From contig JAAPAO010000136.1 of the NCBI GenBank assembly GCA_013115145.1, positions 2,280 to 66,279 of the forward strand: 64,000 bases of DNA, given 5' to 3'. The notes under the pieces were generated by a model, which worked only from the letters and a program-made list of their open reading frames with translations, was not told the origin of the DNA and made no database searches. The DNA comes from Perkinsus chesapeaki ATCC PRA-425. Lineage: Eukaryota; Protista; Perkinsozoa. Below, piece by piece: positions 1 through 64,000 of this stretch. Each line of letters begins with the position of its first letter. Position 1 is the stretch's first letter. The position numbers and the translations under genes are program-made.

Positions 1-1
1 G

Positions 2-601
2 CTTTGGGCACTTTGGATAACCGGTATGGCATCCTTTGGGTTCGGTGTGGTATACACATCGTCCTCGAGAGACTATCTCATAGAGATTATCATTTATGTA
101 GCCTTTCTGGCCATACCTCCGCCGATTGTTATCATTACCTATGCATATGTCGTGGAGTCCAGAGAGGGCTTTGGCCCAAACTCTTCTATTATTAATGATA
201 TAACCCATCTACCTCCGAGTCGTAATGCTGATACTGCAGCTGCTCTACAGGCCTTCTCAAAGGAATGGTCCAAGTGGTGTGAATCTAATATTAAAGAAGG
301 CAAAGCTAACGATCTATCTCCTATTAGAGCTGGAGAGGAATCCTATTGCCCAATTTGCCTTGATGAAATAGATCCCCATGAGGAAGTTAAACAGCTCCCA
401 TGTGGGCATGTATTACCATTACCTTGTTTTGATATTTGCTTTAATAAGCATGTACCTCTTCACAGCTATGGCAAAAACCAACATCAATGCCCATTATGTC
501 GTGAAGCCTTTGGACCTGTCTATCGCCCTAATAGAGGCTCATCGATGCTCTCTTCGAGAACTTCGAATACGCTACCTCATGAGACTATCTGGCTGGCCTG
601 A
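2..601 (+). CDS. Membrane-anchored RING-H2 E3 ubiquitin ligase-like protein (5' partial)
   Basis: Frame is open upstream of ATG 26 to the window edge. Hydrophobic segments (YLIEIIIYVAFLAIPPPIVIITYAYVV) precede CPICLDE-x10-PCGHVLPLPC-x18-CPLCR. The second His ligand reads as Pro (see findings). Confidence 0.8.
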   Translation, partial: LWALWITGMASFGFGVVYTSSSRDYLIEIIIYVAFLAIPPPIVIITYAYVVESREGFGPNSSIINDITHLPPSRNADTAAALQAFSKEWSKWCESNIKEGKANDLSPIRAGEESYCPICLDEIDPHEEVKQLPCGHVLPLPCFDICFNKHVPLHSYGKNQHQCPLCREAFGPVYRPNRGSSMLSSRTSNTLPHETIWLA

Positions 602-864
602 TGGGATTTTCGATCAACTCTGCTGTTGGTCTCTGCTTCGCAAGATGATATACAGCTTCGTGAAGTGCGATGATTTTGCACGATGCTCGCGGCATATTTG
701 AGCATCAGCTTGTGGGGGCGAAGGGTTATCAGTTTGTAGTAGGTCTTGGATACTTCAAAGTAAAAGTCAATCACATTTGTTGTTTCATCATCACAGTAAA
801 TTCTATTGTGTTCCATAAGGTGTCAGAAGGATGGCGATAGTTCGCCACGGCAAGTAGTGACAAA

Positions 865-2775
865 ATGAACGTACCGCTCCTTCGACGAATCGCCGTCGTA
901 ACATCCCACAGTGGTGTTGGGCGGCTGCGGTCACGATGCTTCAGCATTATGGCTCGATATAAGGAGGTTCGACCAGCTAGCGCTGCGGAGCCGTGCAGCT
1001 CGGGTTGGAAGGTAAGATGGTCACTACTCTTATGAGGGACTGGAGTTTTGTGCCCAGCTTCCAGAACCTGAGGAAGCTTCATTACCGATGAAAGCGAATG
1101 ACGCAGAAGCTCCGGCCCCAGCTGAGATCTATCCGAGGTTCGATCCCACCTTATTAAAAATAGTGTGTCACTCAGGATTAAAGGCGGAGGCTACTATCTC
1201 CGTAATGCAGTGCCCGATGAGGCAAAACTTACCACTTCAGCGACACCAGCTCCGCACAGCATGCCTGAAAAACCGAAGTTTATAAAAGTACCCAAAGCTG
1301 ACGGTCCATCTGCATCTGCAGTTCTAGGTAGCACTCATTGGCGCTCCGAATGCGGGAAAGTCCTCCCTTATGAATTGCATGATCAACAGAAGTTTGGCTG
1401 CGGTGAGCCCGAAAGTTAATACTACTCGGGAAGAGATCCGAGGAGTGGTCACTGATGGCGATCACCAAGTAAGTGTCTTCTATTGTCGTTCTAATTAGAC
1501 CTTACCGTTCCTCAGATAGTCGTGATCGATGCACCTGGGGTAATTCCAGCAGACCAAACCAAAGGATGCAGAGCACTAGCTCGAGACGCGTGGACAGGGT
1601 GTGTTCGAAATGGCGACGGAACGCTCGATGCTCCTCTTAGTTACAATGACTGTGATCTCGTATTGCTTGTTGTCGACACTTTGCGGAGACCCGATACCGA
1701 TCTGGTGGAGCTGATTCGGAGGGTTGCCCCCAAACCAGATTTAAGTACCACTTCATCGCGGTTCATTGCTACCATTCTACTTTTCAAGGCACGGAGTATC
1801 ACCAGCGACGAAACCCAGACCTCAAGCCTACCTCAGCGCAAGAAGGTGATGCTGAGGAGACTGACAAAAGGCCACCGGTCGTACTGTGTTTGAACAAGAT
1901 CGATAAGTCTCAGCGGCTGTGGGTTCAAAAGAGAGCTGACCAATTAAAAGAGTACCTGCGCCTGCGTCGTATTAGTTACATTTCGATTGCTGCCAGACAC
2001 GGAGCATTCAAGCAAATATTTTTCATATCGGCCAAGAAAGACCGAGGCGTGAAAGCCCTGCTACATTTCCTCAAAACTCGATGCAAGGACAGAGACTGGG
2101 CCTTCCCCCCTGATGTGAGCACTACGCTGCCGATGGTCGAACAGGTAAGAAGATTCTCCTAGCCTAATGCATAGCGGAGGGCTATGAACTGCAGGTTGAG
2201 CAACTGGTCCGCACGTATCTTTTTTGTTGGTTTAACAAAGATTTGCCTTACAAGATTGAGCAGCAAACAGGTGAGGTGGAGAGACAAGTGCGTCTCGATG
2301 CATTTTTATGGCGAAAAATACCCGATGCAGGATTCGAACCTACGACCATCTGCTCCGTAGGCAGACATTCTATCCAGCTGAACTAATCGGGCGCTGATTT
2401 TAAATTTTCTCACTTTAACTCGTCCGTTCCTTCAGTTGGATGGACACCTCGACTTGACGGTGGTTTAACTATCGAGCATGAACTTAAAGTCCAGGATAGC
2501 ATCGTACTCCGCATGATCTGCGGTACTCGTAACCGAATCATCCGACGGCTGCGGCAAAATGTTGCCTACAAACTCGAACAGGTAGCAATAGATGTAGGTG
2601 GTAGTAATACCAACATTTCCTTCAGGCATGGGGCATCAAGCCAATACAATTAGTGATTTGGGTAAAGGCTAAAGTAGTTCGAAGATCAAAAAGAGATATT
2701 CAAGAGTATCGAGCACAGTTCTTCGAGGCCCGAGCAACTGCCAAAGGTAACCCCAATGCCACAGTTTCACATTGA
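865..2775 (+). CDS. ERAL1: Era/ERAL1-like GTPase, probably mitochondrial (multi-exon)
   Basis: Spliced reading gives G1 VALIGAPNAGKSSLMN, G2 VSPKVNTTR, G3 DAPG, G4 NKID, FISAK, and a C-terminal KH-like region (DLPYKIEQQT..GWTPRLDGGLTIEHEL). N-terminus MNVPLLRRIAVVTSHSGVGRLRSRCFS resembles a transit peptide. Confidence 0.9.
2314..2318 (-). terminator. Pol III terminator (T5) of tRNA-Arg
   Basis: TTTTT immediately 3' of the tRNA discriminator on the minus strand. Confidence 0.6.
2319..2392 (-). tRNA. tRNA-Arg(ACG)
   Basis: Minus strand GCCCGATTAGTTCAGCTGGATAGAATGTCTGCCTACGGAGCAGATGGTCGTAGGTTCGAATCCTGCATCGGGTA. Acceptor GCCCGAT/ATCGGGT, anticodon stem TCTGC/GCAGA around CT-ACG-GA, T-loop TTCGAAT. 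Confidence 0.93.
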
Positions 2776-2999
2776 ACTACTTCCCATGCAAACATACCTC
2801 TCTTTCCGAGGAGGCAACCAACGTTTCTGTAAACCCGTGTTATGTTTTGGAGTTGTTAACGTATAACGCGACAACTGCGGAATGCAGAAAAATGCCCAAA
2901 ATAACATCTAACCGCCTCCTATGTACGATAAACTGTATATTTGCACGACCTGCTGCTCCTGCTGCTGTACACTTGGTGATGGTGGATTATGACTGTAGA

Positions 3000-4507
3000 T
3001 TACCAATGAGCCTTGAGTACCAGTTTCAATCAGCAAAACAACATTTACTGGCGAATGCCGCCTAAACCACAAATGTATCGGTTATCGAATCAGCTATAGC
3101 TCACCTGGAGAGACTAGCTCTTGCAGTGCCGTTGGCGGTAGCATTCCAAGGTTCACGAGAAGACCAATCTATCGGAGATGATAATCATAATCTCACGGGC
3201 ACTACTCAATACCTGCCACTTCCTGGCCATAGTGTCCTCTTTGAGACAGTTAGCAATGGTAGTGTTTGGTGCGGCGTCGATTTTCAATTGAGGGGGAAGA
3301 CATTGCCTGAGGATCACCATGAAAGGTTAACCAGTAAAAGCCAATTGTCCGTATTTGCCCGATTAGTACCTTAGGGCCTCCCGGGCACGATCGTTCTCCG
3401 AGAGACGCTGATAACATCTAATGATGTGCTTAAGTAAACGGGACGAGGGTGCCTCGGACAAGGATTGAACCTGCGCGCAATTAGATGCCCGAAATCCTTG
3501 CAAAGGCGCTCTACCATGTTGCCAAGGACGGTGCTGACAGCGTAGAATCTTTCCGCGGTTGCACAGATATACTGCAATCCATTATCGTCCAGCAATATCT
3601 TCTGTATGATGAACGTCGCAACGGTCTGTCAATTCCAAGGAATCACTCCCCCAACGCCACCACCACCACCATCCCGGTACTACTCTTGACAGCTCTGAGC
3701 CTGTCTCCATTATACGAAGGCACAGCGGGATAATCTCCGTTTGTAGGAGAAATTGTACGACCTAAAGCCCGGACCTGTGGATCGAACCCGCGACCTTTCC
3801 GTTCACTACCTGCTCATCATCCACCTTAACTAGAGCGCCGATGACTCCCAAGCTTGTCAAACGTAGGTACTCGAAAGGACGAACCTTTGAGACGGTATTG
3901 AGGAAAGGGTACCTATGAGCAGCGAAGTCCTCCCCTTAAGCGTTATGGCGATTACAAGAATAATGGTATATGAGCCTGTAGGAAAGGCTTCCTGGTCTCT
4001 GGGTGACTAGCCAAACACTGCAAGAGAGCCAATGCATTGCAAGCTCTATTGGACACCGCAGCCGATAGATTAGGTGGGCTCAGGCAAGGATAAACAGCAA
4101 GCATCTCCTAACAGAGGAATATAAAGCATCTAAAGATAGGCTATATCACCTGTAATAGGGCAGCCACAGTGCCGAAGGAATACCAAAGTATCGGGGCCAA
4201 ATCAGGGAAAGATTCTCGCCTCTTGGAGAGTTCCAAAAGAGCTTGCTCACGCTTCTCAGGTATGGTAAGGTCCAAGACTAAGATACGCAGGTTAAAAGAT
4301 ACGCCTCGAGTGAGCTAAGCTACCTAAGAGATATATCTTCTCCTTTTCGGCCTGAGATGCAGCGGCAGCTACCGCATTAGCCTGAGGTTGAACCATGCTC
4401 GACCCACAAGAGAAAGATACTACTCTATCAACCGGTTGGACAGCAGGAGGGATAGGTGCAGATCCTGGAGGAGCCCCGATCCCCGGCTGAGAGCTTGAAT
4501 GATTCAT
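3000..4507 (-). CDS. CNOT9: CCR4-NOT subunit 9 (RCD1/CAF40), multi-exon; 3' end approximate
   Basis: Exons read [60 protein letters not shown]|[64 protein letters not shown]. Confidence 0.93.
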
Positions 4508-4884
4508 AACAGGTAACAAGATTCTAACAAGGTTCAATTCAAGTCACTCGTGATCTCACACAATGTAATGCCGGGGAGATATCTTGCTAACCTTGCTATC
4601 TTGAGTTTCCTCAACGTCTGCTATGGTCAAATGATTAGCAGCAGAACGCGTTGGTTTAGATGACTCTTACTGATTAAAGCAGTCATTTTGCTCAGCCAAT
4701 CGTTTGTATAATCGTATCATGCATATATAAATCACCGTTGGGATCGATTCCTCCTTTTGGTCTTGGTCTATTGAACAACCTTCCGAGTATCCTCCTCGGT
4801 GGAGTATCTTTTGGCTTTGCCCTCGATGATGATAAACACTATGATAACTCAGGTAGTTTAATAAATCCATTTTGTTTAACTACT

Positions 4885-8108
<3,224 letters not shown>

Positions 8109-8809
8109 AGTGTGTTGTGATGATTAAGTGATGATAGCGGTTGATATTCGTGATTAGCACTACATACTATGAAGACACTACAATAATAGGTTTCTAATAT
8201 CACAATGGTCAGACAACTTGTGTACAGTACAACAGTCAAAAGCAGCAGGAAAATAACGATAAGGCCTATTGGCGTTAGTAGCGGATTCTCACCTCGTATT
8301 TCGGCCGCGTTGGCCAAAGTAATAACCAGCTCGAAATCTACCGAGATGTAGAACTATACCGTAGCCACCCGATAGAACATAGCCATCAACCCGAACTAGA
8401 GGACTCGATATGTGTACATGAGTTATAACTTGTTCTGATCAGGTAGGTTCGCAAATGTTCAAGTGTGTTCGAACCAATATCATTAAGGATAGCCTCACGA
8501 ACGCGAAGATCCGGCAGTTTATTTTTTTCGCACGAACATGACATGAACGAAGCATGCATCCACATTACGAATAGTTTTTATCCTCAAGGAAGGTATTTCC
8601 GTGGGGCTAGATGAGTTGCTGATCATAAGCTTAGCTTATACAGTATCAGCTCCATAGACTTCATCACTTTGTACATTGACAACACAGTACTAACATCCTC
8701 GGTATTCCTGTAGTATTGCTTTTTGCACGTGTGTAGTCTTTATACTGCACATTACTAACTCTCAACTAGACACGTTTTTTCCAACACCACCATTTGATAA
8801 AGTTCACAT

Positions 8810-10735
8810 CTAGCGAGGATATCGTGGATTTGTTTTAGTAATAAAGTAATTTATAGCAGTACAGGTAGCATCCCCTGCTCCGGTGCTTGAAGCCATCCTA
8901 ACAGCCATTTGGGCGCTTGTCATCTTCTTCCTGCTGCCATCTTCTTTCTCGCCGAATTTAACACCTCCCAGCCAATGTGGTACTTCTCGCATAACGTTTC
9001 TGATTGATACGCGGATCGGCATTTCGCCTTTAGAGATGCTTGCTTGTGATTTTCCCAGATAATAAACAATGGATGTAAGGCAGGTAGTTAGTAATTTATC
9101 GGATCCATCTTTGACTGCTGACTGGCTGAAGTACTTATTAAACTTCTTAAGTCGGACACCACTCTCAGACCTGAACCAGATTTTGAAACCCCACAGAGTC
9201 GCACGGAGATCTCACTTTACTGGTAGCTGTGCCAACTCAAATTTATCAACGAGTCTATTGATACGATGTACTTGTATATCTTTCATAGTTGTACTTTCCT
9301 GAGCACACACCAGAGGTTTCCTTCCAAGCTGACTATCTTTTCGTTGGAGTTTCAACTCTGGCTGAACTGTCAGGGTGCAGGTATCGATATCCGCTCCTTG
9401 GCCCTGAAATTTAAGGTTCGAACAACCACTAAGGTAGGTGAGCTTACCATGGAGTTAAGTTGACTTGCGAAGTTAACAAGGGCGAGTATAGACCTTCCGA
9501 CTGGGTCTTCAGCATCGCGGCTGGTTTGTCGAGAGGCTTTTTTATTCTTCTTCCCCTCGATAGAAGCAAGCTCCTTTTTGCGCAACTCATCTTGCTTCAT
9601 CAAATCCTCTGCGCCAAGAGGCTTGCCTAGCTGTAGGCCAGTAACAATGGATCCATGAAACAGGTATTTCGCGAGCAAAGCATGGCAGGTTTTTGGCTCG
9701 ACCTTTTCCGCTGGAGTGTCGATGGTGTTCCCGGCAGCATCTAGCAAAACCGAGAGCTCTTTTCTGATAGGGACGACTTCACTGAAGTGCATCACTAATG
9801 ATTTGCGTGCTATTCATTCTCCGTACTCGTTCCTCCTCAAGGATAGTCTCTGTACACGTTTACCGAGTATTTTTAACTCTTCTATACCGGCCTCGTAGGT
9901 ATGATCAAACAAAGTGGCTTTCACATGGCACTTGCCCCTGTATTCGCCTTCTTCCTGAGATAATCGAGATTATATGTCTTTTCCGGATTATACATCACTT
10001 TCAAGCTCATCCACGACTTCTTAGCTAGTTTAAGAGCTCTTGATAATTCCTACCACGACATCTTGAGTATGCTTGGTGATATGGCAAGGCTTCTCTACCT
10101 CTTTCGTGTGTTTAGTTGTGATGAGTCCACGATCGCCAACAATGTAAGCTTGCCCTTGGGCCAACCCTGCCAGGTCTTCAACACCGGTAGAGACCGCTCC
10201 ATGTGCTGAGAATGTCTTCCCGGAAGGTTTGTTCCGCGTTTGCTCGTTGAAATTCGAGTGTACCGTGTGCACCCAATCAGTAAGCATCATCGGTATAGTA
10301 AGAGCCGTTTTGAGTGCAGCGGAGCCGGCAAGAGTTCTATAAATGACATCGAGGCAGGGGTTATCGCCTGAGATTTGGGGTATGGGCTTGACCAGAGTTT
10401 CGACAAAGTCGAGGTTAATATCAATTCTGAAGTGGAAGCAGAACATGGATAAACAGTACTGCAGTGGTTCTCACCTTCCGTTGTTGGTTGTGATCGCCAT
10501 ACCGCTTTCCATATCCAACGCTACTTCACATTCGCCAAGAAATCGAGTCTTCGCTGAGATGGCGCATACCCACGGGGAAGGGGAAATAGACTGATTCGAA
10601 GGTGTTCCTCTGCGAAAGGCAACATCGTACTAAAGAATCTTCATCACTGCTGTCAATGGACGATGCACTGTGTACTGCAGAGGATGGCGCGATCATAGTG
10701 GCCGCGATGAATGAACACAGGCATATCACCTTCAT
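8810..10735 (-). CDS. Secreted modular family member F (hypothetical; probably extends 3' below 8810)
   Basis: Signal-peptide-like start MKVICLCSFIAATMIAPSSA. Later exons contain AKTRFLGECEVALDMESG..INLDF, DNPCLDVIYRTL, KTCHALLAKYLF and TTCLTSIVYYLGK, which resemble motifs in genes A and B. The frame join near 10560-10600 is unresolved. Confidence 0.6.
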
Positions 10736-11191
10736 TGAAAAGTTTGTGAACACCTGGACAACTAATGGAAATAAAGGTGCGTCCCCCCGTGACGTGACGT
10801 GCTGTTTGATGAGTACCATCAATGTGTTAATCATACCCTATCATTCGTAATATAGCGTATAGTCTGATCAATATGAGGTGTTTGTGGCCCAGTGTAATGG
10901 ACAGCCGTCAAGGTCACAGTCGACAAAGAATAGTCTTAATTTTATAATAGATAAGCTTCGGTTGCGTGCTTGAAAAGTCCAAAGGCAAGCCACCGCCTCT
11001 TCTGCCTTTTTGTTGGTAAATATACTTCACGAAGCGTCCCTCGATTCGAACACAGCACCGGAGCTACGAACAGCGTGACAACATCGACATCGAACATCAT
11101 GTGGTTGACCAATAAGCTCAACTTGGTGATATATTTGAAGAGGGGTCAACCTATATATAAGATAAGGGCGTTTCACTGATAGACTCGCTTA

Positions 11192-14100
11192 CTAATATCT
11201 GCAATATCCGAGAGCCTTGCCAAGAACGGAGTCTTCCGGTATGCGGAATATCATCCCGCCATCCTCCACGCCTGCTCGTATCGTCCTAATCTGATTATAC
11301 GCCGCATCTGCGTCTACATCCCTCGCTTTGTTCAGCTTTGAGAATGAGACAAGGTAGTCGACGAGGGTAAGCCGGCATAAATCCTTCGTGTCGAGTGTCC
11401 CGTCCTGGAAAGAACCAAGCGTGAAGTGAGGGGCAATTCGTTTCGAAAGTTGTTTGATAGCTCCGTCATCTGTAATGATTGAACTGAAGTGAGGATGATG
11501 CTCAGGAGTGCCGCAGGAGCAAGTGAGGAATTACTCTCCATTTCTTATCGAATAAATGGTAAAATCGGCCCCGAGTGTTAAGGAATGCTTCGGCTCGTCT
11601 TCTCCAGATTCTCTGGTCAACAAAGTTGCAAGTGTGCATGCACCACCATCACTTGGCTGAAGAGGTACAGTAAGAACGACATGAGCAGTTCGCAGCCCCT
11701 CACCTCCCACGCCATCGTTCTCCCATTACGGCCAGAATCTTTGTTGTCCTTCAACCACCGTTGGTCACGAATCAACCCACTGGACTTGATGATAAAACCA
11801 GATAAACTAGACTCATCAACAACATATTCGTTTCCCATTTTTCGCCATTTCTTCTCCCTAACTTCCGCTTCAATTTTCTGGGATACGCGTTTAGTAAGAC
11901 CAGCGTTGCCGGAATCACGGCGAGACATCCAAGATCTGACCAGTACATCTTGAAGCCTTTCACCGCACTTTAACGTTCTAGTATTCTTGGCGATTGGAGG
12001 GTTTTGAGCTTCCAGCCTCGAGCTTATTTCACGGTGAAGCAACCTGCGATGATGAGGTCAACATAGGGCCTCATTGAAAGCTTTGCAGTGGGCTGTCAGC
12101 ATCACTTACACTTTAATCGGTGTGGCTGTCGTGCTCCCGGAGATCACAACGCCGCCTGTCGCGGTAGAGGTAAACTTATATACCCGTGCAAGGGAATCTG
12201 CCTCCGCTTTAATATTGCAATCTTGTTCCTGATGAGAATGAGATATGATAAGAAGGTGATGGATCGTCCTCACCGATTCCATAGCAACCTCATATATGTT
12301 TTTCAGCGAGCTGGAAATGACACCTCCATCATTTTGGACATGAAATCTAACTTCATTGTCGCCGTCTGGAGTAGCAACGCCCGCAGTAGTAGAGGCCTCG
12401 GGAGCAGGAGTCTTCAGAAGTCCTAGGCTCTCTAGCATAGTCTCATCATCATCATCCTCATTCGTGGCAGCAGTCAAGTACAAAAGAAGAGCGCGCTTGC
12501 AGAACTCGACCTTCGGGGAATCTTTTAGTGGCTCCTGCTGCCAACTTGACAGGCGTGAGACTTCTTCAAATCGACCAAGTATAAAGTCCGAAAATTTCTC
12601 GCTTCCTCGACCGGTACTGAAACGTGACAGGCAGATGTGACTCGTTAGGGAACTTTTGCTACTATTCTGGGCCGGTGATTTCTTGAATACCGAAGTGCGA
12701 TGCTAGTTTCAGAGCAACCTGACCTTTGCCTTTCGTCCGCCCTGCCTGCATTTCTATACTGCATGCCGATGAACCCTGAAGATGTATGACAGATTATGAT
12801 GTGTTGTACGGTCGCTCCATCTCACCGATCTGGCCCGAGCTCCCCAATTCGTCGAAGAGAACGACGGGACGATGACGCTGCCGTCTGCTGCTGTCTCGGC
12901 GACCGTCCAGGAGATTTCGCTCTGTCGTTCCGCCACAGTCTTCTCTAGGATGTCCCAAGCAAGTGTTGAAGGCGCCAGAAGATATACTGATAGCTCCGGT
13001 ATCGGCTTGGACCAGGAGGATTCATCTTTCATCTCGGTCTCAATATATTCCTTTAACATCGACCTCAGGATCTCCATTGCTCGATTGGTTGTCTTTGGAC
13101 GATTCTGCCATTCTTTCAACAGAAAATCGCCAAGGTATTTCTGGCAGGTTGAAAGTTCCGAGGGGGTGCTCTCGATATCGACATCCGGTGTGGAAGATGT
13201 TTCGTCGTCTGGCGAGTCTTTCCTGATAGCAATCAGAGCAACGTCCTGTCAGTTACGGCCTGCTGTATCGTTACTGAATTATGTGGAGGGATATGCTCAT
13301 TTCGCCAGTTCGCTGGCCATCTTTAAGATTCATAATACGACAAACTCTTTCCCTTGTCTAAAAGTATTAATGATGAAATCCATGACTCAATCTAACACTA
13401 CTGGCAGGGCAATTCCCCAAAGTGGGTCGTCTTGAGCATATCTCATCAACTTAGCATACATTTTCGGTACAAGCTGCTCTCCAAGCGATATCTTTGTCAA
13501 GTCCAGATGGACATAGACCCCAGCTCTTTCATAGCGCTCCTGAGGTTTCCGTACATCAGAGCTCGATAGGATTTTTGGCAGAGGTGTCTCTGCCTCTACT
13601 AGCCCCTTGTTGGGTGGCAGGCTGAGCTGGGTGTACCAAACATAGCATGCGATAGACAGCAAACATTTATCTTCTTTCGTGCCCTCTACCCTCCTTTTCA
13701 AAAACTTAACACATCGCTCTGGTGCATCGGCATATTCTTTCTCCCTTCCTTCCGGGTCCCTTCTATTCATATTAATAGGATACACGTCATTTCTGATAGA
13801 AAAACCGGTTTTTAACATGAAAAGTGGGGTTTTTAGATACAGCGTATAATAACACCGCCCCCATAGCCTTCCAACATGGAAGAGCTTCTCCATGTTATAT
13901 GTGCTCAGCGGAGACTTTTGTAAATGTCTAAGAGGTGGTATCATTTGCTCGTCTCATATGACCCTGCGAGAACTTTTTGTGGTTTCCAAGCTTTTGAGCG
14001 ATTCCAGGCATACTACTTCACAGATCTCAACAAGAGCTTTACGTTCGTAAATATAACAATATTATGAAACTCACCCACAGCGAATCGTTATGAGGGCGGC

Positions 14101-16245
14101 GGCGGCAGAGGAGCTAGTTTATTTTAAGCGTCCCGTACTATCAAATAAAGCCTTTTAGAGAAGATCTCAGAGGCGTACACTAGTCGATCGGTAGAAATGT
14201 ACTGAAGCGTCTAACTTACTCGCCATCGGTTATCATATGTATTTGGGCTAGTCCTTCCGAAGAATACGAATCCTTCATCTCAAAATAATAACTTTTATCA
14301 TTTGATTCCCAAGTTGCTCGACAAGGCATATCCTTACAAGACATAATATAACAATTCAATTACTTTTTAGACTCACCTTCCTTTCTTTAACTGCATTTTC
14401 AAGTTCGAGTAAAGCTTCACCAAGATCGGATCTTTCGTCCACTCTAAAGCTTTTACGATTCTGTTGGCCTTCATCATGTTGTCTGTCTTCCCAATAAATC
14501 ACTTTGTCCATTTCTTTTCCATCCAAATCTTCATAAGATTTTCCCATAACTTCATTTGCATATTTAAGTATTGCACGAAGATGATCAAATATAGCCATAC
14601 GGCAGAGGGTAACATCATCATGTAATGAGGAAGGGTTAATAGAAGATGGTTGGAAATAATGCATCAAATCAATCCTCAGTTTGTTAGGATATTCAACAAA
14701 CGAATTATCACCAAACCTACGAGGACAAGTGTGTGTTACGATAGTAATGGTTACGTAACTACCCAAGTCGTTGAACTTTATGTATTGTAAAATCCTGGTC
14801 AAGTTGTAACTCAAGAAGGCCAAACTGACGGAGTTTGCTTCTTTGCTCGCCCATTTGTGATATCTCACATAACACTGGGTCCTGAGCATGTTTATTAAAC
14901 AGTGAGAAGTCTTTTGCTTACCCTCGAAGGTGGCGCTAAAACATCTAACCTTAACAGGAACTTTTCGGAGTTTCTTTCCATCAAAGAGATCAACTGACTT
15001 CCTAGGAAGGATCCATGCTCAGCCACATATACGCTTTTCTCAAGGGTAACTGAGCTCGCGAGATCTGCTTTCATTCTCGCACCAATAAAGCTCGTCAGCT
15101 TCTTCGTCATGTGTCTTTGGGATAAGTCGGTTATAGTGGGGAGCAGATCGCCAAGCTCATGGTAGCAGCTCTTCCACTTCCTGGTTTTACGTTGAACATT
15201 CTGGATGAGTGTGTGGTAAGAGTGCCTGAAAGAACCCTCAATCGTGAAGAAGAGCTCTGACTCAGCTCCACCGTACTCGCGCTCTCCCTGCATGTCCTGA
15301 AGATAGCTGGTAATTGCACCGAGCAAGACATCTCCTTTTTGGTTGAGGAATATCTGATAGTTATGTTGGTCATCCCCACTTTTGACAATTGTCCCTAAAG
15401 TGCATTTAGAATCCTAAACATGAATAAGCTCGACAATATAATAATGTTATAATTACAGTAAAGTATTCCACACCAGTTGTTGGTTCAAGTGCCACCATAT
15501 ATCCTATAAGCTCACTCAACCCTATCACTGCTGCTTCCATGGTAGTAGACTGTGGGATTTGGAAGCCTCCCTTACGGTCTTCCTTCAGTTCTAGTATCGT
15601 ACTGATTTCATCAAGTACATCCCCAAATGGCCCTCCAGCTCCCAGTGCTGAAGCTGAGGTGCTCGGAGAAGATCCATCTTCGGAGTTAACCAACCGTCTT
15701 TTACTCGATGACGATGGCGAGGCAGCGTATGATGCTTCCTGTACGTCGACATCTGCTTTCAGTAGTTTTCTGATCTCTCCGTTCGCCCTATTCGAAGTCC
15801 TCCACAAGTATCCAGCTTTGAGATGAGAAGCCATGCTTTGTAAGCACTCGGCCTTAGCGAGCGATTTAGGACTGCCCTCCCCGGTAGTGGGTGATAGCTC
15901 GAGGATAACTCTTTGAATCTCATTAAAGGCGACCGATGGGCCAGTCGGCCGCATACGGTAGCTGAGCCTGAATAGGGCAGCCGGGGCGTGATATGAAAAA
16001 CATTGTGAATGTTACTGGCTGTTGGTGTAGAAATCCAATTCAAATGTTCCCACACCTTCCTCAAAGTCAAAGAGATACTCCTTTTCAATAACTTTATATT
16101 TAGCTGTGCACTTCTTAACCTTTTTATTGCCAATCTGAGTAATAACAATTCATTCAAGATTAATTGTGATAATTGTTACCATTCGAGAAGTTGATAATAC
16201 CTCGACACCCAATGCCAGTAATATTAAATGACAAGTGTACAACAT
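11192..16245 (-). CDS. Secreted modular family member A (large multi-exon hypothetical protein)
   Basis: Starts MLYTCHLILLALGVEVLSTSRM (signal peptide). GT-AG introns link ORFs 15406, 14895, 14356, 13387, 12754, 12106 and 11617. C-terminal exon reads DLCRLTLVDYLVSF...SVLGKAL. One splice join near 13270 appears 1 nt out of phase. Confidence 0.72.
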
Positions 16246-16329
16246 GGATTAAAAGGTAACAGCTATCATAAAGAATAACTTCCTATTGTCGAAGGGAGGG
16301 TTAAACACGAAGGACATCATCTTCATGAT

Positions 16330-17500
16330 CGCCGCAGGTGTTTCACTGATGAAGAAGACGTATGGCGTAAGCTACAGTTTGGAAGATTTCTAAAGGAGAT
16401 GATCAACATAAATCCCGCTTGAACATACATCATCGAATCAGCAGCAACAATAAACGAACAGAGGCTGTTTCTGGGATCCACTTTACGGGCCTCGAGACTG
16501 TGTTTACGCTGATGTAGTCTGCGTCAAGCTGCTAGGTATCCATCCTAGGTGTAAGTATATTTTGAACGGAATGAGGGCTCCACTGTAGGTAAGGTAACTT
16601 CTTCAGATTCGGTCCTGTGGAAAACCGACTGGTGAAGCCTTTAATGAATCTAATATCCTTCCTCCGCTGCGTAAGTTCCCGATCAGCTACAATGGTAACC
16701 GTAAAAAACTTGACGCTTGACAGCATTAGAATTTCAACACTTCCTCTTAAATTGGGTAGCGATATTGATGAGATGGAGGACGCCAATAGCAGATGGCTTC
16801 TCAAGCCGGGCCCCCAAAATGTTTATACGGTAATATCTTCGTGCACATTCCCGAGCGGCCGTCACGAGGCTCGAATCGGCTATCTCTGACTCCTCTGTCC
16901 AATACTCTCTATTGTGAGCAAACACTCTGTCGCCGATGCATCATCCACTAATGGCCAAGCCCACCGAGGTACCCAATGAATGCAGCCTGAGCATCAGCAC
17001 CATCTTCGAATTCTATCAGCTTCTTAATGGCAATATCCATGCCTGGCCACGACACTTATCCAAGAGAAATATGATAACAAAAGCAGCACGAACACGAGGT
17101 GGTAAAAGTCTAATTGCAAAAGTTACCGGGACACGGTAAGCGGGTATCCACTATTGACAGTCACATTTTGAATGGACAAAGGGCAACGTCCCTTTCCCGA
17201 ATATGGATGGTTCGAGGAGTGAGGTGACTACACTGAAGTCTCTGTTAAAGTCAAAGTTTGAGCGCTTGTGCTCTTTAACAGCCCAGTGCTCTTTATGATA
17301 TTGAAAGTAGCGAGAGGAGGTTGAAGGATCAGACCGCCTAGCATCAATCTTCGGATATAGCCCAGCTCTCCGCGAAAGCCGCTGCTTTCACTGAATCTTC
17401 GAACTGCCGAACAGACTTCAGCGAAGCGTCTCCGCAATTTGATAACAAAAGTTAAAACAGTTGAACTCCTGTTGTATCACATCTCAAGACCTTGAAGTGG
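16330..17500 (-). pseudogene. Disrupted secreted-family member E (pseudogene or sequencing-error-broken gene)
   Basis: Minus strand about 16950-17060 reads SWPGMDIAIKKLIEFEDGADAQAAFIGYLGGLGH*, aligning with gene C EEWGGMWNAIGELESFKEG...AKAAFIGYLSGFCH. Similarity resumes in another frame (IGDRVF..YWTEESEI). Confidence 0.5.
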
Positions 17501-17541
17501 AATAGCCCGCTGCAGGTTAAAAGACTTCCTAAGCAGCGCAT

Positions 17542-17903
17542 ACACTGGCAATTACAGTATAACATACATCACACTGGCAATTACAGTATAACATACATCA
17601 CACTGGCAATTACAGTATAACATACATCACACTGGCAATTACAGTATAACATACATCACACTGGCAATTACAGTATAACATACATCACACTGGCAATTAC
17701 AGTATAACATACATCACACTGGCAATTACAGTNNNNNNNNNNNNNNNNNNNNNNNNNNNNNNNNNNNNNNNNNNNNNNNNNNNNNNNNNNNNNNNNNNNN
17801 NNNNNNNNNNNNNNNNNNNNNNNNNNNNNNCTGGCAATTACAGTATAACATACATCACACTGGCAATTACAGTATAACATACATCACACTGGCAATTACA
17901 GTA
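17542..17903. repeat. 29-bp tandem minisatellite (ACTGGCAATTACAGTATAACATACATCAC)n spanning an assembly gap
   Basis: Identical units with period 29 (starts 17544, 17573, ...) on both sides of the N run; true copy number unknown. Confidence 0.97.
17733..17830. other. Assembly gap (98 N)
   Basis: Run of N characters. Confidence 1.
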
Positions 17904-18143
17904 GATCAATGAAACAGCAGCACGAACAAGGGAACAAGGAATATTTATAGGATCCACTTTAGCGGCTTTCAGATTATCTTTATGGTAATCCAATAGTAAA
18001 GAATTGACAACTCAACAATAAGGGATAGAAGCTTATCAAACCCCAGGGCGATCGACTATCACAAAAAGGGTACCACGCTTCAGCGCAGGATTGCTGTATA
18101 CTCCCATTTTAGGAGTGTGCAATAATAACAATTATCATCGGCA

Positions 18144-18858
18144 TCAACGCCTGTGCTCGAAAACACGGCCAGTATAAGACGAACGCTTCACTTCTTCAGA
18201 GCCCCTTGGTTTGAAGGACAAACTGGTACCATTAACACAATGCCGTTCGTCTGTAGCATATCTGATAGAAAAAGCGTAGAAACAGTGCCTAGATACGAAG
18301 CCAAGCTCACCCCATGCCTTCGCCGCGGAACACATGGCCGAGATGTGAGCCACATTTAGAACAAAGTATTTCAATACGACCAGAACCATCAGTCTCCATA
18401 CGTTCTGCAACAGCATCGTCGATGTTAGTCCAATAACCCGGCCACCCACAACCGCAATCGAACTTATGACTCGAATCGTATCTGGTAGAGTAAGTGTAAG
18501 TCTCCGTATCATCGGTTATATCTGAGCTATAGGCTGATTACAGTGGTGTATCACAAGCACCACAAAGATAAGTGCCATCAGCAAAGTTATCATCCCATCC
18601 ACCTTTTGCCATAGTTATACCGCGAGGCTCGGTAGCAGCTTCCCTGAGGACCTAAGTTAATGCTATATTCATGATGAAAATTAACTCTTGTCATTGATGC
18701 ACCTTGAATTGTGTAGGAGTGAGCCTCTCTTTGAAATAATCATCGCCTTTATCCAATGTACCATCAATTTGAAGAGAAGTCTTACTGCATGCTAGTCGAC
18801 CGTTTACACTACTACTCATTGATCGAATGGGGAAGAGTGAAAATAAACGCTTAAGCAT
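18144..18858 (-). CDS. msrB: Peptide methionine-R-sulfoxide reductase MsrB (Zn-binding, Cys-type), probable organellar targeting
   Basis: Exons read YFKERLTPTQFK|VLREAATEPR..GTYLCGACDTPL|YDSSHKFDCGCGWPGY..EILCSKCGSHLGHVFRGEG|ATDERHCVNGTSLSF. N-terminus MLKRLFSLFPIRSMSS resembles a transit peptide. Confidence 0.95.
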
Positions 18859-19236
18859 AAACTGACACGAATACTTGATCATGACATCATAGCCCTTTGC
18901 CAATTTACCTACTGATGGCTACTAGATAGCACGCACACGCACACAACCGGAGTCGGCGTGCTCAACCGGCTGAAGCACCTCACTCATTGATGACATCAAT
19001 TTCACCAGACATCTCCCTTGACTTCGTGATTGAATACACAATACAAGAGAGATCTTGAATTGAGCTGATTACCCCTGACTTGGTCGTTTTCGAGAGGTAC
19101 ATTGTAAACTCAAAGCTAAGCTGAACAGTAACACAGCCATCTTAACATAAGCACATGTGTACGTACACCTTGGAGAGTTGTCTTCACTTATCCCAACAGT
19201 TAATAAAAACAACAGCAACAATGAGAGCAATTCCAT

Positions 19237-22200
19237 TTAGCTGGCCATTTCTGCAGTCATTTCTGCGAGACCTTTAAGTGCCTCGCCAAGGAGAGTAACC
19301 CCGGGAAGAAGGGTAAATACGACCGAGTCATTCTCGATTTCCTCCTTCCTTGCTTTTCTGGCCTCCTCGTAAGATTTTGTAATATTTGGTAACTTACGAG
19401 GCGATTGTAGCATTTGGAAAGCAATAAGATATTCGCAGAGTGTCAGTCGACACACTTCATCGATTTCAGTCGCAAGCACTGGATGAATCTTGCTAAGATG
19501 AGGACCTAGACGGTTCCAAACTGGGTTGATGAATTCCAGCTCGGTTATAACAGAACTAAAAGGAACAACATGTACAATGGGGATCGCACGGCAGCTTAGC
19601 ACATCCACGCTTACTCGTCGCTCCTTATCGATAAAATCACGAGATCGCTCCGAAGTGTGAGTGAATACTTGGGGACTGTCCCACCTGGCTTTCTAGGCTC
19701 CGCCGATGCCATGGTACAGAGTCCACGATTCTCCTGAGTCATGGAGTTAGCGCGATCAAGACTCTTCCACTCACTTCAACCCAGTTCGATCCAGCATTCC
19801 GGCGAGCTTTCTCCTCCCTTATCGCCGAGGCTCTGTCATGTGCCATTCCAACAGTCTTCATTATGAAATCAGACAATGTGTTCTTTCTAACGAGGGCTTC
19901 CCGCTTATCCGATGACTTCCACTTTCCCTCCCCAATCTCTATCTGCATCTTCTGCACCACTCGAAGAAAAAGGTACACATTGACAATATGAATGGTCTCT
20001 CTCCATTTTTGTACAAGAGTGTCACGAAGCCTTGTGTGACACGTGAAGGAGGGAGTAGTAAAGCTGGTTGGTCGTCTAAAGTACCAAGATGAGAAAGCCC
20101 CCAAATGAATTAGTTATTTGCTTACATTTTCGCAAGCTCAATACTTCCTCGGTTCGTGGTGAGTACGACGATGCCAGAGGGAGTAGAGGTGAATACATAC
20201 GTCTGAATGTAGGCGTTGCATTCCCTTTTGATACTGCATTCTCGAACCTTGGCTCAAGATCTTACACCAGATAATGATGACCATTTACCTACCGATTCCA
20301 TTGCAAGTTCATTCAGCCTTGTAAGTGAAGTAGATACGATACCACCATCATCAACAATATTCAACTTCACCGTCCCATCCTCGGAAGCTGTACTAGTTCG
20401 GAGCGCCCTCCAAGCAGCCTTATCGAAAGGTTCCGCTTCAGCCGGGAGGAGCTTCTCCTCGTTGTAAATATTGAGGGCGGCACCCATATACCGTAGAAGA
20501 CTGAGCTTGCATAACTCTACAAATGGAGCCTCCTTTGGTGTCTCTGAAGGAACGGTTATCTGCTGGTAGCTTTCTCCAAGGCGAGTGAAGAGATATTTCA
20601 TGAATCTATCGCTCCCTCGACCGGTACTAAGAAAAAGTTAACCGATAAGGAAAGCGACGGAAACATGTTTTACTATTCCGGCCCAGCGGTTTCCCGGATG
20701 ACGAAGTCTGATGTCAAACTTAAAGTGAATGTCCGAGCCCGAGGATATCTAACTTCTACGCTGCAAGTCGACGATGCCTAAAGTAATAAAATGTGATGTG
20801 TCAAAGTAGACTTGATGTCATCTTACCAGGCTCTTAGTGAGCGAAGTGTGCCAGTGTGTCAGAGAGAACTCACCGGTGAGGAGACTACCGTCACTGGCAG
20901 TCTCGGCAACTATCCAAGATTTCTCAGCGTCGTCCTCCACTAATGTGCTCAAAAGCCTCAAGGCAATCGCCGATGGTGTTATGAAATAGACTGAGCGGTC
21001 CACTACTGGTTTAAACCAGATAGATGAATCTTTCATCTCAGCCGTTATATACTCCAGGAGCATCGGTTTCAGACTCGGTAGTGCAGCGCCTTTCATTTCG
21101 TTGGACAGACTGTGTTCCCATGCCTTTAGCAAGTACTCGAGAAGATATCTCTGACAGAGATTGACATCAGATGCTTCGTCCTCGAACTCAAGGAAGGAGT
21201 CATCATCCCAATCACCATCCTCGTGAAGGACTGAATCACCACCCTTCCCCGAGCCGGCTACTCTGAGCGATGATACATCGATGACGAACGGAGTAATAAT
21301 TACTCTAAAGACAAAACGAGTTCACTGATTTGGATGCTATTGGCTTCCTTCAAGGCCGCAATGCGACACGATCTTTCAAGTGCCTGCACACGGTGATAGG
21401 TCTAGTGGTAGCTTGAAGATATTACTGGCAACGATATCGCCCAGTATGGATTATCTTGTGCGTTTTTCAACAGTTTGGAATGCATAGTCGGTATCGTGCT
21501 TTGCCAGACCAACATGTTCGTTGAGTCGAGACCAACGGCCCCTTCGCTATATTTGTGATCCCGTGAAGTGTATGAGCTCTTAAGGGCTTCGAACACGCTC
21601 GGCAGACTCTTCTCCGCCACTACCAGTCTGTGGTCACTCCGAGGCGCATCAGTTTGAAAATAGAAAAGATAACATGCGATAGAAAGAATGCATTTCTCGT
21701 CTTCGGTGGTTATCTTTATCGTCTTAGCAAACTGTTGGCAGCGAGCCAATACGTCAGAGTATCTTGGTAGCCTCGTCAAACCTCTTCTGTCAGCCATGAA
21801 AGGATAGACATCGGTTCTGATGGAAAAAGGATCTTCTACGCGTCGGTGAGCGCGGAAGGCCGAGTTATCAAAAATACGAATATGATGGTACTACTACTGC
21901 AGGACTACTGATGAAGCGTCTAACTTACTCGCCATCGGTTATCATATGTATTTGGGCTAGTCCTTCCGGAGAATACGAATCCTTCATCTCAAAATAATAA
22001 CTTTTATCATTTGATTCCCAAGTTGCTCGACAAGGCATATCCTTACAAGACATAATATAACAATTCAATTACTTTTTAAACTCACCTTCCTTTCTTTAAC
22101 TGCATTTTCAAGTTCGAGTAAAGCTTTACCAAGATCGGATCTTTCGTCCACTCTAAAGCTTTTACGATTCTGTTGGCCTTCATCATGTTGTCTGTCTTCC

Positions 22201-24535
22201 CAATAAATCACTTTGTCCATTTCTTTTCCATCCAAATCTTTATAAGATTTTCCCATAACTTCATTTGCGTATTTGAGTATTGCACGAAGATGATCAAATA
22301 TAGCCATACGGCAGAGGGTAACATCATCATGTAATGAGGAAGGGTTAATAGGAGATGGTTGGAAATAATGCATCAAATCAATCCCCAGTTTGTTAGGATA
22401 TTCAATAAATGAATTATCACCAACCCTACAGAAATAGGTATGTGTTACGATAGTAATGGTTACGTAACTACCCAAATCGTTGAACTTTATGTATTTTAAA
22501 ATCCTGGTCAAGTTGTAACTCAAGTTTGCTCTCTTCGTTGCCCATCTGTGATATCTCACATAATACTGGATCCTGAGCATGTTCATAATACAATACTAAT
22601 GCTTCATTTCCCTACCCTTGGGGGCGGTGTTATAACGTTCGACATAGGCAAGTCGTCGAAGTTAATCCTCATAAGGGTTACCAGCTGCTCCCCCAGGAAA
22701 GATTCGCTCTCCACCATGAATACGTTCAGGTCGGATGCGGGTAAGCTGCTGATGTCCGTTCTCGTCTTGGCGCCAATAAGACCCATCAACTTCCGTGTCA
22801 TGTACTGTTGAGAGAGCTCCATAGCTGCGACTATGCTGTCCATTAGCTCTCTTTTGCAACTTTTCTTTTTCTTCTTCCGACGTGAAGTATTCTCGGCGTG
22901 CTTGAGGGTATGGGAGAAAGCCCTGAGAGAGGGCACTTGGTTGTCGACAAGGATTCCGACAAAGCAACTGTACGGGCTTAGAAGGTTGCGCCTTACTCGG
23001 CTTGGGAGTTCTGAACGGATCTGGTAATTGCACCGAGCAAGACATCTCCTTGTTGGTTGAGGAATATCTGATAGTTATGTTGGTCATCCCCACTTTTGAC
23101 AATTGTCCCTAAAGTGCATTTAGAATCCTAAACATGAATAAGCTCGACTATATAATAATGTTATCATTACAGTAAAGTATTCCACACCAGTTGTTGGTTC
23201 AAGTGCCACCATATATCCTATAAGCTCACTCAACCCTATCACTGCTGCTTCCATGGTAGTAGACTGTGGGATTTGGAAGCCTCCCTTACGGTCTTCCTTC
23301 AGTTCTAGTATTGTATTAAATTCGTGTTCCGTCGACGGAACCGAGAGTAACGAGTATGATGATTTCGATGATAGGGACGAAGATGATGATGATCTTTGTA
23401 AGGAAGGGGAGGATGATCTTCGTGAGGCTTGGGAGGATGACATGCGCGATGATGATGATGATGATCTTTGTAAGGAAGGGGAGGATGATCTTCGTGAGGC
23501 GGGGGAGGATGACATGCGCGATGATGATGATGATGATGACTGCAGTGATTCTTGGGATATTCCATCTCCTTTTATTAACTCCTTAATTTCCTCATTCACA
23601 GGTAAAGCCTTCCAATAGTATCCAGTGGTAATATGGATCAGTATGGCCTGTAAACACCTGTTTCTTGGTGACTTAGGATTATCCTCCAAATCCATGGGCC
23701 AGACCGCATTGACAAGTTCTTTAATCTTGCTAAGAATGGCTGAGAAGCCCTTCATCACGCGGTAGTTGATTCTGAACAAGTCATTACCCGATCCAGTTGA
23801 CAGTGGATCGTGGGACTCCATCTTAAAATATATGTTACTATCAACGTTTACCGATGAATACGACACCAATTTAAGTACATACAGTCTCGTCACAAAATTG
23901 TCCCGCGCCGATCTGAATAGGTTTCTGATAGGGTACTGTATAAAAATAAAGTTGGTACTAGCAATCAACCACAAATTTCCAGCCCAACACAGAGGTGTAG
24001 AACTCATCATCCCGCGACCTCTGACTTCCGAGATATCCAGTTTTAGGGAAGCTAACGCCCGCCAAACTTTTACCTTGGAATTTTTCATGTTCATTTGAGA
24101 ACACCAAAAATTCATTATTTTGCCCTATCGAAAACCTATTCACCGGGACAATTCTTTGCCAGACTGTATCATAGGGGGCGCTCAGTAATATACTGTATCT
24201 TACACGAATATGCGGCGCGCAAGAATGAACTGCAGCTAACGTGCGACCTCAAAACGGCCACTCAAAAGAAACTAGTGCTTATAAATGATTGAAACAAAAT
24301 CTTACTGGCTGTTGGTGTGGGAATCCAATTCAAATGTTCCCACACCTTCCTTAAATTCAAAGAGGTACTCCTTTCCCATAACTTTATATTTAGCTGTGCA
24401 CTTCTTAACCTTTTTATTGCCAATCTGAGTAATAACAATTCATTCAAGACTAACTGTGATAATTGTTACCATTCGAGAAGTTGATAATACCTCGACACCC
24501 AATGCCAGTAATATTAGGTGACAAGTGTACAACAT
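19237..24535 (-). CDS. Secreted modular family member B (paralog of A)
   Basis: Same N-terminus as A (MLYTCHLILLALGVEVLSTSRM). Collinear exons 23120, 22604, 22065, 21402, 20818, 20254, 19739 and 19237 match A exon by exon. C-terminal exon has EVCRLTLCEYLIAF and TLLGEAL. Confidence 0.78.
23382..23538 (-). repeat. 72-bp intragenic duplication plus (GAT)n tracts encoding a Ser/Arg-rich linker in gene B
   Basis: GATCTTTGTAAGGAAGGGGAGGATGATCTTCGTGAGGC recurs at 23391 and 23463. Encodes SSSSSSRMSSS[PQ]ASRRSSSPSLQR twice. Confidence 0.9.
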
Positions 24536-24790
24536 GGATTAAAAGGTAACAACAACAACTACCAAAAGGAATGTGAATCTCTACATGCCTCGGAGTAACG
24601 CTTTGACTACCTCAGGAATCCTTAGTATTTCAAAACACAGGTAGAGCAAATGAAAGTGGACCGACGCAGCACCGTCTACGTTTCTAAATGGCTTGGGTTT
24701 AGCGCTGCTAGTGTTGGAAGTAACACTGCCGGTCATCTCTTTGCTATAATTGATCAGCCCGGATATGTCGCCATACTTACTGTAGATGCT

Positions 24791-25156
24791 CTAAAGATAC
24801 GAAAGAAGTGCTATTTCATAGAAAATGTTAAGATCATTCGTTATTCCGATTACCATGATCGGTATCCAAACGGACGTATTGCTCAATACGTGCAGCCTGC
24901 ACGGTGCAGGCAAAGGCGAATTAAGGTACGCGATCGGCATATGGATGGTGCGATGAGCGGTTCCCTGATACACTATATTCAATAGAAGTGCCCTATTTCG
25001 CCTATCCGCTGAGAACCGAACCATTCGGTTACCATTCAAACGTGAATTGCGATATACAATCGAATCGGTAGCGTTGACGAGACTGTCCTTAAAGTGAATA
25101 GGAGGACCCGTCAAAAAATAGCTCGACGACGAGAGGATGGCGAAAACGCAAAGCAC
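24791..25156 (-). CDS. Hypothetical protein fragment
   Basis: 121-aa ORF with a hydrophobic start and no recognisable motif; no in-frame ATG found. Confidence 0.25.
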   Translation of the reverse strand: MLCVFAILSSSSYFLTGPPIHFKDSLVNATDSIVYRNSRLNGNRMVRFSADRRNRALLLNIVYQGTAHRTIHMPIAYLNSPLPAPCRLHVLSNTSVWIPIMVIGITNDLNIFYEIALLSYL

Positions 25157-25320
25157 AGAGGCAGTTATAACATCATTATTAATACATCACATATCACAAT
25201 CATGGAAAACACACGCTTTTAAACATATTGTTAATACTTGATAGACATGAAAAAGATGAGATTAATTCATCATGCACATATAAATAAGCAACAGTGCCCT
25301 CGCCACCGAGCAGCAGCAGC

Positions 25321-27854
25321 TCAATCCTTCTGCAGGTACTTCATCAGATCTTCGAATGCCATCGCGAGTGGTTTATCCTTTCCCGATGCTATCTCGAATG
25401 TCGCCTCTCCGATGCTGTACATTTCCTTCTCATCGGTTATCTTCGACCAGAGGGGCTTGGTCCTCATCACTTCACTGTTACAGCGATCATACACATACTT
25501 GCCCAGATTATAGGTTATCTGCCCGTTCTTGTCCTCTTTACTGCGCTGAACAATATGGCAGAAACCACTGAGATAACCGATGAATGCAGCCTTGGCGATT
25601 CCCGCCGACGATGCAGGTAAGTCTCCCGCGGGACCTTCTTTGAAGCTTTCCAGCTCGCCAATCGCGTTCCACATGCCTCCCCACTCCTCTGGCCTGATGA
25701 GAAGATGACTAACCACTATTACGACTGGAAATAATAGTGAACACTTAATTTCGTCGACTATCCCTTCGCAAATACAAATCCGGGCAAACAGGTTTCGCGG
25801 AAGGATCCAGGGGGGCATGTTTCTTCATGTGAGAGGGTTATGGTCAATAACTTACTCGTTAGGGAGGCGAATGGTACGGGGAGTGAAGTCCCTTTTCAAC
25901 TCGAGGGAATACTCTGTACCGGCTAAGTTGAAGTACCAGGTATCATCCTAAAAACATTTTAGAAATAATGAAACCTACAATGTGTTAAACTAACCTGGTC
26001 TCGAGGAAGTATTGCTATCTGTGGTCGATTACTACCAGCCAGAATATCGGCAGCAGCTTGGAGGAGAATGTCCCCAGCGAGTGACGATGGTAGATGGAAG
26101 GTTGATGGAGTGGCGAAAGATTCCCAGTGTTCAGCGTCAAGCCTCAGCTGCTCCGCGATTTCGTCCTCGAAGGCTGCTGTATCGAGGTGGTCCGAACTTA
26201 TATGATTCCAAACATAAAGCAAAAGCTCCTCAATGTTCCTTGTACAGTTTTCTTTTGGGTTATCTTTCGATAGTAGTGCTTCCGGCATACCAAATTGAAC
26301 CAGCACATCAGGTTTGATGATAGCTTTACGGATACTGAAACAGAAGGACATTGCCCCCAAACATGCATTGTCAACAACAATAGCTTACTTCATATCTTTA
26401 CCACCTTCCTTGAACTTATAGTAAATCTTAGCACCATCTTCGCTCATAGCCATTTCATACATAACATCAGTTTTGCCATTATGAGTGGTGAATGCTGTGA
26501 AGACTCGACATTGAGATATCTGAACAGGTGGATTCATGTATCCGATAAAGCACCAAGGTCGCACATCTGCCTGCAGCATGTTCTCATAATGCGATACATC
26601 CTTCCGAATGCTCATGGGGAACTGAGGATGCCCCTCTTGAGAGGAGGAGGATGACCTTCGTGGAGGAGGAGGGGGCGGGCGGGAAGACCGTTCACCAGGA
26701 GACTGTGGAGAGGGAGATCTCGACCTCTCTTTAGAAGGAGACCTTTGCGGGGGAGGAGACCTCGGCGGAGGCGGGGGCGGTGGGGAGACCTGCCCACCTG
26801 ATGGCTGTGGAGAGGGAGATCTCGACCTCTCTTTAGAAGGAGACCTTTGCGGGGGAGGAGACCTCGGCGGGGGCGGTGGAAAGTCCTTTGGGGATCGAGG
26901 AGTAGGAGGGGTCCTATCAGGCCTTGGCGCTGGTAGAGGAGGTCGACCAGATCTACCAGCACCTGGTGAAGGGGACCTCGGTGGCATGACCAGTGGTGAT
27001 GGCACCGGCTCCGAGGAAGGCTGAAGGGGCCCATTAGCCTCCGGTTGGGGCTCTGGCTCAGCAATAACCGACTTTAGATCAAGTGTGTCCTGAGCAGCAG
27101 AAGCGACGGAGTAACTGTAATGCTGACGAGAGTAGCATCTTACAGGGCGATTTGCCCTCTTCTTCGGGAGTGATGCTCGACTCTTCTTTTCAGGCAGCGG
27201 CGGTTTTGCCTACGAACAACCAACTATTGTGAGGTGATAAACCGATATAGAAGACATTGCCAGAACACTATGTAAATTACGCAACTAGGAATGGGCGAGG
27301 AGGATCGAGCAGCAGCCTCACCACGTCCAGTGCGGGGTTGTTAAACACGGAGGGGGTCTTTTTCTTAATGGGGAGCTCTGGGGCCTCATCAATCTCCGCT
27401 TCAGGCTGCTGGGCTCCTTCAAATACCTTTCTTCGTGCTTCCAGTTTTCGACTAACCTCATCACTTGCACCGCCATCAACACGGAATCCCGCACGAGTCT
27501 GAAAGACACTCGAATGTAGCCTAGCCATCATTAGTGCTGATTCTGCTGCTGCCCACCGGAGCGGCCGGCGGCGACCCTCCTTCCCCTGCCGTCGTTCGGG
27601 CTAGCCTGAACCCTCTTGGCTGAAAGCAAGCGAGAAATCATATGGGATCGAGAATCAAGAGAGTGAATCGAGAAGGCAAAACTCACTAATGAAGGCTTCG
27701 GCGGAGGAACAGGTGATCCCTGAAAATATAAGACTAGAAGCTGGTTGTGGCACCATTCCCTTACACTCCTCCCCTTGGTGGAACTCGAACTATGAAGAGC
27801 TAGAACATAGCCACCAGACAGCGCGAAGGCTGCTGCTACCTTAAGAGGATACAT
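25321..27854 (-). CDS. Secreted modular family member C with Pro/Ser/Arg-rich linker
   Basis: Signal-like MYPLKVAAAFALSGGYVLA, a Pro-rich region (ORF 26385), then PWC..QCRVFTAFTTHNGKTDVMYEM, ENCTRNIEELLLYVW and AKAAFIGYLSGF in successive exons. Confidence 0.7.
26703..26878 (-). repeat. 102-bp-period intragenic duplication encoding PPPPPRSPPPQRSPSKERSRSPSPQ twice
   Basis: CTGTGGAGAGGGAGATCTCGACCTCTCTTTAGAAGGAGACCTTTGCGGGGGAGGAGACCTCGGCGG recurs at 26703 and 26805. Confidence 0.9.
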
Positions 27855-28103
27855 AGTGCGTTGAAAGATACGAAAAGGGATAATATCACCCCAGCCGTTT
27901 CCAAGGTTAACAAACACGGAACCAGAACGTTTACACAACAACAGCAACAACATTTTCCCACATCACCACGTCTCCATGGGAACAACGTAACATTGAAATA
28001 TAAAGATATTATTAAGGATTGATTATCTGCGATTTTTTGGGGGGTAACGGAGGAGGAACAACATCGTTCAGCAGGACGCTTTGTGATACTCTTTCTACCT
28101 GAG

Positions 28104-29483
28104 TTAAGCTCGATTTCGCGCTATAATGTGCCCTACATGTGCTTTAATAAAGGATCCCATTTCGGTGAGCGTTTTTGCCGCTTGAGAACCTTTCTCAATA
28201 GTAAAGTACCCCCGAGCCCCTTTGATATCATCCTCTCTATAAACACCTACATCTTTGCCTTGACTTTGAAGGAACCCCACCAAGTATTCGACAAATGTTT
28301 GCTTGCAAAATGTATCAACCAGATGATGAAGAGGCGCGTCCTCACTGGGGTCGGCAATACCGGATGCGGGTTTCTGAGGATAGTACCCACGTAGAAGTTG
28401 GGTAGATGTTTGCACATCGGAGGAATATTGGCTCCTACGACATGATGGTTAACAGGACGGTGTTACTTCCCTACCACATATTTGACTCTATCGATTGTAT
28501 GGTAAAATCATAACCAAGATTAAGTGTTAGCGGTTTCTGGAGGCTTGTCTGAGGTAAACTGAAGGAACACTTCGGATACTAAGAATGACCTTGTTGAAGA
28601 CCTTCTCCATATAGCCGATCATGATAGATGCTGTTAAAGATGTTCCAGTGACACTGTATGATTGTATACGGTCCGATGTCTGTACTTGAGTCCACACATG
28701 TTTGTACTCTTTATCAAGCTGTGCATGCACCCTTGGTGTTAGCCTCTCTTGAACATTGCCAATATGGGGTTCACTATAGATCATATAATTGGTCCACGCT
28801 TCACCTTTAAGCGCGTTAAGAAGCTCCCTGTGACAGTCATCTGCTAGAGTCTGATCCCTCAATAGGATGCCTTTCTTTGATTCTCCCCTATTAGTCGTAA
28901 TATAAGCCTTCACATCGTCATTCCCAGTTGTTGGATTCACTTTAACCGACATTTCATAGACCTGGTCCAAGTCTCCCCGATAATTGTACAGACGACACTT
29001 CGGACCCTGAAACGACCCGATAAAGTGTGGTGGCAGTGTAGCTTCGAACCCCTTTGTCGCCCTGGTATCTTAGCTTACCGCATGCATAAAGGATAGATCT
29101 TTGATTCTACCCTAGGATGATAACTATCATCTGTGAAGTACAAATTAATCAATTTTAATCATTTCATCCGAACCACTAAGATTCAAATCCATTCTGAACA
29201 TGCTCTGGCGTCGTATAATATAACTCTTCCTGCTGATGCCCCACACTTACTATCGATAAGAGATTTCGTGGAGGGATGGCCGCAGATGGAGGCACTACAC
29301 GATCCAGATCTTCAGCGGTTATTGGCGCTCGTTTCTGTGGTAATGGCACGTATCTTGCGTCATCCTGTTAAAGATATTTTCAAGCTCAGCTTTGAAGCAT
29401 TTACTCACCTCGCCGGGGGAAGCTGATAGGGATGCTGAAAGCAAGCCTAATGCTAGAAGAAGAGCAGCAGTGATCTGTATCAT
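28104..29483 (-). CDS. Secreted modular family member D
   Basis: Signal-like first exon MIQITAALLLALGLLSASLSASPGE|gtgagt. Later exons read IYPLCMP|GPKCRLYNYRGDLDQVYEM, DDCHRELLNALKGEAW and DTFCKQTFVEYLVGF. Confidence 0.7.
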
Positions 29484-29982
29484 TATTAAAGGAATTCAAC
29501 CTCTCAATTAACATTAAAGTAAGCCCATGGCTGCATGAGTATATATTTTACTTTTAAAACCCGAGGATAGCAAATCCGCACAGGTTCTATTCCCACTGGG
29601 GGCATTTGGATCCGTACGTGTTAGCAACTGTCACGGAAGAACATAATGTTCCCTCATGGAAGTCAATTATCGCTCGAAGATGATCGATTGTTGGTGACGA
29701 GCGAAAAGGTTTTATCACGGAAATTGAGCCAATTAACCTTCAACGGGTGCTTCGTGAGAATCCAAGCTCAAAGTTCGTAGCTAGGTTTGTGCATGCGTGC
29801 ATCCTAGTCTTCTCATTGAAATCCTCGATGAAGGTATTTTTACAGGGCAGAATGAAGGGGTATTCCTACAACTCTGTTTGATGAGTAACCTGACAAAGGT
29901 CGAACGTTGCCTGAGCCTTGAAAAGAAGTATTTTCCCATTCGACCTTTGAGGAGGTTTAAAGTCCACTAAAGATTCTGCTAT

Positions 29983-31024
29983 ATGGTAGTTGTTGCTATA
30001 ATGGGGCAAATAGCTACCGTCCTGGATGATCTATCAGACAACTTACATCATTGGCAAGGCTCACAGCGGGCAACCACACTACACAGAATCTTCAAAAGAT
30101 TCTCGTCTGGGGATCTGTGGGCGGCCTATAGAAGGTATTCGTTGTTGTTACCTTCATGGCTTTATAGATTACTAGATATCGTCATATTGGTATCAAAACC
30201 CATGAGCTTGATCGAGACCAGACTAGGACCATATTGGGGCCATCGGTGGGAGCTGGTAAGATAACTCAACCTTGAAAGATACTTTCTGGCATGCACCTAA
30301 GATACTAGCTCATAACCACGCTCGACACTGTCGTTTTCCTACTATATCGCTTCCCTCAGGCCCCTTCCTATTCATATGGGACGTTCTGTCAATAGCCGAT
30401 AATCATATTAACCTAATAGAGCTCTTGTCAACGGCTTGCCTATTCTCCGGCTCGGAGCTACCGGAAAAGGTGCTACTTTCGTACCGTCGATACGGCAGAG
30501 AGGCCTTTCTAGGGGCGCTTCCTTCTAGCTGTATTCGATACTTCCGGAAGAGGCATGCTAACTGCTAAGTCCCTCTGTTTGATGGGAAGGATGGTGATAG
30601 AGGTAGTATCTTTGGGTTGCATGAGAACTCGCTTCAAGCTAAGATATGCATCCTACCGGTTAGGTCCGTCTAGGTTGAGCAGTAGAGTCGATTACTGCAT
30701 GAAAATTAGTACTAGTGAAATGATATTCTTCTTACCCTATTATAACGCTTCAGTGATTCTGCATTGGCACATCCTTCAGGTCCTAGGAAAATGCGTACCT
30801 TTATGTCGCAGCAGTAAGGAAGTCTACGCTGCCCTAAGGAAGGACATAGCATCGCTTCTACCAGCGTAAGTCTGCCCTTGTACTCCCATCATCGCTTTTT
30901 CAGCTATAATGAGATTCTGGAGGCCTCGGATCAGGGCCAGGCGATTGGTATCTTCGAGACGGAAGAGTTTGTTGGTCAAATGGAGCTTTCATCACTCCTT
31001 GCCGAGATTGCTCCAGTGAGCTAG
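29983..31024 (+). CDS. Hypothetical multi-exon protein (only the last exons are clear)
   Basis: VLGKCVPLCRSSKEVYAALRKDIASLLPA|gtaag..ttttcag|YNEILEASDQGQAIGIFETEEF...PVS* has canonical splice sites; the 5' structure is unresolved. Confidence 0.4.
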
Positions 31025-31653
31025 GTTATTGATTACACATTCTAATGAGCCATCAGGCTTACCATAAATTGCCTTTATCGGACACTAGTGCAACAGCGGG
31101 AAAGAGCGATGGGACGGATGTAATAATTAGTACCATATTTCCTCTGAATCTTAATGACGCTACGAAACTCATGTCATTTAGTGATTAAAGGGTAAGCCTT
31201 CCAATGGTGTTGGTGATTAGGTCTGAATTATCTGCTTTAATGTACTTACCTATCATTCTGCGTGCATTTTTAAGCTGTGGTTTCTAAGAATGTGTCGCAC
31301 CGATTTTGCACGATTCTTTTAATTACTCACTACTGAGCAGGAGTTTGGCTCTGAAACTTGGAGGATATATTTATTTTGACTAGGGAACATATCCTTGAGG
31401 TACTCGTTGATGAGTACACCTTAGTTGTTCTTAAACCCTTGAAAAACACGAACTGATTAGGATTTGACCAGGCGCAGTGTATGTACTGGTTTCCCATTAT
31501 GGATCGCTCCCGTCCCTTTTCACCTTGGCAGGTAGTGACTATGTTCCAGCGTATGCGGCTTAGGAAGTCCTTGGTGGATGCAGCTAATGCGGAGGGAGCA
31601 AGGAAGGCGAGCTCTGGTAAGGTAATGAGGGTGTTGAGGGTATTAAAGAATGA

Positions 31654-32412
31654 ATGTCAGGGCAACCTGTGAGAAAGGAAGGCATGCCACACGAGGTAGG
31701 AGAGATGACGCGACCGGGGATCGAACTTGGGTGTTTTCAGGACCCTAATACTTCGCCTTACCGTGAGGCTTCCAGCGATGATGATTGTGTATATAGTAGA
31801 GTGGACACTCCGGTGGTAATGGAAAGATCATATAGCAACGAGGATAACGGGGAACCCATGAGCCGAGGAGAGCACAGTCGAACCGACAGCCTGTGCGATG
31901 TTCCTCTAGCATCCTCTGTGGGACAGGTGGTAGAGGAAGAGGTGGTGACACGGGGGGAAGGTAGTGGGGGAGTGGTGAAGGGTGAGGCTATGCTGTGTCA
32001 TCAAGAGAGTCAAACGGATATTACGGGACAGCTAATAGAGGAATTACTCAGTATGAGGGACAAACAACAGGAAGGAATCTTGAGCTCGAACCGTGCATCT
32101 CACATCGACCAAAGAGTCCTTAGCGATACAGAAGAGAATGCAGATGATTCTGATGGATTTGTGGACGGTTCGAGCGACCGTAGTGAAGGATCGGCCAGGC
32201 GAGAGGTCGAGCGAGATGTTGCTTCCACGGTGGCCCGAGGCGCGGCTCTGGCGGCTGTTCGCTCCCTCCGACTTTCCAATGGCGATGCAAGAGAATCTCA
32301 ACAGGAGACTGGAGCTCTGGCGAGAAGCGTTGTTGTTAGTGTCATTCAGTCGGCAATGGCGGAATGGTGTATGGGAAGTGATCGTTCTGGCGGAGAGAGC
32401 GGTATGAATTGA
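31654..32412 (+). CDS. Acidic low-complexity hypothetical protein (probably continues by splicing toward about 32930)
   Basis: 252-aa E/S/D/G-rich ORF. A GT-AG intron near its end leads to further in-frame exons (VMEDKEEEDEPQYSLLSQLICYKALVSAIL). Confidence 0.55.
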   Translation: MSGQPVRKEGMPHEVGEMTRPGIELGCFQDPNTSPYREASSDDDCVYSRVDTPVVMERSYSNEDNGEPMSRGEHSRTDSLCDVPLASSVGQVVEEEVVTRGEGSGGVVKGEAMLCHQESQTDITGQLIEELLSMRDKQQEGILSSNRASHIDQRVLSDTEENADDSDGFVDGSSDRSEGSARREVERDVASTVARGAALAAVRSLRLSNGDARESQQETGALARSVVVSVIQSAMAEWCMGSDRSGGESGMN

Positions 32413-32940
32413 AATTGATCTTAGGTAACTGAGCCTTTGTCAGTTGCCACTTGCAGTGTAATGGAAGATAAGGAGGAGGAGGACGAGCCACAGTACTCGC
32501 TGTTGTCTCAATTGATATGTTATAAGGCATTAGTATCGGCGATACTCAACACTACTCAGGTTATAATGGACTTATACCGCTCCTTCCTCTGATCATGCAT
32601 TTCAGACCTCACCAAATCACCCAGCAGCATCGCTCAAAGATCAGCCCGTTGATGATCGGGGGATTGCTCGCATGTATGTCACTAGGCTTTCCTGCTCTGT
32701 GGTGGAGTAATACCACACTTCCGTCTAATCGTCGTTCAAACATGCCCATGGGTGTACTCTTATTAAGGCCTTCAGCCGTCACCCATTAAGAGCCTTTGTT
32801 TTCAGTATGTCAATCCAGCCCACCTTTTACAGTTTCTTCTGTTTGTTTATTTTGTCCCCCTTTTTTGAAGTACCATGCCCGGCCTTCTAAGGCTGGATCG
32901 AAACCATCCGGAGTCCACCTTGCAGTATCTTTCGGTGACT

Positions 32941-33210
32941 GACAAAAAGATATTTTTCGAGGTAGGCTTGAAACCTCTCCGAATTAACAAAAATATATTT
33001 TTCGAGGTAGGCTTGAAACTTCTCCGAATTAACAAAAAGATATTTTTCGAGGTAGGCTTGAAACCTCTCCGAATTAACAAAAATATATTTTTCGAGGTAG
33101 GCTTGAAACTTCTCCGAATTAACAAAAAGATATTTTTCGAGGTAGGCTTGAAACCTCTCCGAATTAACAAAAAGATATTTTTCGAGATAGGCTTGAAACC
33201 TCTCCGAATT
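32941..33210. repeat. Six tandem 45-bp units with an alternating A/B (90-bp higher-order) pattern
   Basis: Unit AACAAAAA[G/T]ATATTTTTCGAGGTAGGCTTGAAAC[C/T]TCTCCGAATT; variant order A-B-A-B-A-A'. Confidence 0.97.
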
Positions 33211-33885
33211 ATGTTGAGATCTTCTCGAAACGAATTATGCCAAAATTGTTAACAAAATGAAGTCGAAATTTGAGCTGTAAAATATTGACGGATGTTCCCA
33301 CCTGGCAAGCGTTAACTCCTCGAGAGATACTTTGCAGCTTCAGTGGGCTATTATTAGGTTTATAGACTATATGTATATTATTACTACGTGTAGTTTTATC
33401 TAGAAAGCCTTACTGAAAGAGATTGGGGGGGGGACCTAGTGGTGATTTGCTTATGTGAGCGAACTAGAGGTTGAAGGATATCTCAATACTACTTCAGAGC
33501 ATCGATGTTAATGGTATACATGCCAGCTGTGAAAGGATAAAGAAGCAGGCTGATGAGACGACACGGTCTAATGTATCCGAGGCAATTAAACAACGGTATT
33601 TAATTGAAGATACTCGGCAACTGCGAGGGTAGATGTTTGAATGCTTGCAGGTTGGTGGTATTATTGAGCCTTAGTTACGTTCGTAGAGAGCTTCGTCGGA
33701 TAGGAAACTGCCTTCTGGCGGCGGGGCAGAAAGGCGTCAGAGGTTTGTTGGAGCGGAATAAGAGGAAAGCTGATGATGATGGTGTTGGTGGTAGTGGTGG
33801 AGAATCGAACAAGGCACTGCGTACATTATGAAGGAAGATCCATTGCTTTGAGTTCATGGGGACTTCATTCGGGTTCACCAGTTTA

Positions 33886-36005
33886 ATGTATCTGACCGCT
33901 CGCCGTGATCGGGATAGTAGGAGCAGGAGCCCTCGGGGCCCTCGAGGCGTGGTTTTTCAAGGGAAATGTGACAACTGTGGTGGATTCGGGCACAAGCGAG
34001 CAGAGTGGTACTAGAAGGGGGACGCCTGGGGGGGGGGGGTGGGTGTAGCTGCTGCTCATCAGTCCAACGCCAACGAGTTTATGGGTTCCGGAAGGGAAGG
34101 GCGGTGATGATGGAGGGAGGTTTGGTGGAAGACGGTCTGGGCGGCCGAGGAGCTTTTCGCCGTATAGAGGTCAGCATCGTTACGATAGGGGAGGAGGCCA
34201 TAGTGGAAGGATGGAAATGAATGATAGGTGATAATAATACCGGATGTGGGGCTAGAACCTCTGCGGGAATGGTACAAGAGGGTTATTATGATAGTGTTGG
34301 GAGCGTAACCGTTCACGTGTGGAAGCTGCGGGATTGCGACTGGTTTAGATTTCCTATTGATGACTACAGAAGGCACCCGACTGTTTGCCGTAACTGTGGC
34401 CTGGCCGGTCACTCGGAGGGGCAGTGCGATAAAGAGCAGGTCTGCTATAACTGTCGAAGGGTACCGAGGGTTGGAGGGGAAGGAAAACTAAGCCATCTTT
34501 TAGAGTGGTCATCGGGTTAGTGATTGCCCTGTGAAAGAGAGGATTTGCCGTAGATGCAGAGAGCCTGGTCATGAGGTAACTGAGGAGGAGGGGTCCGAAT
34601 GGTGGGAGGCAGCGGTGATTGGTCTAGGAGAAGGACTGCCGGAATCTCCCGAGGTGTTTGGTGTGTGGGAAAGAGGGTCATTGGGCATCTGAATGCTACA
34701 TGAAGGATGTTATGTGCTTGAATTGCCGTAAGATGGGCCATAAGGCAAGGGACTGCCCAAATGATATAGTCTGTATAAAGTAGAGATACTGAAGGGGGGC
34801 TTAGGTGGGTACAGTGGGCTGGTAGGTGCCATAAAGAGGGACACAAAGTTGCGGATTGCCCTATGATCAAGGGGGAAGACCGAGCCGTGGCTATGGAGGA
34901 GGAAGATTCTTTCGAGTGCGGTGATGGGATAGATTCTCGAGGGTCTAGCATCGTGGTGATGGATGATAGGTTGGCCGACAGAGGTTCGCAACACTACTGT
35001 CTAAACTGTAAGGCATATGGGCACTTCGCGAGGGAATGCCCCAATGAGCCAGTATGCAATGCGTAATATGGCAACCACCTATCCTGTAGTTGAGGGTAGC
35101 ATTTAGGTGCGGTACAGAGGGCCATATTGCGGCCAACTGCCCGAGGCAGGGTGGCCGTGGTAGGAGGTCCCGGTCAAGAGAGAGGTGAGTCGGTCCATAT
35201 GGCAAGGTGACCTGGTTAGGATGTCCGGTGTAGATCCTTGGGAAGGTTTGATGATGATATGTGCTTGAATTGCAAACGGAAGGGTCACAAGACATGGGAC
35301 TGTCCAAATGAGGTAGTCTGCAATAGGTAGGTTATAGAAGGGGGGAGTGTGGTGAAGGCTGGCGGGATAGGTGTGGACGAAGTGGACATAAAGCGTATGA
35401 GTGTAGAGAAGGGGATGACGAGGCGAAGAGGGCTGGGTCTCCACGAAGAGGGTAACGAGGAGATCGTTGGCGACGCTACATTACAGGTGTAGTAGGTCCC
35501 TCAAAGATTGCTATATCTGCGGTCACCTCGGCCATATCGCGGCGGAGTGTCCTAGGAATCATAGGTAGGGGGACACTTTGCTGGTAGTTGATGATGATGA
35601 GGTGATCTTAGAGCTTCTCGGATTGAGGAGCCGGTGTATCTGGCCAGTCGCTTTGAGGGGGAGCTATGCTATAATTGTCATCAACGTGGTCATCTGGCAA
35701 GGGACTGTCGAAGAGCACCAATTTGTCGAATGTACTGGACCACAACAGGAGTCTGTTGTGTGCTACTCTGTCTCCTCCTTTTAGTTGCCATCGAGATGGT
35801 CACATAGCAGCCGAGTGTCCGAATATGAGAGGATCGACGGTCGAGCAATCGCTATGTCTGAATTGTCGGCAGAGCGGTCATCTCGCCAGAGACTGTCCTA
35901 ACCCTCCAGTCTGCAATCGGTAGGCGATCTGGTCTTGTATCGCTCGTGATGCTCCTTAGGTGTAACAAAGTCGGACATAAGGCGGCGGCGTGCGAAGCAT
36001 TCTGA
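33886..36005 (+). CDS. CNBP/GIS2/HEXBP-like nucleic-acid-binding protein with about 16 CCHC zinc knuckles (multi-exon)
   Basis: Spliced reading gives 16 C-x2-C-x4-H-x4-C units, from CDNCGGFGHKRAEC to CNRCNKVGHKAAAC, with RS/RG-rich linkers. Start is uncertain. Confidence 0.9.
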
Positions 36006-37445
36006 TACCGTCTCTAGCAATATTATGTTACTTTACCATATGGTGCTTTGAGTTATCAATTACTCTTCATTAGACCAGTCGGCTCCGGTGAATGGCTCAG
36101 AGCTTCCATCCTGCAACTGGCCGATCGACATCATCATCATCATCTGGCCTCGCATCAAGAAGGACCTACAGGAGTGTTCCCAGCACCCCTGGTAGCCTCC
36201 TACCACCTACGCGTTGCCTCATATACTCCTTAGTGTCCCAAGTCTACCCTCCACCACCGTACACAGGGTCACACATTCCAAGAGACTTCCGTGAGGTTGA
36301 AACGCAAGATTCTTCGAGGTTAACTTCAGGCACATCTGCGGCGGACTACGGCCTACTGACAGGGGTGGTACCGACACCGCAGATAGACTCGGAGATGGAG
36401 CCAGCCGCTGGCCTCACTAGAGGCGAGCTGGCTTACCTGCAACACTCACAGTAGGCGGCGAGCATTGAACTGAGCCTCGATAAGTTCGGGGTTCAGCGAA
36501 ATGCCGAGGTTCACAAGACAGAGCATCAGGAAGCAATTGGATGACTCGGGCGGCGAAGTCCCGATATACAACAGGCACCTCATCAATAAGACGTGGCAGA
36601 TCAGGCAAGTTTAGCGGTACTGGAAAATTAAATTAAGTTCCATGATAGAGGATACCCCTATACCATGGGTACTCCGACAGACGAGAAGACAACTGAGAGC
36701 TCCCGAGGCGACAGGCGACCGTCCCCTGCGGCAGCTGTCGGCTCTTCAGGTGGGCAGTCGGATAGGTGTTATGGCACGAATGGTCAGCGAGGAGCGCCGC
36801 CACGTCCGTGAATTTATCGGGGCGGTGGAATAGACCAACGGCAACAACACTGCCGACGCTTTGGCCAAGACACTTTGCTGGTATGACAACCACTAACAGT
36901 GTGACGTAGGTGTGCAGAGAAGTGGTGCGGTAGGGTATGGTCAGGTATGGTGCGGAGCTACCGAGCCCCCCAGCATGGCCTTACCGTGGACGGGAACTAT
37001 GGAAGTTTGAGTTAGGACAAGGAGGCGGAAAGCAGATGAGCAGCATTGACAACACTCTTCATCGCCACTATGCAAAAGCGCCATTTGGATCTGTGTATGG
37101 CAGAACTATGAGCTCTGGGCAATTCAATGACATACAATAATGAAGATGTTGATGATGATGATAGTCGTTGTTGTTGTTGTGTTAGCAATATAACGCAACT
37201 CGCGCTATGTGAAAAAGTTGAGACGAAAACCTTGTAAGGGCAGCTAAAAGCCGATAACTGAAAAGCGTCTAAATCGACTTCTACAAGGATCAGTACGGAC
37301 CATGCGCAATAAGGCGCTAGAGTGATTCAATGAGATGTGATAATAAACGAATATTGCATGGCAGCATAGGAGTAATAAAGTGTTGACATCCAAGAAGAAC
37401 TACAAAGCTTGGAGGGAAAAGTACGACACCAGCAAGGAGTGTTGT

Positions 37446-39110
37446 TCACCAAGGCAGCATGTGAAAGTTTTCTATTCTAACTGTACCTAGTCGTAAACCA
37501 TCTGACAGCTTAACAGCATTAATAGCTTTGGTGGCATTATCAGTGAGACCGACTGGACCGCATAAGAAGAAATGAACGTGTGTTATCTTCTCCTCGGCCA
37601 CTCGACCAATGGATGATTGAATGAATCGTTCGAGCTGTTTGGCATCCGGTATAGAATGATTATCAAGATAGGTTAGAAATGGTACACCAGTACTGCCACT
37701 TGATTCACCAGTAGAAGAGAACTCGTCCTCTGCATCATCTAAGAAGAATGAGGCAACCTTCTGTGTGTTACAACCAGAGTAGATCAAACGCTTCTGGTGA
37801 ACTTCGTTAATGAGAGGATAGATAACATTCAACGAGTCGGCATTATAAAAGTGCCAAAGCACGGACACAGATGATCGAATGATTGATTTAGGGAATCCCT
37901 GAATATTAGAGGCTACTGGTGCCACTCCCGTACCACCACAGATAAAAATGCAATACGATTTATGGTAAGTTAGTTGCCTCGGTAAATCATTTACACCATA
38001 TGGTCCTTGAACCATGACAGTCTTTCCTATAATGGCATTTGAAGGAGAACCAAGCAATCTACGAGTCATTAAGCCTTTACCAGAAATTAGGAAATGAATA
38101 ATTCCATCAGAAGTAGATGGTAGAGTAGAATAAGCATGAGCCATTATATCCATACCTGGTAGGAATAAGTATACCCATTGCCCGGGTGATGGTTTTATTG
38201 GACAACGTACACTCAACATACAAGCAGTTGGACCTCTACTCGTATCATCACTCAACGGCTTTAACGCCTCTATTCTGCAACAGAATGGATTGGAACATTC
38301 GTCATCAGCTTTAGTGGACCGTTTAGTACCAAGCCATTGTCTCATAGCAACATAGAGCTCTCGCAGTCTCTCGAGGAAACTCAGCCCAAGACACATGATG
38401 AAGACAATTGAGGTGACCCGCACAGCGGCAGAGTACCACTCCGAGAAGATGGTGTCCCAAACATACAAATGATAAGCAAACATAGTCGATGCAGGATAGA
38501 CTAACCAGTGCGTAAGACGGAAAATGCGATAGCCACATGGGTACAGACGGTATACTGTAGCAAATAGGAGAGAGAGGAGTAGAAGACCACAGCCTATGGC
38601 CGCTTCAAGCCCCCCGTTTTTCAGAACTTCTCGCGCGGAGCTTTCGAAATAAAACGGCAGAATGCCATGGACAATACCAGCCAGAAGGGCAATGATACCA
38701 AGAACACCATGAATGATTATCACCTTCTCTAGGCCAATTTTGAGAAAGTGAGAGACGGGACGTAATGAGAGGAAAAGGGTCACAATCATTGACCAGGCCG
38801 CCATGCGGCCAAGTACTACGCAGACAACCACAATAGGTCCTAGAGTGGTGGGATATGTGGATAGCTGGATAACCGCGGCCAGAGTCAATGCCCCAAGTAT
38901 CAGAGTAAAGCTCAAACAAATGCCCTTGCTAGGGAAGACAAACCTGCAAGGCCGCTTGAGGCAGAAGGGGATGTATTTTCGTAGTCCAGTGGCAAGGAGT
39001 ACAACGACAAGGGTGAGCAGAGTGCACACAGCAAAAGATAACTGTGCGATTACAGGGAAGGTTAAAGCCATATTGTTGAGTAAGGCGAAAAACTGCGTTG
39101 GATATGCCAT
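37446..39110 (-). CDS. Ferric reductase / NOX-family transmembrane flavocytochrome, copy 1 (intronless; ATG 39071 matches copy 2)
   Basis: Heme His pairs IIIHGVLGIIALLAGIVHG (H-x13-H) and THWLVYPASTMFAYH (H-x12-H), FAD motif HAYS, NAD(P)H motifs VQGPYG, CGGTGVAP, FLCGP and terminal ENF. Confidence 0.9.
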   Translation of the reverse strand: MAYPTQFFALLNNMALTFPVIAQLSFAVCTLLTLVVVLLATGLRKYIPFCLKRPCRFVFPSKGICLSFTLILGALTLAAVIQLSTYPTTLGPIVVVCVVLGRMAAWSMIVTLFLSLRPVSHFLKIGLEKVIIIHGVLGIIALLAGIVHGILPFYFESSAREVLKNGGLEAAIGCGLLLLSLLFATVYRLYPCGYRIFRLTHWLVYPASTMFAYHLYVWDTIFSEWYSAAVRVTSIVFIMCLGLSFLERLRELYVAMRQWLGTKRSTKADDECSNPFCCRIEALKPLSDDTSRGPTACMLSVRCPIKPSPGQWVYLFLPGMDIMAHAYSTLPSTSDGIIHFLISGKGLMTRRLLGSPSNAIIGKTVMVQGPYGVNDLPRQLTYHKSYCIFICGGTGVAPVASNIQGFPKSIIRSSVSVLWHFYNADSLNVIYPLINEVHQKRLIYSGCNTQKVASFFLDDAEDEFSSTGESSGSTGVPFLTYLDNHSIPDAKQLERFIQSSIGRVAEEKITHVHFFLCGPVGLTDNATKAINAVKLSDGLRLGTVRIENFHMLPW

Positions 39111-39351
39111 GTTGCTGGAAGGCTCTGCCGCCTTCCTGAACCCGGAAAGTTGGCGACTTCAATCGGTCGATACACAGAAGTTCAAGAACACTCGGAAAAT
39201 TAACATTGAAATGGCCGCACGCATGCGCATAGCTACATTCTTGCTAAGAGAAACGTGGCCCCATAGTGTACTCTGTTCATTGTCGAGCACGAAATATGAG
39301 AAGGGCATTGCTTCACAATAGTGCAGATTTTTCTCACCTCCATTCAACATC

Positions 39352-40974
39352 ATGGCATCAACCTTCCCTGTAATCGCACAGTTATCTTTTGCTGTGTGCA
39401 CTCTGCTCACCCTTGTCGTTGTACTCCTTGCCACTGGACTACGAAAATACATCCCCTTCTGCCTCAAGCGGCCTTGCAGGTTTGTCTTCCCTAGCAGGGC
39501 CGTTCTCTTGGGCTTTACTCTGATACTTGGGGCATTGATTCTGGCCACGGTTATCCAACTTATCATGTATCCTCCACGGAAGCCTATTGTGGTTGTTTGC
39601 ATAGTGCTTGGCCGCCTGGGGGCTTGGGGGATGAGTGCAACCCTTTTCCTCTCTTTACGCCCTGTTGCCCACTTCTTCAACATTGGTCTGGAACGAATGA
39701 TAATCATCCACGGCCTTATCGGTATCATAGCCCTTCTAGCTAGTATCGTCCATGGCATTCTGCCATTCTATTTCAAGCGCTCGGCATCAGGTGCTCTCCG
39801 GCGCGGCGGCCTTGAAGCGGCCATAGGCTGTGGTCTTCTACTTCTCTCCCTCCTATTCGCTATAGTGTACCGTCTGTACCCATGTGGCTATCGAATCTTC
39901 CGTGTTACGCACTGGTTAGTCTACCCTGCATCGTGCTTGTTCATCTACCATTTATATGCTTGGGGTAAGGTCTTTTCAAAGACGTATTCGCCCGCTATAC
40001 ATGTTACCTTCTACGTCTTCATCATGTGCCTTGGGCTGAGTTTCCTCGAGAGACTGCGAGAGCTCTATGTTGCTATGAGACAATGGCTTGGTACTAAACG
40101 GTCCACTAAAGCTGATGACGAATGTTCCAATCCATTCTGTTGCAGAATAGAGGCGTTAAAGCCGTTAAGTGATGATACGAGTAGAGGTCCAACTGCTTGT
40201 ATGTTGAGTGTACGTTGTCCAATAAAACCATCGCCCGGGCAATGGGTATACTTATTCCTACCAGGTATGGATATAATGGCTCATGCTTATTCTACTCTAC
40301 CATCTGCTTCTGATGGAATTATTCATTTCCTAATTTCTGGTAAAGGCTTGATGACTCGTAGATTGCTTGATTCTCCTTCAAATGCCATTATAGGAAAGAC
40401 TGTCATGGTCCAAGGACCATATGGTGTAAATGATTTACCGAGGCAACTAACTTACCATAAATCGTATTGCATTTTTATCTGTGGTGGTACGGGAGTGGCA
40501 CCAGTAGCCTCTAATATTCAGGGATTCCCTAAGTCAATCATTCGATCATCTGTGTCCGTGCTTTGGCATTTTTATAATGCCGACTCGTTGAATGTTATCT
40601 ATCCTCTCATTAACGAAGTTCACCAGAAGCGTTTGATCTACTCTGGTTGTAACACAAAGAAGGTTGCCTCATTCTTCTTAGATGATGCAGAGGACGAGTT
40701 CTCTTCTACTGGTGAATCAGATGACAGTACTGGTGTACCATTTCTAACCTATCTTGATAATCATTCTATACCGGATGCCAAACAGCTCGAACGATTCATT
40801 CAATCATCCATTGGTCGAGTGGCCGAGGAGAAGATAACACACGTTCATTTCTTCTTATGCGGTCCAGTCGGTCTCACTGATAATGCCACCAAAGCTATTA
40901 ATGCTGTTAAGCTGTCAGATGGTTTAGGACTAGGCACAGTTAGAATAGAAAACTTTCACATGCTGCCGTGGTGA
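39352..40974 (+). CDS. Ferric reductase / NOX-family transmembrane flavocytochrome, copy 2 (intronless)
   Basis: Same motifs as copy 1 in a single 540-aa ORF. Confidence 0.9.
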   Translation: MASTFPVIAQLSFAVCTLLTLVVVLLATGLRKYIPFCLKRPCRFVFPSRAVLLGFTLILGALILATVIQLIMYPPRKPIVVVCIVLGRLGAWGMSATLFLSLRPVAHFFNIGLERMIIIHGLIGIIALLASIVHGILPFYFKRSASGALRRGGLEAAIGCGLLLLSLLFAIVYRLYPCGYRIFRVTHWLVYPASCLFIYHLYAWGKVFSKTYSPAIHVTFYVFIMCLGLSFLERLRELYVAMRQWLGTKRSTKADDECSNPFCCRIEALKPLSDDTSRGPTACMLSVRCPIKPSPGQWVYLFLPGMDIMAHAYSTLPSASDGIIHFLISGKGLMTRRLLDSPSNAIIGKTVMVQGPYGVNDLPRQLTYHKSYCIFICGGTGVAPVASNIQGFPKSIIRSSVSVLWHFYNADSLNVIYPLINEVHQKRLIYSGCNTKKVASFFLDDAEDEFSSTGESDDSTGVPFLTYLDNHSIPDAKQLERFIQSSIGRVAEEKITHVHFFLCGPVGLTDNATKAINAVKLSDGLGLGTVRIENFHMLPW

Positions 40975-41538
40975 ACAACACCACTTGCTGCTGTCATATT
41001 TTTTCCTCCAAGCCTTGTGGTTCTTGGATGTCGACACTTTTTACATTGCTTGTTTCCTCCAAGCGCGTTAGGTATTTCCTCTCATTGTGTGATCCTTTAC
41101 CGAGACAGTCGGTTTCGGTAGTCCGTAATGCTCCTTGTACAAGTCGATTTAGACTTCATCGAGTTATCGACTTTTAGCTTCTATTACAAGGTTTGTTTCT
41201 CTCTTGACCGTCTGGCGTTTAACAACGTCACCCAGTGAGTCTTAAGGATGATTATTATATGTTGAGATTGTGGCGGTCGTGGGCTACTTTGTTATCCCAA
41301 TGTATAAAACAAACGATATGACAAACCTGTTCTACATCAATTCACACTCACATAAAATACATCGCTTGACACCATTCGAAACCGTCTGGTGATCATAAAC
41401 ACTTCCTTGTTCCGTAACATTAGGAGATACCTCATGGCTTGAGCGAAGGGAGTCCGTAATGGGAACACAAAGTCCAATACAGGTACAGAAAAGGGTCAGA
41501 CATGACAAATAGAAACTTCATGCGATATCTTATGACGC

Positions 41539-43300
41539 TCAGTCTCGTTTGTCTTTATTGAGATGACTCACTGCCTTCAAAGACAATATACCCACAAAGG
41601 CTCGAACGAACAAATAACGCATCTCAGCGTCGACGCCCTCAGGCACAGGTACACCGCAAGACCAATACCAAGTAGAGTGGTCTTCGGGGAATGATTGGAG
41701 GCAATCGAAGTTGAAGGACAAGTCGGGCCGCATCCTTTGGGGACACAGGAATTTCCCTCGGGAAAGCAGGCCCCACGTCGATGTTTCGAACTCCGCTCTA
41801 CAGTCGTAGTTGACGAATGCTTGGCCGTATCCGAAGCGCATGTTCGTCTGTTTGCTGGGACTAAATAGCAACCACGTTGCGTAACAAGTCACTAACGAAC
41901 CAATCGAGAGTGCCAACAGAGAATCGAACTTCAACATCTTGCCTTGAAGGGCGGCAATGAGTGCACAAGCCACACAAAAAACCTCTAACACATAAAAGGG
42001 CAGAAATGGCATTTGGAACGCCTTCAACATGAGCAAGAATATCATAGTCATACAGCCTGGGAGAACTGGTAACAATACCGCATTGGCAGCCATGCTGGTG
42101 ACAGTACCCAATGACTTTGTGTAGGAGTAGACAAAGGCCGCTGAGGCAGCTAAGGCGGCCATGAAGTACGTTCCAGCAATCTGCACCTGTAGAAGGGATG
42201 AGGACTGGAGGGAGCATGTCGGACATTACCTCAGCGATGGCTGGTTCGAAGTAAGCTTCGCTCTCATGAAAAGTGTTCCACATGAAATGATAACCAGCGA
42301 TATCGAACGAGGGGAATATGGCGAATGAATAGCAACCTGATAGAGACAACCAATCCCACTGCGCAATGCTGTATGTCAGATACGTCAAGGTGGTGGCATT
42401 GCAATATATCTATCCATCCTTCTTTCCCCAATTTCGCCCTTCCCATTCTATAGTGCAAGTCCATTACTGTTCAACTGCATTTCTGTCTTTCACGAGGTCA
42501 CACAGTATTTTCCTCGCGAAGCCGTTGGGAAAGACCTTAACTCACCGGCCATTCCCGCCATCAACAAGCGTTCTCTGAAGGGTATCTTAGCTTGACCAGG
42601 GAATAGTGAAGAGACCTGCTCTACTATAATATATGTTAATCCTGATATACGGACCAAGCAGGACGTATCTGATTTTGGCAGTACTAAGTCGTTGGCCCGT
42701 ACCTCCTCACAATGGCTCTAATCTATGATGAACCATAACCGTCGACTGGGTGAAGTATGTATTTCCAACCTGATAAAAATATCCGAGCCGCTTTGAGAAA
42801 ATGTAACCACCTGAGGATTGCCTATTTGGTTGAGCTCAAAGATAACCGATCCGACAAGAACGCCAAACCACAGTCCCAACGGCCTGCCGAGCCGAGATGA
42901 ACCTGGAGGCATTCGGCTACACAGCGGTGTGTTATACGGTACTTCTGAGAGCATGTATGAGGGTCAACAAAGCCACCAAGTACCACATGCCCTCGATGAC
43001 AATGTGTGATGGATTGAATCTGACTCGAGAGAGCTTTGCTTATTCCTCGGCATACCGTTTCTCACCTCCATAGGCTTTGGGGATGATATACTGTGAGCCA
43101 CGGGGAGTCCAATAAAGGGATCGGCTCAAAGACCGTCTCGCCCGATTTCAATATAACAGACATTAAACCTTTCCAAAGCTATTGAGCTGTGTTATCATAC
43201 TGATACTCTATATCCGTGCACATGATTGTAGCACAGGCCGCCATTTCGGCGATCATGATTGATAGCTATACTATTTCCGCGGGAACCCTGTCGTCTACTT
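41539..43300 (-). CDS. Hypothetical multi-pass membrane protein (5' exons uncertain)
   Basis: The 215-aa terminal ORF has several hydrophobic helices; upstream hydrophobic ORFs are separated by GT-AG-like introns. No family recognised. Confidence 0.45.
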
Positions 43301-43476
43301 TTGGCCTGCTTTTGTTTAGCAGAATGACTTCCTGGTTTGTGTGTCACTAGTAGTGAATCACTACTATTCGTTCAAGGGTTCGAAGCTCAATGCCAGGCTC
43401 GGCAGTTCAGTAGGTCGCCCCACAGTTCATGATGACTAGTAACGCAAAGGCAGCCCATAAGAGAAACAATAGTGAT

Positions 43477-46400
43477 TCAGAAGAGCTTCGAATACTTCTT
43501 GATTTCGGCTAAGATAGTTGCATTCGGCACCATCGTCTTAACCCACTCAGGTTGCTGTTCTTGCCCACCGTAGGCCTTTGCTATTATCTTCTGGAACTTT
43601 GTGTAGTACAACAGTAGTTGAGTCATGGCTTGCTTAAGAATGTCCATACCATTATTAAAGTTGGTAAAGCTGTCCATGACAGTCTTTTGCATCAACTGAG
43701 CGTTGCTCTTCCAGTTCGCTGTGAAGTGTCTGCCGAGTCGCTCCATCTCTTTCAGACTCCCACCATCGGTGGCGACTCCACCACCCTTCTCCTCCGAGCT
43801 CGTCACAAACTTCACGAGGCCACCAAAGTGCATACTCAGCTCGCCCTCGACGAATGTGGCAACATCCCTCCTTAGAAGATCCTCGATGGGCTTGTAGACC
43901 TCCGCCGGAACAACTCCGGTCGAGGCCGAACCAACTGCTGTCTCTCCTCCGCCGCCGTGCATGACAGACAGTATCAAATCCGTATTATTTATTATGAATA
44001 TCTGGGCCTTTTGCGGTGGCAATTGCCGAGCCAATGCGACTAACGCCGACCGAAAGGATGTGTGAAGCTGCCAAAGTGTGTCCGTCATAGCAGACTGAAT
44101 CTGAGGCCAGCCTTTCAGACAAGTGTAACTGACAACATAGACCAGCTCTCAGTAAAGCGATGATGCTATTATAGCTTACATGCTGACCGTCATCTCAGCG
44201 TACCGTCTGGACATAACATCAGGCTTGGTGGACACTGGTGCATCGGTCCGGTCTGGTGACGAGGCTACTCCACGAAGGCTGACGATGTTGGTACGCAAAA
44301 CCTGTAAGAGAATGGCGCCAACGTAAAGGGGTAGAGGTACCTCATTCAACCTCGCCCAGAGAAGTGCATGCATGTTAGAAAGATACCCATCCATGCAGCT
44401 GAGTCGGCGCCGACTCATCTGAGTTTGGCAATGATCAACAACTCGGAGCATTAAAAGCATTCCAATGGCGTCCCAAGAGCTATTCACGAACTTCTGCATG
44501 GAGTCCATAAACCAAGATAGAGTCCTTCCTAGGACAGCTTCAAAGATACGACCGGCTTCAACCTGTAGAGCTAGTGAGGGATACCATACTGAGGCAGCAG
44601 CAGGGCTTACCGGAAGGTCGTGGCAGTTGAAAAAATCACATATGAAAAGATACTCCGAGGTGCAAGTATCGCACAAGAGCCGCTGGTGGGATCGGAAGAC
44701 TTGCTCGGCATAGTACCTGTTTAACGCGAAGGAATAAGCGAGTAAGGATACAAGGGGCAAAGGGCCAGGGAACTGGTGCAGTCTTTGAGGATGGCAGGAT
44801 GTACTAATGGCTCTGGTATGGGTAGAATTAGTCTCATGGTTATTGAGATGACTATGGCTGGTGTAATCAATTATCCTATATGGTGATGATCTGGTACAAC
44901 ATTTATCAAGTTATGACCGGGCCTAGGTGGGAGCGAATTCCTCCAGCCTTACATGGGAGGGGGGACATTCTCACGCTGCGCCTGTGCAATGGCCGCATGC
45001 GCCACAATCGGATCTTGATCCAGCTCAGATATCACCTACTATGACTTGTGACTGTTATATGGAACGGTTGATCGATTTTAAAAACACTGGCATACCTTGC
45101 CGCGACCGGCCAACGAGAACACGTTCCCGGTTGCCGCGGTATTCTGCCTTCTGTTCCCGAAGAGTCCGCCAATGGCATCACTAATGCCTGTTTGCAGTCT
45201 CTGCTCCACACTAGCGTCGCCACCAGGCTGATCATTTCCTCCGCTGGCACTAAACAAGATATAGCAAACCGTCGTCCCAGCTGCGAGCAGCTCACATTAG
45301 TTGACGCCCGGTCGGTGCTGCCAGCTGCCATTTGGTCAAGGATTGCACATAAAGTCTGAACTGATTCAAATACACTCTCGACATCGTCGTCACGTAATAG
45401 TCTCGAACCTACAAGAAGGATGATGTGAGATAATGTGGTATAAATTAATCGTTATTAAACCGGTTCTACTAAAAGAATAATCGAAAAAAGTGGTAAATAA
45501 TATGATATTGTAAGGCGAATTACATCACATAGGCATATTAACGTACAGATAGTAATAGGACGACTTTATAATATATTCTATATATAAGAATATAACTAAT
45601 ATCTACAGTGTAGCTTCTACACTATTACTGTGTGAGCGAATTTTTGTAGTTATCTCCCAGACCACAGATCACAGATGAATTTATCCCTATCGTGGAGCTC
45701 TCACTTGACAGAAGCCTTCCTGGCAATGTCGCTCCAGAAAGGCCACTTGACCTTTCAACTGCACCAAGACATTCCTCTGGAGGATCTGTATATTGGTTTT
45801 GGGTTTCCGAAGGGACCCTGAAAAACAGTATGGAGGAGTTATGGTGATAAAGTCTTCGACACAGGTGCCGTATGTTGGTTAGATATAGAAACTTCGTCAC
45901 ACTGTGAACTGTTGACATAAAACGGAGATACAAAAGCATTCAACAGTTGGGATAGTTGAAAGAGTGTGCTTGGTATGAAACTGAGCGTTTAACACAAACA
46001 ACTGCCATATACCGTATTTGTCGAATAATGTCGTACCCACCACCACCACAGGAAGACCATCCGAAGGGTTTCTATTTTGCAAAGGCAAGACCACTTGGAT
46101 CAGAAGCATGATGAGATCGCTCAATCTAGCAGGACATGCTCAGTGAGCAAATGTTTAATACATAAATTCAGGGCCAAGTTCTCAGTAGCTCCAGGACAGT
46201 CTTGAAGCCTTTAAGATATAACCCTTGTTACCTATCTTAGTGATGAGCAAGTCCCTCGATTTCTGACTTGCACCCATCCTCAGTTTATCCAACTCCGGTG
46301 CCACCTGTGCCGCGGCAACGCCTAACGTAAAATCGTGAATTCGAAGAACATCAGCTCGCTCACTTTGCGACTTCAACTTCCCTCCATCAGCCTTAAACGC

Positions 46401-47471
46401 TACCAACTTGTCAGATAGCTCTTGTAGAGCCGAGGCATAGGCTTCCTGGTCGGCAGGGGTCTCGCATATATTCTTAATCAGAGTAGGCGACACTACGATC
46501 TGCAAACCAACGGTAGCGTCGGAAAACTTCTAGCCGTTACCTTATGGACATAGTCTTGGAGCTCCTGTTGGACTGCTAGTCTATTATTAAGCTTATCGTT
46601 CATCACCATCGATCCGTGCTGCAGATGGCGGATTTCGTCCGAGACCCCTCTGAAACGGTACAATGGCTACAGAGCTGGCATATCCGAAGTAGTAGGTATA
46701 AAAGCAAGTCATATATGCACGTTTTCTTCTATTACGGAATTACAGTCAAGCTCTGTTATTCTCTCACCAGGCAAAAAGCGTTCCGTTAGATTTGGTTATC
46801 ACATTGACCAAGCCATGTAGGCTCGACCCTCCAGCGCGGCCGCCGCCTACCGCAGATGAGATTGAAAGTCATCCAGTTGCTTTTCCATTCTTCTCAGAGC
46901 TGCATCAGCCTCCTTGGCCTTCCTGTCCAATTCGACCAGCTGACACAATAGACCGCCGAGTTCCTCCCAAGTATGCCAAGCCCGAATGCTCACATCTGCC
47001 GACTTTGCCGAGAAGTCTGCCAACACCGCCTGCCGCAAAAGCTTTGCTTCTTCATCCAGACTTGCCTTCAAGTTGCCTAAAGGTTCCCCAGCCTGACCAA
47101 AGGCAAACCGCTGAGCAAGGGGGGAGAGGGAAGTGACTTCTGCCGGAAAGTGAAACAGGAATTCCATCACCATAAGTATAATTTTCGGGACTTCGTGGAG
47201 CAATTGTGGACTCGGGTATAAACTTTACAGATGCCTTCGGTCGACCGTTTGTAGCCGTCATAAAATTTCTGACTTTTAATCTTTTAACGAAACCGAAGAG
47301 TGTCGATTCCCCATTGGCTCGGATGAATCTCACCTTTAAAGCCCGCAGTAGGATATCCTCATCTGCTGCATCACCGGAGTTGGCTAACTCATCGAACTTG
47401 CTACCCAGTGATGAGAAGTCTGGTATAGAAGGAGGAGGAGGTGTAACTGTCTGTGATGGATTGGATAACAT
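43477..47471 (-). CDS. VPS52: GARP complex subunit Vps52 (multi-exon)
   Basis: Exons read ADAALRRMEKQLDDFQSHL, AAAQVAPELDKLRMGASQKSRDLLITKI, FVNSSWDAIGMLLMLRVV and SFTNFNNGMDILKQAMTQLLLYYTKF..AEIKKYSKLF*. Confidence 0.9.
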
Positions 47472-47880
47472 ACAAAGGCTCAAACTTAACCTTTACATTA
47501 CTAAACATTTTTATGGCATTAGTTATTGAATATATTGTTATTGACAATAATCAATATTTCTAATCATGTGCGGCGTTCAACCGAACTTGATATTGCCAGT
47601 ACCGGTAATAAGTTATAATGAATACAATACCGTATTGGAGTTAGAGGATTGTATTCATTATAACTTTGAAAATTATTTACTTACTCTTTTATACGGGCCC
47701 CCTCAGTTGAAAAGGGAACACATATCTACCAGAATTACCGTCACGCCTCCACTCCTAGTGGAACGTCTTTCCACGAGGCTGATACCTCCTCAGGTATATT
47801 TACTAATAGAAATGCAAACTGAATCTCGCAGACTTAAGCCCAAGATAACCCACTTTCCTGCCTACCCTATCACACACTTC

Positions 47881-49400
47881 TCAACTCAAGAGAGGAGGAG
47901 GCTTTCCAGAAATAACAAGGTATTTAACATACTCATATAGCAGACTCATGGACATCATCGTTTCCGTCATCAGATAGCCCCAACTCCTCCGGCACTTCCC
48001 CCGGCACCGGAGGAAGACTTGGCACCACCTCGGGCGGAGTAGGCGGGAGCTGACGTCTGTCAAGATATTGTCGGGCAACTACTCCTGTAGAAGTCTGAGG
48101 CCTCCGATCCCTCCTTCGCCGTCCCGAATCCTCTCTCGAATGACCTTCTCGATTGGCCCGGCTAAACACACCCGTCAACACCAGACCACACTGATGGTGG
48201 CCCACCTATGGCTGCTGTGGGACGTACTCGGTCTCCTACCGCCCCCCACCGCTGGAGACCCTTCCCTTAAGATGTATATCTCAGATATAACTTCCTTCAA
48301 ACCCTTCACCAGCTCATCCACTCGCCTTTCTTTATCAGCAAGTTCCCTTCTAAGTCTCGCGCGTTCTACCTGGAACATCAACGAAGCAGAGAGCCGTTCA
48401 ACCACCCAGAGGGACCACTGGAAATAAGCGCGATGGTCTCAGTAACAGTATCCTAACCGATCCATCTGAGCCAGGGCATTCACTTTTCAACTGCCCTCAC
48501 TTCACCGCTAACATTTTCTTTCTCTTTTCCGATTGTCCCACTGTCAGTTACCTCCGATGGCTCATGTCTTCTTCTCCTCTGGCTTCGTGGCCTCCCCCTC
48601 CTCCGGTCACCCTCCCCTGTAGCCGGCCTTTGCCTACTATGACTTCTCGCCTGCCTCGGTATTGCAGTCTGTGGGCGTTGAATCGATGAGGGGCGTCGAG
48701 TAGCCTCCAAGACAGCCCTCAGAGTAGTTACTTCAGGACTGTCTGCGGTCATCTGATCCCACCCATCTACTTGAGCTCCTTCTCAAGCCCCACTTTATCA
48801 TGATCATAGAAATCCTCCAATTCCGCATCGCTCCGCTCGTCTTCCACATTTTCTAATGGTGCTCTCTCCACCCAAACCGTGTCATTCTAACGTTCATCGA
48901 ATTGGGATTCGGAGCCATCAGCCTACCAACGCCGCGGGCTCCCCATTCTCGGCCTTCACTAACTTCTCCAAATATCTCCGAAGAACCTGCAATCGTCATT
49001 CCCGCCAAGACGCTACCGAGTGGTACCAGCTCGCAGTCAGCATCCATGGCAGGCAGGCCCAGAAGCTCAGATATGCCTGAGTCATTGGCCTCGACCACTG
49101 CGAGTAGGTCAAGATGCTCCATCCAGGAGGGAAGGGAATACTCCTCCCCACAGAGGTCTTGGATTAATCTGTGCGCATCCAGGTTCGATCCCGGCACCTC
49201 ACACTTTTCCACCTATTTAGCTCCCTAATAATTTCACTTTCTTCCCCATCTTCATCCACTGTGAAGCGTGCCCGGCCAACCCCTACATCTCGAGCCAAGA
49301 GCGTCGAGACTTCCGGCTGCAGCGAACTAACCCTCCACACCGGAAAGTGGCCTACCCCTCCCGATCTCTCTGGCTCCGTCGACTTTGCTATCTCAAGCAA
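47881..49400 (-). CDS. Coiled-coil/low-complexity exons, probably the C-terminal tail of the bestrophin gene
   Basis: A consistent GT-AG path joins bestrophin ...IVDES to KVDGAREIG..|VGRARFTVDEDGEESEIIRELNR|LIQDLCGEEY. ORF 48175 is coiled-coil-like (VERARLRRELADKERRVDELVKGLKE). Confidence 0.45.
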
Positions 49401-51913
49401 CCGCCTGACCTACCATGACTCATCTACAATTTGACGGAAGTGTGGTACGAAACATCGCTGTATATCTTGTATTGGAATATCATTGGCATCATCTCCAAAG
49501 GGCTCCTCAAGCTCCACGCAGATCCTATCTAGTCCGGTGAAGCCCACAACACAAAGTGTCGCAAAGATCATAGCAGGAGCCCTGGCAAAGACCAGACAAT
49601 CGGGCCATATCAGCTAGTAGTACCATCTGTCAAGAGAATGGGAGATTTCCATGGGCATCAAAAAGACAATACCGAGAATCAACAAGGACATCATTTGTGC
49701 AAAGGGGAACGGGAATGGCACCATAGCGATTTTCCACGCCTGAGGGAAGCGCCCTCGAATTCGCAAACAGGCGGCGACCCAATCGACCTGGTTGAAGCCG
49801 AGCATGCCCGTGGAGGTCTCCTGGAAGACCCTGCTCAGAATTGGCGGAGGTATAGCCAGCAGGTCCCCCTCGCTTGCCGCTGTCATTATCCCTTCGGTGA
49901 TCCACTGACACACCAGTAATATATCATCTGCACTTTGCAGTGTGGCATTCTCGTGCTCAGTGAGCTCCCCGATAACCTGCCCTATTCTACCCATACCTCA
50001 TACCGACTTTTCCTCTACTACCTCTAGATATGAGCATGACTCACTATAATCCAAGATGCATGCTTTTACACTTCCATTCCCGTCATTCCTGACTAGGCTT
50101 CATCCACACATCCACAAACTACTACTACATTTCAATGGCCTCATTCTCCTCATCACCAACTGATCTGTACCTACAAAGGAGGTCATCCAACCTCCAACGG
50201 TGACAGGGTTTCCAGCTTGACTCCTATGTTGGCAAACTTATATCACACTTATAAAAAGTCTAAAGATCCTTGTGACAAGAGGCATTACTCCAGTCACACT
50301 GCTCAACAGGAGAAACCGTTCCTCCGGAAGAACATACACTGATAACGTTATTAATTATTGATGTCATCTATTATTAGAAATAATACTCTATATCTAACTT
50401 AGCACTGTAACAACATTAAAAGGATATAAATACATAAAATGAAATGGAATACCAGCTCAGCCCGGAGGAGCGACACTGTCCTATAATATATCAATAAAGC
50501 CTGCCGGATAATAACGGAGTATCAAATACTGCTTACCTAACTCCAATATACGTGGAGATATCTTCTGGTTCACCACTAGGATTCTCCAAAGCTCTCATTG
50601 CTAAAGCTGTTGCCAAAGAAAACCAATGTATAATTCTGGAAGGCACCGGTGTATTGCCGCCGTCTATCAATCCCTATTACTTATATCGGAACTTCTCCGA
50701 CCGTTGCTGCAACTTTCCGAAATGTGCCCCGCCCTGCTGCCTCCTTAGGGTGGCATTCGAGAACGCTATCAACTGAGAGCGGACTCAATCGAACAATTTT
50801 CTCTTTTCTTCGCTGACCTATTACTGAGTTTTCGATTCCCACGGTCAGCGCAAAACCAGAGGAAATCCCTACGATCCATATCTCCGCCTATCAAGCGCCG
50901 ACTACTTATAGACAGGGTGCCAAGACCACCCCCTGCTAGATAAATCAATAGTGCGATTCCAGCTGTATCGCATTTTACGTGTGAAAAGCAGTTCTGGAAT
51001 CGATTCTGAGTAGGTTCTGAACCTATCGATCTATTGAATGACCGTCATGTCTCTAGCCTATTAAAGCTTCCCGACGCCGATACCCATTACGACTGAGCCA
51101 CTCCTCCCCGACCGATATATTACCAATGAGAAACCATCACTCCACTTAAACATCAGCTGCCTTATACTCGTCACTCCTTCCCAATACCTCTGTAATGCCA
51201 TATTAGTACGGAACACCACCATATACCCCAATATAGTACCATATATCTGAATAGCAACAAGAGAGAACCGTGAGGCTTTTGAGCAATGAGAGATGTAATT
51301 CATAGAGATTCGTCAACAACGCCTCTCCACAAGCCACGATCGTCCTCCTGAATCTTCATATCGATCCTATTCTACCTCCGCACCGGGAAGATATTTTCTA
51401 CCAATATTTTCCCACTGGAAACGAATTTTGCTTTTATATGGCCGGACGCTATCCTAGCGGAACCTATCTCCAAATTCGAAGCCTGCTAAGACACGTCCCG
51501 AGTTGCATCTCCTCTTCCCTCTGACCTGCAAGGCGAATGGCTTCTCCATCAGTATGTGCTGATTCAGAAAATCAACATAGACGAACAATGCAGCGATACC
51601 ACAGGCAATAATGGCATATATAACAATCTGAAATACGAAAACGCAAATCAGCTAATGCGTTCCTGTGTTCCACGCGTGTGACCGGACGCCGGCGACTTGA
51701 CGACACATGGCGGAAACTTCGGTGATTTCCCTGGTCGATTCCTTACGAAGATTTGGTGATAAGAAACAGCAACGACGAGGGAAATGCATGCTTCAACGTA
51801 AGATATCCCTCCTTTCCCCACACCTGCCAAACCGCTAGTACCCCTGAATACGGCGATCCTGTCCACCTGAGCACAAGCCTCAGAGAGCTCTCCCTGTTGT
51901 CATACTCTATCAT
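49400..51913 (-). CDS. Bestrophin-family (YneE/VCCN1-like) anion channel, multi-exon
   Basis: Exons read MIEYDNRESSLRLVLRWTGS, GYMVVFRTNMALQRYWEG, IIHWFSLATALA, IPPPILSRVFQE, VPFPFPFAQ and GLDRICVELEEPFGDDANDIP. Confidence 0.9.
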
Positions 51914-52500
51914 GATCTAACAACTCTCCATCAATTGAAGGTAACAACTCAAACCAAGCATGATATCAATTATCCATTCTGCGATCTATACACACAAACC
52001 CTCAAGCTGCTTTCAAGAGAGCTATTCAGATTATTAAAGGCTAGAACGATTTGCAGATAAGTGAAGAGTTAACAACAACACCAGATGGAAAGATTCCCTT
52101 CCAGTTTGGTTTTTGCTGCTAGCGGTGTGATTCCGATGCGTATTAGCACCAGAAACTTAAAGACAATGAGGGGCAACAGATGATATCTTACTGGATAAAG
52201 TAATATATAAGAAAACCTCTAAACCCCACCAATTAAGATAGTATTATTAATGGTATTATCAACATCAATCCCAAATGGGACTTTGTAAGCTACTGCAACG
52301 TGGCGTCTACTGCTAAACATCACAATTATTGTCTTTTCTCGATGACATCACCCCGAGTTAAAGGCAATCTCTCCCTATTAGAAGGGACTCCAGGAGCAGG
52401 CTTCCTCTCGGCAGGTGATACGACCAAGGGAGCGTTTAAAGGGGCTAATAATTCCGATACCTAAAGGAAAGAGACATCACCGAAAACACTACGGAAAGAA

Positions 52501-53792
52501 TTAGCCTACAGGTTCCTTTTCGTGTAGGCCAAAAGGCAGTTTAACAACTTCATCATAGAGAAGCTCGCCATAGATCAGCATGACAAAGCCGACCAACTGT
52601 AGGATGGACCACGCCGTGAGAGGCTCACCAAGACCCTCACCGGGAGCGGCATAGAACCTGACAATAGGAATGAGTTGGATGAACACGCGGATACTTTAAG
52701 GTGAATCAATAGGTGTAGTCTACACAGTTAGTTCCATTATACTAGAGTTACTAGAAATATAAAGTACTATTGGAAAGAATATATAAACCTATGTGCACAC
52801 GGGAGGGGATTCTAGAGAAAATTATCATTCTGAAGCGCCCTGTTAAAGGTAATAAGAATAGTAGGAGTGTAGGAGTACACTTACATAATGACAGATACGA
52901 TCCAGATAAGGATGGTCCTGGTGGCATCGAGGAAGGTGTGATGAACCGCAGAAGCAGTAGCAGTAACCATAACACCACAGAGATTGAATACAAACACCGA
53001 GATGACAAAAGATATTGTCAACCACATAAGGGTAGATGAATGTCCCAGCATTATAAAGGAATCTTTGGTGTTCTCAATAACACCACCAACATCACCACCA
53101 TGGATAGCTCCAACTATGGGGAGAGCGACGGCAACCATGAAAATGGTGCCCCAGAAACCCTCAAGGCCGACAAGGGCCACCGGGGAAACGTCATGCGGAG
53201 GCTTCAAAAGGAACTCTTCGATAACGTATTGAGCGGCACAGACAACCTGACCGCCTACGATGAAGCAGATACCGAGGAGGAGCTTGCCGAGACTGACCAC
53301 TTGTGTCTGGTTTTCACGAGAGGCAACGCTGGATAGACCGACAAAGACCAACGCAATGACGCAAATGATAACACCGGCCCAATTATGACGGTACATCTTA
53401 CGATGGAGGAAGAGAACCGAAAGGGCAGCAGAGAAGATAAGGATACTTCCCTTAAGCATTTGGAACACCGAAACGGGAGTGTAGACGAGACCAATGGCTT
53501 GGAAGGAAGAACCAAGGAGATCGAACATGGAGGGTATCGCCACCACGAAGAGAACACGCTTGTTGACCTTATCGTGCTTAATTTTACGCATCCACAGCAA
53601 AAGATAGTAGACAGGTAGGGCCAGGAACATGGCAACAAACATAACCAGACTCATGAACCAAGGCTTCTCGAAAAGATGGTATATACCATCAATGCCGATG
53701 GCACCGGTTTGAAACTGGAGCTTCTCTACAATGGAGTTAGCTGAACCAGCCAATAGGCCTATGGTGAATACTATGGCAAAAGTGCTCCACAT
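52501..53792 (-). CDS. SLC35F6-like nucleotide-sugar/drug-metabolite transporter
   Basis: FEKPWFMSLVMFVAM, AIPSMFDLLGSS, VSVFQMLKGSILIFSA, LVGLEGFWG, LDATRTILIWIVSV, and final exon WSILQLVGFVMLIYG..YDEVVKLP. Confidence 0.85.
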
Positions 53793-53958
53793 TGTACAGG
53801 AGGCAGAAGGATTATATTAAATAGCAACCTATAGAGAAGCGTGTTGCTGTGGCATTTATTACTAGCCCTGTGTAGCTCGATCACTTGCTCTCTTACCAAG
53901 ACTTGCATTTCCTCAACGGTAATACTGAACTGCGCAGATCATCTTCTTTATCGTTGAA

Positions 53959-57866
<3,908 letters not shown>

Positions 57867-57969
57867 TCGTTACTGCTGCCAGTACGTTACATTACGTGTT
57901 AAATTTCCCGAGTAAAGATTTGTCGTGTTAAAAAGTTCAAAAGATTCCCGGAGGTTAGATTGACAGACA

Positions 57970-58744
57970 ATGTCAAATACAGACAGGCAAGAGTTGAGTG
58001 AGAATTGCAAGTCGAACGCAGAAGAGGAAGATGACGAACAGTTTAAGCGAGCGATGGAACTTGTCGAAAGGAGGCTTCGAGACCTGTAAGGGACTTATTA
58101 ACTGGGTTTTCGTACTGCTATTATTAACTACGTGTCTATTATATTCGATACATATTTATCATGCCACCAGTTTATGCAGCCATTTGATAAAGTAGTGGTG
58201 GTGGTGGTTTCAATGGTGAATGTGGAAGTGTCCATGCATGATCTTGTGAACCCTTGTAAACCAATTTGGTTCTCCACATCTATCTTTGGCTCATAATCGC
58301 AATTCATCTCTCAGTGATGCCGACTACGAAGCGACCCTAGCAGCCGAGAAGCCTAAAGACTCGGACCCACCAGAGGACCTAGGGTAAGGGCCTGTTCAAT
58401 TGGTTGATTATATATTCTCATTCAGATACGGTTTACTTCGCAGCGAGAGTTGCTCGAGCTCAGAGGATGATGGCTTTGGTGCATTTACAAGTGGTGAAGT
58501 CTTGGACGAGCCTGCTGATGCCCAGCAAAGTCAGCCAACAGTTATCCATCCCAAACCGTAGGTCGTCTTATTGGTAAGGCAAATGATACTGACTATTAGG
58601 ATGTCGTCGGAGAAGCGCGAGCGAATCAAGCAAGCCATGGCTGAGATGCCAAAGCCACCGATGCCCGAGTGGGCTCGTGCTTTAAGTGATGAAGAGTTCC
58701 TTAGAGCTGTCCTCTCGGACGGTGGCCATCGTAAAGGCCAATAG
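57970..58744 (+). CDS. MEA1 (male-enhanced antigen 1)-like small protein
   Basis: Four-exon path ends MSSEKRERIKQAMAEMPKPPMPEWARALSDEEF, resembling from memory the MEA1 core (M..E.V..IK..M...LP...P.WA..ISD..W). Confidence 0.55.
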
Positions 58745-58920
58745 ATCTCCCAATGGTTTTCATACAAAGTGTGTCATACTTTATGTTGTGTTATACAGTA
58801 AGGATAAAGACGAGGGTTCCCAACGACACGAAATTCACCGTATTCGCTTATCAACACTTTGAGGAGCCCAGAGGGTTTCAGGACAGCTTCGTACTAGTTA
58901 AAGCAACACAGTAAAGACGC

Positions 58921-60512
58921 TCAGAAACGAACAGAAACATTATCGAACGACATGACACGGTTGTTGGGGACGAGGAGCACATCGATGGAGTATGGCTCAA
59001 CCTTCACCTCACGGAGAGCAGTGTAATCATGCAGAGCCATCGAACGAAGTAGCTCATCGACCTGAAAGATACTCAGCTATTAGAGGTTGCGCACTGTGAA
59101 GGATACCTGAGATTGGTAGCGAGGCTGCTGGGCTACCTCGGCCATTTCGAATTCAACGCATCTTTTTAATTTTCTCAAATCCTTCAAATTCATACTTGCC
59201 AGTTGATTGAAGCTTGGGGAGGATAAATAGCTTATCTGGAATGCCGCCAAAACCATTGCCGCCGACTCGGATGGAAGAGCCGTTGAAGGCTCCCTATTTG
59301 GCAGCAGATCTCCGATGCTCGGGATGGTACCATCACTGAGGTCCCAGCCCATGAACCGCAAGCCATAGAGGAAGAAGGCCTCGTAGGTGATCTTCGACCC
59401 AACAAGAGCTGTTGTTGTTGCTATAGGGCAGGACAGTCGGAAACAGTCGGCTATGAAACGCAACTGATAGAGCGGAAATTCTTAATGCCGCCGGGAACTT
59501 GTTACATAGGATCCTGTACTCCACCCTCGACCGTTCCGGCCCTGATCCTCATTAGTCATATTAACCCTTTTCAATAAGCCACTGTGCCTGTACGGTACGA
59601 GAGATATCGAATGTAGAGCCAACAGGAAGGACTCCTGATCTGTGTCTCTGACCAACCTGAGAACACCTATGTGTGGTGCCTCGTCGGTCGGTTACCTGTT
59701 CGCCAAATCCTCTATCTCCGAGTCTAGATCAGCCCCACCTCCTCGTTGCGCTCTGCACCTTATATAAAGCAACTGAGCTCTCACTTCTGGTGAAGATACT
59801 CCAGCGGCAGACGGCAGTCGAGCCTCAAGCTGAGGCGAGCGAATGGCCATCTGTCAGAGTGATGGACACCATGCAAGCTCCACGGGATACCTTAGCCAAC
59901 CCGAAGACGATACCAACAAGTCCCCGCGTGTCCAGCCGTCGGCCTCCAGAGCTCGTCTCTAGCAGCTGCACTGCTCGATCGATGACCTTCCTCCAGATCT
60001 CCATGTCTCTCACTTCTGTCCGATACCTGCGCCGAATACCGCATCCGAAAAGCCTTCGTTCTCACAGTGCTGTCGACATGAGCGGCAAGTCCCTTCCTTT
60101 AAAGTCAGATGCCAAAGCACAACCGACACACTCAGCCACCAATGACCTTATGCAGGCCATGTCCGCTTTAGTCACATCATAGTTCACCGCGGCTGCAGCT
60201 CCCAACGCCACATGGGCCAAGGCCGTTGGGGACAGCGGAGTTGTGTGCATTCCAGGAGCCTGATCTCCCTTGAGACCTACTCAAGTGAGCATACTCCCTC
60301 CTACTCTACCAGAGGTTACCTCTATCGTTGAGATACCAAACAACATCCATGATTCTCACAGGCGTCTTCCTGTCCCCGAATTGTGTAGTGGTTAAATGCC
60401 TCAATAGAAGCGATAGTGTTTCGATGTCAGGTCGGTTGGCGTCCAGAAATGCCCGAAGAGTCCCTCCCGTCCGAGCCTCGTGGTGAACGTACTTCCTCAA
60501 AAACCTTGCCAT
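58921..60512 (-). CDS. Helical-repeat protein with RAP-like C-terminus (HPR/OPR-type organellar RNA-binding candidate)
   Basis: Repeat-like segments FKGRDLPLMSTAL and LDTRGLVGIVFGLAK; terminal exon LRSMALHDYTALREVKVEPYSIDVLLVP resembles a RAP-domain start. Confidence 0.5.
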
Positions 60513-60612
60513 GTCCTTCGGCAACTACCATTCCTCTCGTCACTTTTTAAACACAATAATCTCCCATAGGCGGCAATGGTAGAATAAATTTTACGTAAAG
60601 GCAAGCAAAGTG

Positions 60613-62132
60613 TCATCCAAACATATCAACTTCTTCATCTTCTTTCTTTTTTTCCTCGGTGGCATTCAGCACCTTCGAACTCTTCACAAACGTCATTCGG
60701 AAGGGGTTGCTGGAGGTAACGCTCGGCTTGCTGGCTCCACTGGCCACTTCCATCATCCTCTTTTCCATCAATGACCTCGGTGCTGGACCAGAGGCTGCCT
60801 CGGATGCATACCCTAGACCAGGCCGGGCTGCCTCCGCCTCCACACCACCAAAGGAACCGTCAGGATCTGTAACAGCGCTGGGATTCGAACCCGATACCGG
60901 AGGCTTACTCATGTTGAGATTCCTGATCTCCCTGTTGGCCTCTGTTTCCTCAGTCCTCTCAAGCATCTCCAACTCTCTCTCCTCCTTCCTCAACTTCGCT
61001 TCCCGCAATCCTTCCTTCCATCCTGTGTAACCCTCCAATCGTCTTTTGCGTTCCCGCAGCAAAGCCGATCGATCCTAACAGCACCAATCCTCAGAGGAGC
61101 CGCGGGCCATCACCAGCTTTGTATTTCACGTAATAACAGCTCACCGCGAGACGAACCATACAAGAGTTCTACGAGACCATCTAAACCCATCGTTCCATGT
61201 CCATGCCCCCCCACCAGTACCTGGTACATCTGCGCCCGAGCCTTCTCTCCTTCACGTTCATCTTCCGTCTTACTAAATATTTTCTTTCTAGCATAATTGC
61301 TATGCATACCGAATGCCCCTCCACTGGTCTCGACTACCGGCTGGGCCACAGCCTCCTGCTCATCATTCTGCCCTGTTGCTGGATCCCTCACATCGCACCG
61401 CATAAAACACCTCCTCCCCAGTTGTATTTGCCCTCCCCTATTCTTAATATTAATTTTTTCTCCTCTGTCCAGCTCCCTACCGTCCACTATAACCAATCCA
61501 TGCAAGGCCTGCAGCTGAAAACAATGCTGCTTCTTGCTCCAGGACACTCTACACTGTTTCGTCTGATGCAGATCGCTGAACTGGCTAAGGTCAGGTATAT
61601 GTCTGCCCAGGTCCCCACCGACTGTATCGACCCTCAAGATCTTCTCCGCTCTCTCCCAGGGGGCATCTAAGTTCTCTAAATACGTTCTCATTTGATCATT
61701 CTCATCCGCCCCCGCCTCTGGAATGAAGTGCTGCAGAACCCAAAGCTTGCCAAGGATGGGCAAATCTCGGAGAGTCTTCTCCACTCTCTTCGACAGTTTC
61801 AGATTCCCAACCGTTTCGTCGATCGCTTTATTGATTTCACCAACCTGCTTAGCATCTGGAGGGGCTTGTTTAAACGACAAGTACAGCTCCGGGCCACCGG
61901 TGGTGAGTAGCTCTGCGGGAGGTCGAGGGACATCCGGCCCAATTTCCCGTGGGTCAGCCAGCGACCAGATCTCCCTTCCCTCCGAGACAAGAGACTCGTA
62001 CTCATGCATTACCACTTGAGGGAGCGTCAACGAGTACAACTTCCCCGTTCGGGAGGAAAAACAATAGCCAACCGTTGGCGTTCGGAAATTCCAGACCTGC
62101 GCGGACGATTCAACGCCTATCCCACCCGACAT
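60613..62132 (-). CDS. FHA-like domain protein with charged C-terminal tail
   Basis: VGGDLGRHIPDLSQFS..QCRVSWSKKQHCFQLQALHGLVIVDGRELDRGEKINIK..GQIQLG resembles an FHA fold; spliced to the E/K/R-rich ORF 60613-61062. Confidence 0.55.
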
Positions 62133-62248
62133 AGTACATCCACGCAATCCTTAAAAGCGTTCTTCATCTCCTTTTGATGAGGTAATAACTGAATAGCAGC
62201 GTCGCCTCTATCATTACCAGTCGGCTTATTGGACATGAGAATACTTAC

Positions 62249-62284
62249 AAAGGTCCCCGGTTCAATTCCCAGCCCCTCCATTTT
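62249..62284 (+). pseudogene. tRNA 3'-half-like fragment followed by TTTT
   Basis: AAAGGTCCCCGGTTCAATTCCCAGCCCCTCCA-TTTT gives variable loop, B-box and acceptor-like end; no 5' half upstream. Confidence 0.45.
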
Positions 62285-62362
62285 ATACTAATAACTCTGC
62301 ATCATAATAAACAGACAACAACAACATTGATATATCATAACATCATTTATCCATTATTGACA

Positions 62363-63816
62363 CTACTTGGACTGATCGGGCTCATCAACACCCCTCACAA
62401 AGAGGTCGTATATCGCCTTTACCGCATTCTTCAGTTGCTCCTCCTGCGTACCTTGGTTGTTAGTAAGACCAGCTGTACGTCCATAAGCGATCAGCTGCTC
62501 TTTGCACGACCCTTCTCTAGATACTCCTCCATCGAGAGCCTTTAAAGATATTTCCCTCCCCTTATTTCTATCCAAGTCATCCTCAGTCCACGGCCTGAAA
62601 CCGAATGTTACATAACCTTGCCTCGTTTAATTATCTCACTTCGGTCGGACCAACTCATACTGTTGAATCTTTAACTGCTCACCCTTAAGGCCTCCTACTT
62701 GAATAGTAATAGTTGTACCATCGACACCCTACAGTTCGTGAGATAATTCACCTTCCGAAGGCACCAACATACTTACAGCAGTGGCCGAGCATTCCGTGTA
62801 TTCACTCTTCGTCTTTTGATTTTGCATCTCATTGCTCGCCTTGCCCCAAACTATAAGCGGCGAAGTACGCTTTTGGTGGGCATCTCCGAGAGACTTGAGT
62901 GCATTTCTTATACGAGGAGCAATCCCATCCTTTATAGAAGCCCCGAGCAGGTCCCCATCTTCAACATCCTTTGTTATCTTCTCCTGATTCGCCTTAACAC
63001 TACGGAACCATTTCTCAGCGTTCTTTTTCACGGCTTCTTCGCATTGTTCAAGCTCTACCATCGGCACTCTACTATCGGTTACCTCATCGACGTTACGTAC
63101 AACAGTGAGACGGTTGAAACCATTTTGCCTGCCAGCATTCGGTCCCTAGCTTACCAGAGACTCTTCACCTACTGATTAATCCAGGAATAGACATACTGAA
63201 CCTTGCCCTCCCGTCTATCATCGGTTGGGTACCATAACACTTCCGCTCCAGCGCCCACGCCAGCCTAGGCAAGTATAGCAAACTGAGGCCTCTTAAAAGG
63301 AAACTTCCTCACATTATCCTTTGTTGAACTGTCCGTTGACGGGAAGAGAAACGGTACATCACAAGCTCCCTAATGTAAAAGGAGAATACAACAATACTTC
63401 AGGAAGTACTATTACAACTAGTATCGGAGGCTGATCCTCAGGGCGAGCAGAGACCTGAAGATGATAATACAAGAATCAACCAAAGAAGGATATATACTTT
63501 GGTAATAGCATTGGGCTTATCCGCGTGATGACTAGGAGCAGCCGGAGGGCGGGCAGAGGCTCCGGGTGAGATAACCTGTGCGCCAAGGTACCATTAGACG
63601 GTATAAGAAGAGTTATCCGAGGGCAGACGAAGACAGTAATCTCACTTTAGATTCGTCAGTTCTACTTCTGCTGCGACTTAGTCTTCTTTTGATGTTGTTC
63701 AACTTGGGCCACCTGGACTTTTTCTGCTTTGCATTTTTATCCGATCCACTGGCCGAAGCTCCCTCAGCCACATAGACAACACATGCCGCAGCGATGAGGT
63801 GTTGGGTGAAGCGCAT
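62363..63816 (-). CDS. Secreted hypothetical protein (multi-exon)
   Basis: Signal-like MRFTQHLIAAACVVYVAEGASA; downstream ORFs 62729 and 62363 are co-oriented and separated by intron-like gaps. Confidence 0.5.
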
Positions 63817-64000
63817 TTGAATGGGCAGAACAACAACAAGAACAGCTAAATTGGGAGAAGCTTTGCTAAGAGTCATATTAGAGCTGCCGTAACAAGATAC
63901 CGTGATATTGGAAACGAAGTATCGTGCGTGTGGCGACGAACCAAGGTGTCCGTCGGAAAGAGCTGGTGGCGGATCCATAATGAACACAATGCAGATGACG

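Follow-up and report, generated by a model that had tools for sequence, protein, structure and literature searches.

A tandem gene cluster of Perkinsus chesapeaki encodes strings of a previously undescribed two-cysteine domain carried on repeated exon pairs

Perkinsus species kill clams and oysters, and only a handful of the proteins they secrete have been characterised. The window analysed here, a stretch of 64,000 nucleotides from contig JAAPAO010000136.1 of the clam parasite P. chesapeaki ATCC PRA-425, contains a row of genes that a first-pass annotation, made from the sequence alone, had described as six co-oriented, unannotated and mostly secreted paralogs (F, A, E, B, C and D). Five of the genes are intact (F, A, B, C and D), and the products of at least four of them consist of successive copies of a hitherto undescribed domain, about 150 residues long and with two cysteines. 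The best explanation of the whole, which we hold with moderate confidence, is a Perkinsus-specific, signal-peptide-bearing, probably secreted and modular family made of these five genes and the decayed copy E.

The cluster is real and lies entirely on the minus strand, the interval 8810-29483 running exactly from the stop of F to the ATG of D (Table 1), but it comprises five intact genes and one remnant, with a non-member gene, msrB (SelR), interposed on the same strand. The msrB exons are 62-92% identical to the SelR exons of P. olseni, which follow the family array of that species. Between msrB and the E remnant, an N gap (17733-17830) is flanked by both parts of a non-coding 29-bp repeat (17542-17732 and 17831-17903) and touched by no family exon. 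The genes were not unannotated, being present in GenBank as hypothetical proteins in which E, A and F are fused and two exons of B are skipped. FOL47_001491 merges these three genes, F forming its 3' part: it lacks the first exon of A and splices from 11318 to 10753 (564 nt) into F, dropping the conserved C-terminus of A, whose last exon (11483-11195) is homologous to the C-terminus of B. FOL47_001493, the model of B, passes over the large exon of unit 1 and the mini-exon of unit 2 with a 1383-nt intron, although each has an open frame and a homologous counterpart in A (E=4e-51 and 3e-24). Three GenBank gene models are corrected here, including this fusion and this two-exon skip. All splice models are predictions, the exon maps of A, B and F being derived from GenBank and those of C and D being our own, with exons of C and D reported where backed by homology.

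Table 1. Positions of the family genes, their parts and neighbouring features in the window
Feature	Position	Strand	Description
Gene F	8810-10732	minus	Signal-peptide exon from ATG 10732 (MKVICLCSFIAATMIAPSSAVHS), then three mini-exon/large-exon units; stop 8810-8812
Gene A	11192-16245	minus	Signal-peptide exon 16245-16180 (MLYTCHLILLALGVEVLSTSRM), then eight two-exon units; stop 11192-11194
A unit 3 (example, folded unit)	14377-14881	minus	Mini-exon 14881-14763, 46-nt phase-2 intron, large exon 14715-14377
E remnant of C-like gene	16951-17273	minus	Mini-exon relic ~17200-17273 over two frames; 35-codon frame 16951-17055
Perfect 29-bp tandem repeat with assembly gap	17542-17903	none	Matches of 100% on either side of the gap
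msrB (SelR) gene	~18147-18918	minus	Pfam PF01641, E=1.5e-17; inside the family interval, non-member
Gene B	19237-24535	minus	Signal-peptide exon 24535-24470, then eight units; stop 19237-19239
Gene C	25321-27953	minus	Signal-like start MYPLKVAAAFALSGGYVLALHS, ATG 27854 (upstream ATG 27953); own splice model, 5' exons uncertain
C Pro/Ser/Arg-rich repeat linker	~26640-27160	minus	
C unit 1		minus	Mini-exon ending 26389, large exon 26334-25995
C unit 2		minus	Mini-exon 25947-25856, large exon 25693-25321
Gene D	28104-29483	minus	Signal-peptide exon 29483-29409, optional linker exon 29364-29251
D units		minus	Unit 1 single exon from 29006; unit-2 mini-exon 28578-28475, large exon 28434-28104
Largest high-identity A/B block	A 14203-14901 with B 21912-22592	minus	93-96% DNA identity (range of the three blocks)
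Further A/B block	15294-15609 with 23008-23323		93-96% DNA identity
Further A/B block	16008-16261 with 24298-24551		93-96% DNA identity
Motif CRLTLVDYL	11351-11377	minus	
Motif CRLTLCEYL	19426-19452	minus	
Motif CKQTFVEYL	28281-28307	minus	
Motif AKAAFIGYL	25570-25596	minus	
Motif AQAAFIGYL	16966-16992	minus	
Motif TCLTSIVYY	9059-9085	minus	

The repeated unit corresponds to a pair of exons, a mini-exon of about 40 residues followed by a phase-2 intron and an exon of about 110-130 residues followed by a phase-0 intron, the introns being mostly 40-66 nt long. Phases alternate strictly between 0 and 2 around the exon pairs of A, B and F, and our own models of C and D show this alternation as well. 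In the predicted exon maps this grammar is found in A, B, F, C and unit 2 of D, unit 1 of D having no internal intron. The exon pair is frame-neutral, so that a tandem copy of it leaves the reading frame intact. There are eight units each in A and B and three in F; C and D, credited with about one, have two each. All 16 motif strings quoted in the first-pass annotation were recovered from the minus strand, each in the gene expected. The three motifs that it took for separate modules are all parts (strands 1-2 and helix start) of one and the same domain.

Each unit bears two cysteines, one opening strand 1 and the other a long helix. Among 28 units the helix cysteine is invariant and the strand cysteine is found in at least 90%; in the proteins P0001-P0004 the two types alternate, with 48-77 residues from strand cysteine to helix cysteine. 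The two-cysteine pattern, with the helix start C-x3-[LIF]-x-[DE]-[YH]-L, occurs in all units of A, in F, in unit 1 of both C and D, and in the seven units of B that its GenBank model includes.

A and B are paralogous throughout, all their exons matching with E from 1e-6 to 1e-118, and share an identical signal peptide. Their similarity at the DNA level is concentrated in the three blocks listed in Table 1, outside which blastn gave no match between the two genes. An insertion with a Ser-rich 72-bp repeat lies in the unit-1 large exon of B (within 23123-24124). By HH profile comparison, the A/B units are significantly linked within three groups: 3/6/8 (6 vs 8, P=2e-8; 3 vs 8, P=7.6e-6; 3 vs 6, P=7e-5), 1/4 (P=7e-4) and 5/7 (P=3e-3). 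Links between these groups are weak (P 0.01-0.6), and we infer that all eight A/B units and the three of F share one origin.

On profile evidence, C and D contain the A/B type of unit. The unit-1 large exon of C matches all units with P=1.2e-5 (shuffle maxima 12-13) and its unit-2 mini-exon matches units 3/6/8 with P=1.8e-7, while the last exon of D matches units 3/6/8 with P=3.4e-8, its mini-exon gives P=2.4e-4 and its unit 1 P=2e-3. The alignments of C, of D and of E to C all keep the register and score higher than shuffled controls. An HMM of the A/B units placed its six best non-training ORFs, among the 1,326 of the window, all in exons of C, D and F. HMMs specific to each A exon type had no significant match to C, D or F, and an iterative HMM search, to which we give no weight, drifted and shrank, the D exon reaching E=0.001 at best before inclusion. 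Unit 2 of C lacks both canonical cysteines in P. chesapeaki and P. olseni and has a different conserved pair; this joint absence in two species was counted for disulfide pairing. As modelled, the junction between the two units of D leaves either an odd cysteine or a truncated unit 1; the candidates for this junction are an intron of 41 nt, one of 119 nt or an indel in the assembly.

E is, judging from its reading frames, a frameshifted and truncated pseudogene remnant of a C-like gene. Its 35-codon open frame is homologous to the start of the last exon of C (HH P=8.2e-7 against the profile of this exon) and ends in a stop, and the matches of its two mini-exon halves lie in separate frames (P=0.014 and 0.011). 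E has no recognisable signal-peptide exon, linker or first unit. The relatedness proposed for the six genes stands beyond chance for A, B, C, D and E, but F is only weakly above chance by sequence (P=0.014); the profile comparison suggested between C/D/E and A/B/F was significant and in register with the A/B units for C and D, but not significant for F.

The membership of F rests mainly on its exon grammar and cysteine pattern, its sequence link being weak and not significant. F could instead be an unrelated orphan secreted protein lying beside a family reduced to A, B, C, D and the remnant E, a reading we regard as the less probable one. Its HH matches to the A/B units, at P=0.014-0.03 at best and within a range of P=0.014-0.17, are confined to 14-18 columns of the helix-start motif, the type-specific HMMs give it no match, no homolog was found in the P. 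olseni loci, in protein databases or in the rest of the genome, and the AlphaFold model made from F alone for its unit 2 (pLDDT 39) is too poor to judge. Yet F is organised as A and B are: its signal-peptide exon precedes three successive units, each with a mini-exon and a large exon (109-119 residues) separated by a phase-2 intron and followed by a phase-0 intron (phases 0,2,0,0,2,0,2). Each of its mini-exons opens with a cysteine, about 42-66 residues ahead of a helix start of the form C-x3-[IL]-x2-[YT]-L; F reaches an HH score of 20.2, in the right register, against a maximum of 10.8 among 15 column shuffles, and its exons are among the top non-training matches of the unit HMM. We retain F as a probable member of the family on these features. 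F also has one extra 17-codon exon before unit 2, and an alternative in-frame ATG upstream, at 10834, is a less likely start.

The AlphaFold model of A unit 3 (pLDDT 84.5, pTM 0.83) describes this one type of unit, from an alignment that mixes all types. It predicts a compact alpha/beta domain of order b1-b2-b3-a1-a2-a3-b4-a4, in which a three-stranded meander is followed by helices, a fourth strand and a C-terminal helix. Strand 1 contains Cys5, and Cys78 lies in the long helix 74-96. This model found no structural match by Foldseek against the PDB (best E 0.63), in VIA (best Z 3.5), in the ESM Atlas (TM at most 0.32) or in BFVD (best E 0.52), and Atlas feature searches returned nothing usable (at most 0.81, at chance level). 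In Pfam, P0003, P0004 and P0007 matched no family at E up to 0.01, and ten exons of the window gave, at E up to 0.1, only sub-threshold matches to unrelated families. A profile match to PDB entry 8ypt_A (E=0.01, 19 bits, profile positions 66-155 of 168), deposited as 'Membrane protein' and possibly a SusD/RagB-like protein, was absent from the wide VIA structural matches and was judged due to chance. The RNase H-like/ASKHA cores that head the non-significant Foldseek matches share with the unit a three-stranded meander, a helix, then a strand and a helix; membership of the RNase H-like fold was rejected (Foldseek E at least 0.63, TM at most 0.23, absent from VIA matches). No catalytic acidic residues are conserved across the units, and the likeness is at most a topological echo.

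The only relatives of the family recovered by the searches are those at the syntenic locus of P. olseni, no other copy being found in the rest of the P. chesapeaki genome, in agreement with the lineage-specific nature initially proposed. Homology searches used single exons or database proteins as queries. An exhaustive search with the A unit-3 exon returned four real relatives, as well as P0005 and P0006, which were rejected as spurious repeat proteins; P0004 as query returned only itself and P0007, and the D main exon and the F unit-2 exon had no match among 5.8 billion proteins within the length range searched. Literature searches on a two-cysteine family of Perkinsus found nothing. In P. 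olseni, the conserved order is D-like, C-like, A/B-like, msrB and CDC48, the D-like gene being upstream of the C-like genes, which are themselves upstream of the A/B-like gene; identities are 25-45%, reading frames are kept open, the homologs begin with signal-like peptides and the copy number differs between isolates.

The strict 0/2 phases, the paralogy of A and B over all exons and the variable copy number in P. olseni support the suggested growth by internal and tandem duplication. The locus probably evolves through duplication of exon pairs and of whole genes together with patchy gene conversion, and the E+A segment, which now lies with F between msrB and CDC48, was probably copied from C+B. 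It could also be asked if the array is mostly decaying, non-functional DNA whose open frames are relics: E is a pseudogene, the D junction is awkward, pN/pS, estimated from few changes, is ~0.56 in the recently converted high-identity A/B blocks, and two small RNA runs mapped on gene A gave no coverage. This appears very improbable, given that at least 30 exons of A and B keep an open frame, with their GT-AG introns intact and their phases conserved, that cysteines and core hydrophobic positions are maintained between species at 25-45% identity, and that the unit alignment yields a confident fold.

Signal peptides had been proposed for five of the genes. With a hydrophobicity heuristic, for which 2.8% of 145 background ORFs reach 2.6, the N-termini of A and B (2.60), D (2.78) and F (2.76) are strongly signal-like, as is that of P0004 (2.61), but C is weaker (1.71); E has none. 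The ends of A, B, C, D and F show no KDEL/HDEL-type signal and no hydrophobic tail. These traits suggest that the A/B, C, D and F proteins enter the secretory pathway and probably leave the cell as soluble beads-on-a-string molecules. The strand-1 and long-helix cysteines would form one disulfide per unit. A signal peptide marks entry into the ER only, and the proteins might be residents of a compartment reached from it (ER/Golgi lumen, secretory organelles or relict plastid). A few residues after its predicted cleavage site, D has 'RYVPLP', which loosely resembles the FVAP-type plastid transit motif of dinoflagellates. Such retention seems unlikely to us, considering that this motif is confined to D, that no family protein has a retention-type end or a hydrophobic tail, and that one conserved cysteine pair per domain, fast divergence (25-45% identity) and variable copy number are typical of extracellular proteins. 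Under the preferred reading of export, the proteins may be scaffolds, either binding or structural, located at the parasite wall or the host interface; the effector or surface-antigen role put forward by the first-pass annotation is conjectural.

The locus represents a clean example of domain arrays growing through duplication of frame-neutral exon pairs, and a defined, lineage-restricted candidate family for a wall or host-interface function. The domain, which has no current structural or sequence relative, is defined clearly enough for expression and structure solution; if it proves an ordinary structural wall component, its interest would be mainly taxonomic and structural. More speculatively, the unit could have a genuinely new fold, that of an alpha/beta domain with a single disulfide, encoded by a frame-neutral exon pair and used by Perkinsus in extracellular beads-on-a-string proteins; the reshuffling of their locus would then be what one expects of a family that serves adhesion or immune evasion at the host interface of a mollusc parasite.

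Comparison with known systems points to the 6-Cys (s48/45) proteins of Plasmodium and the SRS (SAG1) proteins of Toxoplasma, which are likewise lineage-specific, tandem-clustered families with signal peptides. Both consist of tandem, disulfide-stabilised domains of ~120-150 residues, with variable copy number and fast divergence, and their domains are all-beta sandwiches with several disulfides, mostly GPI- or membrane-anchored. The Perkinsus unit, in contrast, is alpha/beta with four helices and two conserved cysteines, has no visible anchor signal and had no Pfam match; membership of the 6-Cys/s48_45 and SRS (SAG1) families was rejected. What the Perkinsus family has in common with them is an evolutionary pattern only.

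The cysteines of the database proteins alternate between two types. The first opens a strand (e.g. KCTAKYKV, PCRATWES or LCEISQMG) and the second, 48-77 residues further on, opens a helix with the pattern C-x3-[LIF]-x-[DE]-[YH]-L. All the motifs quoted in the first-pass annotation were found, each at the expected gene; the three separate modules into which they had been sorted are not retained. Motif (ii), KC/CR...Y-[EQ]-[MI], is the strand-cysteine hairpin of the first type, motifs (i), C-x3-[FLI]-x-[DE]-[YH]-L, and (iii), CL-x-SI-x2-Y, are both the helix start, and the cysteine alternation together with an exon map of the same period places all three within one unit of about 150 residues. 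Each unit begins with a mini-exon of 28-46 codons, continues after a phase-2 intron with a large exon of 101-170 codons and closes with a phase-0 intron, a grammar without exception in the eight units of A, in B and in the three units of F. Predicted splice models give the same exon pair to the two units of C and to D unit 2, D unit 1 being a single exon. Such a 0-0 exon pair can be duplicated in tandem with its frame intact, which accounts for the arrays. In the large exon of B unit 1, 2.2 copies of a 72-bp tandem repeat (97% matches) encode a Ser-rich insertion (SSSSSSRMSSS.ASRRSSSPSLQR), which the homologous exon of A lacks. In C, unit 1 is separated from the signal peptide region by a long linker that is rich in Pro, Ser and Arg and contains internal repeats (PPPPRSPPPQRSPSKERSRSPSPQ twice).

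Homology searches used single exons or database proteins as queries. In an all-against-all comparison of minus-strand open frames, A and B were paralogous at every exon, with identities of 30-100% and E-values as low as 1e-118, and the other first links were weak (last exons of D and B, E=7e-4; gene E and the C last exon, E=1e-3). An HMM built from 25 A/B-type units and run against all 1,326 open frames in the six reading frames of the window ranked exons of C, D and F as the top six after the training exons, with individual E-values of 0.2-0.7. Profile-profile comparisons, a check proposed in the first-pass annotation and here including P. olseni orthologs, linked C and D to A/B: the last exon of D matched units 3/6/8 (P=3.4e-8, ~105 columns), and matches were also obtained for the C unit-2 mini-exon (P=1.8e-7), the C unit-1 large exon against the all-unit profile (P=1.2e-5), the D mini-exon (P=2.4e-4) and D unit 1 (P=2e-3), all in register and scoring 20-50 versus shuffle maxima of 9-14. 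Within A/B, units 3, 6 and 8 are significantly alike (P 2e-8 to 7e-5), as are, at lower significance, units 1 and 4 (P 7e-4) and units 5 and 7 (P 3e-3). Because profile links between these groups are weak, we infer the common origin of all eight A/B units mainly from their shared exon grammar and cysteine spacing.

Six paralogs had initially been proposed, among which A, B, C and D are linked as a family. The 35-codon frame of E matches the C last-exon profile (P=8.2e-7) and its mini-exon is split into two halves that match in separate frames, which identifies E as a C-like copy, frameshifted and truncated. The best match of F to A/B units (P=0.014; score 20.2 versus a shuffle maximum of 10.8) is limited to the helix-start motif, and its putative membership of the family rests on grammar, cysteine pattern and position. 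The junction of D units 1 and 2 offers two mutually incompatible splice options: a 41-nt intron retains the last strand and helix of unit 1 and loses the 'PKCSFSL' strand cysteine, and a 119-nt intron retains this cysteine, conserved as 'QCSFAVP' in the D-like gene of P. olseni, and loses the end of unit 1. A 23-nt 'intron' keeping all the sequence was rejected as too short. Candidate explanations for the junction are a genuine frameshift, an atypical intron and an indel in the assembly.

With a single exon of A as query, an exhaustive search of proteins returned KAF4671508.1 (FOL47_001491, 1824 aa) and KAF4671510.1 (FOL47_001493, 1083 aa), both 'hypothetical protein'. Mapped back, FOL47_001491 begins in E, jumps 731 nt to the second exon of A, omitting A's signal-peptide exon (its peptide identical to that of B), then exits A's last exon early by a 564-nt jump into F, losing the C-terminus common to A and B. 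FOL47_001493 bypasses two B exons, both open and homologous, through a 1383-nt intron. Since introns usually measure 40-66 nt at this locus, the reading of A, F and B as separate genes, already adopted in the first pass, is favoured over the GenBank models. A P. olseni GenBank model also fuses msrB with a family gene.

The window covers nearly all of the 66,279-bp P. chesapeaki contig. Its run of Ns is embedded in a perfect 29-bp tandem repeat (ACACTGGCAATTACAGTATAACATACATC; 100% matches on both sides), the minus-strand order being B, msrB, repeat, E remnant and A. The assembly gap touches no family exon, so that frame and continuity across it are irrelevant to every gene model; the unread stretch may hold more than repeat copies, such as the missing 5' half of E. 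An open frame group between B and the repeat, co-oriented with the family, was ruled out as a member, being msrB. A head-to-head intronless pair of ferric-reductase/NOX-like genes (Pfam Ferric_reduct, NAD_binding_6) was also observed in the window.

Coordinates of the features discussed (window positions unless a P. olseni locus is named)
Feature	Position	Strand	Evidence
A/B near-identical blocks (A coordinates)	14203-14901, 15294-15609, 16008-16261	-	blastn
A signal-peptide exon	16245-16180	-	
29-bp tandem repeat	17542-17732, 17831-17903		
N run	17733-17830		
msrB (SelR, methionine sulfoxide reductase B)	18147-18918	-	Pfam SelR E=1.5e-17; 62-92% identical to P. olseni
B 72-bp repeat	23382-23537	-	
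C linker with internal repeats	26624-26873 and ~26640-27160	-	
D unit 1/2 junction	28475-28700	-	
D linker exon	29364-29251	-	
Ferric-reductase/NOX-like pair	37446-40974		
P. olseni msrB-family fusion model	L005:18396-22514		
P. olseni three-copy C-like gene	L006:1988-9556		

Outside the P. chesapeaki assembly, protein searches retrieved relatives only from P. olseni, and no match elsewhere in the 41.7-Mb assembly was obtained with exons of B, C, D and F or with the unit profile, in agreement with the lineage specificity first proposed. The P. olseni loci display, in this order, a D-like gene, a C-like gene, several A/B-like genes, msrB directly after the array and, on the opposite strand, CDC48. 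One P. olseni isolate has three tandem C-like copies, annotated in JABANP010000666.1 as one gene of 1452 residues; short-form copy number therefore differs between species and isolates. In P. chesapeaki the block E-A-F lies between msrB and CDC48, a position that makes E and A resemble a copy of C and B landed downstream: the C+B segment would have been copied there as E+A, with E decaying afterwards. No counterpart of F was found in P. olseni. Three DNA blocks of 254-700 bp are 93-96% identical between A and B, the remainder being too diverged for blastn. Changes within these blocks, about 21.5 of them non-synonymous against 9.5 synonymous, give a pN/pS of ~0.56, and one block intron has 7 differences in 46 nt, the adjacent one 1 in 44. 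Patchy gene conversion would fit these identity blocks.

The fold was predicted for A unit 3 only, from an alignment of 28 units (pLDDT 84.5, pTM 0.83; five models all 80-84.5). The model comprises strands 3-10 (Cys5), 23-28 and 33-38, helix 51-58, a long helix 74-96 (Cys78), helix 106-111, strand 128-133 and helix 137-152. It had no relative in the PDB by Foldseek (best E 0.63), among 48,161 PDB representatives by VIA-align (best Z 3.5), by shape in the ESM Atlas (best TM 0.32) or in the viral BFVD (best E 0.52). No Pfam family reached its own cut-off with the family sequences, a single PDB-sequence match (E=0.01) was judged chance-level, and an Atlas feature search gave nothing usable. On this evidence the unit, as modelled for this one type, appears to be a domain without described relative.

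The two unit cysteines are almost invariant. C unit 2 lacks both in P. chesapeaki and P. olseni and has another conserved cysteine pair instead, a joint loss which is what disulfide pairing predicts; the two cysteines thus probably form a disulfide. The N-termini of A/B, D and F are strongly hydrophobic (2.60-2.78; 2.8% of background ORFs score this high), that of C is weaker (1.71), and the P. olseni relatives also start with signal-like peptides. No hydrophobic tail or KDEL-type signal was found at the protein ends of the family, and judging from these sequences its members are probably secreted. We consider the structural and evolutionary description of the family as a whole highly probable. 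Far more tentatively, signal peptides, one cysteine pair per domain, the lack of an anchor, rapid divergence, changes in copy number and the conversion patches suggest soluble, disulfide-stapled multi-domain proteins that might be released to the wall or to the host interface as binding or structural scaffolds. In D only, a 'RYVPLP' stretch occurs in the linker exon a few residues past the predicted signal-peptide cleavage site, and presumably bears a loose resemblance to the FVAP-type plastid transit motifs of dinoflagellates.
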